From Candidatus Aegiribacteria sp. (GTDB taxonomy: Bacteria > Fermentibacterota > Fermentibacteria > Fermentibacterales > JCC-6), in the NCBI GenBank assembly GCA_013138965.1, contig WTBT01000058.1:815-64814 (forward strand): 64,000 nucleotides of DNA. The letters run 5' to 3'. The position numbers were made by a program, and so were the translations under genes. Shown piece after piece: positions 1 to 64,000 of the stretch (positions within the stretch are counted from its first letter, which is position 1; each line of letters begins with the position of its first letter). The notes beneath the pieces are model-generated. The model did not search any database. It was not told the origin of the DNA and saw only the letters and a program-made list of their open reading frames with translations.

Positions 1-134
1 TCGAGGTGTTTGAGTATACGCCTTATAACAGACGGCTGTTCTATGAAGGAGATAACCTTCATCTGTCCTCCGCACTTCGGGCATTTGAGAGCGTCAATAT
101 CCCAGACCTTCTTGAGAAGAGCAAGATGAAGCAT
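1..134 (-). mobile_element. IS91-family (Y2-type) transposase, C-terminal remnant. Minus-strand frame reads ...MLHLALLKKVWDIDALKCPKCGGQMKVISFIEQPSVIRRILKHL and runs off the window start. An in-frame stop lies just upstream, so the transposase body is missing.
   Basis: Translated the minus strand by eye. The CPxCGG...I.FI....VI..IL.HL motif is typical of the C-terminus of IS91/ISCR-type transposases. An in-frame TGA at about 150-152 cuts it off from any N-terminal portion. Confidence 0.35.
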
Positions 135-447
135 ACATTCATGATCGGCTCACCATGATTCCTGAGTTATGTATACAGATGTTTACGCATTAGGTCAAGG
201 ATACCTCATTAACTCCGGTCAGATTAACTCTCTGTCCAGTCGCCGATGGACACCAGGGTGGTGCCCTCCGCCGGCTTGTGCTTCTCCGTGTAGCCGGCCA
301 TGTACACCGCATACGCATCGCCGTCGTCAGTCACGAACCCACGGCAGGATGTGGGAGAGCTTGCCGCAGCAGCTGCAGCGATTCTCTGCCTTTGTCTGTG
401 ATGCTCAGGACAGCCCAACAGCCATGGACATGTTTCAGTTGAAAGGA

Positions 448-3276
448 TTATCTGAGGGTTATTTCCAGTATTTTCGGTTTGCCCAGCGTTGAACCGGAAA
501 CGGGTGTAATTTTCAGAAGAACCTGGTATGACCGGTCATTCGGATTAGTGTCGAAATGCCAGATGAGTTCACCTTCGTAGTTGCCTCTGGACCTGCTGAA
601 GATATCTCCGGTTACTGTCGCTTCCTGCCACGTTTCGCCGCTATTCATGCTGAACGTAACCTGAAGATCAATGGTTCGATTTCGAGGATCGGACAATTCG
701 TATGATACAGTAACAGTGCTGTTCTGCAGGGAAATATCGCTCACAGCAGCCTGCATTACCCAGGGAAGCCTGGAATTGTTGATCGAGAGCGGGCCCGCGG
801 CTTCGGAGAAGACAGTATCCGCGTCAACGGCGCCAAGCCTTATTTTGAGTTCCATGGGCTCGATTCCCGGGAGGTCTTCCGATGAGTTCCAGGTGACTGT
901 TGAGGTGTAGGAAGAAGGTAGATAAACTTCGTTTGCGTCAAGACCTGCCGCAGGTATCCAGATGGATGAACCTTCCAGTTTATACTGCAGCGCCAGAGAT
1001 ATTTCATCATCTTCCGTGTCGGATATACGAAATGAGATTGGTACGGAACCGTCGAAGTGTTCCCAGTTTCCAGGGGATGTAACCGTAATTGACGGAAGTC
1101 TGTTATTATCCACATGGAACGGAGAAGACGGCACTGCTATTCCTGCGTCAGGGTCGCTTGGAACTGCTCTGAACTTGACCTGATAGCAATCGAACCCGGG
1201 TATGTCCACCTCAGATTCCCAGATTATCTCGTACTGATAAGTGCATGCGGTTGGAATTGAACTCTCAAGTACTGTAGCTGTATTCCAGTTCATTCCTTCA
1301 TCGGTCGAGTATTCGTATTGAATATCGAGTGGATTCTCTTCAGGATCGGTAAGCCAGACTCCAAGAGTTATCCTTCCGGATACTTCTACATCCGGTGCGA
1401 TTATCTGGCCGCACTGGAGCATGTCGGAATCAAGGTGGATATTATCGAGAACGCTCCATGGGCCAGGATCTGCATCCGCGGCTCTTACCCTCAGAGCTAA
1501 ATTTTCAATATCCATAGAGCCGATATCGTTCAGAGCGTTCCACTTGAATGGTTCTCCGTAGAACCATGAAGGTATCTCGTAGATACTGCCTGTGAGATGG
1601 GCGTTGTTCCAGGTTTCCTGACAATCGATTGAATACTGCGCCTGCAGCTGAATTACATCACTCTCTGGATCCTCAACAGCGTATTGCAGAATGTACCACC
1701 CGTCCGATTCCTCCTCTGATGTAAAAAGGTACAGGGTAGGTGGGATATTGTTGTCCACATGGAAAATATTGGAGAGGCCGCTGACGCCAGGGCCGTCGGG
1801 GCAGTAAGGTGTAACCTTCAGAGCGCACTGCTCTATGTCCTGCCTTGGAAGGTCTTCATCGCTGAACCAGATGATGCTGCTGCCGTTATCACGGAAACTG
1901 TTGGTTTCGTGCCATGAATATCCGGCATTGGTCGAATATTCAAGTGAAATACCTGTTACATTTCTGCCGCTTACTTCATATGGCAGGATCACACCACCAG
2001 AGGCTTCGAACGTTATAGTCCCGGCCCGGACAACTGGAAGGTAGGATATTCCGTAACTTCCGGAATTGGATTCATCACACATCATCTGTGGCCAGGCCCC
2101 CGTGGTGGCGCTGATACTGGATAACGTGAAGGCGGCGAGTCGGCCTGATCTGCCCAGAACCACCAGCTCCTGGTTCCCGTCACCGTCGATATCCCCTGCC
2201 GCCGGTGTTTTGGATATCGGCTGTCCAAAGTCCAGGGGGAAACCGTCAATGTTATTTCCATCCGCATTCCAGGCGTATACATATCCTATATCGGATCCCA
2301 CTATAACGCCGAGCCCGTCGCTGGTTCTGGTTATTATCGGTGCTGTAGGAAGACCGCTTGTAACGTTCGGCCAGCGCCATCTTCCGGCGATCCTTCCACG
2401 ACCGTTGATCAGTGTTACGGAACTGTCTACACATGATACTGCGAGCTGCAGCCCCGTAATATCGGGGTCAAGATGACCGATAGCCACAGCTCCCCGGGTG
2501 GACCTGTCGTCAAGAAAGAAAGGCCACCCATCAATTCTGCTGCCGCTGGAGCTTACCACATAGAGCCTGTTATTGTATGTAGCGAAGACAACATCTGCAA
2601 GACCATCGGCATCGATGTCCGCGGTTACGGGGATACTTGCGGAGGTGTACCCTGTGTTGATGGGCCATCCGGGCAGGATCGATCCTTCAAGTGACAGGAC
2701 ATATATCCTTGTCATTACCAGCGCGCATACAAGTCCGTATCCTGAATTGCCTCCAAGTGATAGTTGAGATGGCTGCCAATACAGTTTTGCAGGGAGTTCC
2801 ACAGGCCAACCGGGCAGAGGAATGCCATGAATATCAAGAAGGTGAACCCTGGAATCGGCGGAACCGAATGCGATTTCTGGGTAGGAGTCATCATCCAGAT
2901 CTACCACAGAAATACCCGTTATGATTCCAGGTCCCGCAAATACGGGCCATCCCGGTTGCTCGACCCCGCTGTGATCGACCATATGAACTGATCCGGCGTT
3001 GTCCGCGTATACTATAACATTGCCGGTGACCGGTGAATAAAATGCTGCGGGGTTTTTTGATACTCCCAGATCGCAGGAAACAGGAAACCCGTCCAGTATC
3101 TGGCCTCTTCCCGTCCATCCTCCGAGACCATGATCCCCCATTGCAATGAAAATGTCCATTGATCCTGCAGAGTTTTCAGCAAGAAGAGGGCCAGTCATGG
3201 GTAGACATCCGATGTCTGTCTCCCACTCGGGCATTTGCAGTAATAACGCTACTGAAATAAGAATGGAAATTGACAT
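448..3276 (-). CDS. Large secreted or surface protein (942 aa). N-terminal beta-propeller-like repeats with a recurring D/PGWP or DGFP motif (FG-GAP/VCBS-like), followed by Ig/fibronectin-like beta-sandwich domains.
   Basis: Long ORF with a hydrophobic N-terminus. About 7 repeats of roughly 45 aa each carry G(W/F)P. The C-terminal half is rich in beta-sandwich-like segments. No T9SS tail was recognised. Confidence 0.5.
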   Translation of the reverse strand: MSISILISVALLLQMPEWETDIGCLPMTGPLLAENSAGSMDIFIAMGDHGLGGWTGRGQILDGFPVSCDLGVSKNPAAFYSPVTGNVIVYADNAGSVHMVDHSGVEQPGWPVFAGPGIITGISVVDLDDDSYPEIAFGSADSRVHLLDIHGIPLPGWPVELPAKLYWQPSQLSLGGNSGYGLVCALVMTRIYVLSLEGSILPGWPINTGYTSASIPVTADIDADGLADVVFATYNNRLYVVSSSGSRIDGWPFFLDDRSTRGAVAIGHLDPDITGLQLAVSCVDSSVTLINGRGRIAGRWRWPNVTSGLPTAPIITRTSDGLGVIVGSDIGYVYAWNADGNNIDGFPLDFGQPISKTPAAGDIDGDGNQELVVLGRSGRLAAFTLSSISATTGAWPQMMCDESNSGSYGISYLPVVRAGTITFEASGGVILPYEVSGRNVTGISLEYSTNAGYSWHETNSFRDNGSSIIWFSDEDLPRQDIEQCALKVTPYCPDGPGVSGLSNIFHVDNNIPPTLYLFTSEEESDGWYILQYAVEDPESDVIQLQAQYSIDCQETWNNAHLTGSIYEIPSWFYGEPFKWNALNDIGSMDIENLALRVRAADADPGPWSVLDNIHLDSDMLQCGQIIAPDVEVSGRITLGVWLTDPEENPLDIQYEYSTDEGMNWNTATVLESSIPTACTYQYEIIWESEVDIPGFDCYQVKFRAVPSDPDAGIAVPSSPFHVDNNRLPSITVTSPGNWEHFDGSVPISFRISDTEDDEISLALQYKLEGSSIWIPAAGLDANEVYLPSSYTSTVTWNSSEDLPGIEPMELKIRLGAVDADTVFSEAAGPLSINNSRLPWVMQAAVSDISLQNSTVTVSYELSDPRNRTIDLQVTFSMNSGETWQEATVTGDIFSRSRGNYEGELIWHFDTNPNDRSYQVLLKITPVSGSTLGKPKILEITLR

Positions 3277-3486
3277 TTATACCTCAACATATCTAATACT
3301 ATTCTATCTCGTATATACTAGCTTTAGTTACTCCATGAAGTCAACAGCGCATTTCTGTTTTTCATTGTTTATTGTGAGTGACAAGTAGAGGTTGACTCTT
3401 GAACAAATATAATCAATAATTGTATTCATGTATAAACACATTGAATGTTTGATTGATGATAGAGTGCAAGTAGGAATGGAGAATTT

Positions 3487-4428
3487 ATGAGATACCATAT
3501 ATTTACTGCTCTACTTTTATTGTCTGCTGTTATTCAGGCCGGTTCTCTTCCTTTTTCTCGCTCCGGTGTTCTGGACTGTCCTGACGCGTACTTACTGCAG
3601 CATACAGAAGTAGAAATGGAACTCGCAGCCTCAATATACTCAGTTGAAGATACAACAGGCGTTTCCAACAGCGAGTTCATGATTACCGGACACCTTGATA
3701 TAGGGTTGTTCAACTATGGTCAGATAGGAGTGTCTTTCCTTGGCGATGGCGGAATCGCAGGGAATGTAAAAGTTGCTGTGCTGCATGAGGGAATTACGGT
3801 TCCAGCATTCGCGATCGGGCTTGATAATATCACAGGAGAAAAATACATTGAATGTTTCAAGATAGATTCCGCCGGTGTAGAGCAGTTCTATCCCTACGAT
3901 CATGCGCAGAACTGGTCAGCGTACGGTGTCGTTTCAAAAGACCTCAGGTATATACTGGGGATTCCCGTTACTGTTAACCTGGGTATAGGCATAGGGCGTT
4001 TTGTGGGGATAGTGGATTCAGGGGCGCTGGGCATTGGAAGCTCTGTAGCCCATGGATTATTCGGGTCGGTTGTCTACCATCCCACAGAAGTGATCACTGT
4101 TGCCCTGGAACAGGATGGACGTGATCTGAATCTTGGGGCATCGTACGATGTAACTGATCATATTACTCTTCAGATGGCGTGGGCCGAATTCGAACAGACG
4201 ATATTCCCGGCTGAAGGTCAGAACAAGACCGATATCATGCAGAATTCAAAGGTAACATTCGGGATTCAATCAAGGATCGGACCCATTTTCGGTGCTGGAC
4301 AGATCGCCCTTGAACGTGAACGACAGCGAATTGAAAGAGCAAGAGACCGTCTGGAAGAACTCGAAGCCAGAAGAAGTGCTGCAGAAGCTGAACTTCAGAG
4401 ACTCCGCGATCTTCTTGAGAACCGCTAA
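3487..4428 (+). CDS. Secreted or outer-membrane protein of unknown function. Signal peptide, a Gly/aromatic alternating beta-strand-like region and a C-terminal Arg/Glu-rich coiled coil.
   Basis: N-terminus MRYHIFTALLLLSAVIQA. Alternating hydrophobic pattern. C-terminal segment ERERQRIERARDRLEELEARR.... Confidence 0.45.
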   Translation: MRYHIFTALLLLSAVIQAGSLPFSRSGVLDCPDAYLLQHTEVEMELAASIYSVEDTTGVSNSEFMITGHLDIGLFNYGQIGVSFLGDGGIAGNVKVAVLHEGITVPAFAIGLDNITGEKYIECFKIDSAGVEQFYPYDHAQNWSAYGVVSKDLRYILGIPVTVNLGIGIGRFVGIVDSGALGIGSSVAHGLFGSVVYHPTEVITVALEQDGRDLNLGASYDVTDHITLQMAWAEFEQTIFPAEGQNKTDIMQNSKVTFGIQSRIGPIFGAGQIALERERQRIERARDRLEELEARRSAAEAELQRLRDLLENR

Positions 4429-4445
4429 AGAAACGGCCTGATGAT

Positions 4446-7400
4446 ATGAAGCTTTGTTCTTTACTGCTTGTATTAGCCTGTTTTACCGTTGCGAATGCTC
4501 AGCCTGCGAATGATTCCCTTGAAATACCTGAGCCTGCTGATACAACAGAAACTACAAGCATACTCATGGAAAGGGTCACTGCTGACCTGCTGGAACTGGA
4601 AACCCAGATAGCCAGGGAAGAGGAACGACTGGAACGAATCATGACCGAGCTGATCCAGCTTCGAAGGCACAGCGCAATGTTTGCCAACGCTGAAAGCGCT
4701 TTCCTGCTTGGTGAAGAGCTCTACACTACAGGTTCGATAGTCTGGGCAAAAGATGCATTTGTATCCGTGGTGGATAACTTTCCAAATTCCATATACTACA
4801 CCGACGCTCTGTTCAGGCTTGAGCTTATTTCCTTTGAACTCCAGGATTATGAAAGAGCGATTGAGTACTTCAGCAGCTTGGTAGAAGCCGATCCAACCTT
4901 TAAATTCATCGATCTGGCATACATAGCGGCAGGCCTGTCAATATATAGCCAGGGGGATTTTTCAGGATCAAGATTGCTCTATAACAACATACCTCCCTCA
5001 AGTGAGTATTTTGCATTATCGGAATATCTGAAAGCGGTATCCTTTGTTGAAGAAGGCGACATTGATGCAGCTACGGTCGCTCTCAACGGGATAATCAACG
5101 GTACAGGAACCTCCTCGGAAGCTGCTGAACTGACAGACAGGGCAAGGATCGCCCTGGCTCAGATACTGGTTGATGAAAGAGAGGATTACGAATCCGCCCT
5201 CGAACTCTACTCCCGCATATCACCCTTCAGTTCCTATTACGATATCGCCATGATTGGGAAAGTATGGACGCTGATGCATCTTGAGAAATATCAGGATGCA
5301 TACGATCTTGCGGGAATAGTAATGAAGGAGATTCCGAATTCGGAGCTCATTTCAGAATTTGAACTCGCCCAGGCGAATTGTGCTCTCGGTTCTGAGAATC
5401 TGGATATAGCCATAATGATGTACAAAGACCTGCTTGCCGAATACAGTGAGACATCTGATTATTACGACCTTTTCCTGTCAGGATCATCCCTTACTCAGGA
5501 GGAGTTCGAGCTTGAAAGGGAACGTCTCGACAGGATAAGGCTGGGTCTGGTTGAACTCAAGGAGGAAGCCTATACCCAGGGTGACATGGAACTTGTCGAG
5601 ATGATCGCGAACGAGGAAGCATCACTGCGGGCGCTTTTCAGTGAAATCAGTTATCTCGAGACGATTCTTTCACTGCCTGTTGAAATGGATACCGAGGACC
5701 TGGAACATCAACTGCGTGTTCTGATCCGGGAGAGCAGAAGCAGAACAGATATCCTTACTCTTGCAGCAGGAGAAGTTCATGAACTGACAGAGATCATGGG
5801 AACCGAGCAGGATCGCCAGGACCTTATCGGGGTTGAAAGGGAGATCGAAAGAATAAGGCTTTCACTTCAGGATCTTGCGGCTAAGTTCGGGGGAGGCATG
5901 ACCGCCCAACACGACTGGATACTTGAGACCCAGTATGGGATAGCAGTGGCTACTTTCATGGAGCGCGAGCTTAAACGCGATTCCGTCAGTTATCTTGGCG
6001 CCTATTACAGAAACAGGATACAGGAAGAACTGGAAGAGGGCGATTCACTTGAAGCCGCTGTCCTTGACAGTCTGAGATCCAGGGAGATCACCTCCCTTAA
6101 CAGAAGAATAGATGAATCTGCCATTGTATGTGCAGGTTATTTTGAGGATTATCTTGCCAGCTATCCCGATTCAAGGTTCATAGCCGATATTCTTGTCAGG
6201 CTGGCTCAGCTTTACTACGACATAGACAACCTGCTGCAAAGCGAACGGCAGGCGGCAGCTGGAATTGATGAATACGTACCTGAGGATTACTCCCGATCGA
6301 TAGAGCTTTATCAGCTGATTCTTACGGAATACCCCGGCAGTGAACTGGAGGACATAGCCCTCTATTCCCTGGGATACTGCCTCGAATCCATGATGGATTT
6401 CGAGGGATCGGTTGAGAGTTACAGAAGCCTGTTGCGGGATTATCCTGAAAGCGACCTTGCCGCCGAATGCAACATCCGAGTGGGGAATTATTACTTCGAT
6501 ATTCTCGAGTACGATTCCGCACTGGTTTACTTTCAGAATGTCCTGGACTATCCAGCCTGCAGTCCCAACCTCTTCCAGCATGGTCTGTACAAACTCGGCT
6601 GGACTCAATACCTGACCAAGGACTTCAGCAATTCCATTACCACCTTCGCTTATCTGATCAGGGATAACCAGACCATAGACAGTCTGGGAATCAGCAGAAA
6701 GGGTGATATCAGGATTCTGAACGAAGCGCGGGAGTATATGGCATACGATTTTCTCGAATTGCACGGCATGTCCCCGACTGCTGTACATGTTGCCCTCAAT
6801 TTTCTAATAGAATTCGATGATTCGGTCAGCACAGTCAACGTTATTGATAAGATGGCGGAGATATCTTCAGAAATGTCCAACTGGGATACCTCTATAGAGG
6901 CGTACAAGGCTCTGCTTGCTGAAATCCCGTACTCTCATGACGCTCCAGTTTACCAGCTGAGAATCGCACAGGCCTATGAAGAACTCGGAGAATTTGCCCT
7001 TGCTGCCAATGCGCGTGATCAGCTCGTTTCCAATTACGGAGAGAATAGTGACTGGTACAACAGCGTTGGTGATGAATCGGTTTTAGCCCTGACCGATTCC
7101 TTACGGGGAGCCTCCTTCGAGGAAGCGATACAGTACTATCTTGAGCAGACTGTTGCAACGAAGGATAATCCCGTAACATTCATGCAGGTCAACAATGCCC
7201 TCATCGAAAGAATTGAAAATTATCTCAGGCAATACCCGGCTTCCTCCATGGTTTACGAGTATCAGTTTTACCTCGGTGATGCATACTATCATACCGAGCA
7301 ATACATAAATGCGGGGGACGTCTATTTTGAGGTCGCAATGGACAGCAGTTCCTTCCAGAGACAGGAAGATGCTCTCAATAACGCGTTCTCATCTTATCTG

Positions 7401-8984
7401 ATCGCCTATGAACAGGTATCGGGAGTGGACAGTCTTTCATTGAGAGAGAATCTTCGGAAAACGGTTATGGTCTACACTGTTCTTTACCCGAATGGTGAAA
7501 ATGCAGCATTCTTCCTCTGGGCTGCAGCCCCCAAGTTCTACAACGCTGGTGAATATGCCGCAGGCAGGGAGATGTTTGGATTAATCTACAATAACTATCC
7601 CCGTTCAGGTTACGAAGCGCGGTCAGCCAAGTTCATTGCTGACTCCTATCAGCAGGAGGAATTGTACGCCGAAGCGGAGGAATGGTACGGACTGGCATCG
7701 CAGGCCGCAGCTGTCAGCGGAGAGGATCTTGGGGCTGATATTGAATACCTGGCTGCCTCTTCAGCCTATAACGACGCAGCTTCTCTGGCCGAAAGCGAAA
7801 ACACTGAAGACCTGCTTGCCGCGGCGGCAAGATGGGAAGAGACAGCCCATGAGCACTCCGGGTCGGATGTAGCGCCCGTTGCGCTTTACGATGCTGCTGA
7901 AACCTACGGTAAAGCTGGTTCAATCAATGATGCCGTAAGGCTTTTTCAGGAACTCGCCATAACTTATCCCTCTTATGAGAACGCCCCAAACGGCCTGCTT
8001 AGGGCGGCCTACCTCCTCAGAGAGGATGGGCTGTATGTCAGAGGAGCGCAGCTGTACCTTGAAGCTTACAACACTTTCCCCGGTGCGCCTGATATGAACT
8101 CTGCTCTGGTCAGCGCGGCGAAATGCTACGAAGATGGAGGCAGGCAGGATCTGGCGACAGGGGTCTACCAGCAGATAACCTCTGACGGAGCAGGAACAGC
8201 CGGCACGATCATGGAAGCGTACGCAAAGATAGGTGAATACAATTACGATCTGGGGAACTACTCTATTGCCAGGAGCAATTTTGAGAACTGTATAATTATA
8301 TTCGACCAGTACAATGATGGACGGATTAAATACCCGGCAATGTCAGCCTTCATGTTTGGAGATATGTCCGCTTTGGATTACTACGCTCTGGTTCCTGTGA
8401 ATCCTGAAAACGTTGAATACAAAACACAGCTTTTCAATGGAGCTGTTGCGAATTATAACAGAACATTCTCATACCTCGATGATGATTACGTGTTCCGAGC
8501 CGTTCTGAAGATCGGCCAGCTCCAGGAGGATTACGCGAATGCCGTAGGTTTCATGAATCCCCCGGCTGGACTTTCTCCGGAGGATGAGGAGGCTTTCTAC
8601 AATGCGCTGATGGGAGCTTACGATACCTTTATTCAGAGGGCCACAGCCACATATGAGAACGGCCTGCAGCTTGCAGTGTCCAACGGTATAAGAACCGAGT
8701 ATACAGATACGATTGCTGTTAACCTTGATCTGCTTCTTCCCGGATCAAGCACCAGTGTCGGCTATTCTGTATCAACATCTGTCCACCAGGACACAACTGC
8801 AGTTGCGGATAGCGCCGGTGCAGCAATTGACGACGGATTTACTCCGGAAACAGATGATGATATCGGCGAGTCCGGAACCACGGATGAAACACAGCTCCCC
8901 GATTACGATTATATAGAGACCCCTGTGGCTGAACCCGGCACTGATGATAATGATGGAGGGGGGTGCTTCCTGTGGCCCTTCTGA
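4446..8984 (+). CDS. Giant tetratricopeptide-repeat (TPR) protein of 1512 aa with a signal peptide and an acidic Asp/Gly-rich C-terminal tail. Leads the Ton-like cluster.
   Basis: Signal peptide MKLCSLLLVLACFTVANA. Repeated Y/A/L-rich 34-aa-like TPR pattern throughout. C-terminus DDNDGGGCFLWPF. Confidence 0.7.
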   Translation: MKLCSLLLVLACFTVANAQPANDSLEIPEPADTTETTSILMERVTADLLELETQIAREEERLERIMTELIQLRRHSAMFANAESAFLLGEELYTTGSIVWAKDAFVSVVDNFPNSIYYTDALFRLELISFELQDYERAIEYFSSLVEADPTFKFIDLAYIAAGLSIYSQGDFSGSRLLYNNIPPSSEYFALSEYLKAVSFVEEGDIDAATVALNGIINGTGTSSEAAELTDRARIALAQILVDEREDYESALELYSRISPFSSYYDIAMIGKVWTLMHLEKYQDAYDLAGIVMKEIPNSELISEFELAQANCALGSENLDIAIMMYKDLLAEYSETSDYYDLFLSGSSLTQEEFELERERLDRIRLGLVELKEEAYTQGDMELVEMIANEEASLRALFSEISYLETILSLPVEMDTEDLEHQLRVLIRESRSRTDILTLAAGEVHELTEIMGTEQDRQDLIGVEREIERIRLSLQDLAAKFGGGMTAQHDWILETQYGIAVATFMERELKRDSVSYLGAYYRNRIQEELEEGDSLEAAVLDSLRSREITSLNRRIDESAIVCAGYFEDYLASYPDSRFIADILVRLAQLYYDIDNLLQSERQAAAGIDEYVPEDYSRSIELYQLILTEYPGSELEDIALYSLGYCLESMMDFEGSVESYRSLLRDYPESDLAAECNIRVGNYYFDILEYDSALVYFQNVLDYPACSPNLFQHGLYKLGWTQYLTKDFSNSITTFAYLIRDNQTIDSLGISRKGDIRILNEAREYMAYDFLELHGMSPTAVHVALNFLIEFDDSVSTVNVIDKMAEISSEMSNWDTSIEAYKALLAEIPYSHDAPVYQLRIAQAYEELGEFALAANARDQLVSNYGENSDWYNSVGDESVLALTDSLRGASFEEAIQYYLEQTVATKDNPVTFMQVNNALIERIENYLRQYPASSMVYEYQFYLGDAYYHTEQYINAGDVYFEVAMDSSSFQRQEDALNNAFSSYLIAYEQVSGVDSLSLRENLRKTVMVYTVLYPNGENAAFFLWAAAPKFYNAGEYAAGREMFGLIYNNYPRSGYEARSAKFIADSYQQEELYAEAEEWYGLASQAAAVSGEDLGADIEYLAASSAYNDAASLAESENTEDLLAAAARWEETAHEHSGSDVAPVALYDAAETYGKAGSINDAVRLFQELAITYPSYENAPNGLLRAAYLLREDGLYVRGAQLYLEAYNTFPGAPDMNSALVSAAKCYEDGGRQDLATGVYQQITSDGAGTAGTIMEAYAKIGEYNYDLGNYSIARSNFENCIIIFDQYNDGRIKYPAMSAFMFGDMSALDYYALVPVNPENVEYKTQLFNGAVANYNRTFSYLDDDYVFRAVLKIGQLQEDYANAVGFMNPPAGLSPEDEEAFYNALMGAYDTFIQRATATYENGLQLAVSNGIRTEYTDTIAVNLDLLLPGSSTSVGYSVSTSVHQDTTAVADSAGAAIDDGFTPETDDDIGESGTTDETQLPDYDYIETPVAEPGTDDNDGGGCFLWPF

Positions 8985-9469
8985 TTAATTCATTCAGATA
9001 TCTCTGTGCTACCGGAAGAACGATTCTTCTTTTAGCTCTTGTTTTTACTTCGGCTGTTACCGCAGTCTATGCCCAGACGGACGTAGAAGATAGTGAAGAA
9101 GCAAGCTGGGTAGGTGGAAGGCTCGTTCTTGAGGAGATAACGATCAGAGGAGAATTAAGGACTCCTCAGGCACTTTTCATGATGCTGAAGGCAGCCCCGG
9201 ATCTCAGGAATGTACTTCTTCAAAGAAGTTTTCTTGAAGATGTGATCAGGCCTGTTTATCCAGGCGCATTCGCCGATGAACCGAACCTGGGGGCGGGGCG
9301 CGTGATGATTACACTGCCCGCGTGGGTAAGATACGGCTCGGTCGCGGTACTTGGTGGTCTGTCAGGATATCGATATTATCAGGGTGATGATGAGCAGGGG
9401 CTGGTTTTTGGAGTCATTGCCGGCCTTGACTTAATTGGAAATCTTATACTTGATCTGGTCGGAAATTGA
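8963..9469 (+). CDS. Hypothetical small exported or membrane protein (GTG start; overlaps the TPR gene end).
   Basis: ORF with a hydrophobic N-terminal segment TILLLALVFTSAVTAVYAQ and a Gly-rich hydrophobic C-terminus. Its position in the Ton cluster supports it being real. Confidence 0.3.
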   Translation: MLPVALLINSFRYLCATGRTILLLALVFTSAVTAVYAQTDVEDSEEASWVGGRLVLEEITIRGELRTPQALFMMLKAAPDLRNVLLQRSFLEDVIRPVYPGAFADEPNLGAGRVMITLPAWVRYGSVAVLGGLSGYRYYQGDDEQGLVFGVIAGLDLIGNLILDLVGN

Positions 9470-9500
9470 AACCAGACTGCTATTCGAGAGGAGATCGTGC

Positions 9501-10373
9501 ATGAAACGGATAACACTCCCACTCTTACTTGGTATTACACTCATTCTGGCGGGAGGTTCGCTATTCGCTCAACCGGTCGATGCTGATGCACCTGCAGACA
9601 GCACCCCAGCCGATTCCATGCCGGTTGATTCTGCTTCCGTTCAGGAAGATTCGGTTGCAACCGCTCCAGCTCCAGAACCGGCTGAACCGGAGATCGTAAC
9701 AGCTGTTGAAGAGGAAGCTGAAGAAATAGAAGAGGGAGGGCTATTCTCCGATATGGCTCAGTTCTTCCGTGATGGCGGACCGGCAATGTGGGCCATTCTC
9801 ATATTCCTTGCAGCCGGAATAGCGATAGTAGTCGAGAGATTCATATTCCTGTTCTCTATTGCCGATATGAAGCCGGAAAAATTCATGGGCAGGATATCCG
9901 AATTCATAAGAAAGGGCAGTATCGAAGGAGCAATCGCCTCGTGCGCGGATAAGAGTGCTCCACTTGCCCGCATAATTGAAGCCGCTCTTAGAAATTATAG
10001 AAATACTGAACGTGATATACAGAATGCCGTTGATGAGATGGCGCTTGCGGAACTGCCCCGGCTCAATGCACGGACTGGATATCTCGCAATGCTGGCAAAC
10101 GTTTCAACCATGGTTGGCCTTCTGGGTACCATTTTCGGACTGATAGCCGCCTTCGAATCGGTTGCGGCAGCTGATCCTGCAGAAAAAAGCATAATGCTTG
10201 CAAACGGTATTTCAATGGCAATGAGTACAACAGCATTCGGATTGATGGCAGCCATACCCCTTCTGATAGCTCATTCCTTCTTTACCGCTAAGACCGATAA
10301 CCTGATCGACGACATTGACAGGTATTCTGTCATGATTATCAATATGCTTGCTCAGGCCAGGAAGGAAGGCTGA
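9501..10373 (+). CDS. exbB: MotA/TolQ/ExbB proton-channel family protein with an N-terminal signal peptide and a periplasmic acidic/Pro-rich extension (Bacteroidetes-type ExbB).
   Basis: Start chosen at MKRITLPLLLG, which has an AGGAG ribosome-binding site (RBS). C-terminal half has 3 TM helices and the MotA/TolQ/ExbB signature (...LGTIFGLIAAF...). Confidence 0.75.
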   Translation: MKRITLPLLLGITLILAGGSLFAQPVDADAPADSTPADSMPVDSASVQEDSVATAPAPEPAEPEIVTAVEEEAEEIEEGGLFSDMAQFFRDGGPAMWAILIFLAAGIAIVVERFIFLFSIADMKPEKFMGRISEFIRKGSIEGAIASCADKSAPLARIIEAALRNYRNTERDIQNAVDEMALAELPRLNARTGYLAMLANVSTMVGLLGTIFGLIAAFESVAAADPAEKSIMLANGISMAMSTTAFGLMAAIPLLIAHSFFTAKTDNLIDDIDRYSVMIINMLAQARKEG

Positions 10374-10933
10374 TGGCAAAAGCAGCGACTGGTAGAAGTC
10401 ACAGAATCAGGCATGTGTCGGAGCTTGATCTCCTCCCGGTCATGAACCTGTTTTGTGTAATAATACCATTCCTGCTTCTGAGCGCGTCATTTCTGGAAAT
10501 TACAATTATCGAGATGTCTCCAACTGAAGGCATCAGTACAGGAGCTGGAACCACAAGTCTGGCCCAGTCGGAGGAACAGCAGCTTCAGCCCAAGATAATC
10601 TTGACTAATGAGGAAATGTTTCTGGGCACGGTATTCGGAACAAGGTCAATCGGCAGAGTGTTCCTGGAAGACAGGCACGGGGAAATGGTGAACACCTACG
10701 ATTACGATGCTCTCTCTGATGCTCTCGGAGATTTCAGGGAAGAGCTTGACGGAGCTTTTCCAACCATTCCCGTGCATAAGATAACAATTCTTACGGTTGA
10801 TGATGTCCGATACGATAATATTGTTATGACAATCGATGTGTGCGCCTATCATGCTTTTGACCAGCCCGGCCTGCAGGTGGCAGCGTATAACGTACTTCAG
10901 CGACAGATCTTTGCGGGAGCAGCAGGTGAGTAA
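10373..10933 (+). CDS. exbD: ExbD/TolR biopolymer transport protein.
   Basis: N-terminal LDLLPVMNLFCVIIPFLLL TM helix followed by a periplasmic domain, typical of ExbD/TolR. Translationally coupled to exbB (ATGA overlap). Confidence 0.7.
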   Translation: MAKAATGRSHRIRHVSELDLLPVMNLFCVIIPFLLLSASFLEITIIEMSPTEGISTGAGTTSLAQSEEQQLQPKIILTNEEMFLGTVFGTRSIGRVFLEDRHGEMVNTYDYDALSDALGDFREELDGAFPTIPVHKITILTVDDVRYDNIVMTIDVCAYHAFDQPGLQVAAYNVLQRQIFAGAAGE

Positions 10934-10936
10934 ATC

Positions 10937-11473
10937 ATGAGCGCGCCAACCAAACGTCATCTCCCCCTTACGCTGGGATACAGGAAAACTAAAGCAGTTG
11001 TCAGGGGTAAGGATAAGAAGGTAACACTGAATCTTACATCCATGATTGACATGTTCACCATTCTGGTGGTCTTCCTGCTTAAGAGCTACAGTGCCGAGGG
11101 ACAAATCGTTTCACTCAGTGACGCGCTTACTCTGCCCGAGTCAAGTTCTGAACGGAAGATTGAGTTGAACCTTGAGATAATAGTGACAAATGATGCAATA
11201 ATCGTAGACGGGGAACCTATTGTATTCGTAGATGAGTTAATTTTGAGTGAAGGCAATCCCATTCCTGTCCTTGTGGAAAGACTTTCTGACCATCTGGAAT
11301 ATACCAGGCAGATGCGTGGTATCATAGATGAGACGGAAATGAGGGTTAACATTCAGGGAGACGTCGCAACCCGGGCTATTCTTCTTCAGAGAGTCATGAG
11401 CAGCTGTGCCCAGGCGGGCTACACCACCCAGAATCTGACCGTAATCAAGGTGGAAGGTGACGATGAACAATGA
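10937..11473 (+). CDS. exbD: ExbD/TolR biopolymer transport protein, second paralog.
   Basis: LTSMIDMFTILVVFLLKSY TM helix plus an ExbD-like periplasmic domain. Tandem to the first exbD. Confidence 0.7.
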   Translation: MSAPTKRHLPLTLGYRKTKAVVRGKDKKVTLNLTSMIDMFTILVVFLLKSYSAEGQIVSLSDALTLPESSSERKIELNLEIIVTNDAIIVDGEPIVFVDELILSEGNPIPVLVERLSDHLEYTRQMRGIIDETEMRVNIQGDVATRAILLQRVMSSCAQAGYTTQNLTVIKVEGDDEQ

Positions 11474-13338
11474 CACCTGATAAGGAAGGTCAAAAGAAAG
11501 TATTCGCGATTGCCATTATGCGGGACGGTAAGGTTGTCAACAAGCTGATTCCCGACAAGAAGCCTGTCAGGCTTGGCACAGGATACAATAACAATATTGT
11601 TGTTGAGGGAAACAACCTGCCTGACAGCATGGTTTTTATAACTCCCGGCGAGAATGACGAAACCTGGATTCTGAGACTCTCAGACAATATGGACGCTACC
11701 ATCGAGTCGGGAGACGGAGCGATCCTTAAATTCGCCGACCTCAGGGACCTGGGCATCTTCCCGGTTGATCCTGACGGCTTCTATCTTCTCAATATTAAAT
11801 ACCTCGATCAGGGGCAGATCGAAGTTGGTTCCTTTCTGATTCATTTTGGATTCATCATTCCCGCAAAGGAAGAGGCTAAGCCGCCGAAGAAAAAAGAGAA
11901 GAAACTGAAGGATGAACAGGCCAGAGAGAAGAAGGAAGAAAAACCGGATAACCGGGTTCTTAAGATTACCATTGAAGACCCTGGCGGAAAAACGGAGATT
12001 ATACCTAATGCCGGCCTGATGACAGTCGGCGAAGCCGAATACAATACGGTAACCGCGAAGAATGCCGGTCTGCCCAGAATTCATACACTTCTTGAACCCC
12101 ATAATAACAAGTATATCCTTAGATTGATACCCGGTATAAAGGGTGGAGTGGAGGTTAAGGGAAGCGTTCTGCCCTTTCATACTATAATCGAGCGCAACCT
12201 CATGCAGCATCATAAACCGGACGATTCCTACACCTGGATCTTCGATAAGAGTGTCAGCGGTGTCTTCACCCTCGGTAATATTGAGATATTCTTCAGTTTC
12301 ATAGAACCTCCAAAAGTTGAGAAGAAACCCGAACCCAAACCTGTGACACCCTGGAAGAAGTACATCGCCCCTGAATACAACTGGGAGGGTTTCGCCACCA
12401 GACCCCATGATGGATTGGCAATGAAGGGAAACCGTGAGGAATCCAACAGGATTGCCCTTGTTCTCGGACTTGGCCTCGCGCTTGCCTTTCTTACAGGTGC
12501 GGTCTTTGACAGATTGGTTACGGTAGTCCACGAAACCAAGGAGCAGATGCTTCGAAGTGCGCCAACTGCCCGTGTGGCTACGCTTGCCAGTCAGCCCAGC
12601 CGGACGGGGATCGGCGAGGAGATTATAGCCGATATGAACATAGGCGAGGAAACGGTGCAAGTCGGTTCCGGAGGCGGTGAACCAGCCGGAAGCGGAGATG
12701 AATCCGGTGGTGTTTCTGACGGCCAGGCCGCTGGTGAAGCCGTTCTTCAGAGTATAGGATTTGCAGCATACGGCACCGGAGGTACCGGCGGTTCTGCAGG
12801 TATCGCGACCGACCTGCAGACGGCTGCAGCAACAGGTGCCGGGCTTGCGTCCGGAGGTGCAGGAGAAGCAATGATCGCCGGAGCAGGCGGAGGTGGTTCG
12901 GGGGGCATCAGCGGTCTTATTGGAGCAGGCGGTGGCCCCAGCGCAAATATAGAGGGAGTTTCCTCAAGTGAAGTCGAGGCTGTTCACAGAGCAGCAGATG
13001 TTTCTTTCTCCACCCATTCTTCGAGTTCACAGATTGGTGTTCAGGGGAGGAGCATGAACGATATCCGACGCAAGATCAATATGATTAACATGCGGGTAAA
13101 GCGTGCTTACGAAGATCTTCTAAGAAGTAATCCAGCTGCAGGCGGGACCATTAATGTCAGCTTTTCAATCACACCGGGCGGCTCCGTTGTTGGAGTAAGT
13201 GTTTCGGCATCAGGCAGCCTTGCTACACTTGAACCGGTGGTCAGGGCTGCTGTACAGTCTCTGAACTTCGGGGTGTCCAGTGAACAGACCGAAAACATCC
13301 CGATGAGTGTACCTATGAACCTGATACCACCCGAGTAA
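11470..13338 (+). CDS. Atypical TonB-family energy transducer of 622 aa. About 330 aa of cytoplasmic N-terminus with an internal ~130 aa duplication and a Lys/Glu-rich linker, one TM helix, a Gly/Ala-rich periplasmic linker and a C-terminal TonB_C-like domain.
   Basis: C-terminal ~80 aa match the TonB C-terminal domain pattern (...VSFSITPGGSVVGVSVSASGS...). TM helix at ALVLGLGLALAFLTGAVF. N-terminal repeats WILRLSDNMDATIESGDG and YILRLIPGIKGGVEVKGS. Lies in the exbB-exbD-exbD context. Confidence 0.55.
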   Translation: MTPDKEGQKKVFAIAIMRDGKVVNKLIPDKKPVRLGTGYNNNIVVEGNNLPDSMVFITPGENDETWILRLSDNMDATIESGDGAILKFADLRDLGIFPVDPDGFYLLNIKYLDQGQIEVGSFLIHFGFIIPAKEEAKPPKKKEKKLKDEQAREKKEEKPDNRVLKITIEDPGGKTEIIPNAGLMTVGEAEYNTVTAKNAGLPRIHTLLEPHNNKYILRLIPGIKGGVEVKGSVLPFHTIIERNLMQHHKPDDSYTWIFDKSVSGVFTLGNIEIFFSFIEPPKVEKKPEPKPVTPWKKYIAPEYNWEGFATRPHDGLAMKGNREESNRIALVLGLGLALAFLTGAVFDRLVTVVHETKEQMLRSAPTARVATLASQPSRTGIGEEIIADMNIGEETVQVGSGGGEPAGSGDESGGVSDGQAAGEAVLQSIGFAAYGTGGTGGSAGIATDLQTAAATGAGLASGGAGEAMIAGAGGGGSGGISGLIGAGGGPSANIEGVSSSEVEAVHRAADVSFSTHSSSSQIGVQGRSMNDIRRKINMINMRVKRAYEDLLRSNPAAGGTINVSFSITPGGSVVGVSVSASGSLATLEPVVRAAVQSLNFGVSSEQTENIPMSVPMNLIPPE

Positions 13339-13453
13339 TAATTAGGGACGGAGGTATTTTATTTCGTAATCTGAAATAATGTGAGGTATTTGCCTTCTCT
13401 TAGAACATATTATTTACTATATTAAAATAAAATACCTCCGTCCCTAATTAATT
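13339..13453. repeat. Large inverted repeat. About 26 bp perfect arms (TAATTAGGGACGGAGGTATTTTATTT / reverse complement) with a ~60 nt loop, starting right after the TonB-like stop codon. Same core as the 17256-17304 element.
   Basis: Arms read directly at 13339-13364 and 13425-13450. Shared 17-mer AATTAGGGACGGAGGTA. Confidence 0.7.
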
Positions 13454-13455
13454 AA

Positions 13456-13489
13456 GCAGCCCCGGACATTTGTCCGGGGCTGCTCTTTT
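13456..13489 (+). terminator. Rho-independent terminator hairpin (GCAGCCCCGGACA-TTT-TGTCCGGGGCTGC followed by TCTTTT) between the convergent TonB-like and groEL genes. Probably works in both directions.
   Basis: Perfect 13 bp GC-rich stem plus T-tract, read directly. Confidence 0.65.
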
Positions 13490-13506
13490 GGTGAGTATGA
13501 AGGTTT

Positions 13507-15144
<1,638 letters not shown>

Positions 15145-15158
15145 TTATTACCTCCTGG

Positions 15159-15461
15159 TTACCTGTTCAGTACGGCGAGAATATCATCCTCGCGCACAAT
15201 AACGTACTCATCATCCAGTACTTTTATTTCCGTACCGGAGTACTTGCCTATAAGAACGCGATCTCCCTTTTTTATAACGGGAGTCAGGAAGCCATCTCCG
15301 TCAGTATTTCTTTTACCCTGTCCGACAGCTTCAACGATACCCTCAAGGGGTTTCTCCTTTGCGGTATCAGGGATAACGATACCACCTTTTACTGTTTCTT
15401 TCGGCTCTTCCCGTTTGATCAGTACACGGTCAAAGAGCGGGCGAATAGCATTTTCACCCAT
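15159..15461 (-). CDS. groES: Co-chaperonin GroES (10 kDa).
   Basis: 100 aa with IRPLFDRVLIKR...GGIVIPD. Immediately upstream of groEL. Confidence 0.9.
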   Translation of the reverse strand: MGENAIRPLFDRVLIKREEPKETVKGGIVIPDTAKEKPLEGIVEAVGQGKRNTDGDGFLTPVIKKGDRVLIGKYSGTEIKVLDDEYVIVREDDILAVLNR

Positions 15462-15762
15462 GTGTTTTCTCCCATCCTCAGTTAAGTTAGGTTAATTGAC
15501 ATTTCTAATCTAAATTCCGCAGTTTAAGGTAAAGCAAGGTAAATGCCAACTGCTGGATCAACCTGACATGAATCGTAAAATGACTTGCAGCACAGTGTCA
15601 TATGGGTATATCTAATATCAGACGCAGAAGGGGAAGAACTCCTTGCGTGTATTCATGAGTCAGAATGACACATTCCCGGTGCAGGTTGTATTATCTTCAT
15701 GGGAAAAGCTGTATATTGAAGATGTTGTATTGAATATATCTTTCATCGTTGGCGGAGATTAT

Positions 15763-17277
15763 ATGGACATGATTACTATCGGAACAGAAGGAACGGACCT
15801 CGGGCAGGTACTGAGAATTGCTGACGGAGCTTCTGCTGCATTATCGGAAGATGCCAGGCTTGTTATCAGGAATTCGCGAAAATGGACTGAAGAAGTAGTC
15901 CGTAGCGGTGAACCTGTTTACGGAGTGAATACCGGATTCGGAAGACTTGCCAATTCAATCGTGAGTTCCGACAACCTTGAACTATTGCAGAAGAACCTGC
16001 TGCTCAGCCATGCCTGTGGGACTGGTCCGATATGTTCCAGATCCGTTACAAGAGTAATGATGTTCCTGAGGATAGCATCGCTTGCCAGGGGAAGATCCGG
16101 TATTCGCGAGCAGACACTTGATCAGATGCTTGCAATCCTGGGCAGCGAGATTTATCCGGCAGTTCCCATCAAAGGATCTCTCGGAGCATCCGGTGATCTT
16201 GCCCCCCTTGCTCATCTGAGTTTGCCTCTGATAGGGAAGGGCAAGTGTGTGGATTCAGGTGAAATCATTTCAGGAGAGGAAGCCCTTAAAAGAATCGGAC
16301 TTGAACCTGTTACGCTTGGAGCCAAAGAAGGTCTTGCGCTTATTAACGGTACGCAGACAATGACAGCCTTAACGTCACTGGCATACATTGAAGCGTGTAG
16401 ACTGGCTGATGCCGCGGATGCCGCGGCAGCGATGTCTCTTGAAGTGCTGCTGGGCACAACACTCCCTTTCAGCAGGGAACTGATAGGACTGCGACCTCAT
16501 AGAGGCGCAATTGAGACCGCCGAAAACCTGCTGGCTCTCATCCGGGACAGTGAGATTCTGATATCACATAAAGCCTGTGACAAGGTTCAGGATGCTTACT
16601 CGCTCAGGTGTGTCCCTCAGGTTCACGGAGCAACCAGGGATGCGTTGCGTTACATTGAGTCGGTATTGTCGGTGGAGCTTTCGTCGGTAACTGATAATCC
16701 CCTTCTGATGGATGATGGCACCTTTGTAAGCGGAGGTAATTTCCACGGGCAGCCTGTAGCCTTTGCCGCAGATCATCTTGCCCTTTGCGTGGCTGAGCTG
16801 GCTGACATATCCGAGCGGCGGATTGAAAGGCTGCTTAACCCGGATCTCAGCGGATTGCCCGCTTTTCTTACTCCTGATCCCGGCATTAATTCCGGCTTCA
16901 TGATAGCCCAGTACACCGCTGCCGCTCTCGTAAGCGAAAACAAAGTTCTGGCCCATCCTGCCAGCGTGGACAGTATTCCTGTGAGCGGCTCACAGGAAGA
17001 TCATGTATCCATGGGTACTACGGCTGCTTACCAGGCTCTGAACGTACTTGAGAATTCAACCTATGTAATCGCTACCGAGCTTATGTGCGCGGCCCAGGCT
17101 GCGGAGTTCATACACCGGGGTAAGCATGGCCGCGGGACAGGCAGGATTTACAGGGCTATCCGCGAAAAGGTTGAACCGCTTGAGGAGGACAGGCAGTTCG
17201 TCGAAGATATCGAAGCTGTAGCTTCGATGGTTTCGTCCGGTGTATTCGGCGAAATAATTAGGGACGGAGGTAATTAG
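15763..17277 (+). CDS. hutH: Histidine ammonia-lyase (MIO-dependent aromatic amino acid lyase family).
   Basis: GSLGASGDLAPLAHL motif (the Ala-Ser-Gly MIO precursor). Start moved to MDMITIG, which has a GGAG RBS. The last 7 codons lie inside the palindromic repeat. Confidence 0.85.
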   Translation: MDMITIGTEGTDLGQVLRIADGASAALSEDARLVIRNSRKWTEEVVRSGEPVYGVNTGFGRLANSIVSSDNLELLQKNLLLSHACGTGPICSRSVTRVMMFLRIASLARGRSGIREQTLDQMLAILGSEIYPAVPIKGSLGASGDLAPLAHLSLPLIGKGKCVDSGEIISGEEALKRIGLEPVTLGAKEGLALINGTQTMTALTSLAYIEACRLADAADAAAAMSLEVLLGTTLPFSRELIGLRPHRGAIETAENLLALIRDSEILISHKACDKVQDAYSLRCVPQVHGATRDALRYIESVLSVELSSVTDNPLLMDDGTFVSGGNFHGQPVAFAADHLALCVAELADISERRIERLLNPDLSGLPAFLTPDPGINSGFMIAQYTAAALVSENKVLAHPASVDSIPVSGSQEDHVSMGTTAAYQALNVLENSTYVIATELMCAAQAAEFIHRGKHGRGTGRIYRAIREKVEPLEEDRQFVEDIEAVASMVSSGVFGEIIRDGGN

Positions 17278-17304
17278 AAAATCTAATTACCTCCGTCCCT
17301 AATA
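17256..17304. repeat. Perfect 21 bp stem / 5 nt loop hairpin (ATTAGGGACGGAGGTAATTAG AAAAT CTAATTACCTCCGTCCCTAAT). It fills the whole 28 bp gap between the convergent hutH and fmdB-like stops, and the same core 17-mer occurs at 13339-13453. Bidirectional terminator / palindromic repeat family.
   Basis: Read directly. The hutH stop TAG sits inside the left arm. Confidence 0.75.
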
Positions 17305-17305
17305 G

Positions 17306-17719
17306 TTACGCTTCGTAAAGGCCGGGTGCGTGTGAAGGTGAAGCACCGCCTTCACCTATATCGAAGCCTGATTCCTCAAGATCCCTCTCTATTTTCTCAG
17401 GGTCTTCTCCCGCTTCCAGCCTTGACAGGGCTTCGTTAACTTCGGGTCCCAGATCCTCGCCCATTTCATCGGCCATATGCCGGATAGCGCTGGCCATGGC
17501 TTTCGGATCCTCAGTATCGAGCCCCGCCAGCGAGGGATCATCGGCCATATCCTCCATGGAGGATGAGACGCTTTTTACCGAAAACGTGCTCATAACCTTT
17601 TCCATTCTGTCACCCTTTCCGCATTCAGGGCAGACGGGAGCTGTTTTACCGGAAGGATTTCTAACCAGAAATTGAAATATCGTATTGCACTGTCTGCAGA
17701 GGTATTCATAGATGGGCAT
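17306..17719 (-). CDS. FmdB-family zinc-ribbon protein with a long acidic C-terminal extension.
   Basis: MPIYEYLCRQCNTIFQF...CPECGKGD, the classic FmdB CxxC...CxxC N-terminus. Confidence 0.6.
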   Translation of the reverse strand: MPIYEYLCRQCNTIFQFLVRNPSGKTAPVCPECGKGDRMEKVMSTFSVKSVSSSMEDMADDPSLAGLDTEDPKAMASAIRHMADEMGEDLGPEVNEALSRLEAGEDPEKIERDLEESGFDIGEGGASPSHAPGLYEA

Positions 17720-18315
17720 TATCCGCTCCCTTTCAGTATTCCGTGACTTTCGAGAAAGAGCCTGTGAATGCTGCTGTCGGGTGTCAATTCCGGATGGAAC
17801 GATGACAGCCAGAGATTCCCCTGCCTCAGAAGGACCGGCCCATCTTTAACCCGGCTCAGAACTGAAACCTCATCGGACAGAGGCAGCAGGAGGGGAGCTC
17901 TGATGAATACTCCTTTGAAAAGTTCGGCAAGACCGGCTACATTGATGTTCTCTACGAAGCTGCTTGTCTGACGGCCGAAATAATTTCGGACTGCTCTTAC
18001 GTCGGCAAGCCCAAGGCTGTTCTGACTTACTTCATGTTCCTTTTCATCGATCTCTTTTGAAAGAATCACAGCTCCCGCACATGTGCCGAAGATGGGGAAT
18101 CCTGCTTCTCCCATCTCTTTAAGAGGACGGGTAAGTTCCCATCTGTTCATGAGTGAGATAATGGTGGTCGATTCTCCACCGGGAAGAATAAGGGCCGAAA
18201 TGGATTTCAGGTCATCCGGAGTTCGAATCTCCTTAACGAAGCATCCCAGTTTCATGAGAATTGAGATGTGCTCTGCTACACCGCCCTGAAGGGCAAGAAC
18301 TCCTACGGCAGGCAA
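17719..18315 (-). CDS. pdxT: Pyridoxal 5'-phosphate synthase glutaminase subunit PdxT.
   Basis: VGVLALQGGVAEHI...LILPGGESTT. Immediately downstream of pdxS. Confidence 0.85.
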   Translation of the reverse strand: MPAVGVLALQGGVAEHISILMKLGCFVKEIRTPDDLKSISALILPGGESTTIISLMNRWELTRPLKEMGEAGFPIFGTCAGAVILSKEIDEKEHEVSQNSLGLADVRAVRNYFGRQTSSFVENINVAGLAELFKGVFIRAPLLLPLSDEVSVLSRVKDGPVLLRQGNLWLSSFHPELTPDSSIHRLFLESHGILKGSG

Positions 18316-18318
18316 GGT

Positions 18319-19212
18319 TTACCAGCCCCTGCGAGCCATTCGTTCTTCATCGGCAAGCGTGGAAATGTTTATTCCCACCATTGCTTCGCCAAGGTTCCTG
18401 GAGATTTCGGCAAGCACTTCGGGTGAATCGAACCTGCTTACAGCTTCGACTATCGCTCTTGCTCGCTTTTCAGGATTGCCACTCTTGAAGATTCCGCTGC
18501 CAACAAAGACCCCATCCATACCAAGCTGCATCATCAATGCCGCGTCAGCAGGTGTTGCCAACCCTCCAGCGGCGAAATTTACAACCGGAAGGTGCCCGTT
18601 TTCATGAACGTATCTTACAAGGTCATACGGGGCGCCCATTTCCTTCGCAATTGTCATTAACTCCTCAATCGGTGTAACCTTGAGTTTCCTGATAGCTCCC
18701 ATTAGAGCCCTGGCATGCCTGACAGCCTCGACTACATTACCAGTGCCTGCTTCTCCCTTGGTGCGGATCATTGCGGCGCCTTCGCCTATCCTTCTCAATG
18801 CCTCGCCCAGATTGGTTGCTCCGCATACGAAAGGTACGCTGAAATCATGCTTGTTCACATGGTTCTTCTCATCGGCGGGTGTGAGTACCTCGGATTCATC
18901 GATATAATCAATCTGCATCGCTTCAAGGATCTGGGCTTCGACAAAGTGCCCTATCCTGCATTTCGCCATGACAGGAATATTAACCTGCTCCTGGATGCTT
19001 CTTATCATATCAGGGTCGGACATTCTGGCAACACCACCCTGACTGCGAATGTCAGCAGGTACTCGTTCCAGAGCCATTACAGCCACGGCCCCCGCTTCCT
19101 GTGCGATTAGAGCGTGCTCCGGAGTGACAACATCCATAATCACTCCGCCTTTAAGCATCTGAGCGAGTCCTTTCTTTGCTTCCCAGGTTCCTTCTTTTCT
19201 TGAGTTTTTCAT
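18319..19212 (-). CDS. pdxS: Pyridoxal 5'-phosphate synthase lyase subunit PdxS.
   Basis: [35 protein letters not shown]..., strongly conserved PdxS/SNZ sequence. Confidence 0.9.
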
Positions 19213-19688
19213 TGATTTTCCTCTTTCGTAAATAATTTAAAAAATTTCATCTCATCAATTCGCCATATGGAGTCAGTGATCAGAAGCGCATTCTCAAGTT
19301 CGATACACACGGTGCTTTCAGGAACACCTGTCTGGTGATAGGTTCTCTGAATGTCCGAAAAAACTCTCAGGTATTCCTTTGAAGAATTAAGATACGATAA
19401 CCATACCTCTGCAGTGCTGTCCGGAAATACCGTTATGAGGTTTTCCGCTTCACTGATTGCCGCGTCAGCCCTTATCCAGGCAAGATCCAGAACCCACAGT
19501 CTTACAGGTGTATCCGGATAGACCGGGCACTCGGGCACAGCTTCGAGATATGAGTCAAGAAGCCCCGAGATCTCCCGGTCAAAGGTAACTATGAACTGCA
19601 TGATCTGAGGTTCGGGGACCCTTATCTCAGCAGTATGTTCTTCAACGGGCAAAAGCACAAGAATCAGAGTAGACAATATTGTTTTCAT
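19209..19688 (-). CDS. Hypothetical secreted protein of 159 aa. Start at [14 protein letters not shown]; the long ORF-track extension through the upstream tandem repeat is probably not coding.
   Basis: Signal-peptide-like N-terminus. ATGA overlap with pdxS. The ATG at 19686-19688 was verified by reverse complement. Confidence 0.4.
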
Positions 19689-19751
19689 AGTAATGCAAAT
19701 ATAGGAGTTTTGCCGGTAAGTTTCAAGAATCACAGAACAACTGAATAAAGA

Positions 19752-19865
19752 ACAATATGAAATTCGTTGCACCGGATCGCAGGCGACCGGTGAACTCTGT
19801 GAACAGGTACAATATGAAATTCGTTGCACCGGATCGCAGACGGCCGGTGAACTCGGTGAACAGCA
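19752..19865. repeat. Two tandem ~57 bp direct repeats with about 4 mismatches. Each contains the palindrome CACCGG-N11-CCGGTG and a GTGAAC direct pair. They sit in a divergent intergenic region and are followed by nested CTGGAAA/TTTCCAG palindromes at 19866-19902.
   Basis: Unit 1 at 19752-19808 and unit 2 at 19809-19865, read directly (ACAATATGAAATTCGTTGCACCGGATCGCAG...GTGAACTC.GTGAACAG). Confidence 0.8.
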
Positions 19866-19963
19866 GACTGGAAATTCATCTTTCCAGTCCCTGGAAAGGG
19901 TCTTTTCAGATCGATGATTGAGTTGTAGATTATGAAACATCAGGATTTGGTCTATTCTGGAAA

Positions 19964-20362
19964 GTGAGTTCTACTTTGAAGACAATGCTATCTGTTTTAC
20001 TGATCATATCAGTTTCCGCTGGAGAGATATGCTCTGATCTCCGAACGATCGGAGTGCCCGTGCATTCCGCATATCTGCAGGACAGTATGTTTGTGGTCTC
20101 CATATCAGGTTCACTGGCCGAGGGAGACTCTCTGCTGAAGCATTACGGAGGTATCTTTTTTGTAGCTGTAGACAGCATCGTAGCCGGATGGGATGTCTGC
20201 GGGATTGCGGTTGAACTGGACAAGGCCACTCTTGTTCTTCAAATGTGTGATATGATCCAACTGTTCGAATGGATCTCAGAAAGCAGTGATGATGCAGCTA
20301 TAGCTGAATGGGTTCTCAATCATACCAGGGTTATCAGGGGTACGGAGTCAGATCAGCCTTAG
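19964..20362 (+). CDS. Hypothetical small secreted protein.
   Basis: ORF with signal-peptide-like MLSVLLIISVSAGEICS. No recognisable domain. Confidence 0.3.
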   Translation: MSSTLKTMLSVLLIISVSAGEICSDLRTIGVPVHSAYLQDSMFVVSISGSLAEGDSLLKHYGGIFFVAVDSIVAGWDVCGIAVELDKATLVLQMCDMIQLFEWISESSDDAAIAEWVLNHTRVIRGTESDQP

Positions 20363-20363
20363 G

Positions 20364-21794
20364 CTAAAGGGCACCCTTGCCAAAAAATATTACAGGAAAA
20401 GTCTTCAGAATCAGTCTTATATTTATGCCGTCCGTTCTCGAAAGGACGTAAATGAAATCCAGGAACTGGGATTTCTCAAAACTGAGCCTGCTTCTGCCGT
20501 AAACCTGCCATATTCCTGTCAGGCCGGGCTTTACTGTGAACCTCTGGTGCAGCCATTCGTTGGAATAATGTTCCAGCTCATAGTCGATGCACGGACGTGG
20601 TCCCACAATGCTCATATCACCCCTGAGAACATTCAGAATCTGGGGAATCTCATCCACCGATGTCTTCCTGATAATTTTACCGACCGGAGTCACTGCCTTA
20701 GAACTGACGGCCTTGAATACTTCATCGTTCTCTGATTTTACGGCCGCGTCTCCATTTACATATTTCAGGAAATACTTCTTATGTATACTCTGCCTGTCTT
20801 CGGCATCAACCCGCATTGACCGGAACTTGAAGAAACTGAAGGGTTTTTCCCTGTAACCGATCCTGGTCTGCCTGAAAAGCACACCACCGGGGCTTGAAAG
20901 GGCGATAGCAGGAATTGTGACAGCGATAACGGGCAGGAAAAGAAGCAGGCCAACAATGGCGATCAAGATATCGCTTAACCGCCAGATCGCTCTGGCTGCT
21001 TTGGTCCATCCCCTGCTGTAGAATGTAAGGGCGCCGTAATCGTTGGCGCTTATCCAGGGATCGAAGTAACCAAGCTCAAGAATTCTCCTGGAGTATATTG
21101 AAAACGGGATACCTGCGCGCTGAGTCAGCAGGGAGAAACGGGCTATGAAATTGAAATCTTCCTCATCAAACACCATAATGAGTTCCGTCGCATTTTCATT
21201 TTCAAGAACTTCCATGCACATGGTGTAGCGTTCATCAGGATCACCAGGCATGGAATTGGAATGTATCCTGATATCAAGAATGGATCTGAAAATCGGTGAT
21301 TTCAGGATGATCGCCCTGATCTTACCGCAGACGGCCTCCGTACCGAATATGACCAGCGATATCTTCCCGAATCTCCGGATCCTCAATAACCAGGGGAATA
21401 TCCGGGGTATTATTAACAGCCTGGCTGTTATGGTCATTACAAGCCAGAGTATCAGCATTATGAAAACAGCCAGCCTGCTGCAGATAAATATTTCCGTTGG
21501 GAAGTGCGTAAGAAAAAGGACAAAGATGAAAAATACTGAAATAGTTATTATCATTCTGATGGTTCTGAAGATATTCATTGCCTTGTTCAAGGTCGCTCTG
21601 ACGGCGTACAGGTCTTCCACCATCATGAACAGTATTTCAGCTATCGCAAGGAATATCCATGTTCCCGCCATTGCGGAGAATGGAGCTGAAGCAGTGTGAA
21701 TGGAACCGAATCGCAACTGAACCGCAAGAAGGATTGCCAGGGACAGTATAAGAAAATCGCTTATTAGAAGTATGAAGAAGTAGAACCTGTCCAT
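20364..21794 (-). CDS. Exopolysaccharide / undecaprenyl-phosphate sugar phosphotransferase (bacterial sugar transferase family, WbaP/WcaJ-like).
   Basis: Multi-TM N-terminus. C-terminal FKFRSMRVDAE...DEIPQILNVLRGDMSIVGPRP signature. Start moved to MDRFYFF (ATG 21792-21794) to clear the convergent DegT gene. Confidence 0.75.
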   Translation of the reverse strand: MDRFYFFILLISDFLILSLAILLAVQLRFGSIHTASAPFSAMAGTWIFLAIAEILFMMVEDLYAVRATLNKAMNIFRTIRMIITISVFFIFVLFLTHFPTEIFICSRLAVFIMLILWLVMTITARLLIIPRIFPWLLRIRRFGKISLVIFGTEAVCGKIRAIILKSPIFRSILDIRIHSNSMPGDPDERYTMCMEVLENENATELIMVFDEEDFNFIARFSLLTQRAGIPFSIYSRRILELGYFDPWISANDYGALTFYSRGWTKAARAIWRLSDILIAIVGLLLFLPVIAVTIPAIALSSPGGVLFRQTRIGYREKPFSFFKFRSMRVDAEDRQSIHKKYFLKYVNGDAAVKSENDEVFKAVSSKAVTPVGKIIRKTSVDEIPQILNVLRGDMSIVGPRPCIDYELEHYSNEWLHQRFTVKPGLTGIWQVYGRSRLSFEKSQFLDFIYVLSRTDGINIRLILKTFPVIFFGKGAL

Positions 21795-21819
21795 CTGAAA
21801 ACTTCGCTTAAGAGGCAAA

Positions 21820-22971
21820 TCAGTCCTTCTCTGAGAAATACGATTTTGCCGCTTCGGCAACGATGACCTGCTGATCTTCAGTAATATCGGGAAACATGGG
21901 CAGTGTCAGGTTGCAGGAACTGTTCCATTCCGATACCGGGAAATCCCCCGCTTCGTATCCAAGGTATGAATATGCCTTCTGGGTATGCAGGGGGATGGGG
22001 TAATGAAGGCCTGAAGCAACATTCATCTCCCCGAGGTGTTTCCTTAAATCATCCCGTTTCGGCGTGTGTATGGCATAGAGGTGGTATACATGCCTGACAT
22101 CTCCATCCTCCACAGGCAATTCAACGGGAAGTCCGGAAAGGAGTTCATTGTATCTTTTTGCCGCTTCTCTTCTTCTGTCGTTCCATTGAGAGATGTATCC
22201 GGATTTAACACCCAGTACCGCCCCCTGAAAAGCAGACATTCTGTAATTGTGTCCGATAAAATCGTAATGGTACTTCTCTCTTGAGCCGTGATCCCGCAGC
22301 GTTCTGACCCTTCCGGCGATATCTTCGGAATTCGTGGTTACCGCTCCGCCTTCGCCGAACGCGCCAAGATTTTTTCCCGGGTAGAAACTGAATGCGGCAG
22401 CCGTGCCGAAACTTCCCGCAGGTCTTCCATCCCTTGAGGCATTAACGGACTGGCAGGCATCTTCAAAAAGCAGAAGGCCGTAACGCTCAGAGATCTTTTC
22501 AAGCTCAGGCATTGCTGCAGGCTGTCCGTAAAGGTCTACAGCAAGAATTCCCCTGATCTGCGCATTGGTCTTTGGATCAACGGGCTTTCCTCCTGATGAA
22601 CAGGATTCAAGAAAGCTCTCGACCTTTTCAGGTGAGAGGTTAAGCGTATCCTTGTCCACATCCACAAAAACCGGGACATGGCCTGCCAGAACAATACCCT
22701 CCGCTGAGGCTGTGAATGTATTCGGAGGAACGATGATGCCGCTTCCCGGCTGCAGGTCGCTGGCCCACATCGTGAGATGAACGGCAGCGGTCCCGCTTGA
22801 AACGGCTATGCAGTACTTAGTTCCGGTAATTTCAGCGAACTTCTCTTCAAATGAGGCAACCTTGGGACCGAGAACGTAATAGCATGTATCAAGCACTTCG
22901 GAGAGTTCATCAGCGATTTCGTCCTTTATCTGATTGTACTGTGTTTTAAGATCAAGAAATGGTACAAACAT
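21820..22971 (-). CDS. DegT/DnrJ/EryC1/StrS-family PLP-dependent sugar aminotransferase.
   Basis: DACQSVNASRDGRPAGSFGTAAAFSFYPGKNLGAFGEGGAVTT block typical of DegT-family enzymes. Confidence 0.8.
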   Translation of the reverse strand: MFVPFLDLKTQYNQIKDEIADELSEVLDTCYYVLGPKVASFEEKFAEITGTKYCIAVSSGTAAVHLTMWASDLQPGSGIIVPPNTFTASAEGIVLAGHVPVFVDVDKDTLNLSPEKVESFLESCSSGGKPVDPKTNAQIRGILAVDLYGQPAAMPELEKISERYGLLLFEDACQSVNASRDGRPAGSFGTAAAFSFYPGKNLGAFGEGGAVTTNSEDIAGRVRTLRDHGSREKYHYDFIGHNYRMSAFQGAVLGVKSGYISQWNDRRREAAKRYNELLSGLPVELPVEDGDVRHVYHLYAIHTPKRDDLRKHLGEMNVASGLHYPIPLHTQKAYSYLGYEAGDFPVSEWNSSCNLTLPMFPDITEDQQVIVAEAAKSYFSEKD

Positions 22972-23226
22972 GTTGTTACCTCCAGTTGGAATTGAGAACA
23001 GTAGTATTCCTTGTAAATCTAATATGTAAACCTTGTTCAGTCATCATCCGAATAGATTTGCCTGGTGAGAGCAATCACCCATGTTTCGATAAGCGCAGCG
23101 CTGGCTATAACACTAGTATCTCTGTCAAATGCTTCCAGTATTTTCCTCAAATCTCCGAGCATTCTATCTCAGATATGAGGCTCTTCTGCTCAATGCGCAT
23201 TGCCGGAGACACTCCTGGTAAGCGTT

Positions 23227-24144
23227 TTATTTAACCAGTATCCAGTTGGAATATCCGCCTATCTTTCTTCCGATCAGCCTCTCAAGGGCAGAATGTATTC
23301 TGCACCAGAGTCGAAGGTGTTCATGATCAGGAGGATTGTCCGGGTCGTAGTAATCCTCTGCCTTCCAGTCCTTGTTTTCTATCCGCTCCCGCATCACTGC
23401 AGGATGTGTCCCGCTGAGCAGGGGTATTCTGTCAAGGGGGCCGTAATCCCATGGTTTACCGGAATCGGAATGCTTTTTCTTCATCCATTCATCATCATGA
23501 TAAAAACTGTCCATTATTATCGTTTTTCTTCTCATTACCTCTGGATGACGAACCCATCCGTAGTGGTAAATCCAGGCACCGCAATCGGCAACACGGAGTT
23601 TCTTTCCGTCTATTCTGAAGCTCTGTGCGTCTTTCCAGCTTCTTACATTCCTGCCGTTCTTTATTGCCCGGATATCCCTGTCGTACCAGTTGTGCCCCCT
23701 GTGAACCCTCTTGTAGCTACCCCAGAGGTGATTGTAGTGGAAGAGAAGTCCATCAACATCATCCCTGGAGTCGTATTTCTCCATCGCCCCGACTATCACC
23801 GGAAAATCTTCTTCGTGTATCACTTCATCAGCCTGAAGATAGAGACACCACGGATACCGGCACTGATCAAGGGCGATATTGGTCTGGTCGGCAATTGTCG
23901 CACCATCCACAAATCTGTCGGGATTCCAGTCGGTTTCGATTATCCTGATCCTGGGATCCCCGATATTCCCGATCACTTCCAGAGTGTTGTCGGTACAGTC
24001 ACCAACATTGACGATGTACTCATCGACTATCGGAAGAGCTGACCTGATGGATTCCTCAATGGGATAATCAAGACGGACGGCATCCCTTACAAATGTGAAT
24101 CCCGATATTTTAATCTTCTTATCCAAAATATTCCTCCGGTTCAT
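23227..24144 (-). CDS. Putative GT-A fold glycosyltransferase (GT2-like).
   Basis: ISGFTFVRDAVRLDYPIEESIRSALPIVDEYIVNVGDCTDNTLEVI resembles the GT2 N-terminal nucleotide-binding region. ATG at 24142-24144 preferred over the TTG at 24177. Confidence 0.35.
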   Translation of the reverse strand: MNRRNILDKKIKISGFTFVRDAVRLDYPIEESIRSALPIVDEYIVNVGDCTDNTLEVIGNIGDPRIRIIETDWNPDRFVDGATIADQTNIALDQCRYPWCLYLQADEVIHEEDFPVIVGAMEKYDSRDDVDGLLFHYNHLWGSYKRVHRGHNWYDRDIRAIKNGRNVRSWKDAQSFRIDGKKLRVADCGAWIYHYGWVRHPEVMRRKTIIMDSFYHDDEWMKKKHSDSGKPWDYGPLDRIPLLSGTHPAVMRERIENKDWKAEDYYDPDNPPDHEHLRLWCRIHSALERLIGRKIGGYSNWILVK

Positions 24145-24243
24145 GCTTCGGGAAACATATAGCCGTGCTTGCTGCAATTCAAGGTTGCAGGTAATGTATC
24201 ATACACTTATTTTTCATTTTCGATGTATTCCCGGAAAGGCAAT

Positions 24244-24996
24244 ATGAACCTCTCTCTTGTAGTCATTACGTTGAACGAAGAGGACAGTATAGGGCGCTGT
24301 ATCGGAAGTGTCCCCTTTGCTGACGAAATAATAGTGGTGGATTCCGGAAGCACTGACTCAACTGTTGCTGTGGCTGAGAACTGCGGCGCGAAAGTTTTGT
24401 TCCATGAATTCCAGAACTTCTCGGCTCAGAAACAGTGGGCGATCGAGAAGGCTTCATGCCGCTGGGTACTTTCACTGGATGCTGATGAATACCTGAACGA
24501 AGAACTTGCCGATGAGATATCATCGATCGTGAAGGACGAAACCGTTCATTCAGGATTCAGCCTGCCGTTCAGAATTCAATATATGGGCAGACTGATGCGC
24601 TTCGGCCCCTGGTCCGGTGAGCATCATGTAAGACTTTTCAGGAGTGCGCACGCCATTTTTCCCCATTCAGGTGTTCATGAAAGACTGAAAATAACCGGAG
24701 GAAGCATAGGAGATCTCAGAAAAGGCTTCGTAATACACAGATCATATTCTTCGCTGAATGATCAGATGGATAAAATGCTGCGGTACAGTACCCTCTGGGC
24801 GGAGGAGGAGTTCGGGAAGGGCAGAAGCTCGTGTCCGTTCAAGGTAGCCTTCAGACCCGCATGGAGGTTTATTTCAGCATACCTGTTCAGGGGAGGTTTT
24901 CTGGAGGGAATACCCGGGCTTGTGTCATCGATTATCTCGGCATATTATGTATTTCTTAAATGGACGATTCTATATGAAATGGGAGATGAAAAATAA
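24244..24996 (+). CDS. Family 2 glycosyltransferase.
   Basis: LSLVVITLNEEDSIGRCIGSVPFADEIIVVDSGSTDSTVAVAE, a GT2 signature. Start at MNLSLVV. Confidence 0.7.
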   Translation: MNLSLVVITLNEEDSIGRCIGSVPFADEIIVVDSGSTDSTVAVAENCGAKVLFHEFQNFSAQKQWAIEKASCRWVLSLDADEYLNEELADEISSIVKDETVHSGFSLPFRIQYMGRLMRFGPWSGEHHVRLFRSAHAIFPHSGVHERLKITGGSIGDLRKGFVIHRSYSSLNDQMDKMLRYSTLWAEEEFGKGRSSCPFKVAFRPAWRFISAYLFRGGFLEGIPGLVSSIISAYYVFLKWTILYEMGDEK

Positions 24997-25012
24997 AGAT
25001 AATTGGAGCCAT

Positions 25013-25486
25013 ATGACAAGAAAAGGACTTGTTCGAAAAGTAAGGGGAGATGAAGCCCTTATCTGCCCCGCGGATGGAAATGAGTGCGATTCCTGCGAAG
25101 CCAGGCATGCATGCCTTTCTCTGTCCGGTGGATCCGGCAGAAAAACCGATTTCTGGATGCTCAATGACATTGGTGCCTCTCCCGGAGATATGGTGGAGCT
25201 TGAACTGAGATCTTCCGCATCTCTGACCATAATCGCTTCAACTTTCCTCCTTCCAGTTTTTCTCCTGTTCGCGGGATACCTGTTCATGATGAACGGCACC
25301 GATCTTCAGAGAGCTCTGGGGGCAGGCGCAGGACTTGTTGCCGGAATCGTGTCTGCCATCGTAATCAATAAACGGCTGGGAACGAGAAAAGGTTACAATA
25401 TGCAGATGACCAAGATCCTGGAAAGAGCTGACAGCGATACTGCCGGTAGAGCTTATAAAGAGCTGGAAGGAAATAAAGATGATTGA
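25013..25486 (+). CDS. RseC/MucC-family (SoxR-reducing system) membrane protein.
   Basis: Cys cluster CPADGNECDSCEARHAC followed by two TM helices, which is the RseC-family architecture. Confidence 0.45.
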   Translation: MTRKGLVRKVRGDEALICPADGNECDSCEARHACLSLSGGSGRKTDFWMLNDIGASPGDMVELELRSSASLTIIASTFLLPVFLLFAGYLFMMNGTDLQRALGAGAGLVAGIVSAIVINKRLGTRKGYNMQMTKILERADSDTAGRAYKELEGNKDD

Positions 25487-26933
25487 TGAGATGAGAGACC
25501 TTGCCGGGCGGATCGTCGGTCAACTCCGATACCGCTCCGTGGATTACGGTGATGCCAGAGTTGAGAACACCGACCTTGAAAGCCTGACATACAGGAAGCA
25601 GAGACTGGCCGAATCGGACTTTCAGGCCAGCCATGGGGTTGGTATCAGGGTTCTTGTTAACGGATGCTGGGGTTTTGCTTCTTGCAGTGGATTCGATTCG
25701 GATCTGGTTGAAAAAACCGTTGACAGGGCTGTCTCTGTAGCCCGGGCCGGGGCCGGTGTGATGGAGGGCTCCGTGAGACTTTCGGAAGAAGTTCCCTCGA
25801 TCGGGCATTACGACGGACCATGTGAAAGGAACCCCTTTGAAATTCCCAGATCGGAGAAGCTTGATCTTCTGGCCAGAGCTGCCGACATAATACACGCTTC
25901 TCCATTGATCAATATGAGCTGGAGCAATCTTCGATTCGAGAGAAAGAGAAGAGCCTTCAGCAATACCGAGGGTTCACTGGTTTCTTCCGATCTTGTATTC
26001 TCGATGCCGACTATCATGGCGTACGCGGTTCTGGGCGATGACATGCAGAACAGGGGTTTCCAGGAAGGCGCAAGAATTGCCGGCTGGGAGTGGATTGAAC
26101 AGGCCGACATGATTTTCTGGGCTGAGAAATGCAGAGAGGAAGCCATAATGAAGGTCAAGGCCCCCGAAAGTCCCTCGGGAGTGATGGACCTTGTTCTGGA
26201 TGGAACCCATCTCAGCCTGACGATGCATGAATCAGTTGGGCACCCCACTGAAAGTGACAGAGTTCTGGGATGGGAGGCAAGCATGGCCGGACGGACCTTC
26301 CTGAATATAGATGATCAGGAGAAGCTGAAATACGGCTCTGAGATCGTCAATTTCGTTGCGGATAACACAATGCCCTACGGGGTCGCGAGCTGGGGTTGGG
26401 ATGATGACGGTGTACCCGGCCAGAAATGGTATACGGTAAGGGATGGGATTTTCCAGCAGTTCGGTTCTGTCAGAGAAACCGCTCTGCTTGTTAACAGAAA
26501 AAATAGTAGAGGGTGCTGCAGGGCTATGGATTTCGCCAGTTTCCCGATAAACAGACAGCCTAACTTCTATCTGGAACCGGGGAAGGAGCCCATTACACCT
26601 GATGATCTGATTTCCGAGGTGAACAAAGGAGTCTATATCGAAGGACGCGGATCCTTCAGCATCGATCAGAGAAGGGTGAACTTCCAGTTCGGTGGAGACA
26701 TGTTCTGGGAGATCAGAAACGGGAAAAAGGTGCAGCCGCTGAAGAAGGTCATCTACCGATCGAAGACAAGAGATTTCTGGGGATCCTGCGACGGTATTGC
26801 GGATGACAGATCTTTCAAAACCATGGGACTTCTTACGTGTGGGAAAGGAGAACCCATGCAGGGTGCAAGGATGACCCACGGAGCAAGCACATCAAGATTC
26901 AGGAATATTGAAGTGGGAAGAGGTGCGGAATGA
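25479..26933 (+). CDS. tldD: TldD-family metalloprotease.
   Basis: 484 aa with HESVGHPTESD (HExxxH) and TldD/PmbA-family conservation. Paired with the downstream tldE. Confidence 0.85.
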   Translation: MIDEMRDLAGRIVGQLRYRSVDYGDARVENTDLESLTYRKQRLAESDFQASHGVGIRVLVNGCWGFASCSGFDSDLVEKTVDRAVSVARAGAGVMEGSVRLSEEVPSIGHYDGPCERNPFEIPRSEKLDLLARAADIIHASPLINMSWSNLRFERKRRAFSNTEGSLVSSDLVFSMPTIMAYAVLGDDMQNRGFQEGARIAGWEWIEQADMIFWAEKCREEAIMKVKAPESPSGVMDLVLDGTHLSLTMHESVGHPTESDRVLGWEASMAGRTFLNIDDQEKLKYGSEIVNFVADNTMPYGVASWGWDDDGVPGQKWYTVRDGIFQQFGSVRETALLVNRKNSRGCCRAMDFASFPINRQPNFYLEPGKEPITPDDLISEVNKGVYIEGRGSFSIDQRRVNFQFGGDMFWEIRNGKKVQPLKKVIYRSKTRDFWGSCDGIADDRSFKTMGLLTCGKGEPMQGARMTHGASTSRFRNIEVGRGAE

Positions 26934-28198
26934 CCAGGGACGAACTTCTGGAGGTAATCGAAGCTGTTCTTGAAAAGGCTGAAGTTCCCGACGTTGTTGC
27001 CACTTTGACTGAAAACAGGGATGCAGCTGTGAGGTTCGGCCAGAACAGAATCACGCAGAACATGGATACATTTGAACGGAAACTTCGGATCACACTGGGT
27101 GACGGTGAGAGAAAAACCGTTTACTCAACCCATAGAATAGATACCGATGCAATCCCGGAGATCCTTGCCACGGCTATGGATATGCTGAAGACCGCCTCTC
27201 CCGATCCCGAGTACATGCCGCCTGTTCCCGCAGGACAGGTTTACCCGGTCATTGACGCATGGGACAGCTTGACCGCTGATGCTGATCCAGCCTCCCGAAC
27301 TCAAGCTGCAGCGAGGGCGATAAACACTGCAAAGAAGAACGGAATGGAAGCCGCAGGCCTGGTCGGCATGAGTTATGAGAATACCGCCATCGGCACATCT
27401 ACAGGCAATCTGGCATATCACAGATCAACGGACGCCTACATGAGGCTTACATTGGACAGGGGTAAACCATCCAGCTTCAGATTTCTCAGCGCAGAAGCAT
27501 GGGACGATCTCCCTGTGGATGACGCGATCAGAGAAGTAGCAGTCGAAGTCGAATCCGATGAGAATCAGATGGAGCTTGAGCCGGGAGAGTACAGGCTGAT
27601 CCTGGAACCCCAGGCTGCCTGCGACCTGATTCCATATATAGCCTGGTCAATGAATGCCCGACCCGCCGATGAAGGCCTGACAGTCTTTTCAGGCAGACAG
27701 GGAGAGATGGTCACCGGCGGCAATTTCACAATGACAAGCGAGGTCAATGGCACACTTAAGGGAACTCCGTTCAATGAAGAGGGGTTTGCTTCCGGTGACG
27801 TTACGTGGATTGAGAACGGCAGGCTGGTCAATCAGCCCTGCACGAGATACTGGGCGGCAAAAACAGGTCGTGAACCTCTTTTCATACCAGGGACACTCGC
27901 ACTTGAAGGAGATTCAGGATCCATAGGAGATCTTATCGGCAGTACTCCGGGAAGAGCTCTGCTTTTCCGGAGATTCTGGTACATAAGGTTCGTTGACCAG
28001 AAGGAACTGAGTCTTACCGGTATGACGCGTGACGGAGTCTTTCTGGTCGAGGACGGAAAGGTAGTTCATCCCGTGACGGATTTCAGGTGGAACTGGAAGC
28101 CTCTGGAGCTATTTTCGAGGATTGAGAAACTCGGCGCTCCCGAACGGAAAGGGCAGCTCAGCGTTCCACCGATGATTATAGGACCGACCGCGCTGTAG
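26930..28198 (+). CDS. pmbA: PmbA/TldE-family protein (partner of TldD).
   Basis: 422 aa TldD/PmbA-family paralog lacking HExxH, translationally coupled to tldD. Confidence 0.8.
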   Translation: MTRDELLEVIEAVLEKAEVPDVVATLTENRDAAVRFGQNRITQNMDTFERKLRITLGDGERKTVYSTHRIDTDAIPEILATAMDMLKTASPDPEYMPPVPAGQVYPVIDAWDSLTADADPASRTQAAARAINTAKKNGMEAAGLVGMSYENTAIGTSTGNLAYHRSTDAYMRLTLDRGKPSSFRFLSAEAWDDLPVDDAIREVAVEVESDENQMELEPGEYRLILEPQAACDLIPYIAWSMNARPADEGLTVFSGRQGEMVTGGNFTMTSEVNGTLKGTPFNEEGFASGDVTWIENGRLVNQPCTRYWAAKTGREPLFIPGTLALEGDSGSIGDLIGSTPGRALLFRRFWYIRFVDQKELSLTGMTRDGVFLVEDGKVVHPVTDFRWNWKPLELFSRIEKLGAPERKGQLSVPPMIIGPTAL

Positions 28199-28226
28199 TA
28201 TTGAGATTCCTTAAGGAGGTGCTGAA

Positions 28227-28460
28227 ATGAAACTTTCAACAATGTTAATACTGGTGGCTCTGATCGGCGCAACCGCTCTGCCTTTCAAATTCGGCCCTTC
28301 TATAAAGTGGTTGATTACCGGTTCGAGAAACGATGCGGAGAGCGTAGGTTACGAAAGCAGTCTGTCCCGGATGCTGTATGCCGGGAATGGTCTGCTCATG
28401 GCCGGAGTAATGGTTGAAGCCGGACTCACGGATGATCTGACTATTGAAGTATCCGGTTAA
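28227..28460 (+). CDS. Hypothetical small membrane or exported protein (77 aa).
   Basis: ORF with N-terminal hydrophobic MLILVALIGATALPF. Weak support. Confidence 0.2.
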   Translation: MKLSTMLILVALIGATALPFKFGPSIKWLITGSRNDAESVGYESSLSRMLYAGNGLLMAGVMVEAGLTDDLTIEVSG

Positions 28461-28484
28461 CGAAATTTGAAACAGGAGGACGAA

Positions 28485-28985
28485 ATGGCAAGAATTACTC
28501 TTAAAGGCGACCCGGTTCAGACATTTGGTGATCTACCCGCAGTGGGCACCACGGCTCCGGATTTCACACTGACCGGCAGCAATCTTTCAGAACTCAGCCT
28601 GAAGGATGTTTTGGGAGGGACGGTCATTCTCAACATCTTCCCGAGTCTGGATACCCAGGTGTGCGCCATGTCGGTGAGGCGCTTTAACGCGGAGGCTGCC
28701 GGCAGGCCCGGCGTTAAAGTGCTATGCATATCCGCGGACCTTCCATTCGCTCATGCCAGGTTCTGCGAGACCGAGGGTATAGATAATGCTGTGAACCTCT
28801 CCAGCTTCAGATCTCAGGACTTTGGGAGGGATTACGGAGTCGAAATTACCACGGGTCCGCTCAGGGGGCTTCTTTCAAGGGCTGTTGTCATTCTGGATAA
28901 AGAGGGATTTGTTATCTATACAGAGCAGGTCCCCGAAATAGCCCAGGAGCCGGACTACGAGGCGGCGCTGGCCGCCCTGCCGTGA
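28485..28985 (+). CDS. tpx: Thiol peroxidase Tpx (atypical 2-Cys peroxiredoxin).
   Basis: MARITLKGDPVQTFGDLPAVGTTAPDF...FPSLDTQVC, canonical Tpx. AGGAGG RBS before the ATG at 28485. Confidence 0.85.
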   Translation: MARITLKGDPVQTFGDLPAVGTTAPDFTLTGSNLSELSLKDVLGGTVILNIFPSLDTQVCAMSVRRFNAEAAGRPGVKVLCISADLPFAHARFCETEGIDNAVNLSSFRSQDFGRDYGVEITTGPLRGLLSRAVVILDKEGFVIYTEQVPEIAQEPDYEAALAALP

Positions 28986-28995
28986 CACCGCGGGT

Positions 28996-29742
28996 TTACC
29001 AGATGAATCTTATCCCCCAGTAGGTCTCACCCTCCAGCGACCGGAACGGTTGCGTGTCGCTGAAGTAGTGTGTAATGTGCGTTTCAAAGGTTCCTGCGGG
29101 CGCATGGTAGGCTACGTAGATCTCACCTTTGTGTTTCGATGAACCTGCGCCGTCGTTGTGAAAGTAGAAATCCGATCTGTACCGGAGGCCTGAGAGAAAC
29201 GAATGCCATGCAACGCCTTCGAAATCGAACATTCCATGCATCGACCAGTTGAAATCGTGTCCTTTCTGGAAAGTATCGCTCCTGGGACGGTAAAATCCAA
29301 TGGAGAACCAGCCGTCGGGCAGCCCGGCCGGCAGAAATACCAGACTGTCGCTGTATTCAGGGGTGGGCTCATCCAGAAGGACTCCGAGTTTGATGGTGTT
29401 CATGTACTCCGAGAGCGTGTCAGCCATGTCTATGTTGTGAAAGCACTCATGATCGGTATAGACCCTTAGAAGGAGAGGGTCCATCTGGTATCCGAACTGG
29501 GTTTTTATATTCCAGTGGCCGCCGTAGATGTTGAACTTCATCTCGGGGCTGTTCCAGCTTTCTCCCATATAGGTTTCCATCGCAAGCCCCAGGCGCCATG
29601 AGAAGCGGCCGATCCTGAGTACTGTTATATCAGTTTCTATGTTGCTGTAAATGAAATGCTCTATGTTCTGGTTGAAGAAGCTGTAGGCTTCAAGCACACC
29701 GGTGGATTCCATTGGAAATTCCACCGGGGCTGAAAACAGCAT
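28996..29742 (-). CDS. Hypothetical protein, possibly an outer-membrane beta-barrel (Tyr/Trp/Phe-rich alternating pattern).
   Basis: ORF only. Aromatic-rich beta-strand-like composition with a C-terminal ...WGIRFIW. Confidence 0.35.
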   Translation of the reverse strand: MLFSAPVEFPMESTGVLEAYSFFNQNIEHFIYSNIETDITVLRIGRFSWRLGLAMETYMGESWNSPEMKFNIYGGHWNIKTQFGYQMDPLLLRVYTDHECFHNIDMADTLSEYMNTIKLGVLLDEPTPEYSDSLVFLPAGLPDGWFSIGFYRPRSDTFQKGHDFNWSMHGMFDFEGVAWHSFLSGLRYRSDFYFHNDGAGSSKHKGEIYVAYHAPAGTFETHITHYFSDTQPFRSLEGETYWGIRFIW

Positions 29743-29844
29743 TGCGGCTATTAGAAAAGTACTTATAATGACCTGCCTTCATATTGAATGGAATACTGCG
29801 GCATTCTGTTGAAGAACGCCGCAACTGTACATGGAATATAAATC

Positions 29845-30528
29845 TCAATTGTTCTGAAGGTAGTCCAGAAGATTTGTTTCATCTGACGGGTCATCCGCGA
29901 GGCCCTTTCTCAGTGCATTTGTCATCATCGTTTCTGAAAGCGAACCCTCTGCAAAGAAAATACCGTTTACTATGGTTCGCGGGACGCCCTGTACTTTGAA
30001 CTTCCTTGACAGCTCAGGGAATTCATTGGCCTCGATCACTTCTGATCGAACGAAGCTGCTGTAGCGTGCCATTCTGGATGCGAGGACTGCTGCAGGCGGG
30101 CAATGAGGGCAGGCAGGCGTGACAAAAACCTGCATATCGAGGTTTTTGTCCAGATCATTCAGGAATTGAACGGTACCTTCTATAAGCGGCTCCTCAGACC
30201 CTCCGGTATCGACTATAGTGGTCAGGAGGGAGCTGAATTCGTATCCTGAAGGAGTTCCATAGAACTTCACCCTTGAATGGGTTCCGTCGGAGACGATTAT
30301 GGCCGGGGCTCTGTCGACACCATCCTTCTCAGCCTCATCACGGTCGGTCTGCAGGTTAAGGAAGGAAACTTTCAGCCTTTCTGATAATCCGTCAAGTTCC
30401 TTGAGTATGATTTCGGTATCCCTGCATGTGGGGCATTCCAGTTCCTGTGTGTATACCTTTATGCGCACATCACGAACAAGAGCGCCGAATACCTTCCTGA
30501 CTTCCTGAGCGTCATTGTCCGACAGCAT
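29845..30528 (-). CDS. Glutaredoxin-like protein disulfide oxidoreductase (PDO): two thioredoxin-fold units each with a CPxC motif.
   Basis: CPTC and CPHC motifs about 110 aa apart in a 227 aa protein, the PDO architecture known from Pyrococcus and Thermotoga. Immediately downstream of trxB. Confidence 0.65.
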   Translation of the reverse strand: MLSDNDAQEVRKVFGALVRDVRIKVYTQELECPTCRDTEIILKELDGLSERLKVSFLNLQTDRDEAEKDGVDRAPAIIVSDGTHSRVKFYGTPSGYEFSSLLTTIVDTGGSEEPLIEGTVQFLNDLDKNLDMQVFVTPACPHCPPAAVLASRMARYSSFVRSEVIEANEFPELSRKFKVQGVPRTIVNGIFFAEGSLSETMMTNALRKGLADDPSDETNLLDYLQNN

Positions 30529-30543
30529 GGTCTATGCACCTCA

Positions 30544-31488
30544 TTACTGCAGCAGATCAAATACAGCGGAAGCAGCTCTGGCGCCATCGGATACTGCAGT
30601 GACTATCTGTCGTAAATCATTATCCGTTACATCTCCCGCAGCAAAGATATTTTCTTTTGATGTATGCACAATATTGTGTGTTCTGACCGTACCGTTATCG
30701 TTCAGTTCGACAAGGTTCGCGAAGGGTTCTGTAGCCGGTTTGCGCCCGACATACATGAATATTCCGTCAAGCTTCAACTCCTTTTCACCCTCCGGAGTGA
30801 AAAGAATAACACCCTCAACGCTTTCGTCTCCCTTTATCTCCTTCAATGTAGTGTTCCACATAACGCTGCAGTTCTTACATGAAAGAAGTTTTTCAGCAAG
30901 GTAGGGTTCTGCACGGAATTTATCCCTCCTGTGTACCAGTACAAGCTCAGAGACGAATTCTGAGAGGTGAAGAGCTTCCTTCACAGCGCTGTCACCACCC
31001 CCGACAACAAGCACACGAGCGTTTCTGAAAAAGGGCGCGTCACAGGTTGCGCAATAGCTGACACCCCTGCCGTAGAACTTATCCTCTCCGGGAACGCCAA
31101 GCTTGGCCGGAGCAGCTCCGGTAGCGATTATCAGATTTCGAGCCATGTATGTAGAGGAATCAGCCTTTATCTGAATTCTATCCTTCAGAGGGTCCGCTGA
31201 TATTACCGAAGCCATCTCAAAAACAGCTCCCCAGCTTTCTGCCTGCTCCTTCATAATGGCAACAATGTCTCCACCGCTGATCGTCTTTATGCCGGGATAA
31301 TTCTCGATAACAGCGGTAAGAGCTGCCTGCCCCCCAGGCTGATAACTTTCAAGAACGATGTGGTCAATATCGTATCTTGCGGAATAAAGAGCTGCGGCAA
31401 GGGCAGCGGGACCGCCTCCTGCGATTACAAGATCAAGTTTACGGCTGGCAGAGGAGCCGGAACCTACGAGCCCGGTTTTCAGATCCAT
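30544..31488 (-). CDS. trxB: Thioredoxin-disulfide reductase.
   Basis: FAD-binding GGGPAALAAALY and redox-active CATC. 314 aa. Confidence 0.9.
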   Translation of the reverse strand: MDLKTGLVGSGSSASRKLDLVIAGGGPAALAAALYSARYDIDHIVLESYQPGGQAALTAVIENYPGIKTISGGDIVAIMKEQAESWGAVFEMASVISADPLKDRIQIKADSSTYMARNLIIATGAAPAKLGVPGEDKFYGRGVSYCATCDAPFFRNARVLVVGGGDSAVKEALHLSEFVSELVLVHRRDKFRAEPYLAEKLLSCKNCSVMWNTTLKEIKGDESVEGVILFTPEGEKELKLDGIFMYVGRKPATEPFANLVELNDNGTVRTHNIVHTSKENIFAAGDVTDNDLRQIVTAVSDGARAASAVFDLLQ

Positions 31489-31494
31489 ACTTAT

Positions 31495-31830
31495 CTATAC
31501 CAGTTTTGAATCAGCAAGGTTTTCCAGTTGAGTCTGCAGTGCGTTCCTGTCCCGGAAACCAACCATTCTGTCTATTTCCTGTCCGTTATGGAATATTATC
31601 ATTGTGGGTACTCCACGGATACCGAATTTCGAAGAGGCATCGGGGCTTTCATCAACATCCAGGTGATAGAATGCAACCTTATCATCAAGATCACCTGAGA
31701 CCTTTTCAAGTACGGGAGTCAGCATTTTACAGGGTCCGCACCATGCAGCGCTGAAATCAATGAGTGATATTTTGTCCTTAGATGAAGCAGCTTCTTCAAT
31801 TTCATTACTCTTAATATGCTTTACGGCCAT
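31495..31830 (-). CDS. trxA: Thioredoxin.
   Basis: WCGPCK active site. 111 aa. Confidence 0.85.
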   Translation of the reverse strand: MAVKHIKSNEIEEAASSKDKISLIDFSAAWCGPCKMLTPVLEKVSGDLDDKVAFYHLDVDESPDASSKFGIRGVPTMIIFHNGQEIDRMVGFRDRNALQTQLENLADSKLV

Positions 31831-32082
31831 GACAACTTCCTTTCAGTCCCGGTTTGAATTGTTACATTTTTCACAAGCATGTTTGATGCCAGAATCTGTG
31901 TAACCTGTAATTTAATGTATTTCAAGATATAAGCGCATAATTCACTATGAACGGTCAAATCCCGTGAAACAAAATCGGCATCCTGACGCAGCAATTCTGA
32001 CCACTCCGGTCATCCGTTATATTCTTAGCTGGTATCATATAGGATTGTCAGGTTTATCGCACGGTTTTGAAAGGCTGAAGAA

Positions 32083-33168
32083 ATGCTGAAAAGAATGGAA
32101 GCCGCGGGAAGAAGGGCGCTAACAAGGCATATTCTTTCCCGATTTCAGCAGGGACGTATACTCTCGAAGATACCTGACGGTGTTAAATTGAATCGAATAC
32201 TTCTGATGAGGTGGGACGCCATTGGTGACATGATGGTCAGCCTTCCCCTCTTCAGGAAAGTACGTGAGCTTTTTCCGGAAGCCGAAACGGGGCTCGTTGT
32301 CTCGCGGCGCAATCTTCCCCTTCTGAAATATGAAGAAGGTTTTACTGCGATTCTCTACGACAGCAGGCCCTCCATATATCTCAGAAGTTTGATCCTTACA
32401 AGGCGTTTCAGACCCGATGTGATCGTAGATACCAGGATGCACTACGATTCAACCACATCATTCATATACGGAGTGGTGTCAGGTGCGAAGCTGCGGTTGT
32501 CCGCATCCAACAGAGACAACAGGCTGCCTTTTTCTGTAAGGGTTCCCATGCCTGAAGGAAGACACCATTACGCCCATCTCACAAAGATCCTGCTTGAAGG
32601 TCTGGGAAGGGAGATCGATGATTCAGAGCTTGACAGAAAACTCAGACTCTCAGCAGATGAAACCGGATTTGCAGATGCGTTCTGGAGAGAAACCGGATCC
32701 AGCCTGCGGAATAAGGCAATAGGTGTAAATATTTCAGCAGGGAACCCATCCCGCCTCTGGGGTACTGATAACACTGCTGAGTTATGCTCCTTTATAATGA
32801 ATTCCGGTAACATCCCTCTTGTTTTCTCTACACCGGATGACAGATCTGAAGCTGCTTTAATCTCCGATGCGGTTCCGGGGGCCATACTTATTCCCGAGTG
32901 CAGGACGATCCTTCATGCAGCCGCCCTTGTTAAGGGTCTGAAAGCTATGATTACGCCGGACACAGCTCTTGTTCATATTGCCGCATCCTATGATTTACCT
33001 GTGCTGGGACTGTTTCCACAGAGAGAAGGGCATATGCCTCTGTGGTATCCGTGGGGAGTTAGGCACGAACTTATTCGAACGCATACCGGAAGGGTTGAGG
33101 ACATCAGCGTACAAGATGTGATTAACGGATATCTGAAACTTCTTGAAGGGATGTTTTCTGATTTCTGA
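32083..33168 (+). CDS. Family 9 glycosyltransferase (LPS heptosyltransferase family).
   Basis: ILLMRWDAIGDMMVSLPLFRKVRELFPEAE, the GT9 N-terminal signature. Confidence 0.75.
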   Translation: MLKRMEAAGRRALTRHILSRFQQGRILSKIPDGVKLNRILLMRWDAIGDMMVSLPLFRKVRELFPEAETGLVVSRRNLPLLKYEEGFTAILYDSRPSIYLRSLILTRRFRPDVIVDTRMHYDSTTSFIYGVVSGAKLRLSASNRDNRLPFSVRVPMPEGRHHYAHLTKILLEGLGREIDDSELDRKLRLSADETGFADAFWRETGSSLRNKAIGVNISAGNPSRLWGTDNTAELCSFIMNSGNIPLVFSTPDDRSEAALISDAVPGAILIPECRTILHAAALVKGLKAMITPDTALVHIAASYDLPVLGLFPQREGHMPLWYPWGVRHELIRTHTGRVEDISVQDVINGYLKLLEGMFSDF

Positions 33169-33169
33169 A

Positions 33170-34270
33170 ATGGCTGGAGTTCTGAAGAAGCTGGAGATAC
33201 TCGGTAGAAGAACGCTTCATCGAGCCCTGGTTCCGGGGTGGTCTTCTGGAGAAGTACCGGAATCGGTGCCTGATGATAGGCTTCAGCGAATACTGATATT
33301 GAGGCAGGACAGAATAGGGGACATGATAATGACCCTGCCTCTTATTCGCAGAATCAGAGAGCTCTACCCCGGTATCAGAACAGGAATCGTAGCGTCGGAA
33401 TACAACAGGATCATTCTCAAGTACGAAACGGAACTGGATGTTATCACATACAGAAAGAATCCCGGGGGCTTCATATCATCCCTTGTAGAAGCCCGGAACT
33501 TCAACCCTGACGCAGCGGTTGACATGCATATGCACGATTCCACTACTTCATTCATATATGCGCTGTCTTCAGGCGCAAGGTGGAAGCTTCATATCGACCG
33601 TGAAAACAGTCTGCCCTTCAATATAAGGGTGAAAGCTCCGCAGGATGGGCATATTATGGATGCATTCGCCGGGTTGCTGTCCGGGCTTGGCAGGAAAGTT
33701 GAAACGGTTGGATTGAACAGGGAAATAACTCTTTCGAAGGAGGAGACCGGTTTCGCAGAAGACTTCTGGAACCGCTCAGGCATTCTGCCCGGAGACTGTG
33801 TGGCGGTTAACATATCCGCAGGGGGGGAGAACCGCAGATGGGGGACAGGCAGATACGCTCGAGTATGCAGCTGTATACTGGATCTGGGGCTGAAGCCACT
33901 GATACTCCACTTGCCTTCGGATTTTGAAGCGGCCTGCGCGGTACACCTCAGCGAGCCGGGCGCGCTGGTTTCACCTGTGACACCCAGCATTCTCCACCTG
34001 GCGGCCCTCATCCGGGGTGTGACCATGCTGGTTAGCCCTGATACGTCGGTAATCCATCTGGCTGCATCATGTGGAATCCCTGTAGTGGGAATGTACCTGC
34101 CATTTGATCCGTCACTTCCCAGATGGTATCCATGGGATGTGAAGAGTGAGGTGCTGATGGCATCCGACCATATCTCTCTTGATTCCATAACCCCGGAGAT
34201 GGTATCGGAAGCTGTCAGAACACTTGTTTCAGATACGGTGTACGGCGTTCAGCAAGACCCGGATCAGTAG
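33170..34270 (+). CDS. Family 9 glycosyltransferase (LPS heptosyltransferase family), tandem paralog.
   Basis: ILILRQDRIGDMIMTLPLIRRIRELYPGIRTGIVAS. Same architecture as the upstream gene. Confidence 0.75.
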   Translation: MAGVLKKLEILGRRTLHRALVPGWSSGEVPESVPDDRLQRILILRQDRIGDMIMTLPLIRRIRELYPGIRTGIVASEYNRIILKYETELDVITYRKNPGGFISSLVEARNFNPDAAVDMHMHDSTTSFIYALSSGARWKLHIDRENSLPFNIRVKAPQDGHIMDAFAGLLSGLGRKVETVGLNREITLSKEETGFAEDFWNRSGILPGDCVAVNISAGGENRRWGTGRYARVCSCILDLGLKPLILHLPSDFEAACAVHLSEPGALVSPVTPSILHLAALIRGVTMLVSPDTSVIHLAASCGIPVVGMYLPFDPSLPRWYPWDVKSEVLMASDHISLDSITPEMVSEAVRTLVSDTVYGVQQDPDQ

Positions 34271-35697
34271 GCTCCTCTGCGCAGAAAGATCGCCGGTACG
34301 GTCATTACCAGTATGGAAAGATCCATCCATATCGACCAGTTATCCACGTAATAGAGATCCAGTTTAACCATTTCGCTGTAGTTGAGGTCATTTCTGCCTG
34401 ATACCTGGCTTACCCCGGTCATTCCGGGGAGAACCTCAAGTTTCTTGAAGTGTTTGATAGAGTATCTCTTAACCTCTTCGGGAACATGAGGACGCGGGCC
34501 TACAAGGCTCATGCTGCCTGCCAGAACGTTTAAAAGCTGGGGAAGTTCATCCATACTGAACTTCCGGATGAAACGGCCAACTCTGGTGATGCGGGGGTCC
34601 ATTTTGAGTTTCGACAGGAGTTCATGCCTCTCTTCGGGCAGGAGATCTTTCTTTTCACTGTGAGCCCCCACCTTCATGGACCTGAATTTTATCAATCTGA
34701 ACTCCCTGTGTTCCCTGCCGAGTCTTGTCTGAACGTAAAAAACCGGGAATCCCGAATCGATCACTATGGCTATGGCTATGATAAAACCCAGGGGTATCAG
34801 GATGATCGTGGCGGGAACTGCAAACAAAAGGTCGAATACCCTCTTCAGTATTATGCTGCTTCCACTCAGGGGAGGAGGGACGGATTCTATCATCGTTATT
34901 CCGCCCATGTGGATCACCCTTGTAGTACGTGTAACAAGATCTGAGATATCTGCAATAAGTTTGTAGGAGATGTTTTTCTGCTCGCAGTTGTATAGCAGGC
35001 TGGCGGTATCCTCCCTGGAAAGTTCAGGCTCAGTTATTATCAGTTCATCTACACCGTTATCATGCATCCAGCTGAACATGAGTAAATCCGTTTCGAAACT
35101 GAGGACATCTCCGGAATTTTTATCCATAGTGCTGCCGCATGTTATGAAACCAGCAGTCACGTAAGGGATTGAGACCTTCTTCTGCATGTAGTTCTCAAGC
35201 ACCCTGGCATAACTGCCGCATCCGTAAAAGGCGACTTTTATTCCTCTGCCGGACTTCAGGGAGAACCATCTGAAGAATTTGTGGAACAGACCATGCCATG
35301 TATAAATCGCAATGGATGTGGTTGGGAAAGCGAATATCAGAACGAATCTCGAGAACATCAGCTGCCTGGACGCGAAGGTAAAGGCAAAGGTTATGATAAC
35401 AGCTATAAAGGATACGCGAAGAATCCAGGACAGTTCTTCCACCGATGCGATACCGAACTCCTGTCTGTAAACCCTGAAAGTCCTGAACATCATAAGTTCC
35501 ATACATGCCATCACGGAACCTGATACGATGTAATTCCATAATCCGAGCCTGAAGACGCTGGGGATTCCAAACATGTTTTCCAGAAGTTCCGAAAGGGCGA
35601 AATGACGGAGCCAGTAGCCGAGGATAAATACGCCCACAATGAGGATGAAATCCCCGAGGGGCAGGAGAAACGAAGCTGTGATTCTGCTCTTTTTCAA
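34264..35697 (-). CDS. Exopolysaccharide / undecaprenyl-phosphate sugar phosphotransferase (bacterial sugar transferase family), second copy in the window.
   Basis: [18 protein letters not shown]...[21 protein letters not shown] plus a multi-TM N-terminus. Confidence 0.75.
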
Positions 35698-35700
35698 CTG

Positions 35701-36510
35701 TCAGTCCTTCGTGCGGGTAGTACCGCATTTACCTATCATGGCACAGGGATATTCACTGAAAAATCTAACCATACTTTTCAAATGGAACCAGAGAGCCGTT
35801 GCGGAACCCCCTGCGCTTTCTCTCCTGCCGTCATGCCTGATAACTGCTCCGGGTACGAACCAGACCTCCATTCCTGCATCTGAGGCGCGCATGCACCATT
35901 GAACATCCTCAAAATACAGGAAGTATTTTTCTGACATCAGTCCGACTCTTTCCCTTCCGGCGGGAGTAAGCCACATCGCAGCTCCTACAACCCAGTCCAC
36001 TACGGACGGTTTGTGCGTATCAGCTGGATTGAGATGCTTTCGAATGTGCTTCTTCGCTCCGGGCAGCTTTCCGAGTGGTGTTCTTCGAAGCATGATATCA
36101 AATAGTGTGGGATAAGTACGTGCAGTGGAGTGGACAATACCGCTGGAATCAAGCATCATGGGACCAAGAAGGGCTGCGTTCGGATGGTTCAACTGGAAAT
36201 TCATCAGAGTGTGAAGCGCCCCGGGCAGGATCACGGTATCCGGGTTCAGAAACAGTATGCTGCCTCCCGAAGCCTTACCGGCTCCCATATTGTTTGCCCT
36301 GGCAAGCCCCAGGTTTTTTGGAGAACAAAGCAGGGTCACCTGACTGTAGCCTTCAGCGATTTCCACAGAATTGTCAGATGATGCGTTATCAACTACAATT
36401 ACTTCACATGGAGATTCACTAATAGCCAACTTTAAGAGGGATTCAATTGTATCTCCGAGAGTCGAGGCACTGTTGAATGATGTAATAACTACTGAAAGAT
36501 CAAGTGGCAT
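35701..36510 (-). CDS. Family 2 glycosyltransferase.
   Basis: LSVVITSFNSASTLGDTIESLL...EVIVVDNASSDNS, a GT2 signature. Confidence 0.7.
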   Translation of the reverse strand: MPLDLSVVITSFNSASTLGDTIESLLKLAISESPCEVIVVDNASSDNSVEIAEGYSQVTLLCSPKNLGLARANNMGAGKASGGSILFLNPDTVILPGALHTLMNFQLNHPNAALLGPMMLDSSGIVHSTARTYPTLFDIMLRRTPLGKLPGAKKHIRKHLNPADTHKPSVVDWVVGAAMWLTPAGRERVGLMSEKYFLYFEDVQWCMRASDAGMEVWFVPGAVIRHDGRRESAGGSATALWFHLKSMVRFFSEYPCAMIGKCGTTRTKD

Positions 36511-36531
36511 AATACTTTATCTATAAGAAAC

Positions 36532-36556
36532 GGGAGGCGGGGTAGCCCCGCCTCCC
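36532..36556 (-). terminator. Rho-independent terminator hairpin (GGGAGGCGGGG-TAG-CCCCGCCTCCC) downstream of the HU gene.
   Basis: Perfect 11 bp GC stem read directly, 16 nt past the HU stop, followed by a U-rich tract on the minus strand. Confidence 0.6.
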
Positions 36557-36571
36557 TGAAATGACGATTTC

Positions 36572-36844
36572 CTAAAGAACAGCGTCTTTAAGACCTTTTC
36601 CGGCCTTGAATCTAGGCACATTCTTTGCGGGATAGGTTATCTTATCTTTGCTTCCTGGTTTTACACCAGTTCTGGCCTTGCGGTGTTTTACGGAGAATGT
36701 TCCGAAACCTACAAGACTGACTTTGTCGCCTTTGCTGAGGGTGTTCTTTATTCCATCGAGAATCGCATCTACTGCGATACCCGCCTGTTTCTTGGTGATT
36801 GCAGCATTATCGGCAACGTGCGCTATCAGATCTTTTTTAGTCAC
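36572..36844 (-). CDS. hup: HU/IHF-family DNA-binding protein.
   Basis: TKKDLIAHVA...GFGTFSVKHRKARTGVKPGS...VPRFKAGKGLK. GTG start with a GGGAGGGGG RBS, preferred over the upstream ATG. Confidence 0.8.
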   Translation of the reverse strand: MTKKDLIAHVADNAAITKKQAGIAVDAILDGIKNTLSKGDKVSLVGFGTFSVKHRKARTGVKPGSKDKITYPAKNVPRFKAGKGLKDAVL

Positions 36845-37029
36845 TTGTTCACCCCCTCCCATCAACTATAGCGTAAAGCTATAAGGTGGAAAACTTAATG
36901 TCAACCCCCGAAATATATTATAATTGTGTGGTATATGAAGCTATACCGATGATTGTGGGTCAACAGGGAGGAGGATATAGATTTATAATACACATATATA
37001 AATATATTAATTAATGAAAATAGTATAAA

Positions 37030-39222
37030 TCAAAAGTTACTTACATGCTGTTCAATTTTTATATCCGGAATATCTATGATGTTGATCTTGAAATAGAATC
37101 CGCTGTCTACATCGGAAATATGTCTGACGAATACAGCCTCCCAGCAGTGAAGGTCGCGTCGAAGGGTATAACTCTGGTTGATGAAATTCTCGCTCAATGC
37201 ATCGTAGTAAGCGCTGTATTCCAGCGACCAGCCCGGTGTCAGATCAAGCGAAGCGGAGAAACGGAACTTGCTTATACTCTCGGTATCTTCAAAGCCGTGC
37301 CTGTAGTAATGGGAGATGATCATTCTGAGAGGCATGCCCGTTCTTGTAGTACCTGAATCGGGAAGAAGGGTTCGATCGTATCCGGAAAGACGCAGTGATG
37401 AGGATACGGATAGATTGGTAAGTTTATTCTCGTAAAGGTCCCAGCTTCCGTTACCTGTAATACTGAAGCGTGAAGTGGGTGAAATATCAAGGGTTGCCGA
37501 AAGAGGAGAAAAAGGTGTTACACTCTCCTCCAGGTTCACGGATGTGGACAGACTAAGTGAGGCTATATCGAAACGGGTAATTCTGTCCCTCTCCGACATC
37601 TTTCCCTCCAGTCTATTCCTGAGGCTGAACGAGATGGTTCGTCTGGACGATGGAAGGCCGAAATCCGAGAAGGTGTAGTATTCATATCCCGCAGAATCGG
37701 AGTTCATCAAACCATTTCTGTTCAGATACAGCTCAGGCGCCCATTGGAGGGATAGGCTTGGAGTTATCGTGTGTCTGAGCGCATCCAGGCCGAAGAGTCG
37801 TGTGCCGAAGATACCGTAGATATCAGTTGAAATCGACAGATTCACCGATCCATGAAGCCACCATGGGAAATTATCATCGTTCCTGTCACGGTCATATATG
37901 GTTCCCTTTGTATGTATTGAAGGTGCTATTGAAAGCCAGCCCCATAATCTGCTGGATCCGGTAAGTCCCGAAGTTAGTTTAAGAGCTGAGTTTGTGGCCC
38001 TCGATTCCTCCATTCTCCTGTCCCTTGAGAGGTAGTGCGCGCTTGCATTCCAGTAGATGGAATGCCATGGACGGACAAGCGAGGGGTCTGAAGGTGTTCT
38101 GAAAAGGGGAGCTGAAGGGAGAGAAAGCCTGATGTCAGGGAGTTCCTGGTCAGATTCAACCTCTCCCGGAATTGTGTCAGGATCAGTATTCAGGTAACTT
38201 GTCCGATCCAATACAGCCTGGAAACTCATTCTGCCGAAATATCTGTTCACACTAACCCAGGAATGCAGCTCTCCCGTCATACGATCCTCAGGGTTCTGCT
38301 GGGTTTCTTCAAGGTAGGATTTATCACTGAGAAACTCACCCTGTACTCTTACCGTAGTCCCGTCCGGAAAATCATGCAGATGGTTTCCGAATAGCATCCA
38401 TCTGTCACGGTGGGTTAGAAATTCTCTTCTCCATTCTGTTCGGAGGTTTCCATAGCATAAGTATCTTACCCGGTGTCTCTCCTCGGCTGCGAGTACGAAC
38501 CTGGTCTTTTCCATTATATCTCCGTGTACCCACAGATCAGCGTAATCCGAGAAAACAAAGTAGTAGCCGAATTCCCTCAGATACCTGCCGTCCCTGCTGG
38601 TCTGCCCGAATTTGGGCATTGTGAATCCGGGCTGTCGCCCCCTTCTTATCGGGAAAACCCAGTATGGAAAATAGAGAACAGGCGTGTTTTCAACGTACAG
38701 GTACACCGGTCTGGCAACAGCCTTGTCATCAGGGAATACTTTCATTACGGGACAATAGAAATAGAAATGCATACTGTCTTCATCGCATGTTGTGAATCTG
38801 GCATCAACTATGTTGAATTCGTTAGGGCCTATCCGCGTTATCGTCGCGCCGCTGTAGAATCCAAATTCGTACTGCGAAGCCGCGTTAATTATGCGTCCTT
38901 TTCGAGTCGGAATACTGTATATCATCCCGTTACCGAATATCGCTTCTCCGCGATCCAGTAGTTCGGATTCACCTCCGGCAGTGATGATCTCATCCTCTGC
39001 GGAGTATTCTACGGTATCCGATTTTAACGTCATGTCCCGGTAATCAAGGCTTGCAGATCCTATCAGTATCAGGTCACCGGTGTCCGGGTAGAAAACCATT
39101 GAATCAGCAGAATACGCGATCGTTTCAAGTCTCTCCGCGGTAAGCGTAGAATCCCTTGAAGTGCTGTCTGGTTCTGGAGTATCGGTTGCAAAAAGTGTCA
39201 TTAAGATCAGAAAAAATGTCAT
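37030..39222 (-). CDS. lptD: LPS-assembly outer-membrane protein LptD-like (OstA N-terminal domain plus a large beta-barrel).
   Basis: N-terminal ...DSMVFYPDTGDLILIGSASLDYRDMTLKSDTVEYSAEDEIITAGGESELL resembles the OstA/LptD N-terminal domain. A 730 aa aromatic-rich barrel. LPS-gene neighbourhood. Confidence 0.5.
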   Translation of the reverse strand: MTFFLILMTLFATDTPEPDSTSRDSTLTAERLETIAYSADSMVFYPDTGDLILIGSASLDYRDMTLKSDTVEYSAEDEIITAGGESELLDRGEAIFGNGMIYSIPTRKGRIINAASQYEFGFYSGATITRIGPNEFNIVDARFTTCDEDSMHFYFYCPVMKVFPDDKAVARPVYLYVENTPVLYFPYWVFPIRRGRQPGFTMPKFGQTSRDGRYLREFGYYFVFSDYADLWVHGDIMEKTRFVLAAEERHRVRYLCYGNLRTEWRREFLTHRDRWMLFGNHLHDFPDGTTVRVQGEFLSDKSYLEETQQNPEDRMTGELHSWVSVNRYFGRMSFQAVLDRTSYLNTDPDTIPGEVESDQELPDIRLSLPSAPLFRTPSDPSLVRPWHSIYWNASAHYLSRDRRMEESRATNSALKLTSGLTGSSRLWGWLSIAPSIHTKGTIYDRDRNDDNFPWWLHGSVNLSISTDIYGIFGTRLFGLDALRHTITPSLSLQWAPELYLNRNGLMNSDSAGYEYYTFSDFGLPSSRRTISFSLRNRLEGKMSERDRITRFDIASLSLSTSVNLEESVTPFSPLSATLDISPTSRFSITGNGSWDLYENKLTNLSVSSSLRLSGYDRTLLPDSGTTRTGMPLRMIISHYYRHGFEDTESISKFRFSASLDLTPGWSLEYSAYYDALSENFINQSYTLRRDLHCWEAVFVRHISDVDSGFYFKINIIDIPDIKIEQHVSNF

Positions 39223-39232
39223 CCGGTCCTAT

Positions 39233-39308
39233 GTCTTCCCATAATAGCGGCTCCCTCTGCCCCCGCGTCGGAACTTGACGGCAGAACATTCACGTTCCAG
39301 ACGAGTGT
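39233..39308. repeat. Direct repeat copy 1 (~66 bp core). A displaced duplicate of the ROK glucokinase 3' end. On the minus strand it still encodes WNVNVLPSSSDAGAEGAAIMGR, then a stop after 4 more codons.
   Basis: Aligned by eye to 44083-44154. 62/66 identical, with all 4 mismatches at synonymous third-codon positions of the glk reading frame. Confidence 0.8.
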
Positions 39309-39819
39309 ACTAAAAATAAACTGGATTTTCAGCCTCAAATAATCTTTAGCGTTTATCCGGTTCCCTATATCTTAACAGTTCCTATCCAGTTTTGGTAATA
39401 TGAGGGGAGTGCTATCGGCGTCAACGCCGGTGTTCCATTGAAAAGGTGTATATGTTTCATCCGGATTTAATGGCGGCTGGACAGAGAGGGGGTCCAGAAA
39501 TTCCTCCACCGGGTTTCGACCATTTTCGGTTCGGAACAAAAGAAGAACTCTACTTCAGTTTAGATGAATAAATTGAAAATTAGGATTGTAGCGGTCAGAT
39601 GAACAGTGTCAGAAGTTGATTCCGGTACGTTGGGAAATCAAGTATCCTACTGATCATGGTAGCGCATGACATTGACGGGGCAGGAATATTGATCGTATAA
39701 TCATTGTAGTTAACAAATTCGGTCGGATAGGAAAAGTCAGATTGTTCTTCAGAGTATTGCAGAATGGAAGAATATATAGTTCCCCGCATTGGTGTTCTGC
39801 AGGTTAACCCGAAAGGTAG

Positions 39820-42039
39820 TTGAATATGCATATACCACATAAAAATGTTGTGATGGGTGTAGTTATTTTATTGTCACTGCCGTTATTTTTGATATATGCT
39901 CAAAATGATCCGGTAACCGTGCTATTGCAAGAAGACAGCATCGTTGCGGCGGTTGACTACACGATTAACAATACATCATCAGGTTTTGAGGCAACTTTTA
40001 CCATAACAAATACCGGCACCGAGACAATTATCTATTGGGGTCTGGAATTTGACTGGGACAGGACAATATCATCTATCTGGGATGCCGAGATTGTCAGTGT
40101 AGTCGGGGGTCATTATAAAATAACCAATGTTGGCTGGAACGCTAATATTGCGCCGGGGGAAAGTGTTTCCTTCAGCTGTATCGGAACTCCTGATACAAAT
40201 TCGGTACCGGCCAATATTGTAGTAACCTGCAATAATCTTGAGATACCACCTGATGTTCCCTGTGATGAGCTGGCGATCGTTTATGAAACAATATCTGAAG
40301 ACAGCAGTTCATTCAGCGGTCTGGCGCTGCTTGCAAATCCCAATGCCGAATACGCCTGGAACGGCAATTTCTTTGCTGTCAGATCGGTTCAATTTTTGAC
40401 TACATCAGAAATAATAAAAATCGAAAGTACTAACGGTCCGGTGGATCATGTTCAGACTGGGAATATCGTAAATATCTATCTGGGGTGGCAAAGTATGTTC
40501 CCTTTAGGAAGTTCATTGTATCTAATAATTGAGGGTAGTAAACAGGGAGGACAGGTTTATCCGGCGGAATTTTCAGTCCACTATGTAAGGTCTGAAGAAA
40601 TCAGGTATCCTTTTTACGATACCTTACCGGAGAGCTGGTATAAAGGAAAAGAAGATCTTACTTCAGCCGATCTGATAATAGATCCGCTTGTCTATTATAG
40701 CGATACCCCTCAACCAATTAACGAATATTTAATAATCTATGAGCCGAACAACACGACACAAATTCAGATTGGGCAGGTTGATTCAATGTCCTATCCGGTC
40801 AATACCGTTGATGGGGTCAGGATATGGGTTCCTACGCAATTAATGGCTATGGGCATTGGAATGGTATATGAATTTTTCAAGATCAATCCCAATTACATGT
40901 GCGCACTGGGTACCAAAGAGAATTTTGCGGCTGGTGTCGTAAGAGAAAATGTCGGCAGCGCCAGCAACCCGGTTATAATCGATGGCGAAATATGGTATTG
41001 GCCTATTATCGCTCATCCGGATGGACCTTATCAGCAGGAAACCGGAAACTTCAATGATTGTAAATCATTCTTTCCCGATTTTTTTCCGGACAATGCTGTT
41101 CATGATGATTATACTGCAATCACAGTGGATTTTACCAATCCCAACTGGATATCATCGGGGATATCTTCTGCGATAAGTATTTCGGTAACAAGAGAGATGC
41201 TGAACGCGTTTAATATAGACTATAACGGATTCATGGATAATGCAGTGGATCCCTGGGCAGAATTTTCGATTATAACCTATGCTTATAATCGCGGTATAAA
41301 CGATTTTTTAACGAAAAAATTATTCACAGATAACCGCGCACTTGCTTTAGCGTCACCAAACATTGCCGAAGAATTCGGTATGGGCGGATTCGCAAATCAT
41401 GTGCCGACTGTCCGTGCCATTACAGACGAGATGAACAAAGCGCTCTATGATATATATGATGCTCAGATCAGCCGGGAAGATATGGAGATATTCTTTGCCA
41501 GACTGCGCATGTTCTATGCTCGCGGTGTGCCATCGGATCCCGAATGGAACGCGATGGTACAGGATATCTTCCGGGCATTTGATGTTCTTGCTGAACACTG
41601 GCAGGGAAATTACATCTCTTTCCGATACGACTATCTGACATTACTGAGGATCATCAGGGAGTATCTGCCGGTACCCCATAATCCTCGACCAACCGGTCAA
41701 GACTGGTATTACCAGGTTATCAATGCAGATCCTGGTACTGGTATTGCTGAAGGTAGAGTAAACACCGATATTTTAGCAAACCAGACAATAAAGGTTTACC
41801 CCAATCCGGTCAGGGGCGGTCTAGCCTCGGCAGCCTTCAGCCTGCCTGAGCAGCAGCAGATAACACTGACAATTTACGATATCACCGGCAGACAGGTAAT
41901 GGTTGCGGCGGAAGGCATAATGAGCGAAGGAATAAACCAGGTAAGCATCAACACTTCAAACCTCACCACAGGCATATATTTCGCAAGGCTGACATCTGGA
42001 GATATTTCGGCAACGACGCGAATGGTCATCATAAGATAA
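39820..42039 (+). CDS. Secreted protein of unknown function (739 aa) with a signal peptide and a T9SS (Por secretion system) C-terminal sorting domain.
   Basis: C-terminus KVYPNPVRGG...ITLTIYDITGRQV...TGIYFARL...RMVIIR matches the Por_Secre_tail pattern. N-terminal hydrophobic signal. Confidence 0.6.
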   Translation: MNMHIPHKNVVMGVVILLSLPLFLIYAQNDPVTVLLQEDSIVAAVDYTINNTSSGFEATFTITNTGTETIIYWGLEFDWDRTISSIWDAEIVSVVGGHYKITNVGWNANIAPGESVSFSCIGTPDTNSVPANIVVTCNNLEIPPDVPCDELAIVYETISEDSSSFSGLALLANPNAEYAWNGNFFAVRSVQFLTTSEIIKIESTNGPVDHVQTGNIVNIYLGWQSMFPLGSSLYLIIEGSKQGGQVYPAEFSVHYVRSEEIRYPFYDTLPESWYKGKEDLTSADLIIDPLVYYSDTPQPINEYLIIYEPNNTTQIQIGQVDSMSYPVNTVDGVRIWVPTQLMAMGIGMVYEFFKINPNYMCALGTKENFAAGVVRENVGSASNPVIIDGEIWYWPIIAHPDGPYQQETGNFNDCKSFFPDFFPDNAVHDDYTAITVDFTNPNWISSGISSAISISVTREMLNAFNIDYNGFMDNAVDPWAEFSIITYAYNRGINDFLTKKLFTDNRALALASPNIAEEFGMGGFANHVPTVRAITDEMNKALYDIYDAQISREDMEIFFARLRMFYARGVPSDPEWNAMVQDIFRAFDVLAEHWQGNYISFRYDYLTLLRIIREYLPVPHNPRPTGQDWYYQVINADPGTGIAEGRVNTDILANQTIKVYPNPVRGGLASAAFSLPEQQQITLTIYDITGRQVMVAAEGIMSEGINQVSINTSNLTTGIYFARLTSGDISATTRMVIIR

Positions 42040-42244
42040 TGCTGGAACACATGGAGCCGCGTGCAGATCCCTGGCCTCCAACCAGAGTCTTTGGAGAATC
42101 ACGGCTGGAAAGAAGATATTGGGGCATTCTTCAGGGCAGTATTGCAGATCGTGGGAAACCCAGGTTACTATTGGTCTGATTTTAATTATTGAATGTTCTG
42201 AAGCTATACATTAAATCAGCGAATTTCCTGTTAGGAAGTGGAAA

Positions 42245-43789
42245 ATGGCAGTCTATCGGAAAATTGTTTTTCCTGCGGCATTACTTTTCATCGCGGGAGG
42301 GGTTCAGGGTGTTGGATTCGAGAAGAACATAGTCGGCTACTTCACTTCATGGTCGGTGTATGTGCGCAATTACCATGTTACTGATATCCCCGCTGACCGG
42401 GTGAATTACATCAACTACGCCTTTGCAAATATCAATCCGGCGACAGGTGAGATCGTCCTGGGTGATGCATATGCCGATATAGATAAGTGGTATCCCGGAG
42501 ACAGCTCGCATCCGGACAGTTTGCGGGGATCATTTCACCAACTGCAGATACTGAAGGCTGAAAATCCGCATATCAGAACCCTCATATCCGTAGGAGGCTG
42601 GACCTGGTCAACCTATTTCTCCGATATTGCGCTGACTCCGGTATCCAGAGAGACCTTTGCGCTATCATGCGTTCAATTCATTCAGGAGTATGACTTCGAC
42701 GGAGTTGATATCGATTGGGAATATCCCGTGGAAGGTGGGCTTCCCGGAAACATCTATCGCCCGGAGGACAAAGAGAACTTCACGGCTCTTCTCGCCGAAC
42801 TCAGGTATCAGCTGGACATAGCGGGTGATGACTACCTTCTCACAGTGGCGACCACTGCCTCTCCCGTCTACATAGAGAACATTGAACCGGATCAGATACA
42901 CCAGTATCTTGACTGGATAAATGTGATGACCTATGACTTCCATGGTCCCTGGGGTGGAGAATCCGACGCTTTCACGAATTTCAACTCACCACTTTACATG
43001 AACCCGGAGGATCCTCTGGGAGAACCATATCATTCCTTCTTCAATCTCTCCGCAGCGATCGAAGGGTACATCGGCAAAGGAGTTCCTGCGCAGAAGATTC
43101 ACGCAGGAATCCCCTTCTACGGCAGGGGGTATGCCAATGTGGAGAATGAGAACAATGGGCTTTACGTCTCCTATTCCGGACCGGCTGTTCCCGGTACCTG
43201 GGAGCCGGGCTGCTTCGATTACTGGGATCTCTCCCAGAATTACATCGACAAGAACGGCTACGTCAGTTACTGGCAGAATGATGCACAGGTTCCCTGGCTG
43301 TACAATCCAACGGAACAGAAAATGATTACCTATGATGATCCCCGATCAATTGTTGCCAAGGCCGAATTCATCAATTCCCTGAATCTGGGCGGGGCGATGT
43401 TCTGGGAGTTTCAGGCGGATAAGTATTCCGAACTGCTTGACTCTCTCTATCTGATTCTGAACGATTCGCTCCAAACCGCGGTAGGAGACAGTAATGGACA
43501 GCCTGTCGTTCCCGGCCTGATCCGGCTCAACAACTATCCGAATCCCTTCAGGCAGAGCACGACAATCGAGTTCAGCCTGCCGTACGCTTCTCCTGTTAAG
43601 CTGAGAGTGTATGATGCATCGGGGCGTATCGTCTCTACGTTGTCTTCCTCGAACTGCCCGGGCGGGATGAATTACATCATCTGGAATGGTGTTGATGACT
43701 GTAACAGACCTCTTCCGTCTGGTGTGTATCATTGTCATCTGAGTACCGAGGATACCTTCATAAACAGGCGATTGCTGATGATGCACTGA
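42245..43789 (+). CDS. Glycoside hydrolase family 18 chitinase with a T9SS C-terminal sorting domain.
   Basis: Catalytic FDGVDIDWEYP (DxxDxDxE). Signal peptide. C-terminal NNYPNPFRQSTTIEF...VKLRVYDASGRIV...SGVYHCHL. Confidence 0.85.
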   Translation: MAVYRKIVFPAALLFIAGGVQGVGFEKNIVGYFTSWSVYVRNYHVTDIPADRVNYINYAFANINPATGEIVLGDAYADIDKWYPGDSSHPDSLRGSFHQLQILKAENPHIRTLISVGGWTWSTYFSDIALTPVSRETFALSCVQFIQEYDFDGVDIDWEYPVEGGLPGNIYRPEDKENFTALLAELRYQLDIAGDDYLLTVATTASPVYIENIEPDQIHQYLDWINVMTYDFHGPWGGESDAFTNFNSPLYMNPEDPLGEPYHSFFNLSAAIEGYIGKGVPAQKIHAGIPFYGRGYANVENENNGLYVSYSGPAVPGTWEPGCFDYWDLSQNYIDKNGYVSYWQNDAQVPWLYNPTEQKMITYDDPRSIVAKAEFINSLNLGGAMFWEFQADKYSELLDSLYLILNDSLQTAVGDSNGQPVVPGLIRLNNYPNPFRQSTTIEFSLPYASPVKLRVYDASGRIVSTLSSSNCPGGMNYIIWNGVDDCNRPLPSGVYHCHLSTEDTFINRRLLMMH

Positions 43790-43845
43790 CGCGCTGATCC
43801 AATCTTGACAAAGGCAATACAAGATCACCCGTAATTGGCTTGGGT

Positions 43846-44010
43846 GAGAAGGTCCGTCGAGTGTACATTCCCAAGAGTAATGGCGGTGAAAGACCGTTGG
43901 GTATCCCTGCGCTGGAAGATAAACTGGTGCAGATGGCTTGCACGAAGCTTTTAACAGCTATCGAGTATCTCATCTGGCGCTTTCCACAACTGAACCGGAA
44001 AGCTGCACCA
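43846..44010 (+). pseudogene. Internal fragment of a group II intron-type reverse transcriptase (RT domains 1-2 only), truncated at both ends.
   Basis: EKVRRVYIPKSNGGERPLGIPALEDKLVQMACTKLL matches the conserved R.V.IPK.nGg.RPLGIP...DR.vQ.A block of group II intron RTs. A stop lies immediately upstream and homology is lost after about 55 aa. Confidence 0.5.
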
Positions 44011-44024
44011 GGCGTTGCTATTGA

Positions 44025-44969
44025 TTACATGGAATCTGTATCGTTGTCATTTTCCAAATCTGCAATGTTCTGCTTTGTATTTCTTCCCATGATAGCGGCT
44101 CCCTCCGCTCCCGCATCGGAACTTGACGGCAGAACATTCACGTTCCACGAGTAGCGGCATCTATCATTGAATTCCGATTCGGCGTGTCCCAGGAAGAATT
44201 CCGATGCCCCCATCAGGCCTCCCGCTATGAAAACACCGCCCGGACTGAAGCAGTGGTAAAGATTCGCAAGGCCTATACCGAGCCATGTTCCGAATTCCTT
44301 AAAAGCTTTTAGCGCCGCATCCTGTTTCATTGAAGCCAGTTGAGCTATTTCCTTTGGAGAAATGCACATACTGTTGTTGCCGTGTTTTCTGTAGTACTCG
44401 CTCAGGGCTCCTGATGCCGCATATCTCTCCCAGCATCCCTTTGACCCGCAGGGGCAATTCTTTCCGGACGCCTCTACCGTCATATGGCCGAATTCGCCGG
44501 CGAATCCAGATCCGTAAAGGATATTGCCGTCATGGATTATTGTTCCGCCTATGCCGGTTCCAAGGGTTATCATCAGCCAGAGACCGGAATCGGGTATGCT
44601 GGAGGATTCGATGGCCTGTATGGCGAAGACGCTGCAATCGTTATCTATTACAACGGGACAGTTGAGGATAGTCGACAGCTTGCAGCGGATAGGGTAATCT
44701 TTCCACCCGGGAAGGTTCGCGGAAAAGACAACCACTCCCTCGGATCTGTTCACAAGGCCGGCAATGCCAACACCTGCGGAACAAGGGGCATGATCAATCT
44801 CATCAATTGTCTTACTTATCTTTCGCAACAGTGAGTCCGGTCCTGATGAAGGATCGGTTTTCAGGGTTGCCGCTTTTACAAACCCTCCCGGCTTCAGATA
44901 ACCAAGAATTGTCGTGGTTCCGCCGATATCGATCCCCCAGTGCATTCCGCTGACAGGTGAATTACTCAA
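44025..44969 (-). CDS. glk: ROK-family glucokinase / sugar kinase.
   Basis: WGIDIGGTTT N-terminus, CxCGxxGC zinc motif (CPCGSKGC) and C-terminal SDAGAEGAAIMG, typical of ROK kinases. A 20 aa C-terminal tail differs from that of repeat copy 1. Confidence 0.75.
   Translation of the reverse strand: MSNSPVSGMHWGIDIGGTTTILGYLKPGGFVKAATLKTDPSSGPDSLLRKISKTIDEIDHAPCSAGVGIAGLVNRSEGVVVFSANLPGWKDYPIRCKLSTILNCPVVIDNDCSVFAIQAIESSSIPDSGLWLMITLGTGIGGTIIHDGNILYGSGFAGEFGHMTVEASGKNCPCGSKGCWERYAASGALSEYYRKHGNNSMCISPKEIAQLASMKQDAALKAFKEFGTWLGIGLANLYHCFSPGGVFIAGGLMGASEFFLGHAESEFNDRCRYSWNVNVLPSSSDAGAEGAAIMGRNTKQNIADLENDNDTDSM
44083..44154. repeat. Direct repeat copy 2 (~66 bp core). Forms the actual 3' end of the ROK glucokinase gene.
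   Basis: See copy 1 (39233-39308). On the minus strand it encodes ...WNVNVLPSSSDAGAEGAAIMGRN.... Confidence 0.8.
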
Positions 44970-46644
44970 TGCTTACTATCTCTCCGTCAATCACCCTGAC
45001 CAGAGGGAAAGCGGAGCGCGGGATAGATACGCTGCCAAGAGTACACATACCTGTAGCCCCGAAGTATATGTTCAGGGTTTCAAGATGATTTTCCAGGGAT
45101 GATCGGGAAGGGATCGATCCTTTCCACGCGTTCAGTATTATTTCCGCGGTATCGTATCCCTGGGCTGCCAGCATTGTGGGCATGGAATCGTATTTCCTCT
45201 CATAGAAATATGAAAATCTTGCTGTTGCGGGATTCATGGAGGCGGAGCCGAAGGAAACGGGGAAGACCGCGCCTTCAACGTATTCGCCACCCTGTTCCAG
45301 CAGTATTTCATCGTCCCATCCAGATGTTCCGAAGAGCTGGGATTCAACACGGTAGAATCTCAGTTGAGGGGCGAGCTGAATAGCATCCCATGCGTTTACA
45401 GGAAGGAATATACCCTCGGGCTGCTGGTATTTTATAGCGTTTATCTGATCTTTGTAATCGGTTGATCCTGATTCGTACCCCTCCATGCCTACGATCTCGC
45501 TGCCCAGTTCCTGTACTACGGAACTGAACTGCTCGGCGTTGGCCACCGATTCAGAAGTGAATTCGTGAATTATCGCAAGCGTTCTGCAGCCGGCATTTCG
45601 TACCGCGTATTCAGCTACAGCAGCAGCGTCGTCTCCCTGTGATACAACCAGCCTGTGCACATAATTACCGTAATCATCCAACTCCGAAGATGTCGCTGCA
45701 GGTGTTATCATGGGAAGAGACCACCTCTGTGCCAGAGGAGCCGCCAGTTCGGCGTTTCTGCTGGTAAGCGGCCCGATTACAGCCAGACACGAAGGATTCG
45801 GGCCCAGTGAGTTTAATATTTCCTCGATATCCGCGCTGTCGCCGGAGCAATCGAAAGTGATGAGGAAAGGCAGAGAAATGAACAGCCCCGATGACATTTC
45901 GAAGGCAAGATCCACACCGGATCTGACCCTTTCGGCGTATGTGGATCCTTCACCACTGAGGGGCAGAATCAGGGCGACGAAACCGTCTTCATGGATCGCG
46001 AAAACCGGTCTGCCGTATCGCTGATGAGCTTCAGGAAAGAGCCTGTCTATCTCCATCCCTGTCAGAATTGCCCTTTCGGTGTTTCCCTCTGCCGCGTATC
46101 TGTTTTCCAGTTCAAGAAGGAAGAAGACCTCCGTCCATCCTGTAGATGGTTCAGTGGTAAGATAGTCCATGTCCACTTTTTCAAGCGTAAGGCGTATCAA
46201 TTCCACAGCGGATTCCGATTCACCCCGGTCGAGATGATCCTGCTGCATGTTCGAGAGTGTTTCGATGCCGTTTCTGAAGGATCCCTGTTCTATTTTAACC
46301 TGGGAGAGGAGCAGCATGGCACTGGCTTTACCGTGCGAATCGATTGCGCTGCGCAGAGAATGTAATGCCGCTTCCGATGCTTCCTCAAGACGGTCGAGAG
46401 CCAGGAGGGACCTTCCCCTTCCAAACTGCCAGGAGGAGTACAGAGGGTTGTCCGGAAAGTCTTCAATAGCCCTGGAGTAGTATCTCAGAGATGCAGAGAC
46501 ATCTCCCGAACTGAAGGCACCTTCGGCCAGGGCGGTCAAGCCTTCGGGTGAATTTTCATCCTTCACGGGGGCGCATCCCATGATCGATACAACAAGAAAA
46601 ATCAGTACAGTAACCAGCGAAAGAAGAATACAGTTCTTCAACAA
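44962..46644 (-). CDS. Lipoprotein with N-terminal TPR-like helices and a C-terminal periplasmic-binding-protein (Leu/Ile/Val-binding-like) domain; LpoA-like.
   Basis: Lipobox ...SIMGC. C-terminal half resembles the type I periplasmic binding fold (LAVIGPLTS...). Confidence 0.4.
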   Translation of the reverse strand: MLKNCILLSLVTVLIFLVVSIMGCAPVKDENSPEGLTALAEGAFSSGDVSASLRYYSRAIEDFPDNPLYSSWQFGRGRSLLALDRLEEASEAALHSLRSAIDSHGKASAMLLLSQVKIEQGSFRNGIETLSNMQQDHLDRGESESAVELIRLTLEKVDMDYLTTEPSTGWTEVFFLLELENRYAAEGNTERAILTGMEIDRLFPEAHQRYGRPVFAIHEDGFVALILPLSGEGSTYAERVRSGVDLAFEMSSGLFISLPFLITFDCSGDSADIEEILNSLGPNPSCLAVIGPLTSRNAELAAPLAQRWSLPMITPAATSSELDDYGNYVHRLVVSQGDDAAAVAEYAVRNAGCRTLAIIHEFTSESVANAEQFSSVVQELGSEIVGMEGYESGSTDYKDQINAIKYQQPEGIFLPVNAWDAIQLAPQLRFYRVESQLFGTSGWDDEILLEQGGEYVEGAVFPVSFGSASMNPATARFSYFYERKYDSMPTMLAAQGYDTAEIILNAWKGSIPSRSSLENHLETLNIYFGATGMCTLGSVSIPRSAFPLVRVIDGEIVSIE

Positions 46645-46714
46645 ATACCTCCCGGATGCAGTAAATATATAGATAGTGAATATGAGTCACGCAGCGAATC
46701 CGGAAAAGGGTAAA

Positions 46715-46746
46715 GAAGAACCCGGAGAAAAGACTCCGGGTTCTTC
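46715..46746 (-). terminator. Rho-independent terminator hairpin (GAAGAACCCGGAG-AAAAGA-CTCCGGGTTCTTC) downstream of the SurA-like gene.
   Basis: Perfect 13 bp stem read directly in the 120 bp gap between co-directional minus-strand genes. Confidence 0.55.
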
Positions 46747-46763
46747 AATCGACTGGGAAGCTC

Positions 46764-48038
46764 TTATTCTCCTGAAGAGTCCGTAATAACATCCTCTTCT
46801 ATCAGAGGAATAGTTTCGATGAAAAGGCTTTCAGGAGGTGTACCCATGTTCTCGATCATCCATTCCGCGTCGTCAACAAAATCCGATTCAGGATAGTTAT
46901 CTATCAGCTGCTGGAAAGCATCAGCAGCCTTTTCATAATCGCCAGTGTATTCCGACAGGGTGAAGCCCATAAGGAATTGTGCCTGGTGAGCATTCTCATG
47001 ATCGGGGAAACGCTGGATGAACAATTTGTAGTATTGCACTGCTGACTCGGGGTTTGATTCCATCAGGTTCTGCGCTGACTGGAAGAGTGAATCGGGCTCC
47101 ACGCTTTCATCGGGCAGGAAAGCATCCTCATTTATGGTAACACCGTAGCTTTCTCTGAGCCTTGGAACAACGGTATCCTGGAAGTATGAATTGACCAAAG
47201 TGGGTTTGAGGGTGTTTTCAATGGATTCTCTTACTTCTTCGAGTGGGCGTGCGCCCTCATCCCTCTTATCCGTAACCGTAAAATAGTGAACGCCCATTGC
47301 TGTGGAGAAGGGTCCGAGAATATCATCGATGTCGGCGTCGAACAGCGCTTCCGAGATATCTGCCTGTTCTCCCAGGTAGGGCAATGGCGAGTTTATCGTT
47401 ACCCAGCCCATATCACCACCTGAAGGCATGGTGGGTGCATGCTCACTGAACGTTGTAACGACCGATTCGAAAGTGTCTCCGGCTTCCAGCGCTGCAGCCA
47501 CATCGGCCGTAGCATCTTCGGATGAAACGATTACTTGAGAAACCTTAACCTGGTGTTCCTGATAGTAAATGTCATCAACATGGTCATTGTAGTAGGCCAG
47601 AATATCTTCTTCCGGTATTACCACAGCATCTACGATTTCCTGTTGGTAGTAGGTCTGCAGGAGAGCTCTATCCCTGGCTGATTCAACCTGCTGCATGGCC
47701 AGTTCTACCTGCGCGATTACGAAAGAGTCTTTTTCGAGCCCCAGGTTCATAGCTTCAAGCAGCAGCAGTTCCCGTTCGATGATATGATCCAGAAGAAGCC
47801 TTTTTCCCTCCGGAGTCTCAAATGAGGATCTCTGATAGGGAGGTATCAGCTCCAGCTCTTTATTAATAGCTTTCTCGGTGATTTCCATTTCACCAACTGT
47901 GGCCAGAACACGGGTTGTATCGGCATTGTTGCCGTGGTTCAGTCTTTCCTGTGTTCCACATGCGCCTGCGGCAAGAATCAACATACCTGCGAAAATATAG
48001 ATAAATCTCATAAACACGGTTTCCTTTCCATGATTCAA
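46764..48038 (-). CDS. Periplasmic peptidyl-prolyl cis-trans isomerase (parvulin domain, SurA/PpiD-like) with a C-terminal TPR-like region.
   Basis: Signal peptide. Parvulin-like block VKVSQVIV...GGDMGWV. SurA-like N-terminal chaperone region. Confidence 0.55.
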   Translation of the reverse strand: MNHGKETVFMRFIYIFAGMLILAAGACGTQERLNHGNNADTTRVLATVGEMEITEKAINKELELIPPYQRSSFETPEGKRLLLDHIIERELLLLEAMNLGLEKDSFVIAQVELAMQQVESARDRALLQTYYQQEIVDAVVIPEEDILAYYNDHVDDIYYQEHQVKVSQVIVSSEDATADVAAALEAGDTFESVVTTFSEHAPTMPSGGDMGWVTINSPLPYLGEQADISEALFDADIDDILGPFSTAMGVHYFTVTDKRDEGARPLEEVRESIENTLKPTLVNSYFQDTVVPRLRESYGVTINEDAFLPDESVEPDSLFQSAQNLMESNPESAVQYYKLFIQRFPDHENAHQAQFLMGFTLSEYTGDYEKAADAFQQLIDNYPESDFVDDAEWMIENMGTPPESLFIETIPLIEEDVITDSSGE

Positions 48039-48043
48039 AATGG

Positions 48044-48265
48044 TTAATTGCTATTCTTATCCTCAGCCATTGAGAACAGGATCTTCTTCTTGGCGACCTC
48101 TTCCATGGCTGTTTGAAATGGTTTTCTTCTGGGATTGTCAACATCGACCAGAGGGGGGGCACCGGATCTGAGCTTTCTTACCCGTTTGGCGATAGCAAGA
48201 GCCAGCAGATACTGGTTATCCGTCTCTTCCCCCATAACATCTATATCCTTGTATTCGTCTGACAT
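48044..48265 (-). CDS. rpoZ: DNA-directed RNA polymerase subunit omega.
   Basis: 73 aa with NQYLLALAIAKRVRKL, the RpoZ core motif. Confidence 0.6.
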   Translation of the reverse strand: MSDEYKDIDVMGEETDNQYLLALAIAKRVRKLRSGAPPLVDVDNPRRKPFQTAMEEVAKKKILFSMAEDKNSN

Positions 48266-48371
48266 TTATACCTCCGGAGAATAATAATAAGAACACAGTT
48301 ATACTATTTTCTGTATGTATCTCTATCCTCATATGTATACAGAGTTCCAGAAACTAACCGCAGTCTCCTGT

Positions 48372-49787
48372 TTAATCTGTTTCTGTAGTGTTGTCTGCCT
48401 CGAAGCGGGATCTGATAAAATCCCAGGTGGGTTCATCCAGAAGATCAACTTCCCGTTCATCGATCTGGATCGTTCCAAGTTCAGAACGCTTCCAGTTCAT
48501 TATTACGGTGACGTTGTCATTGCTTCCGGGGATGGATCCTTCAACTCGACTGGGGAATCTCATCGGATGAGAGAAATAGACTTCCACCCTTGAAGTTTCA
48601 GGGTCAGCCGTTGTATAAGCAACGAATTTCATGGATTGAACAGCTATGGAATCCCCCCTTCTTCTGGCCGTGCGACCATCAGGGTTCTCATAGAAGATGT
48701 ATGTGGTATCGGGAATTACTTCAAACACATACTCTCCACCAAGAGGATCGATCAGTTCATCGATACAGACTTCAAGATTCTTGGGTTGTTTGGGAATAAT
48801 TACCCAGGGATATCTCTGGGCGAGGTAAGCTGCCTCCTCTTCAGCCACGCGGATCAGGTTGGACCTTGAGACCTGAAGCCTTCTCATGGCTGCGTACTCC
48901 GGGAAACTGTATACTAATTGTGTTTCGGACCAGTCCGGTTCCATGAACATGGAATCGGGGTAATCCTTTTCAAAAAACCCTCCGACAACACCGCCGTGCC
49001 TGTCGTGATTGGGGCAGGATATTGCGAATTGCGTTCCAAGCGCAAGTTTCGAATCATACATGTACACTGAATCGTAGTATCCTACTTCCCATATCGAGGG
49101 GCATACGGCAGCTACGATGGAAGAGACGGAGTCCTTCCTGGCGGGTGCAATAATGTTATTGAAGTTTTGAAGAACAGAAGCAATGGAATCAATGGAGGCA
49201 GCCAGAATTACTTCATTGCCTATCAAAGATTGTGCATTGAAACCCAGGGAGTCGTCGAAGCATTCTCCAGGGGAGAGGATATTTTCGTCATCTTCATCTT
49301 CTCCTTCGATGGCCGGATACTTCAGGATATACTCTTCCCGTAGAACTACAAGTGAATCAAGTGTGAATCCCACTCGGTCCTCTTGGTCGCTTATTTCACG
49401 CTCTATGTCCGAATGCGCATTTTGCAGAGAATCGAGTTCGTCAACGATGCTCTGGATAGCGGAAGCATTCCATAGATTCTTCCATTCATTCGGAATAAGA
49501 ACCTGCTTGGTGTTGCCGTTCCTGAATGAAACAGTAATGCTGTCATTACTTATCGAAGTTTCAAAGTAACCGTTTTCCTTGGCATAAGAGAGGAGGCTAT
49601 CAAGATCAGGAGCTGGAATTCCTTCCATCTCAAACATGTGCTGAATATTCGCTTCAGCAAGTGTCCTTATCTGTGATCGGCAGAATTCTCTGGGGACCCT
49701 GTAGGTCTCGACTCTCTGATGAATCCTGAAAATCAGAAAAGTGGCCAGTAGTACAATCAGAATTCTCACAAGAATCTTTGATCTCAT
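48372..49787 (-). CDS. Hypothetical membrane-anchored or exported protein (471 aa).
   Basis: N-terminal TM/signal ILVRILIVLLATFLIF. No recognised domain. Confidence 0.4.
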   Translation of the reverse strand: MRSKILVRILIVLLATFLIFRIHQRVETYRVPREFCRSQIRTLAEANIQHMFEMEGIPAPDLDSLLSYAKENGYFETSISNDSITVSFRNGNTKQVLIPNEWKNLWNASAIQSIVDELDSLQNAHSDIEREISDQEDRVGFTLDSLVVLREEYILKYPAIEGEDEDDENILSPGECFDDSLGFNAQSLIGNEVILAASIDSIASVLQNFNNIIAPARKDSVSSIVAAVCPSIWEVGYYDSVYMYDSKLALGTQFAISCPNHDRHGGVVGGFFEKDYPDSMFMEPDWSETQLVYSFPEYAAMRRLQVSRSNLIRVAEEEAAYLAQRYPWVIIPKQPKNLEVCIDELIDPLGGEYVFEVIPDTTYIFYENPDGRTARRRGDSIAVQSMKFVAYTTADPETSRVEVYFSHPMRFPSRVEGSIPGSNDNVTVIMNWKRSELGTIQIDEREVDLLDEPTWDFIRSRFEADNTTETD

Positions 49788-49898
49788 AGATTATTCCTCC
49801 ACAAAAAAATGCAGGTTTCTTTTGTTACTTGACTGTCCTGTTCCCAAACATCGGTCTAAATCTACCCATCTTGTTTCATACCTGTCAATACATGATTA

Positions 49899-50615
49899 CT
49901 ATTCCAGCTGCGTTATCACTTCTGCAGGCGGAACAAGTTCGGCCAAAACGTATGAGGGGCTTATATAAACGACACCTTCAGGCTTCAGAATGGTTGCGCG
50001 TACATAATCCATCCCTGGATCAACGGGTACGGTATAGCAGCTGTCTAATAGGCTGACAATTGATTCGGCACCCTTCACCTCAACCATTGGATTCGATGGT
50101 TTCGACCAGTAATACCTCACCGGTATAGCGGCAGAGGAAGTTATCGCCACTGGAAGATTTCTGACGGTATTCCTGTCTACGGTGAATTCAATGTTTCCAG
50201 GGATGAATTCCACTGCTGAAAGGCTGGAGTACCCATCTCCATCGAATACAATATTGCTGCCGGAAAGCTCTCTGGATATGCTGAGAGGGAAATCCTGGTT
50301 CTGATTACTTAGGGCTACGTTAAGCTGAATAGATTCAGGATTTCGCGTTATCTGATCGCGAAGCACACCGATTCCATTACCGGTGAAAGTTATACGAATC
50401 GAGTCACAGCTGAGATCACTGAGTACGATGAAATCAGGTGAGACGGACGGCGGCTCCAGTGGCAAAGTCTGATTGACCTCAAAGAGATTATCATCCATTG
50501 AGATTACCCACAGCATCAAGGATACAATTAAGGCCACTATCCATTGCCATAGATTTGTCCGATTCCATTTCATGAGATTTTTTGATCGATCATCAGGATA
50601 TTCCTGCCATTGCAC
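49899..50615 (-). CDS. Hypothetical membrane-anchored protein, possibly YbbR-like.
   Basis: Single N-terminal TM (LWQWIVALIVSLMLWVI) followed by beta-rich repeats. The YbbR-like assignment is tentative. Confidence 0.3.
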   Translation of the reverse strand: MQWQEYPDDRSKNLMKWNRTNLWQWIVALIVSLMLWVISMDDNLFEVNQTLPLEPPSVSPDFIVLSDLSCDSIRITFTGNGIGVLRDQITRNPESIQLNVALSNQNQDFPLSISRELSGSNIVFDGDGYSSLSAVEFIPGNIEFTVDRNTVRNLPVAITSSAAIPVRYYWSKPSNPMVEVKGAESIVSLLDSCYTVPVDPGMDYVRATILKPEGVVYISPSYVLAELVPPAEVITQLE

Positions 50616-50637
50616 ATGCTCCGGTCTGTTCTCCTTT

Positions 50638-50940
50638 TCATTCTCCAGCAGGGTTCTGGAATCCGAAGGTATTCAGGGAATCGACATCCAGTTTCCCGAA
50701 TTTTCCCTCGTAAGATTCGATCTGGGATTCCAGTGTCTTAACAAGAGCCTTCATTCTGTGGGGCGATATTATCACCCTTGATTTTAGTTTTGCTCCCTGT
50801 ACTCCGGGAACTATTCTGGCAAAATCAAGGACGAACTCGGCTCTGGAAGCTGCGATAAAGAAGACATTGCTGTATACTCCATCAGTATCAGCAGCGTCGG
50901 CGTTGATTTGAGGCGGCTGTTTTATCATCTTAGGTTTCAC
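50638..50940 (-). CDS. DUF3467-family small protein.
   Basis: GVYSNVFFIAASRAEFVLDFARI...RVIISPHRMKALVKTLESQIESYEGKFG matches the DUF3467 pattern. GTG start with an AGGAG RBS at 5 nt spacing; the upstream part of the ORF track is probably not translated. Confidence 0.45.
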   Translation of the reverse strand: MKPKMIKQPPQINADAADTDGVYSNVFFIAASRAEFVLDFARIVPGVQGAKLKSRVIISPHRMKALVKTLESQIESYEGKFGKLDVDSLNTFGFQNPAGE

Positions 50941-51000
50941 GGTTGCTCCTTTTAGCGATTGTACACAAGTTATATATAAAATATCCGGACGGGGGAATTC

Positions 51001-52017
51001 TTGATACCAGATAACAATATTGAAAACATACTCGATAGCCTGCGTGGGAAAAGGGTGCTGGTTACAGGTGACCTTATCCTTGATCATTACATTGAAGGCA
51101 GAGTCGACAGGATCTCGCCCGAGGCCCCTGTCCCCATAGTATCTCTGGAAAGAGCGGGAGAAAAATGGGTCCCCGGTGGAGCTGCCAATGTTGCGAGGAA
51201 TATCCTCTCGCTGGGCGGCATTCCTCTCATGGCCGGAACGGTAGGGGATGACAGTGAAGGCGGAATGCTTGTGGAGCTTCTTGAGAAGGAAGGCATAAAC
51301 ACTGATGCGGTTATCCTTGATTCGAGTCGGCCCACAACATCAAAAACGAGGATAATGTCCGGCGGGCACCAGCTCATCAGACTTGACAGGGAAGTTACAG
51401 AACCTGTCTCCGAGAAAATGCAGAACGAAATATCCGCTCAAATCGAGCGGATTATCGGTGATCTGGATGCCGTAGTTCTTGAGGATTACAATAAAGGTGT
51501 ACTTGCTCCTGGCCTGATATCCGGAATTTTATCAATTTCCAGGAGGGAGAACGTTCCGGTTGCAGTGGACCCCAAGTTCATGAACTTTTTCGAGTTTCGT
51601 GGATGTACGCTTTTCAAGCCCAACAGACTGGAGACATCCCTTGCGCTTGGAATGGAAATAAAAACTGTCGATGATGCGATTGAAGCCGGTGATCAGCTTC
51701 TTGACAGGCTTTCTGCCGGTTCGGTTCTCATAACTCTGGGCGGAGACGGGAGCGTACTCTGCAGGGAAGATTCTGAACCGTTCTACAGACCCTCTGCGGC
51801 AAGACATGTTTTTGATGTCTCAGGCGCTGGTGACACTGTTATTGCTGTTATGGCCCTCTCTATTGCTGCCGGCCTGCCTCTTGATGACGGTGTTAGAATA
51901 TCCAGTTTCGCCGCAGCGGCAACCTGCTCCGAACCCGGAGTTTATGCGGTCTCGCCATCCGACATCGTTAAGGAGGTGGAGCGTTATTCAAGAAGAAAGA
52001 ATACTGACCAGAACTGA
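51001..52017 (+). CDS. hldE: D-beta-D-heptose 7-phosphate kinase (HldE domain I / RfaE1, PfkB family).
   Basis: RVLVTGDLILDHYIEGRVDRISPEAPVPIV...GGAANVARN. Ends SRRKNTDQN* exactly where domain II homology begins in the +1 frame. Confidence 0.8.
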   Translation: MIPDNNIENILDSLRGKRVLVTGDLILDHYIEGRVDRISPEAPVPIVSLERAGEKWVPGGAANVARNILSLGGIPLMAGTVGDDSEGGMLVELLEKEGINTDAVILDSSRPTTSKTRIMSGGHQLIRLDREVTEPVSEKMQNEISAQIERIIGDLDAVVLEDYNKGVLAPGLISGILSISRRENVPVAVDPKFMNFFEFRGCTLFKPNRLETSLALGMEIKTVDDAIEAGDQLLDRLSAGSVLITLGGDGSVLCREDSEPFYRPSAARHVFDVSGAGDTVIAVMALSIAAGLPLDDGVRISSFAAAATCSEPGVYAVSPSDIVKEVERYSRRKNTDQN

Positions 52018-52468
52018 GGCGGAAGAACTTAGCGATAAACTTCACACCGAGGGCTGTACAATAGTTTTCACCAACGGCTGCTTTGACATCCTGCATCCGG
52101 GTCATGTACACATACTGAGAACAGCACGTTCATTCGGGGACCAGCTGTTTGTCGGGATAAATACCGATGGTTCCGTAACCAGGCTCAAGGGCAGTGACAG
52201 GCCTGTTAACGATCTGCAATCACGGATGATGCTCCTGGCAGAGCTCAGATCGGTGGATTATGTGGTACCTTTCGATGAGGATACACCGCTTCAACTGATC
52301 GAAGAGATTAAACCTGACATTCTGGTAAAGGGCGGGGATTATGAGGTGGGATCCGTTGTAGGGGCGGATCTTGTCATATCCGGAGGAGGTCGAGTTGAAA
52401 TAGTTTCTCTCCACGAGGAGTTTTCAACTACCGGTATCATCAATGCCCTCGATCGTCTTGAAGAATAG
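51944..52468 (+). CDS. hldE: D-beta-D-heptose 1-phosphate adenylyltransferase (HldE domain II / RfaE2). The start is uncertain: it is either a separate overlapping gene or a frameshifted continuation of domain I.
   Basis: RILTRTEAEELSDKLHTEGCTIVFTNGCFDILHPGH, the cytidylyltransferase HxGH motif. Frame +1 relative to domain I. Confidence 0.7.
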   Translation: MRSRHPTSLRRWSVIQEERILTRTEAEELSDKLHTEGCTIVFTNGCFDILHPGHVHILRTARSFGDQLFVGINTDGSVTRLKGSDRPVNDLQSRMMLLAELRSVDYVVPFDEDTPLQLIEEIKPDILVKGGDYEVGSVVGADLVISGGGRVEIVSLHEEFSTTGIINALDRLEE

Positions 52469-52580
52469 GCAGCCTTGACCTCAGCCCTCTGCTGGAGTAG
52501 AAAAGGCACATTCTCAGGAAAATTTATAACGCAATAATGTTAGTATTGCTTAACGTATACAATATATATAAGGAGTGTAA

Positions 52581-54650
52581 ATGACTGCTTCCCAGATAGT
52601 ATTCCGATACTTGGGACTATTTGTAGCGGTGCTGACCGGCCTTGTGGCTGTCCTCAGGTATGCGAGCCTGAAGAAGGAACCCGAGGGGAACGACAGGATG
52701 ATTCACCTGGCCGGCCTGATCCATTCCGGTGCCATGACTTACCTGAAAACGCAGTACCGCATCCTGCTGATCTTTGTCGTTGTTGTTGCGCTTGCACTGT
52801 TCTTTGGGATCGATCCTGGAACCGCGATCGCATTCGTATGCGGTGCGGGATTCAGCATGATCGCCGGTTACATTGGAATGAACGCTGCAACAATGGGTAA
52901 TGTCAGGACCACTGATGCCGCAAGGACAAGCCTTTCAAAGGCGCTGTCAGTGGCCTTCAAAAGCGGGAGCGTCATGGGGCTGGCTGTAGCGATGCTTGGA
53001 CTTCTTGGAGTCTCGCTATTCTACCTTCTTTACAGCAATATCATTCCTGCGAAGGAATTTCTTGAATCAATATTGGGAACCGTGTCTCTTAAGAATATTG
53101 CAGGTTTCGGTATGGGTGCCAGCTCCATAGCCCTTTTCGCAAGGGTTGGTGGAGGAATTTTCACCAAGAGCGCTGATGTGGGAGCTGATCTTGTAGGGAA
53201 GCTCGAAGCCGGAATACCGGAGGATGATCCCCGTAACCCGGCGGTTATCGCCGATAACGTGGGTGACAATGTCGGGGATGTTGCCGGAATGGGCGCTGAC
53301 CTTTTTGAATCCTATGTCGGCAGCATAATAGCAGCAATCGTATTGGCTTTCGGGTTCAGCCTGACCGGGATTCCCGCTGGATTGATTCCTGCAGGTTCCG
53401 GCGCATCCGCACAAACGCTCATCGCATTGCCGATAATCCTGGCTGCGCTGGGTACACTCGCCAGTATTGCGGGAGTTCTTTCGGTGAAGCTGCTCAACCG
53501 GAAGGGGAGCCCTGCCACGGTTCTGAGGAATGCAACTTTCATAAGCACCGGCCTGTCAATAGTTCTGGCTCTGGGAACCATACTCTTTTTTCAGGTCAGC
53601 ATCGGTATTTTCTGGGCTATCATTTGCGGTGTTGTCTCGGGAACTGCTATAGGTCTGATCACGGAATACTACACAAGCCGCGGACCTGTTATGAGAATAG
53701 CCAGAAGCACTAAAACAGGTCCGGCAACCTGCATAATAGAGGGAATAGCCGTTGGCATGGAATCAACGATATTCCCAATACTGTTCATAGCGGCAGCCAT
53801 TCTCGTGAGCCACCACTACGCCGGGCTTTACGGAATAGCTCTTGCTGCCCTGGGCATGCTGATGAACGTTGGGATGACTATGTCTGTAGACGCCTACGGA
53901 CCCGTAGCCGATAATGCGGGCGGTATAGCTGAAATGGCAGAACTTCCCGGGGATGTGAGGAAGAAAACCGATAAGCTTGATTCTCTAGGCAATACAACTG
54001 CCGCTATGGGCAAGGGCTTTGCCATTGGCTCTGCGGCCCTGACATCCCTTGCTCTTTTCAGCGCTTACGCTGCCTCAACCGGCCTTCAGACGATAGACCT
54101 GCTCAAATCAAACGTTGTCGCCGGCCTTCTTTTTGGCGCGCTGCTTCCTTACATCTTTGCTTCAATAACCCTGAGGGCTGTCGGCCGGACGGCCATGGAT
54201 ATGGTCGAAGAAGTGCGAAGGCAATTCCGCGAGATCAAGGGGCTCATGGAGAAAGAAAGCGAACCGGATACTCAGAAGTGTGTAGAAATAGCCACAAAGG
54301 GCGCACTCAGGGAAATGATACTGCCAGGTGTCCTTGCCGTTGTTATTCCAGTTGTCGTTTACTTTGCATTCGGTGAGGCTGGCGCTGAAACCCTGGGCGG
54401 GGTTCTTGCGGGAACCATCGTATCCGGGGTTCTTCTTGCCATTTTCATGTCCAATGCAGGCGGTGCCTGGGATAATGCCAAGAAGTACATCGAAGAAGGC
54501 AATCTTGGAGGAAAAGGAGGAAGCGAGCATGCGGCAGCTGTTATCGGGGATACCGTGGGTGACCCTTTTAAAGACACCAGCGGTCCATCGCTTAATATCC
54601 TGATAAAACTTATGACAATGGTATCCCTAGTAATTTCACAGATAAAATGA
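52581..54650 (+). CDS. hppA: Membrane-bound proton/sodium-translocating pyrophosphatase (V-type H+-PPase).
   Basis: [18 protein letters not shown] and DNVGDNVGD signature motifs. About 16 TM helices. 689 aa. Confidence 0.9.
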
Positions 54651-54910
54651 CCGGAGGCGAAGAGATGACTGAGAATGTGCTTGAATTCAACGATGAGAAC
54701 GTTAAGGCTGAAATTGAAAAGATAAGGCCTGTTCTGCAGAGGGATGGTGGAGATATCGAATTCATAGGTATCGAGGGCAAAGTGGTTAAAGTCAAACTTC
54801 AGGGCGCATGTTCAGGTTGTGCTATGGCTACCGTAACCCTTCAGTGGACCGTTGAACGAAATCTGAAGTCGGTTTTCCCGGAGATAGAGAAGGTGGAAGA
54901 CGTTCAGTAA
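54647..54910 (+). CDS. NifU-like Fe-S cluster assembly domain protein (Nfu-type).
   Basis: [36 protein letters not shown], an Nfu/NifU C-terminal domain with CxxC. Confidence 0.6.
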
Positions 54911-54974
54911 CGGATCAAACGGCGCAGCCGCGCGGAGGGCTGTAATTGAATCCCTTGCCGGTGGATATGAGAAC

Positions 54975-56114
54975 TTGAACCTTCAAGGCAGAGACAGGGC
55001 ATTCGCTCTCAAGCTCTTGAGAGAAACAACAGTATGGCGGGCCAGGCTCGACAGAGCACTGGTCCGGTTCTGTTCAAAACCTCTTGATGACCTTGACAGT
55101 GAAATCCTTGCTGCCCTGAGGATAGGAGCGGTACAGCTGATCATCCTCGGCACACCTCCGCATGCGGCCGTTTCGGCCACTGTAAGCGCTCTTTCCGGCC
55201 ACAGAGGATCAGGCCTTGTAAACGCGGTTTTGAGAAGGCTGGCGGAGGAGGGAGAGCCGGACATGGACGGAGCCCCTCTGCATGAGATCTGGTCCCATCC
55301 TGAATCACTCACCGCAAGATGGATTTCAAGGTTTGGAAGAGAAAAAACCGAGAAACTCATGGAATGGAACAACAGCGTGCCGGGTATAGGCGGCTGCCTT
55401 ATTGACCCGGAAGACGATCTCGAAAAGGGTCTTTACCTTGATGAATACAGAATCATTGAGAGAACCGGGAAGAATCCTCTTCATTCAATAACCGATAACG
55501 TTTATATACAGGATGAGGCAGCTGCAATTACCGGTAGAGCTGCCGCGGAGCTTGCCGCCGGTGGGTCCGTGCTTGAGATTGCCGCAGCCCCGGGCGGCAA
55601 GACACACCATCTTCAGGCAGCTGCGAATTTCGTTATCTCTGCTGATTCATCCTTCTCAAGGATGCGCAGATGGCAGGAGAACAGTGCCAGACTTCGGTGG
55701 CGTGACAGCATTCCGGTTGTTGCCGACGGAAGGATGCCGTCATTCAGAAGCGGTTTTGATATGGTTTTCATTGATGCCCCATGTACGAATACCGGAGTAT
55801 ACAGAAGGCGCTGCGATGCCAGGTGGAAATGGTCGGATGAATACCTTGAGAGTTCCGTTATTCTGCAGAGGGAACTTCTTCTTACTGCATGCGAACTTGT
55901 TGTGCCTGGTGGTATTCTGATATACTCAACGTGCAGCCTTGAGGAGGAGGAAAACCGTCTACAGGTTGAAATGTTCGAAAGAAGCAGGAATTATTTCCAT
56001 CGGATCTGCCTTCCCGGACCTGCTGAGCTTGTCAGGGATGGCATGATTTGCATATATCCCTTTGAACACCAAGTAGACGGTATGTTTACCGCAGCCTGGA
56101 GGAGGGATCAGTGA
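54975..56114 (+). CDS. rsmB: 16S rRNA (cytosine-C5)-methyltransferase, RsmB/Sun family (TTG start).
   Basis: SAM-MTase motif VLEIAAAPGGKT and FIDAPCTNTGV (catalytic Cys region). Confidence 0.65.
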   Translation: MNLQGRDRAFALKLLRETTVWRARLDRALVRFCSKPLDDLDSEILAALRIGAVQLIILGTPPHAAVSATVSALSGHRGSGLVNAVLRRLAEEGEPDMDGAPLHEIWSHPESLTARWISRFGREKTEKLMEWNNSVPGIGGCLIDPEDDLEKGLYLDEYRIIERTGKNPLHSITDNVYIQDEAAAITGRAAAELAAGGSVLEIAAAPGGKTHHLQAAANFVISADSSFSRMRRWQENSARLRWRDSIPVVADGRMPSFRSGFDMVFIDAPCTNTGVYRRRCDARWKWSDEYLESSVILQRELLLTACELVVPGGILIYSTCSLEEEENRLQVEMFERSRNYFHRICLPGPAELVRDGMICIYPFEHQVDGMFTAAWRRDQ

Positions 56115-56872
56115 AATCAGCTATCAGATATATTATTCTGGCCGTATCTGCCGCGATACTTGCCTTTATTACTGGTACGGTTCTGGCGCCCTCTATTTTC
56201 AGAACCCCAAGATTCATCTCATCGATCGGAGCGGCTTCAGCGCCTGTAACGGTTCCCGATGTTACAGGTCTTTCAAGACAGGACGCCCAGCGCTCCATAG
56301 AATCGGCGAACCTGATCCTTGCCGGCCAGTGGTCGGAATACGGTCCAATGGAAACCATGGGAAGTGTAATAAGGCAGGACCCGCCTTCCGGAGCAATGAC
56401 TCCGAGGGGGGCCCCGGTAAGCATTTTCTGGAATATCGGCCCGCTTTACAGACCTTATTATCCCGATTCACTGCTTGGTCTTTTCGCTGTTGAAGCTGAG
56501 GAGGAAATTGCCGACTGGCAGCTGTATTCCATCGGAAGAAGCTGGGTGCCCCATCCCTCTATTCCAGAGGGAATGGTTATCGGTGTTTCTCCAAGGCAGT
56601 ATGACAGCCTTTCGGTTACAACACCTGTAAGACTTCTTGTATCAACAGGATGGGATGGCATCCCCCGTTTTATGGGACTCCCTGTTACAGATGCCCTGGA
56701 GATCGCGGAGAACAGCAACCTCATCCTGGTGATTGAGGAGAGACTAACCGGTGATATCCTTCAGGACGGAATGGTCATAGAACAGATGATTCCCGCGGGA
56801 TCGCGATATACTCCGGGTGATTCTATCAGGCTTGTGGTTGGGAAAATAGACAACGAATGGGGAACCTGGTAA
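56111..56872 (+). CDS. Membrane-anchored PASTA-domain protein.
   Basis: N-terminal TM followed by repeated ~65 aa units beginning VTVPDVTGLS..., which is PASTA-like. Confidence 0.5.
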   Translation: MKSAIRYIILAVSAAILAFITGTVLAPSIFRTPRFISSIGAASAPVTVPDVTGLSRQDAQRSIESANLILAGQWSEYGPMETMGSVIRQDPPSGAMTPRGAPVSIFWNIGPLYRPYYPDSLLGLFAVEAEEEIADWQLYSIGRSWVPHPSIPEGMVIGVSPRQYDSLSVTTPVRLLVSTGWDGIPRFMGLPVTDALEIAENSNLILVIEERLTGDILQDGMVIEQMIPAGSRYTPGDSIRLVVGKIDNEWGTW

Positions 56873-57522
56873 TGGGAAAGGTCATGATAGCTCCTTCAGT
56901 TCTTGGGTGTGATCAGGGAAATCTTGCGGAGGAGGCCCTTGCCCTTCAGATAGCCGGAGCTGACATGATTCACCTTGATGTGATGGATGGAGTGTTTGTA
57001 CCTGTGCTTACAGTGGGTGCCGGCACCGCTGCCTCAATTATCCGGCGTGTTGACATACCGGTCGACGCGCACCTGATGGTTCAGAAACCCTCCCATCTGA
57101 TAAACGCTTTTGCGGATGCCGGATGCAGTTACATCACTGTGCACGCTGAGGTCACTTCGCATCTTGACAGACTGCTTCAACAGATCAGAACTGCAGGTTC
57201 AAGGGCCGGTGTAGCGGTGAACCCTTCGACACCCGTTGATTTCCTGAGATGGGTTGCGCCTGCGGTGGACCTTGTTCTTATCATGGCAGTCAACCCCGGC
57301 TATGGGGGACAGAAGCATCTGGATTACATACATGATAAGATACCGGAAGTAAGACATATCCTTGACTGTAACGGCGGGGGCGAAGCGCTGATATCGGTGG
57401 ACGGCGGAGTCACCGATGCAAATGCGGAGAAGCTCATATCCCGGGGAGCTGATATCCTGGTTTCAGGCTCTTTCATTACGGGTTCTCGCGATCCGGCTGC
57501 CGCAATGGAAAGACTAAGATGA
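56872..57522 (+). CDS. rpe: Ribulose-phosphate 3-epimerase.
   Basis: MIAPSVLGCDQGNLAEEA...DMIHLDVMDGVFVP, canonical RPE. TAATG overlap with the upstream gene. Confidence 0.85.
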   Translation: MGKVMIAPSVLGCDQGNLAEEALALQIAGADMIHLDVMDGVFVPVLTVGAGTAASIIRRVDIPVDAHLMVQKPSHLINAFADAGCSYITVHAEVTSHLDRLLQQIRTAGSRAGVAVNPSTPVDFLRWVAPAVDLVLIMAVNPGYGGQKHLDYIHDKIPEVRHILDCNGGGEALISVDGGVTDANAEKLISRGADILVSGSFITGSRDPAAAMERLR

Positions 57523-57854
57523 AACGGCTTGCATTCATTGCTCTGAGTGTTGCGCTTTTGTCCGGATGCACCCGCGAAAGTACACAGCTGATTGATCGGG
57601 AAGGAATAGACAGGATAAGGGGAGAACTGAATGCCCGTACCTGCCGGACAAGAATTGATTCCCTAGGTTTTGAGATTGACGGCATTCTGTATTATGCAGC
57701 TGTTGCCGAAGATGACAGGGCTCTTGTGGAATTACTTCCGGATTCGCTGCCTGTATGTCCCGATTCAGGCCTGGAATACATCATCCACGAAACCGAAGCA
57801 GAGATCACTATCACTTGCCCATCAGGGCACGAATCGCTGATAGTAGATAAATAG
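57519..57854 (+). CDS. Hypothetical lipoprotein (111 aa, Cys-rich).
   Basis: Lipobox LLSGC followed by 4 further Cys. Confidence 0.4.
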   Translation: MKRLAFIALSVALLSGCTRESTQLIDREGIDRIRGELNARTCRTRIDSLGFEIDGILYYAAVAEDDRALVELLPDSLPVCPDSGLEYIIHETEAEITITCPSGHESLIVDK

Positions 57855-57954
57855 GCTTTGTACTATTCCGTTAAATAGTGTATAGTTGCATGCTCTGTAG
57901 GATGCTGTATAAAGCAGAGTGAAGAAAACGGTTAAGGAACTGTGGAGGAACAAT

Positions 57955-59274
57955 TTGTTTGAAAATCTGACGGACAGGCTCTCCGATACTTTCAGGAAAC
58001 TGACAGGCAGGGGAGTGCTCACGGAATCTGATGTTAAACAGGCCATGAGGCAGGTGCGTCGCGCACTGCTTGAAGCTGATGTTAACTTCAAGGTTGCCAA
58101 GCAGTTTGTCAGTGATGTAAGCTTGAGGGCTACCGGCGAAAATGTCCTGAAGAGTCTCGCCCCGGGGAAACAGGTCATCAAGATAGTTAACGATGAGATC
58201 GTTAAACTTCTGGGTACCGATAGATCACCCCTTCAGCTCTCCGGTATGCCTCCTCTTGTTTATCTCCTGATCGGTCTTCAGGGTTCGGGCAAGACCACTG
58301 CGGCCGCCAGGCTCGCCTGGTGGCTTGCGGAGAAGAAGGGCAAAAGGGTCCTTCTTGCCGCCTGTGACCTTCAGAGACCTGCAGCCATTGACCAGCTTGA
58401 GAAAATAGCAGCTGATGCCGGCGCGGGGTTTTTCTGCCGCAGGGATACAAAGGATCCGGCTGCGGTTCTGAAGGGCGCCATCGATGAGGCGCGACTCAAG
58501 AGTTACGATATAGTGATATGCGATACCGCCGGTCGGCTTCATGTTGATGATGACCTTATGAGGGAGCTTGAAAGTATAAGCAGGGTTGCTCAGGCATCAG
58601 AAACTCTTCTTGTGCTCGACGGGCTTTCCGGTCAGGACGTAGTGAACGTCGCGCTGGAATTCCAGGAAAGGATCGGATTTACCGGTTCGATCATTACGAA
58701 GATGGATGGTGATTCGAGAGGTGGCGCCGCGCTTTCATTCAGGGCTGTAACCGGCAAACCGATAAAATTCCTTGGAACAGGTGAAGCTGTCGATGGTTTG
58801 GAGTCAATGGACCCGGAACGTCTTGCCGGCAGAATTCTTGGAATGGGCGATGTTGTAGGGCTGGTTGAGAAGGCTCAGGAAGTGTACGATATCAAGGAGG
58901 CGCAGAAGCTGGAGAAAAAACTCATCTCCAACTCCTTTACGCTGGAGGATTTTGCGGGAGAACTGAAACGCATCCGCAAGATGGGGTCTCTCAGTGACCT
59001 CCTGGGAATGCTTCCGAAAAACATGAGACCTTCAGGAATGGATATTGACGAGTCCCAGTTCAAAAGGATGTCCGCCATTATAAGTTCGATGACAGTCAGG
59101 GAAAGACTTCGTCCGGAGATAATAAATGGAAGCAGGAGAAAGAGAATAGCACTGGGCAGCGGCACAAAAGTGAACGATGTGAACAGGCTGCTGCGGGAAT
59201 TCAGATCAATGAAAAAAATGATGAAGCGGATGAGACCGGGAAAGGGAATAGGAATTCCCGGAATATTCCGCTGA
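57955..59274 (+). CDS. ffh: Signal recognition particle protein Ffh.
   Basis: MFENLTDRLSDTFRKL N-terminus (TTG start, GGAGG RBS at 6 nt), GTPase LIGLQGSGKTT and Met-rich M domain. The GTG at 57919 is an alternative start. Confidence 0.9.
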   Translation: MFENLTDRLSDTFRKLTGRGVLTESDVKQAMRQVRRALLEADVNFKVAKQFVSDVSLRATGENVLKSLAPGKQVIKIVNDEIVKLLGTDRSPLQLSGMPPLVYLLIGLQGSGKTTAAARLAWWLAEKKGKRVLLAACDLQRPAAIDQLEKIAADAGAGFFCRRDTKDPAAVLKGAIDEARLKSYDIVICDTAGRLHVDDDLMRELESISRVAQASETLLVLDGLSGQDVVNVALEFQERIGFTGSIITKMDGDSRGGAALSFRAVTGKPIKFLGTGEAVDGLESMDPERLAGRILGMGDVVGLVEKAQEVYDIKEAQKLEKKLISNSFTLEDFAGELKRIRKMGSLSDLLGMLPKNMRPSGMDIDESQFKRMSAIISSMTVRERLRPEIINGSRRKRIALGSGTKVNDVNRLLREFRSMKKMMKRMRPGKGIGIPGIFR

Positions 59275-59288
59275 TATGGAGGTTAAGC

Positions 59289-59609
59289 TTGGTAATAATC
59301 CGTCTTAAAAGAATGGGAAGCAAGGGACAGCCTTCCTTCAGAATTGTGGCCGCGGATAGCCGCAAAGCTCCCAGCGGCAAGTTTCTGGACAGCTTCGGTT
59401 ACTATGACCCCCTTCGCAAACCTTTTGAAGTTAAAGTCGATGAAGAGAGAGTTTTTCACTGGCTTTCCAACGGGGCTCAGGTATCCGATACAGTGAGAAA
59501 TCTACTTAAGAAAACCGGAACCTGGAAGAAGTGGCGTCAGCTGTCTTCCGGTGATGGTGAAGTTAAACCGGAAGTAGTTTTCATAAAAGGTGAAAACAGA
59601 ACTTCGTAA
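59289..59609 (+). CDS. rpsP: 30S ribosomal protein S16.
   Basis: (M)VIIRLKRMGSKGQPSFRIVAADSRKAPSGKF, canonical S16. TTG start after GGAGG. Confidence 0.85.
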   Translation: MVIIRLKRMGSKGQPSFRIVAADSRKAPSGKFLDSFGYYDPLRKPFEVKVDEERVFHWLSNGAQVSDTVRNLLKKTGTWKKWRQLSSGDGEVKPEVVFIKGENRTS

Positions 59610-59662
59610 TTTTGAACGAGTGCGTTTGCAGGCTGAACTTACATCTAAACTGGAGGGTCCTC

Positions 59663-59893
59663 ATGAAAGAGCTTGTTGAACTTATGGCCAAAATCCTTGT
59701 TGCAGATCCCGAAGCTGTTTCTGTTGAAGAAACAGTCGAGGAGGATGTTACGATCTTTGAATTGAAGGTAGCCGAGAGCGATCTGGGCAGGGTTATAGGC
59801 CGCGAAGGTAAAATTGCAAAGGCTATGCGACTTATTATAAGATCAGCTGCTGCCCGTCTGGAGCAGAAAGCTACAGTCAGAATTATTGACTGA
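59663..59893 (+). CDS. KH-domain RNA-binding protein (YlqC/UPF0109-like).
   Basis: MKELVELMAKILVADPEAVSV...VIGREGKIAKAMR. Conserved position between rpsP and rimM. GGAGG RBS. Confidence 0.7.
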   Translation: MKELVELMAKILVADPEAVSVEETVEEDVTIFELKVAESDLGRVIGREGKIAKAMRLIIRSAAARLEQKATVRIID

Positions 59894-60419
59894 TTTCAAC
59901 AGCTCAGTTCCCGGCGATATCATATATCTCGGGTACGTAGAAAAGACACATGGCCTGAAGGGCGGACTGAGAGTCAGGCTTTTCCAGGGGTACGGGAATC
60001 CTGATATTCCGGTGGGGACTGTGGTTCTGCTCAACGGGAGCAGACTTCTTACAGTAAGTCGATGCACCGCTTATGGAGGAGATTCAAGGTTCAATCTCAC
60101 CTTCAGGGAGATATGTAACAGGGATGAAGCCGAGGAATTAAGAAACGATTCAATCTATATATCCAGGGATGAAGCCGATGGGAAGCTGGGATTCATACCT
60201 CTTTACAATTTTGCAGGATTGGATATCCTGTCCCGTGGATACCGCATGAGGATAGTTGATGTTGAACCTGCCGGGGTGAATCCAATGCTTATTGTGGAGA
60301 ATAACGGAAATAGGTTTCATGTTCCCGTTATTCTGGTGATGAACGAAGGATCGATAGATTGGAAGGAAAAAGTGATTGAGCTTGACCTTCCTGAGGGACT
60401 GGAAGAGCTTCCGTTGTAA
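59886..60419 (+). CDS. rimM: Ribosome maturation factor RimM.
   Basis: IYLGYVEKTHGLKGGLRVRLFQGYGNP and a PRC barrel C-terminus. Conserved context. Confidence 0.8.
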   Translation: MTDFNSSVPGDIIYLGYVEKTHGLKGGLRVRLFQGYGNPDIPVGTVVLLNGSRLLTVSRCTAYGGDSRFNLTFREICNRDEAEELRNDSIYISRDEADGKLGFIPLYNFAGLDILSRGYRMRIVDVEPAGVNPMLIVENNGNRFHVPVILVMNEGSIDWKEKVIELDLPEGLEELPL

Positions 60420-60593
60420 TTGGAGCTTAGGAGTGTGTCCGACAATGTACATTGAGCAGAATATCCTCACGGCTGAGATAGAATGCTCGGAGATTTGAGG
60501 AGAATACTGGATGTATTTGACGATAATATGCGAGTATTATAGCCAGCTGTGTGGGTTTTATACCAATGTTTCATTGTAGGACAAGCTCCTGAA

Positions 60594-61346
60594 ATGCAGG
60601 CAGCAGTTGCTACATTGTTTCCTGAACTGTTTTCTCCATTCATGGAATGCGGGATCGTAGGAAGGGCTGTTGAACAAGGCCTGGTAGATATTAGGATCCT
60701 GGATATCAGAGACAGGGCCGTTGACGACAGAGGTTCGGTTGATGATTACCAGTTCGGCGGCGGCGCCGGCATGCTTTTAAGGCCGGAACCGTTGTTTGAA
60801 ACACTTGAGCGGATACCCTGGATGGATGATGCGAGGGTCATCTTCATGACACCCCAGGGAAAAAGGCTGAATCATGATCTGGCACGTGAGCTTGCAGAGT
60901 CCGGCAGGATGATAATATTCTGCGGCAGGTATGGTGGAATCGATCAGAGGTTCAGGGATACCGCCGTAACCGATGAGATAAGTGTGGCAGATGCGGTGGT
61001 ATCAGGTGGTGAGATACCGGCCATGTTCCTCTTGGAAGCGGTATTCAGATGGCTTCCAGGGGTTCTGGGAAGGATGGAATCCGCTCAATCGGATTCATTC
61101 GCTACCGGATTGCTGGACTATCCGAGGTATACAAGGCCTGCCGATTATAGAGGTATAAAGGTTCCGGAGGTTATCATTTCGGGAAACCATGCTGAGATTG
61201 AGGACTGGAGATTCAGAAAAGCACTGGAGCTGACAATGAGAAAACGTCCGGATCTGATCGATTCGGAGAGTGAAGAGATTATTAAAGAACGATTTATCCG
61301 TTCGCTGCGGCTGGCGGATAGACAGAAGGAGCAGAAGAATGGATGA
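60594..61346 (+). CDS. trmD: tRNA (guanine37-N1)-methyltransferase.
   Basis: [45 protein letters not shown]. Start moved to [13 protein letters not shown]. Confidence 0.85.
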
Positions 61347-61701
61347 CATTATCAGAAGTGTTGAATCCTCTCAGATAAGGGATGATTATCCCGACTTCAG
61401 AGCGGGAGACACGGTGAAGATCCACTTTCAGGTTGTGGAAGGCGACAAGACCAGAGTACAGATCTACCAGGGAGTGGTCATTTCCCGAAGGGGAGGCGGA
61501 ACTGCCGAGACGTTCACCGTAAGGAAGATCTCAGGCGGCATAAGTGTGGAAAGGGTGTTCCCGCTAAATTCACCTCTCATCGCGAAGATCGAAGTAACCA
61601 GAGCAGGTAAGGTCCGCAGGTCCAAGCTTTTCTACCTTCGCGGCAAAAAGGGCAAGGCCGCAAGGATCAAAGAGAAGAAGACATTCGGCGCGAGGAAATA
61701 A
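61339..61701 (+). CDS. rplS: 50S ribosomal protein L19.
   Basis: [35 protein letters not shown]...RKIS.G..VERVFPL. Start at MDDIIRSVE with an AGGAG RBS; overlaps the trmD end by 8 nt. Confidence 0.9.
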
Positions 61702-61723
61702 TACTACGGCAACTCAGCTCCTT

Positions 61724-62332
61724 CTGTTCGATGAAAGTTTCCGGTCGAGATATCCCATAATCGCGGGAATCGATGAGGCGGGGAGAGGCCCCCTTGCCGG
61801 CCCCCTTGTTGCGGCAGCGGTACTATTCCCCAGGGAGACTTTTCTGAGGGAGGTCGACGACAGCAAGAAGCTTTCCGTCAGTAAACGCAGTCGGCTCTTC
61901 CCGGTGATCATTGAAGAATCGGAATACTGTTCAACAGGTATTGTAGAATCTTCCGAGATCGACATGGTGGGTATGGCTGAGGCAGTCCGCCTTTCTTTTA
62001 AGCGAGCTGCGGGGGCACTGGATATTCACGTTGATCTTTTTCTTATCGATGGCCTTCCTGTAAAGAATCTGAACATTTCCGCGGAATTCATTGTGAAAGG
62101 TGATTCGAAGAGCCTTTCAATTGCGGCTGCCAGTATAATCGCCAAGGTCACAAGAGACAATATCATGATAGAGGCTGACGGGAAGTATCCCGGTTACGGT
62201 TTCGCTTCCAATAAGGGTTACGGTACGAGAGACCATATTGAAGCAATCAGGAAACTCGGCCCTTCCCCGATTCACAGAATGTCCTTCGCTCCCATGAAGA
62301 ATGATATGCAGCCGAGGTTCCGTTTTGAGTGA
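61724..62332 (+). CDS. rnhB: Ribonuclease HII. The frame is open from 61598 with no in-frame ATG/GTG/TTG before the conserved N-terminus, so the start is placed tentatively at CTG 61724.
   Basis: IAGIDEAGRGPLAGPLVAAAV and DDSKKL motifs are encoded upstream of the ORF-track start (GTG 61904). In-frame stop at 61595-61597. Confidence 0.75.
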   Translation: MFDESFRSRYPIIAGIDEAGRGPLAGPLVAAAVLFPRETFLREVDDSKKLSVSKRSRLFPVIIEESEYCSTGIVESSEIDMVGMAEAVRLSFKRAAGALDIHVDLFLIDGLPVKNLNISAEFIVKGDSKSLSIAAASIIAKVTRDNIMIEADGKYPGYGFASNKGYGTRDHIEAIRKLGPSPIHRMSFAPMKNDMQPRFRFE

Positions 62333-62684
62333 TGTCTCCAGGAAAGCCGAATCCTTCGTATGCCGGTGGCTTGAGGAGAGGGGATGGAACATTGAAGCCC
62401 GGAATTACAGAACGCGCAGGTCAGAGATCGATATAGTCGCAAAAAAAGAAGATGTACTCTCCTTCGTTGAAGTCAAATTCGCTTCCGACAGTTCCGCTAC
62501 GATTACACTTGGTAAGATAGATTCAACGAAGCAGGCAAGAATTGTACATGCCGCTTCGGCTTACCTCTCAGCGAAACCTCCTTCAGGCCAGATACGCTTT
62601 GATGTGGCGGTAGTAAGGGGCTCATCCATGAACCTCCGAATGGACATTTATCTTGAGGATGCATTCCGGCCTGACCTGATGTAG
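62301..62684 (+). CDS. yraN: YraN-family (UPF0102) endonuclease.
   Basis: AESFVCRWLEERGWNIEARNYRTRRSEIDIVAKKEDVLSFVEVK, the YraN signature. Start at ATG 62301 or TTG 62325. Confidence 0.7.
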   Translation: MICSRGSVLSDVSRKAESFVCRWLEERGWNIEARNYRTRRSEIDIVAKKEDVLSFVEVKFASDSSATITLGKIDSTKQARIVHAASAYLSAKPPSGQIRFDVAVVRGSSMNLRMDIYLEDAFRPDLM

Positions 62685-62708
62685 TCTGCAGTCTTCAACT
62701 CCTGTCTT

Positions 62709-62906
62709 TTACGGCAGTATCAGAAGACCTGCAAGCGCAGCAGCGACTATAACGATTCCTGCGGCAACATAAACGACGACCATGGATTCCTGGCCGAGGA
62801 AGCGGTTATAGTGGTGAAAACGGTTGAATCGCCGGATGAGACAACCCCTCGCATCGCTATTGCCCTGCAACAGATTCATATAGTGAATGACTGCTTTTCC
62901 CAACAT
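62709..62906 (-). CDS. Hypothetical small protein with a C-terminal TM helix.
   Basis: ORF only. VVVYVAAGIVIVAAALAGLLIL hydrophobic tail. Sits at the edge of the AT-rich region. Confidence 0.2.
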   Translation of the reverse strand: MLGKAVIHYMNLLQGNSDARGCLIRRFNRFHHYNRFLGQESMVVVYVAAGIVIVAAALAGLLILP

Positions 62907-63268
62907 TGTCTGATCCTCCCACTAGATAAACACCGAAGAGTAAGATATGGTTTCCATTTTTCAGTAAATTAATTTTCCTCCGTCTCAGATCTGCAGGAAC
63001 AACCTCCTAGTGTAAAGGAAGTATTGTCAGTAATTGCTTCCCCAATAAGCATATTAATAGTGCCGCAAGATTTGCTATCATTTCTATCTCTATATATAGA
63101 TGATATTTGCAGGCGTTGATCTAACAACCTGGTTAACTCAAGTACTTCACACCATACTAGACGCTTTTTGAAACATTGCTACTCTTGGATAGATACTTGA
63201 GGATTGTTTTCTTTGGCATCTGATCAGATGTATTTAGAACTTCACTACTATATATGATTGATATGTGA

Positions 63269-63907
63269 TTATTTAATCAGTTCTTCGAGTCCACTATTGT
63301 AGATTCTTCTCTTAAGCAAACTCATAGATACTTCAAATTGTGGAACTAACTTAATAGCAATATTCTCTATAACAGGATCTAGATAGTCTTTTCTACGGAG
63401 TTTTGCTGCCTTTGCATCAGATATTTGATCTTGAGTAGAAGGTAAGACTTCTAAGAACAAAGAGGTCAAGTATCGAGTCGGTACAAGTATCATTCCAGCA
63501 AATGTATACCCTTGATATTCAAAGCGTTGCCTGATATTATCTTTCATACTATTATAAAAATCCATCCAACTATATTTATCATGTACTCCATGATCAGATG
63601 CTGCTTGGTTAAGAATATCTTTGTGAAGTTCGAAATGACCAACTTCATGAGCTAGTGTTGCACGGGCGCGGTTCTCGCAGTTCGTATAAACATGTTCATC
63701 TATGTATATGCTTGACCAATTTGCAAGTGTGAATCCTTCTATATCCAAATCTTGCTGCATATTAGTAACAGGTATGATCTCTATATTTAAATCATCCTCA
63801 ATAATCATTTCAATATCGATGGGTATCTCATCATCACGCCCGAGTCTATTAAGAAGCCCATTAGCTTTATCATCGATAGTTTCGTTCTCAAGCCAAGGGA
63901 GATACAT
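63269..63907 (-). CDS. ImmA/IrrE-family (DUF955) metallo-endopeptidase in an AT-rich region.
   Basis: ATLAHEVGHFELH, an HExxH zinc-binding motif in the context typical of ImmA/IrrE. Local GC is about 35% versus about 52% for the rest of the window. Confidence 0.5.
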   Translation of the reverse strand: MYLPWLENETIDDKANGLLNRLGRDDEIPIDIEMIIEDDLNIEIIPVTNMQQDLDIEGFTLANWSSIYIDEHVYTNCENRARATLAHEVGHFELHKDILNQAASDHGVHDKYSWMDFYNSMKDNIRQRFEYQGYTFAGMILVPTRYLTSLFLEVLPSTQDQISDAKAAKLRRKDYLDPVIENIAIKLVPQFEVSMSLLKRRIYNSGLEELIK

Positions 63908-63913
63908 TACTAT

Positions 63914-64000
63914 TAAGTATTCCTAATCAAATCTGCCAGTTTCTCAAGATCATCATCCTTCACTTTTTGTCCTCTAACTGTGCGAAACACTAAAGGAAGG
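63914..64000 (-). CDS. 3' end of an upstream gene (partial, runs off the window), co-oriented and 6 nt from the ImmA-like start. Possibly the partner regulator.
   Basis: Minus-strand frame reads ...LPLVFRTVRGQKVKDDDLEKLADLIRNT* with the stop at 63914-63916. Confidence 0.3.

Follow-up and report, generated by a model that had tools for sequence, protein, structure and literature searches.

What does a 622-aa TonB-like protein encoded behind exbB-exbD-exbD do: does it energise nutrient uptake, or is it part of an envelope-spanning machine like those of motility motors? TonB itself has a short cytoplasmic N-terminus, a transmembrane (TM) helix with a conserved His and a Pro-rich periplasmic spacer. 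We addressed this question for a gene in a 64,000-nt stretch of DNA from Candidatus Aegiribacteria sp., hereafter the window, and for its relatives in the phylum Fermentibacterota and beyond. In current thinking, the Agl-Glt gliding machine of Myxococcus xanthus evolved out of a patchily distributed “core complex” (aglRQS with gltC, gltD, gltE and gltG), which occurs in Gammaproteobacteria, Geobacter and Fibrobacter and was argued not to drive motility on its own (Luciano et al. 2011, PMC3169522). We conclude, with a probability of roughly three in four, that the 622-aa protein belongs, as a distant member, to the GltG/PglI family and is the transducer of an envelope-spanning machine resembling the Glt/Agl core complex.

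Architecture of the probable transducer

The transducer gene is the last of the cluster (Table 1), and its ATG start codon overlaps the stop codon of the upstream exbD gene by 4 nt. The original prediction described a TonB-like protein with a large cytoplasmic part and one TM helix; the ORF, hydropathy (a single TM segment at aa 328-346) and AF2 (a helix at aa 322-343) all agree with this. No signal peptide was detected; therefore, ~327 residues are expected to be cytoplasmic, and we infer a bitopic protein with a cytoplasmic N-terminus, one TM helix and a periplasmic C-terminus. Full-length homologues with 51-89% identity are encoded in >100 Fermentibacterota clusters. Because the full-length architecture recurs in all of these, we rejected the possibility, raised with the original prediction, that a frameshift has artificially fused a distinct upstream gene to form the N-terminal region.

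Table 1. Features of the gene cluster and of the probable 622-aa transducer (positions in the window)
Feature	Coordinates	Strand	Basis
FG-GAP / BNR-reelin-B / Ig-like repeat protein, 942 aa, secreted	448..3276	-	Pfam FG-GAP, FG-GAP_3, Reelin_subrepeat-B
Outer-membrane beta-barrel, 313 aa, 43-residue C-terminal coiled-coil helix	3487..4428	+	Signal peptide, AF2, Foldseek
TPR scaffold, 1512 aa, exported	4446..8984	+	Signal peptide, TPR and YbgF-type repeats
Small exported protein, GltF/CglF-like, 168-aa ORF (homologues 141-153 aa)	8963..9469	+	tblastn, hhalign
ExbB/TolQ/AglR-like proton-channel subunit	9435..10373	+	PF01618 1.6e-26
ExbD/TolR-like subunit 1	10373..10933	+	Weak PF02472 match
ExbD/TolR-like subunit 2	10937..11473	+	PF02472 3.7e-11
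GltG/PglI-family transducer (probable), 622 aa	11470..13338	+	NCBIfam GltG, hhalign, AF2, Foldseek, homologues
FHA-fold domain 1 (aa 11-129), extra copy of juxtamembrane type	11500..11856	+	AF2 pLDDT ~80, Foldseek FHA
Lys/Glu-rich spacer (aa 133-160), poorly conserved	11866..11949	+	pLDDT <50, mean column identity 0.42
FHA-fold domain 2 (aa 163-278), juxtamembrane	11956..12303	+	GltG profile, hhalign, Foldseek FHA
Single transmembrane helix (aa 322-346)	12433..12507	+	Hydropathy, AF2 helix 322-343
Conserved Gly/Ala-rich periplasmic segment (aa 413-492)	12706..12945	+	Conservation, GltG profile match
AgmX/PglI-type, TonB_C-related C-terminal domain (aa 529-620)	13054..13329	+	AF2, NF033768, PF03544

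The cytoplasmic region was proposed to contain an internal duplication and a Lys/Glu-rich spacer, and both are present. BLASTP aligned aa 24-138 with ~aa 177-290 at 26% identity (E 6e-8), pairing precisely the motifs on which the duplication had been proposed, and both repeats match one shared N-terminal domain in ~100 independent proteins; the spacer lies between the repeats. AF2 models both repeats as beta-sandwiches, and the PDB matches listed by Foldseek were nearly exclusively FHA domains (probability ~1.0, TMt 0.5-0.6), including those of Ki67, DgcB, Rv0020c, MDC1 and GarA, which filled the list. A speculative resemblance of the repeat unit to PilZ was not borne out, with no PilZ match in Pfam or NCBIfam and none among the Foldseek matches listed. 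On these models, both repeats are FHA folds, not PilZ. Neither matches Pfam FHA (PF00498) at E<=1, and neither seems, by manual alignment, to keep the phosphothreonine-binding residues: by eye, GT or GE stands in place of GR, and SRxH is replaced by PDSM in the first repeat and by PRIH in the second. We found no paralogue of the FHA repeats or of the C-terminal domain elsewhere in the 64-kb window.

On the periplasmic side, aa 413-492 comprise 28 Gly, 18 Ala and 1 Pro, in agreement with a predicted Gly/Ala-rich rather than Pro-rich linker. The composition was thus correctly described, but this is no plain linker, since no other part of the protein is as well conserved (0.77, with 28/80 invariant columns; AF2 pLDDT <50). 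The segment also matches positions 453-628 of the GltG profile. The equivalent stretch of GltG, residues 428-543, has been modelled in a crevice of GltD (PMC11761067). The conservation of the Gly/Ala segment fits a binding segment, and by analogy with GltG its binding partner may be the TPR scaffold encoded upstream.

The C-terminal domain is modelled by AF2 with pLDDT 83-91 and an alpha-beta-beta-alpha-beta order. Its predicted likeness to TonB_C holds in a weak form, below threshold with both TonB models (15.4 bits for Pfam PF03544, whose gathering threshold is 24.6; 14.8 for TIGR01352, with a threshold of 27.1). The NCBIfam AgmX/PglI C-terminal model (NF033768) scores better, with 33.8-35.2 bits against a cut-off of 40 (E 2.7e-8, about 1e-8), and some Fermentibacterota relatives carry an NCBI annotation for this domain. 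Sequence searches of the PDB with the C-terminal domain found TonB C-terminal domains at marginal significance (E 0.05-0.09); a sister family of ~450-aa GltG-like proteins matches the same domains at 1e-5.

Relationship to the GltG/PglI family

The top family match of the 622-aa protein is NCBIfam GltG (NF033760; E 2e-13), with an equivalog score of 49.8 bits against a cut-off of 650 and coverage of aa 430-600 only. When the N-terminal region was searched alone, aa 183-282 matched positions 227-325 of the same profile (E 2.6e-5, 23 bits). Members of the ~450-aa family, which have a single FHA domain, reach 155-191 bits with the GltG equivalog model and exceed the AgmX/PglI cut-off. By hhalign, aa 156-621 are colinear with the whole of the ~450-aa family (99.9%, E 1.2e-32), and FHA-fold domain 1 matches the single N-terminal domain of these proteins. 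Profile, Foldseek and hhalign results agree in placing an FHA-fold domain directly before the TM helix, and we regard this domain as equivalent to the central FHA of GltG.

The published model of GltG comprises two FHA domains, a TM helix, a GltD-binding segment and a TonB-like C-terminal domain, the FHA fold having already been described for this protein (PMC11761067). M. xanthus GltG (PglI, MXAN_4867) is of similar length (640 aa, against 622 aa here), and both proteins have two cytoplasmic FHA-fold domains, of which the second directly precedes the single TM helix (PMC11761067), followed by a long, Gly-rich stretch in the periplasm, poorly predicted by AF2, and by a TonB-like C-terminal domain. 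Genes for a GltD-type TPR protein and for a small protein of GltF type accompany each of them, and in both cases the motor is of TolQ/R type with two different TolR-like subunits. However, in GltG the first FHA domain is of the canonical Pfam type (5.3e-13; PMC3169522), which is absent from the 622-aa protein; instead, repeat 1 is paralogous to repeat 2 and hence a copy of the non-canonical juxtamembrane type. The Fermentibacterota system further differs from that of M. xanthus in that the motor genes share an operon with the transducer gene and GltC seems to be fused to GltD; it also lacks GltE, GltA/B/H/K, GltI/J and CglB. Tandem non-canonical FHA domains, cytoplasmic and N-terminal to a membrane anchor, also occur in EssC of type VII secretion, and its structures (PDB 1wv3, 5fwh) are among the Foldseek matches spanning both repeats, with TM-scores of 0.24-0.25 over both domains; the likeness is one of fold only, the remainder of the protein and the system being unrelated. 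Outside the phylum, close double- or triple-FHA relatives P0131 and P0136 lie on contigs too short for gene context, and the multi-FHA relative P0150 has ExbB-ExbD-ExbD downstream and no TPR gene.

The motor and the upstream genes

We compared the cluster with loci encoding ~450-aa GltG-like proteins. A scan with this family as query, covering named genomes other than those of Fermentibacterota and Fibrobacter, confirmed 395 loci, of which the best 80 are from Myxococcota, Bdellovibrionota or Bradymonadia. The order TPR..ExbB-ExbD-ExbD-GltG is common to the window and to Myxococcota/Bdellovibrionota loci; in locus L034, for example, the genes run GltC-like, GltD-like, GltE-like, ExbB, ExbD, ExbD, GltG-like.

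The AglR/AglQ/AglS-type part of the core complex, an ExbB with two ExbD subunits, is present in the Fermentibacterota cluster. ExbB, which likely starts at the ATG at 9501, carries an acidic extension as well as a signal-like segment at its N-terminus, and shares 44% identity with ExbB proteins encoded beside GltG-like genes in Myxococcota/Bdellovibrionota loci. Each ExbD protein has its best match in the corresponding gene of L034 and L045, subunit 1 in the first ExbD gene and subunit 2 in the second. Subunit 1 has Asn at the TM position of the essential TolR/ExbD Asp, in a motif (PVMNLF) conserved in both phyla; subunit 2 keeps the Asp (SMIDMF). Alignment shows this pairing of Asn in one ExbD with Asp in the other in both phyla.

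Upstream, a 1512-aa secreted TPR protein and a small exported protein had been proposed, and both are real. The TPR protein corresponds to the large exported GltD-like component of the core complex: its aa 525-1478 align with aa 89-1128 of the protein in the GltD position of L034 (BLASTP, ~1000 aa, E 2e-58), and its aa 86-345 align with the GltC-like protein of the same locus (E 1e-14). A TPR homologue is encoded upstream of the GltG-like gene in 68 of the best 80 of the 395 loci, and the N-terminal match lies upstream of the C-terminal match in 17/18 loci. From these alignments, the protein appears colinear with a GltC-like and GltD-like pair, as if the two were fused. The NCBIfam GltC model gave no direct match to the 1512-aa protein, and the Myxococcia intermediate is itself under the cut-off of that model. 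A tblastn search of the window with the GltE-like proteins from L034 and L045 revealed no GltE-like TPR lipoprotein (none at E<=0.01).

The small protein, which has a hydrophobic C-terminal segment, is GltF-like. A tblastn search with its aa 44-103 found a small secreted ORF just upstream of the GltG-like gene in 8 Myxococcota loci; these ORFs match NCBIfam gliding_CglF with a score that falls short of the cut-off (E 1.5e-6), and as a family they align with the family of the 168-aa protein by hhalign (96.6%, E 6.7e-10). CglF and GltF are one protein (PMC4488436), and Luciano et al. found this gene type only in Myxococcales and Bdellovibrionales (PMC3169522).

A possible outer-membrane protein had also been proposed upstream, and the 313-aa protein, which has a signal peptide, fits that description. 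AF2 models it as a barrel (pLDDT 68, pTM 0.60) with 12 beta-strands and a helix at aa 270-312, the top Foldseek PDB matches are FapF (E 2e-7), OmpG, OmpA, FadL and porins, and there is a weak Pfam YjbH match. No homologue was found outside Fermentibacterota, including in the Myxococcota loci; a ~310-345-aa gene downstream of the GltG-like gene in Myxococcota was considered and rejected, as it encodes a cytoplasmic coiled-coil protein (hhalign 1%). Divergent from the cluster lies the FG-GAP protein gene, whose product is a candidate peripheral or surface component. In 18 of the best 80 of the 395 loci, an FG-GAP homologue lies on the strand of the GltG-like gene and follows it at a distance of 0.3-2.5 kb. 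CglD was considered as an FG-GAP link and set aside, the CglD paper mentioning neither FG-GAP repeats nor a propeller.

Conservation of the cluster

The same cluster, including the divergent FG-GAP neighbour and the barrel, is found in five other Fermentibacterota loci, and thus in 6/6 loci examined, where it adjoins groES/groEL. Together with the same-order relatives in Myxococcota/Bdellovibrionota, the GltG profile match and the hhalign colinearity, this neighbourhood conservation favours a transducer of GltG/GltJ type over a nutrient-uptake TonB, as originally predicted. A check for co-occurrence with type IX secretion system (T9SS) components or gliding genes had been suggested as well, and no tie to T9SS or Bacteroidetes-type gliding genes was found in the cluster. 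T9SS cargo proteins are encoded elsewhere in the window.

Like the core complex and the ~450-aa GltG-like loci, the Fermentibacterota cluster combines ExbB, two ExbD, TPR and GltG-like transducer genes in one operon-like unit, and the known Fibrobacter core complex likewise comes from the FCB group. It differs from the core complex in the apparent fusion of GltC with GltD, the lack of GltE, an additional GltF-like gene and an outer-membrane barrel with a coiled-coil tail; relative to the core complex and to the single-FHA ~450-aa proteins, its transducer has an extra N-terminal FHA-fold domain. The cluster is not a new kind of system. We found no report of a core-complex-like cluster in Fermentibacterota in the literature searched. 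These bacteria are uncultured, and to our knowledge gliding has never been reported for them.

Alternative functions

The position of the gene behind exbB-exbD-exbD, its weak TonB_C matches, and a precomputed PF03544 match or the annotation “TonB family protein” in some relatives within the phylum would suit a TonB of the ordinary kind, albeit a divergent one, energising TonB-dependent receptors for nutrient uptake. We find this scarcely credible. TonB, TolA and the 622-aa protein are all bitopic, with ExbB/ExbD-type 5:2 motor partners and a C-terminal alpha/beta domain related to TonB_C. However, TonB_C falls under the gathering threshold here, the best profiles are GltG and AgmX/PglI, the 327-residue cytoplasmic region holds two FHA-fold domains, the spacer is Gly/Ala-rich rather than a Pro-rich rod or helical, and there is no His in aa 322-346. 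The conserved partners are the TPR, GltF-like and FG-GAP proteins, and neither a TonB-dependent receptor nor Pal/TolB partners are encoded in the cluster. A housekeeping role is harder to dismiss, although we judge it unlikely: the cluster could be the Fermentibacterota equivalent of Tol-Pal, serving outer-membrane tethering and constriction, with the 622-aa protein as TolA, ExbB/ExbD as TolQ/TolR, the TPR protein as CpoB/YbgF, the FG-GAP protein as TolB and the barrel as Pal. ExbB scores higher with NCBIfam TolQ (76 bits) than with ExbB (52 bits), both below cut-off, the TPR protein is rich in YbgF/CpoB-type repeats (144 bits), a beta-propeller protein is a conserved neighbour, and the cluster sits beside groES/groEL in every Fermentibacterota locus examined. 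Such a role also fits the homology found, because the role of the core complex beyond Myxococcus is not established (PMC3169522). Against it, the cluster proteins include no Pal/OmpA-type peptidoglycan-binding lipoprotein and no TolB-family match, the propeller being of FG-GAP type; canonical Tol has one TolR rather than two ExbD paralogues, one of them without the Asp; TolA lacks cytoplasmic FHA domains; and the specific homologies point to GltC/D, GltF and GltG-like proteins.

FHA domains are classical phosphothreonine readers, and the protein might instead be chiefly a transmembrane signalling device, in which FHA domains read Ser/Thr-kinase phosphorylation and ExbB/ExbD gates the signal, as in TonB-dependent transducers. 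Almost the same periplasmic C-terminal module occurs in a PknB-like kinase (P0123) and in a TIR-TPR protein (P0128), and deletion of gltG in M. xanthus altered gltH expression (PMC3169522). We nevertheless consider signalling very improbable as the main function, given that neither repeat matches Pfam FHA, that manual alignment suggests other residues in place of the phosphopeptide-site Arg, Ser and Asn, and that the cluster encodes no kinase or phosphatase, its conserved partners being structural envelope proteins.

Proposed mechanism and implications

For a GltG-type transducer in a core-complex-like machine, we propose the following scheme, in which we infer all protein–protein contacts by analogy. 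Proton flow would drive an ExbB5-ExbD1/ExbD2 stator that engages the TM helix, as in TonB/TolA and the M. xanthus AlphaFold model (PMC11761067). The juxtamembrane FHA domain would dock beneath the ExbB pentamer, and the additional FHA domain at the N-terminus, tethered by the Lys/Glu-rich spacer, may recruit or cluster a cytoplasmic partner. In the periplasm, the Gly/Ala segment would lie folded in the groove of the TPR scaffold, with the C-terminal domain pairing with both the scaffold and the GltF-like protein, such that motor work could be passed on to the FG-GAP protein and to the barrel in the outer membrane. Such a machine might let cells glide or adhere to surfaces, traffic a surface polymer or protein in the manner of Nfs, or maintain the envelope.

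A bolder reading, which we offer as a tentative possibility, is that the eight-gene cluster is a compact, self-contained Glt machine of ancestral type that moves or presents a surface component in a phylum without flagella. Its parts, named with the same reserve, might be the motor, the tandem-FHA transducer, the fused TPR scaffold, the GltF-like adaptor, the barrel and the FG-GAP surface protein; its tasks, equally conjectural, might be gliding or adhesion, or Nfs-like polymer trafficking. If the ancestral-machine reading were true, GltF and the FG-GAP partner would be an ancient core rather than myxobacterial additions, and the long-standing question of the role of the core complex would become directly testable in a minimal system.

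Our analysis corrects the database labels “hypothetical” and “TonB family protein” for the 622-aa family, and adds a distant version of the core complex from an uncultured FCB phylum, contained in one short cluster that is kept in all six loci examined. Tandem FHA-fold domains occur in a lineage besides Myxococcus, with the extra domain being a copy of the juxtamembrane type, and Fermentibacterota share with Myxococcota both the GltF-like protein and the FG-GAP neighbour. The tandem FHA-fold domains, the conserved Gly/Ala segment and the shared GltF-like and FG-GAP proteins could help to define the minimal unit of this motor family.

Architecture of the putative transducer

The 622-aa transducer has no signal peptide and a sole hydrophobic segment (aa 328-346), so that ~327 residues would lie in the cytoplasm ahead of a single TM helix, as the original prediction proposed. 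The two halves of this region align to each other with 26% identity (E 6e-8) through the very motifs quoted in that prediction, confirming an internal duplication, and a Lys/Glu-rich spacer separates the repeats. In an AlphaFold2 model built from 30 homologues, the repeats form two beta-sandwich domains (aa 11-129 and 163-278; pLDDT ~80), followed by a TM helix (322-343), a low-confidence region (aa 345-507) and a confident alpha-beta-beta-alpha-beta C-terminal domain (pLDDT 83-91). Nearly all matches of the model to the PDB, detected with Foldseek, were FHA domains (probability ~1.0, TMt 0.5-0.6), including those of Ki67, DgcB, Rv0020c, MDC1 and GarA; the tandem-FHA N-terminus of EssC was also among the matches. 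Neither repeat matches Pfam FHA. By visual inspection, the Arg, Ser and Asn of the phosphothreonine peptide-binding site seem to have been replaced; the SRxH position is PDSM in the first repeat and PRIH in the second. We conclude that the repeats are non-canonical FHA-fold domains, and not PilZ domains, a resemblance raised earlier as speculation.

The periplasmic stretch at aa 413-492 contains 28 Gly, 18 Ala and 1 Pro, in keeping with the Gly/Ala-rich linker described from the sequence. However, it is not a floppy linker but the best-conserved region of the protein (mean column identity 0.77, with 28/80 columns invariant). The C-terminal domain is marginally TonB_C-like: it scores 15.4 bits against Pfam TonB_C, under the threshold of 24.6, and fits the NCBIfam AgmX/PglI C-terminal domain more closely (33.8 bits, E 2.7e-8; cut-off 40).

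Relationship to GltG

A protein identical to the transducer is recorded as a hypothetical protein in a Candidatus Aegiribacteria MAG. Full-length homologues in Aegiribacteria, Fermentibacter and Sabulitectum number more than 100 (615-630 aa, 51-89% identity), so that frameshift fusion of a separate gene can be rejected as the origin of the N-terminal region. Among NCBIfam models, that of the gliding protein GltG gives the best match: residues 430-600 align to it with E 2e-13, and residues 183-282 fall on its positions 227-325. The score is far under the equivalog cut-off of 650 bits. An exhaustive profile search identified 834 relatives. Most of those outside Fermentibacterota are 430-500 aa long, with one N-terminal domain that matches either repeat, plus the C-terminal part; they score 155-191 bits on the GltG model (positions ~204-647) and exceed the AgmX/PglI cut-off. 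Profile-profile comparison aligned aa 156-621 with the entire 450-aa family of such single-FHA proteins (probability 99.9%, E 1.2e-32). The conserved core thus runs from repeat 2 through the TM helix and the Gly-rich segment to the C-terminal domain, and repeat 1, with its Lys/Glu tether, is an added copy.

Other relatives carry different heads. A 758-aa PknB-like Ser/Thr kinase (P0123) and a 645-aa TIR+TPR protein (P0128) carry almost the same periplasmic module at their C-termini, matching aa 447-622 (237 bits) and aa 507-622 (149 bits) of the transducer, respectively. This suggests that one periplasmic docking module is common to different cytoplasmic heads. Three relatives of 920-940 aa (P0136, P0150 and P0171) have two N-terminal FHA-like domains and a further GltG-like unit; for one of this type, ExbB-ExbD-ExbD come next in the locus and no TPR gene is close by.

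Myxococcus xanthus GltG (640 aa), as described in published work, has the same domain layout as the transducer. One FHA lies at its N-terminus and another immediately ahead of the TMH; the periplasmic stretch is long and disordered, with residues 428-543 wrapped into a GltD crevice (GltD being a TPR protein); and the C-terminal domain is TonB-like. The TMH and the FHA next to it are placed on the AglR pentamer in the published model (PMC11761067). The two proteins differ in their first FHA, which is a canonical Pfam FHA in GltG (PMC3169522) and a copy of the juxtamembrane type in the transducer.

A conserved gene cluster

Seven ORFs, from 3487 to 13338, are separated by gaps of ≤17 nt or overlap. 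They include the three exported proteins and the exbB-exbD-exbD genes anticipated upstream of the transducer. With the divergent FG-GAP gene they make up a set of eight, which recurs in identical arrangement in five other Fermentibacterota loci, whose transducers are 51-56% identical to ours.

Features of the window and of comparison loci
Locus	Feature	Position	Strand	Remarks
Window	942-aa FG-GAP repeat protein	448-3276	-	Upstream of cluster, divergent
Window	313-aa protein		+	First ORF; signal peptide
Window	1512-aa TPR protein		+	Second ORF; signal peptide
Window	Tail of TPR protein	8780-8984	+	~90 residues, acidic, low-complexity, ending ...GGGCFLWPF
Window	168-aa protein		+	Third ORF; signal peptide
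Window	ExbB	9435-10373	+	Fourth ORF; PF01618, 1.6e-26
Window	ExbD1	10373-10933	+	Fifth ORF
Window	ExbD2	10937-11473	+	Sixth ORF
Window	622-aa transducer	11470-13338	+	Last of seven ORFs
Window	GroEL gene			Opposite strand, downstream end of cluster
Window	Polysaccharide-priming glycosyltransferases	20364-21860; 34264-35697	-	Bac_transf/EPS_sugtrans
Window	Secreted proteins with T9SS type A sorting domains	39820-42039; 42245-43789		Por_Secre_tail above cut-off
L034	ExbD pair	8763-9863
L034	Coiled-coil protein	11453-12475
L034	FG-GAP repeat protein	12363-16763
L045	ExbD pair	8675-9905
L045	Coiled-coil protein	11363-12328
L045	FG-GAP repeat protein	12755-16789
L084	Glycosyltransferase region	16779-19382		Fermentibacterota
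L088	Region of 920-940-aa relative	10001-14928		ExbB-ExbD-ExbD directly after

A scan of named genomes, using the 450-aa family as query, yielded 395 confirmed loci; we compared the best 80, all from Myxococcota, Bdellovibrionota or Bradymonadia. Of these 80, 68 have a homologue of the 1512-aa TPR protein upstream of their GltG-like gene (E down to 1e-53), and in 11-14 loci homologues of ExbB (44% identity), ExbD1 and ExbD2 lie between the two, in the same order. Locus L034 (Myxococcota/Bdellovibrionota) encodes a GltC-like protein (104 bits), a 1139-aa TPR protein, a GltE-like protein (100 bits), ExbB, ExbD, ExbD and a GltG-like protein, in that order; this is the gene set of the 'core complex' of Luciano et al. 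(PMC3169522). Directly downstream of Myxococcota GltG-like genes, in L034, L045 and 14 other loci, is a conserved cytoplasmic coiled-coil protein (~300-365 aa, N-terminus MKAKRLSEV...) with no counterpart in the window.

The L034 protein in the GltD position aligns with aa 525-1478 of the 1512-aa TPR protein (E 2e-58), and the GltC-like protein of L034 aligns with aa 86-345 (E 1e-14). The N-terminal match lies upstream of the C-terminal match in 17/18 loci; thus, the TPR protein resembles a GltC+GltD fusion. No GltE-like gene is present in the window. The ORF that follows overlaps the TPR gene by 22 nt. Its product, the 168-aa protein, matches a short ORF for a secreted protein that immediately precedes the GltG-like gene in 8 Myxococcota loci; these ORFs match NCBIfam CglF, under its cut-off, and hhalign relates the two families with 96.6% probability (E 6.7e-10). 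CglF is GltF (PMC4488436).

ExbD1 and ExbD2 are closest to the first- and second-position ExbD of the comparison loci, respectively. At the essential TM Asp position of TolR/ExbD, ExbD1 has Asn (PVMNLF) and ExbD2 retains Asp (SMIDMF), and the Myxococcota/Bdellovibrionota pairs are split in the same way. The alignment included E. coli reference sequences. From the Asn/Asp pairing, the stator axle would seem to contain one protonatable Asp only. At its N-terminus, ExbB carries a hydrophobic, signal-like segment, and an acidic extension of ~70 residues, rich in Pro and Asp, precedes its first conserved TM helix; the protein is 283-292 aa long in Fermentibacterota, as against 216-226 aa in Myxococcota loci.

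Putative outer-membrane and surface neighbours

The model of the 313-aa protein, thought earlier to be a possible outer-membrane protein, shows a beta-barrel that ends in a helix of 43 residues and resembles FapF, OmpG, OmpA, FadL and porins. The 942-aa protein has FG-GAP and BNR/reelin-B repeats. In 6/6 Fermentibacterota loci its gene lies upstream of the cluster and is transcribed divergently; in 18/80 Myxococcota/Bdellovibrionota loci a homologue follows shortly after the GltG-like gene, on the same strand. An FG-GAP protein accompanies GltG-like clusters as a conserved neighbour in two distant phyla, and the literature we searched does not list this protein among the Glt components.

A tie to polysaccharide handling is possible from gene content. 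Polysaccharide-priming glycosyltransferases lie 7-20 kb from the cluster here and in other Fermentibacterota loci, related loci encode a DegT-type aminotransferase, and the barrel protein weakly matches YjbH (exopolysaccharide). Two proteins in the window, one a chitinase-like enzyme, carry T9SS sorting tails, indicating that the organism has T9SS cargo, but the proteins of the Glt-like cluster lack such tails.

A candidate envelope-spanning machine

The best NCBIfam match, colinearity with the GltG-like family and shared gene order uphold the original prediction of a GltG-type transducer in an envelope-spanning module. The strongest rival is a Tol-Pal-like housekeeping role, which would fit the homology found; Pal and TolB are, however, missing from the cluster, and we consider this role unlikely. 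We regard a purely signalling device as improbable, and a nutrient-uptake TonB as the least probable of all.

Neither the GltG family nor the core-complex concept is new, and the name 'AgmX/PglI C-terminal domain-containing protein' is already in use at NCBI for some relatives. We found no report of a Glt-like cluster in Fermentibacterota in the literature searched. Compared with known versions of the core complex, this cluster has a duplicated non-canonical FHA, an apparently fused GltC+D, a GltF-like gene and an outer-membrane barrel with no homologue found outside Fermentibacterota, and it lacks GltE. Fermentibacter is described as a diderm, non-flagellated, non-sporulating rod with type IV pili, with no gliding genes noted (PMC5030696).

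Beyond the homology, architecture and synteny observed here, TonB/TolA biology and the published Agl-Glt model allow us to infer a mechanism for the GltG-type module. A proton-driven ExbB5-ExbD1/ExbD2 stator would engage the TM helix of the transducer, with the juxtamembrane FHA-fold domain docked beneath it and the extra FHA-fold domain recruiting or clustering a cytoplasmic partner. The conserved Gly/Ala segment would fold into the TPR scaffold and the C-terminal domain would pair with the GltF-like protein, so that the outer-membrane barrel and the FG-GAP protein may receive the work of the motor.

What the first reader, a model, noticed from the sequence alone, without database searches (positions are those of the whole stretch)
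39233..44154. A ~4.9 kb insert bounded by att-like direct repeats derived from the glucokinase 3' end, carrying two T9SS-cargo genes and an RT fragment
Two ~66 bp direct repeats lie at 39233-39308 and 44083-44154. Copy 2 is the real 3' end of the minus-strand ROK glucokinase gene. Copy 1 sits about 4.8 kb downstream, just upstream of lptD, and still encodes the same 22 aa (WNVNVLPSSSDAGAEGAAIMGR) on the minus strand. The 4 nucleotide differences between the copies are all synonymous third-position changes (gat/gac, gga/ggg, gcg/gca, atc/att). Homology stops exactly at the codon after GR, where the two tails diverge (copy 2 NTKQNIADLENDNDTDSM, copy 1 HRTG then stop). This is the pattern left by an integrative element that inserts into the 3' end of a protein-coding gene and brings its own, independently evolved copy of that 3' end (attL/attR). 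Between the repeats lie a T9SS-cargo protein of unknown function, a GH18 chitinase with a T9SS tail, a ~500 bp noncoding leader and a group II intron-type RT fragment that abuts copy 2. No integrase is present, which suggests a decayed element or a different mobilisation route. Elements that target a gene 3' end and deliver secreted glycan-active cargo are little described in T9SS-bearing lineages.
Basis: partly seen in the sequence, partly recalled or inferred. Interest (0 to 1): 0.7.

Follow-up and report, generated by a model that had tools for sequence, protein, structure and literature searches.

The report
Old gene islet splitting glk and lptD
The repeats are real and mark an old insertion between a sugar-kinase gene and the essential outer-membrane gene lptD in uncultured Aegiribacteria, but it is a fixed islet with no integrase whose contents were later swapped for two chitinase genes, not a currently mobile element.

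Summary
The repeat is confirmed: 39230-39299 and 44078-44147 are 65/70 identical, and both encode WNVNVLPSSSDAGAEGAAIMGR on the minus strand.

In at least 16 related loci of Ca. Aegiribacteria/Fermentibacteria, the ROK kinase gene (glk) ends ...IMGRNRTG*, and its TGA overlaps the lptD ATG (ATGA). This is the empty site. Copy 1 is that ancestral end, still in place.

Five lineages, including the window, carry an insert here. All five share the same right junction, an 81-nt glk-end relic with no indel or stop, and a near-invariant 49-nt sigma70-like promoter block facing lptD. In the four sister loci the cargo is a membrane protein, a DUF5128 lipoprotein and a GNAT, in various stages of deletion, and glk keeps its normal tail.

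The window lineage replaced that cargo (39448-44077). It now holds a CBM2 + ChiD-type chitinase, a GH18 chitinase and a roughly 50-aa relic of a group II intron-type RT. The replacement clipped the last four glk codons, which explains the divergent tails.

None of the five versions carries a recombinase, and none was found among the 44 large ORFs of the window.

Best reading: one old Campbell-type insertion, later cargo turnover, and retention of copy 1 as the lptD leader. Interest is modest.

The parts
37030..39222 (-). lptD (730 aa), the essential outer-membrane LPS-assembly gene. In the ancestral state its ATG overlaps the glk stop codon (ATGA).
   Evidence: Pfam LptD_2 at 6e-47. Orthologues at 63-92% aa in 15 genomes. 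The ATGA overlap is visible in all loci.
39219..39299 (-). Copy 1 (copy B): an 81-nt relic of the glk 3' end, running from the W codon to the TGA. It sits in its original position against lptD. Positions 39230-39299 are the part shared with copy 2. Proposed role: lptD 5' leader and translation-initiation region.
   Evidence: It is present at the same length, with no indel or stop, in all 5 insert-bearing loci. Mean pairwise identity is 78% (3' half 84.5%), against 55% with indels in the adjacent spacer.
39300..39381 (-). Poorly conserved spacer between the promoter block and copy 1. It is the right end of the ancestral insert.
   Evidence: Alignment A2. 55% mean identity and a 24-nt indel.
39382..39430 (-). 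Conserved 49-nt block holding a sigma70-like promoter that faces lptD: -35 TTGACG at 39424-39419, a 16-nt spacer, and -10 CATATT at 39402-39397.
   Evidence: Promoter scan. The block is 100% identical in L004, L012 and L024, 98% in L018 and 91% in the window. It is absent from empty-site loci.
39448..44077 (.). Window-specific segment that replaced the ancestral cargo (mem315, DUF5128 lipoprotein, GNAT).
   Evidence: Homology to L004/L012 stops at 44080 on one side and resumes near 39426-39447 on the other. No trace of the ancestral cargo is left in the window.
39672..39701 (+). Best promoter-like site of the region (TTGACG-18-TATAAT, 11/12), upstream of the first chitinase gene.
   Evidence: This is a consensus match only.
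39820..42039 (+). 739-aa secreted protein made of CBM2, a ChiD-type chitinase domain (aa 154-638) and a T9SS C-terminal sorting domain. An alternative ATG start lies at 39853.
   Evidence: Pfam CBM_2 and Por_Secre_tail. phmmer against PDB 5XSV chitinase gives E 7e-129. AF2 model has pLDDT 90.5, and Foldseek gives TM 0.91/0.96 and rmsd 1.5 A.
42245..43789 (+). 514-aa GH18 chitinase with an FlgD_ig/T9SS C-terminal domain.
   Evidence: Pfam Glyco_hydro_18 at 4e-89. TIGR04183 scores 28.7 bits against a cut-off of 23. Nearest relatives are only 62% aa identical.
43798..43995 (+). Relic of a group II intron-type reverse transcriptase (motifs RT1-2, about 50 aa). It is truncated at both ends and carries a frameshift and a stop.
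   Evidence: PDB RTs at E 1e-5 to 2e-6. PHROG reverse transcriptase at 6e-8. Three-frame reading. No intron RNA domains were found.
44025..44077 (-). New 3' tail of glk (..TKQNIADLENDNDTDSM*), created when the replacement joined foreign sequence 12 nt before the ancestral stop.
   Evidence: All other glk genes end NRTG* or a close variant.
44078..44147 (-). Copy 2 (copy A): the functional glk 3' end, 70 nt shared with copy 1.
44025..44969 (-). ROK-family sugar kinase (glk), 314 aa instead of the usual 292-304.
   Evidence: Pfam ROK at 6e-48. It scores below all NCBIfam equivalog cut-offs. Homologue lengths are listed.

Best explanation
The interval is this lineage's version of an old, now immobile islet. 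It was inserted exactly at the stop/start overlap (ATGA) of glk and lptD in an ancestor of one Aegiribacteria clade.

Shown:
- The ancestral state is glk|lptD with overlapping TGA/ATG.
- One insertion duplicated the last 81-92 nt of glk.
- The upstream copy completes glk. The downstream copy stays glued to lptD.
- The insert's right end carries a highly conserved sigma70-like promoter block pointing at lptD.
- The original cargo (membrane protein, DUF5128 lipoprotein, GNAT, in sense orientation) decayed by internal deletions in sister lineages.
- In the window lineage it was replaced by an antisense block holding two T9SS-secreted chitinases (CBM2-ChiD-type and GH18) and an RT relic. This clipped four codons off glk and fused 18 new ones.

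Inferred:
(a) The founding event was a Campbell-type single crossover of a circular DNA that carried a copy of the glk end running exactly to the stop codon. The enzyme is unknown: it could be a since-lost site-specific recombinase or RecA.
(b) Copy 1 persists because it is the lptD 5' leader. lptD has no good Shine-Dalgarno sequence of its own and was translationally coupled to glk. The relic keeps the ATGA junction and an internal GGAGG-N8-11-ATG mini-ORF (MGRxRxG*) that can load ribosomes and hand them to lptD, while the new promoter supplies transcription.
(c) The unusually high similarity between the window's two copies comes from gene conversion.
(d) The cargo swap used ordinary recombination, with the duplicated glk end and the promoter/relic block as flanks.
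For: Empty site with ATGA overlap:
- Seen in L001-L003, L005-L011, L013-L017 and L019.
- These include the deepest branches, so empty is the ancestral state.

Five filled loci with one architecture:
- Copy A ends at TGA and the insert follows at once.
- Copy B starts at the W codon, or about 10 nt before it.
- There is no further homology upstream of copy B.

Evidence for a single origin:
- Shared right junction and 49-nt block.
- Derived substitutions in copy B follow the host tree: AAC>ATC in L012/L018/L024, CGG>AGG in WIN/L004.
- WIN and L004 share a 24-nt spacer indel.
- The filled loci group together in the lptD and concatenated NJ trees.

L004, L018 and L024 keep stubs of the deleted genes.

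Conservation gradient among the five: block 92.7% > copy A 88.9% > copy B 3' half 84.5% > copy B 78% > spacer 55%.

Codon changes against the A consensus: copy A 2 nonsynonymous to 20 synonymous, copy B 24 to 33.

Shine-Dalgarno motifs precede 25/44 ORFs against a 20% background, so Shine-Dalgarno-dependent initiation is used here.

Gene conversion in the window: its A/B identity is 62/66 against 48-55/66 in the other four, and both copies share a derived T in the N/H codon.

No mobility gene anywhere.

Independent assembly support comes from the Logan contig.
Against: - Bootstrap support for monophyly of the filled loci is weak (24% lptD, 65% concatenated). In the left-flank tree the window falls just outside. 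Single origin therefore rests mainly on the shared insert-specific sequence.
- The promoter is only a consensus match plus conservation. No transcription data exist, and the promoter grammar of this phylum is unknown.
- No conserved start codon precedes copy B, and no covarying RNA structure was found. The leader/mini-ORF role is an inference.
- The partial excess of synonymous change in copy B could come from repeated gene conversion rather than translation.
- The mechanism of the founding event cannot be read from the sequence.
- All loci are MAG or metagenome contigs.
Confidence: 0.68

Rival explanations
1. The present 4.85-kb interval is one integrative element that entered the glk 3' end as a unit. 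It carried its own diverged copy of that end (attL/attR) and the chitinase cargo, and it has lost its integrase or is mobilised in trans.
For: Direct repeats derived from the gene's 3' end. Empty sites in relatives. The differences between copies are synonymous (P about 0.004-0.01 if neutral). An RT relic suggests past mobile DNA. The chitinase genes are foreign-looking: nearest relatives are 62-63% aa, and the ChiD-type gene has 41-44% GC against about 50% in the flanks.
Against: The same repeats, right junction and promoter block enclose unrelated cargo in four sister lineages. The chitinase block ends inside the older insert (39448) and inside copy A (44077), not at the repeat boundaries. 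The divergent tail is absent from the sister loci. There is no recombinase. The two chitinase genes are not linked elsewhere. Viral contigs gave no match.
Confidence: 0.06
2. The founding event, not the present cargo, was integration by an e14/phage-21-like element with a site-specific recombinase. Its attP carried an 81-92-nt mimic of the glk end. The recombinase and the rest of the element were later deleted, leaving a grounded remnant.
For: The geometry matches e14 in icd, where the prophage supplies the gene's terminal codons and a 163-bp pseudo-icd is left at the far end (PMC6379469; PMC13626634). Copy A homology ends exactly at the stop codon and copy B starts abruptly. This fits a purpose-built gene-end mimic better than a random duplication. 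Internal deletions are frequent in this islet.
Against: No recombinase or phage/ICE gene was found in five independent versions. The left junction leaves only about 90-110 nt between TGA and the first cargo gene. The cargo gene mem315 is an 87% nt paralogue of a chromosomal accessory gene. Only one integration event is seen, so there is no sign of repeated site-specific targeting. No attP-like match was found in viral contigs.
Confidence: 0.3
3. A hotspot with no mobile element. The duplication arose by a replication or repair accident, or by homology-facilitated illegitimate recombination. All later content changes, including the chitinase block, came in by double homologous recombination in the flanking core genes or the repeats.
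For: Many hotspots lack mobile elements and turn over by recombination at flanking core genes (PMC5635113). Five different contents occupy one site with no mobility genes. The window's placement differs slightly between the left-flank and lptD trees. There is gene-conversion-like similarity between the window's two copies.
Against: No known repair route predicts a duplication that ends exactly on the stop codon. Four of the five contents are explained by simple deletions from one ancestor rather than by new imports. The tree incongruence is within bootstrap noise.
Confidence: 0.3
4. An RT-driven system. Either it is a diversity-generating retroelement in which the two repeats are template and variable regions at a gene's 3' end, or a group II intron made the insertion.
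For: An RT-like fragment lies about 100 nt from copy 2, and the repeats sit at the 3' end of an ORF.
Against: The RT is a relic of about 50 aa, truncated at both ends and frameshifted. The five mismatches are C/T, G/A, A/G, T/C and C/A, so they are not adenine-specific. Copy 1 is the ancestral gene end, present before any RT. The sister loci have the repeats without any RT. No group II intron RNA domains were found.
Confidence: 0.03
5. An assembly artefact, with the insert wrongly joined through the repeat.
For: The source is a MAG contig, and the Logan k=31 contig breaks at the repeat.
Against: The longest exact shared stretch is 32 nt, so any k above 33, or single reads, resolve it. The Logan contig carries the copy 2-specific SNPs joined to the new tail and the insert. 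Four independently assembled genomes show the same promoter/relic/lptD architecture.
Confidence: 0.03

Closest known systems
e14 and phage 21 integration into the 3' end of icd in E. coli, leaving the icdC pseudogene
   Same: An insert sits inside the 3' end of a protein-coding gene. The upstream copy keeps the gene intact. A displaced copy of the gene end (163 bp there, 81 nt here) remains at the far side as a direct repeat, with mostly conservative differences. Recombination between the copies would restore a chimeric functional gene (PMC6379469, PMC13626634).
   Different: Here there is no integrase, excisionase or phage gene. The insert is only 1.3-4.85 kb. It is fixed and vertically inherited in a clade, with no sign of excision. 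The displaced copy is under constraint because it abuts and overlaps an essential gene's start codon. The cargo has been exchanged inside the repeats.
Integration hotspots or flexible genomic islets that lack mobile elements (Oliveira, Touchon and Rocha 2017, PMC5635113)
   Same: One interval between the same core genes holds different accessory genes in related genomes, with no integrase or transposase. Turnover is by deletion and replacement.
   Different: This islet is bracketed by a long direct duplication of a gene end and sits inside an operon at an overlapping stop/start. It also carries its own conserved outward promoter.
Chitinase of PDB 5XSV (deposited as 'archaeal chitinase'; to my knowledge Tc-ChiD of Thermococcus chitonophagus)
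   Same: The catalytic domain of the 739-aa cargo protein is 43% identical and superposes at TM 0.91-0.96.
   Different: The host here is bacterial, and the domain is fused to an N-terminal CBM2 and a T9SS C-terminal sorting domain. Catalytic residues and activity were not checked.

Membership tests
Integrative element of the e14/phage-21 type (site-specific integration into a gene 3' end) | Direct repeats at both ends that derive from the 3' end of the target gene | tested here: met
   70-nt repeat in the window. 81-92 nt in sister loci.
Integrative element of the e14/phage-21 type (site-specific integration into a gene 3' end) | An unoccupied target site with a single copy in related genomes | tested here: met
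   glk abuts lptD in at least 16 loci.
Integrative element of the e14/phage-21 type (site-specific integration into a gene 3' end) | Element-encoded tyrosine or serine recombinase next to an att site | tested here: not met
   Pfam, NCBIfam and PHROGs on all insert ORFs of the window and L012. None among the 44 ORFs of at least 150 aa in the window. The gene tables of L018 and L024 show none.
Integrative element of the e14/phage-21 type (site-specific integration into a gene 3' end) | The insert moves as a unit: the same content between the same ends, found in unrelated hosts or sites | tested here: not met
   Same ends but different content in five lineages. The relic copies follow the host tree. 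The chitinase genes are not linked elsewhere.
Integrative element of the e14/phage-21 type (site-specific integration into a gene 3' end) | The element-borne copy of the gene end has a foreign evolutionary history | tested here: inconclusive
   81 nt is too short to resolve this. There are no fixed A-versus-B differences that set either copy apart from the outgroups.
Integrative element of the e14/phage-21 type (site-specific integration into a gene 3' end) | Excision to a circular form and a restored attB | not testable with these tools
   This needs the raw reads of SRR10375098. The Logan contig cannot separate the two forms.
Integration hotspot lacking mobile elements (PMC5635113) | Different accessory genes between the same two core genes in related genomes, without mobility genes | tested here: met
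   Five content states plus the empty state. No mobility proteins.
Integration hotspot lacking mobile elements (PMC5635113) | Excess homologous recombination in the flanking core genes | tested here: inconclusive
   The left-flank and lptD NJ trees differ in where they place the window, but bootstraps are 24-65%.
Diversity-generating retroelement | Intact DGR-type RT, plus template/variable repeats that differ at template adenines | tested here: not met
   The RT is a relic of about 50 aa. The mismatches are not adenine-specific. Copy 1 is the ancestral gene end.
Group II intron | Ribozyme domains (e.g. domain V/VI) plus a full RT/maturase ORF | tested here: not met
   Rfam finds nothing at gathering threshold across the window, and nothing relevant at E<=1 in 39200-44200. 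Only RT motifs 1-2 survive.
Integron cassette array | IntI integrase, attI, and attC sites between the cassettes | tested here: not met
   No integrase. No repeated attC-like element between genes. The content differences are internal deletions that leave gene stubs.
GH18 chitinase | GH18 catalytic domain | tested here: met
   PF00704 at 4e-89, full length 1-317/317.
ChiD-type chitinase (PDB 5XSV) | Sequence and fold match across the whole catalytic domain | tested here: met
   E 7e-129 over aa 154-638. TM 0.91/0.96 and rmsd 1.5 A. Catalytic residues were not examined.
T9SS type A cargo | C-terminal Por_Secre_tail sorting domain | tested here: met
   TIGR04183 scores 45.5 bits (739-aa protein) and 28.7 bits (GH18), against a cut-off of 23. 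T9SS machinery genes were not searched for.

The most novel reading that the evidence does not exclude
The duplicated glk end and the conserved promoter/relic block may be more than a scar. They could form a dedicated docking site that needs no recombinase, or is served in trans. At this site Aegiribacteria would repeatedly exchange envelope and secreted cargo, here a two-chitinase module. The relic would also work as a minimal coupling cistron that lets an essential gene (lptD) tolerate being cut out of its operon. A variant of this reading is that a group II intron-type retroelement, now reduced to the RT relic at the breakpoint, catalysed the cargo swap.
Probability: 0.1. Interest if true: 0.6.

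Novelty: new member of a known kind. Interest (0 to 1): 0.33.

Why it matters
- It gives a clean natural example of how an insertion can land on an overlapping stop/start codon pair without killing either gene. The gene end is duplicated, and one copy is kept as the leader of the essential downstream gene, with a new promoter.
- It shows that repeats which look like att sites can outlive the element, or non-element event, that made them, and can then frame unrelated cargo. For genome scanning this is a caution: repeats made from a gene's 3' end, with foreign genes between them, do not identify a current mobile element.
- It places a ChiD-type chitinase, so far structurally known from an archaeon, next to a GH18 chitinase. 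Both have T9SS tails and sit in an uncultured FCB-superphylum lineage. This suggests that one Aegiribacteria lineage recently acquired the ability to degrade chitin.

Tried and rejected
- Extended duplication. Local alignment of the 300 nt upstream of copy B against the 300 nt of glk upstream of copy A scored no better than shuffles in all four loci tested. The duplication is only 81-92 nt.
- DGR, integron and intact group II intron readings were all rejected (see the membership tests).
- Conserved RNA structure in the lptD leader. RNAalifold gave a covariation term of +0.2 and one compensatory pair, so there is no support.
- Phage or satellite origin. A degenerate pattern for the glk end and the mem315 protein both found nothing in IMG/VR. 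PHROGs gave no phage functions.
- The chitinase pair as a conserved two-gene module. The closest GH18 loci (L021, L022) and the closest ChiD-like locus (L030) lack the partner gene.
- Another RT copy or paralogous segment in the window or the loci. None was found.
- The metagenome scan with glk returned only two loci, both empty-site.
- An exact-protein look-up of the window glk failed, although the protein is in the homologue database as P0001.
- A 23-nt direct repeat near both inner ends of the L012 insert was judged too weak to interpret.
- The first bootstrap run with Biopython timed out. It was redone with numpy.

Full report
OBSERVATION. The repeat exists. The repeat finder reports a single long direct repeat in 37000-47000: 39230-39299 against 44078-44147, 70 nt, 65/70 identical, 4848 nt apart. 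BLASTN gives E = 4.9e-22 against the window. On the minus strand both copies encode WNVNVLPSSSDAGAEGAAIMGR. Copy 1 continues HRTG*, and copy 2 continues NTKQNIADLENDNDTDSM*. The four differences in the 66 coding nt are synonymous third-position transitions, and a fifth (C/A) makes H versus N in the next codon. The genes are as described: lptD at 37030-39222(-), a 739-aa CBM2/T9SS protein at 39820-42039(+), a GH18 chitinase with a T9SS tail at 42245-43789(+), an RT-like fragment, and a ROK kinase (glk) at 44025-44969(-). A Logan assembly of run SRR10375098 reproduces 39270-44145 at 100% and stops inside the exact 32-nt stretch the copies share. That is the expected behaviour of a k=31 graph at a genuine repeat.

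SOURCE AND EMPTY SITE. A scan of species-representative genomes with LptD returned 15 loci, all from Candidatus Fermentibacteria/Aegiribacteria. Further loci came from glk, GH18 and mem315 homologues. Synteny of SurA-like, PBP/TPR, glk, lptD, HU and a glycosyltransferase is conserved. In at least 16 loci, including the deepest branches (L008, L009, L010, L013, L015) and L019, glk runs straight into lptD. In these loci glk ends ...IMGRNRTG* or a close variant, and in nearly all of them its TGA overlaps the lptD ATG as ATGA. Window copy 1 (39219-39299) is exactly that ancestral glk end, still overlapping the lptD start.

FIVE FILLED LOCI WITH ONE ARCHITECTURE. Besides the window, L004, L012, L018 and L024 have something between glk and lptD.
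- L012 holds three co-directional genes: a 315-aa membrane protein with no Pfam match, a 369-aa DUF5128 six-bladed propeller lipoprotein, and a 156-aa GNAT.
- L004, L018 and L024 are deletion derivatives of this set that still carry stubs of the missing genes.
- In all four, the glk-attached copy (A) is complete to NRTG*, and the insert begins immediately after the TGA.
- The second copy (B) starts at the W codon, or about 10 nt before it, and ends in the ATGA of lptD.
- No further homology to glk lies upstream of copy B.
- The duplication is therefore 81-92 nt, with one boundary exactly at the stop codon.

SINGLE OLD EVENT, NOT REPEATED INTEGRATION. All five loci share insert-specific sequence at the right end. 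This includes a 49-nt block (ATGACGTTGACGACGATAGTACACCCCGCATATTACCAAAACTGGATAG) that is 100% identical in three loci, 98% in L018 and 91% in the window (39430-39382). The block is absent from empty-site loci and from everything else fetched. Copy B carries derived substitutions that follow the host tree: AAC>ATC in L012/L018/L024 and CGG>AGG in WIN/L004. WIN and L004 also share a 24-nt spacer indel. NJ trees of the lptD 5' half and of concatenated flanks group the filled loci together, but bootstraps are low (24% and 65%), and in the left-flank tree the window falls just outside. Single origin therefore rests mainly on the shared junction sequence. Flanking genes of the five are only 82-92% identical at the nucleotide level, so the insertion is old.

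WHAT IS SPECIAL IN THE WINDOW. Homology to L004/L012 stops at 44080 and resumes near 39426-39447. The 4.63 kb in between is unique to this lineage, and none of the ancestral cargo remains. The left breakpoint lies 12 nt before the ancestral stop. glk therefore reads on into foreign sequence and gains 18 new residues, giving 314 aa against 292-304 in every homologue. This breakpoint, and not an element-borne gene end, is why the two tails diverge.

The cargo of the window is as follows.
- First chitinase (739 aa). Residues 154-638 match the chitinase of PDB 5XSV at E 7e-129. An AlphaFold model (pLDDT 90.5) superposes on it at TM 0.91/0.96 and rmsd 1.5 A. The protein is therefore CBM2, a ChiD-type chitinase and a T9SS tail, not a protein of unknown function.
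- Second chitinase. It is GH18 (PF00704, 4e-89).
- Origin of both. Their nearest relatives are only 62-63% identical and are not linked to each other elsewhere. The first gene has 41-44% GC against about 50% in the flanks.
- RT piece (about 43798-43995). It covers RT motifs 1-2 of group II intron-type RTs, is cut at both ends and frameshifted, and has no intron RNA around it.
- Mobility genes. None of the 44 ORFs of at least 150 aa in the window is a recombinase, a transposase or an intact RT.

WHY COPY 1 IS KEPT (INFERENCE). Pairwise identity among the five lineages:

| Region | Mean pairwise identity |
|---|---|
| 49-nt block | 92.7% |
| Copy A | 88.9% |
| Copy B, 3' half | 84.5% |
| lptD | 84% |
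| Copy B, whole | 78% |
| Spacer between block and copy B | 55% (with indels) |

- Copy B has no indel and no stop codon in any lineage.
- Its codon changes against the A consensus are 24 nonsynonymous to 33 synonymous, compared with 2 to 20 for copy A. This indicates partial constraint or gene conversion.
- The 49-nt block contains TTGACG-16-CATATT oriented toward lptD.
- Shine-Dalgarno-like motifs precede 25 of 44 ORFs against a 20% background, yet lptD itself has none at a normal spacing. In the ancestral state it was presumably translated by coupling to glk.
- The best-conserved part of copy B is GGAGCGGAGGGAGC..ATYATGGGARGA. This is a GGAGG 8-11 nt before an in-frame ATG, whose seven-codon ORF ends on the ATGA.
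- I therefore propose that the relic is the lptD leader: the promoter block supplies transcription, and the relic supplies ribosome loading and coupling.
- No conserved upstream start codon and no covarying RNA structure were found, so this proposal remains a hypothesis.

THE SYNONYMOUS PATTERN. The window's copies are 62/66 identical, against 48-55/66 for the A/B pairs of the other four genomes. Both share a derived T in the N/H codon. The other four B copies carry 4-10 amino-acid changes. Recent gene conversion between the window's copies, followed by a few changes, explains the all-synonymous pattern without requiring an independently evolved element copy. Four of four synonymous has P of about 0.004-0.01 under neutrality.

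FOUNDING MECHANISM. The geometry is that of a Campbell-type single crossover of a circle carrying a glk-end mimic. It matches e14 and phage 21 in icd, where the prophage supplies the last codons of the gene and a 163-bp pseudo-icd remains at the far end (PMC6379469; PMC13626634). The exact stop-codon boundary of copy A favours a purpose-built mimic. Against an element: no recombinase or phage gene was found in five versions; the cargo gene mem315 has an 87% nt paralogue in a toxin-antitoxin-rich accessory region of the same genome as L004; and viral contigs gave no match. Hotspots without mobile elements that turn over by homologous recombination are well documented (PMC5635113). I cannot decide between a lost site-specific recombinase (about 0.3) and a route that involves no mobile element (about 0.3). 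Either one is compatible with the history above.

VERDICT. There was an insertion into the glk end with duplication of that end. However, the present 4.85-kb content is not the thing that integrated, the tail divergence is secondary, and nothing indicates current mobility. This is a new member of a known kind: a grounded islet or hotspot framed by a duplicated gene end. It has two features of moderate interest, the relic retained as an essential gene's leader and a ChiD-type plus GH18 chitinase pair with T9SS tails. Interest is about 0.33.

Noticed in passing
It is 43% identical to PDB 5XSV (E 7e-129), and the model superposes at TM 0.91/0.96. No Pfam model covers the catalytic domain. About 40 clusters match at E<1e-30 among 1.8 billion representatives.
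   Followed up: yes
L031 7264-8175 (GCA_030638185.1, the same genome as L004); L029 2541-3452: The islet's membrane-protein gene (mem315) has an 87% nt / 81% aa paralogue elsewhere in the same genome, with homology limited to the ORF. It sits in an accessory region with Fic, toxin-antitoxin pairs, AAA ATPases, methyltransferases and DUF5128 lipoproteins. This hints that the original islet cargo came from within the genome.
   Followed up: partly
window 39230-39299 vs 44078-44147: The window's two copies are more alike (62/66) than any A/B pair in the other four genomes (48-55/66). They also share a derived T in the N/H codon. This suggests gene conversion between the copies.
   Followed up: partly
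window 44025-44969 (-): The 'glucokinase' is a ROK kinase that scores below every NCBIfam equivalog cut-off (glucokinase, GlcNAc kinase, allose kinase and others), so its substrate is open. Its position next to two chitinases is secondary, not ancestral.
   Followed up: no
L012 1996-2018 vs 4842-4864: A 23-nt direct repeat (TCAGGGGAAC..., 78%) lies just inside both ends of the ancestral-type insert. It may be chance.
   Followed up: no
L015 5311-6111 and 6115-7221: There are two adjacent SurA-like matches. This is either a tandem duplication or a split gene in this distant relative.
   Followed up: no
L008 12713-12874; L011 4080-4318: The glycosyltransferase downstream of HU is truncated or replaced in these loci. 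This is a second variable spot two genes away from the islet.
   Followed up: no
window 63269-63907 (-): A Peptidase_M78 (ImmA/IrrE-like) ORF lies at the edge of the window. This family is often associated with prophages or toxin-antitoxin-like modules, and it is the only hint of mobile DNA in the 64 kb.
   Followed up: no
window 4446-8984 (+): A 1512-aa TPR-rich ORF lies upstream of an ExbB/ExbD-like cluster (9435-11473). It looks like a large envelope-associated locus and is unrelated to the finding.
   Followed up: no
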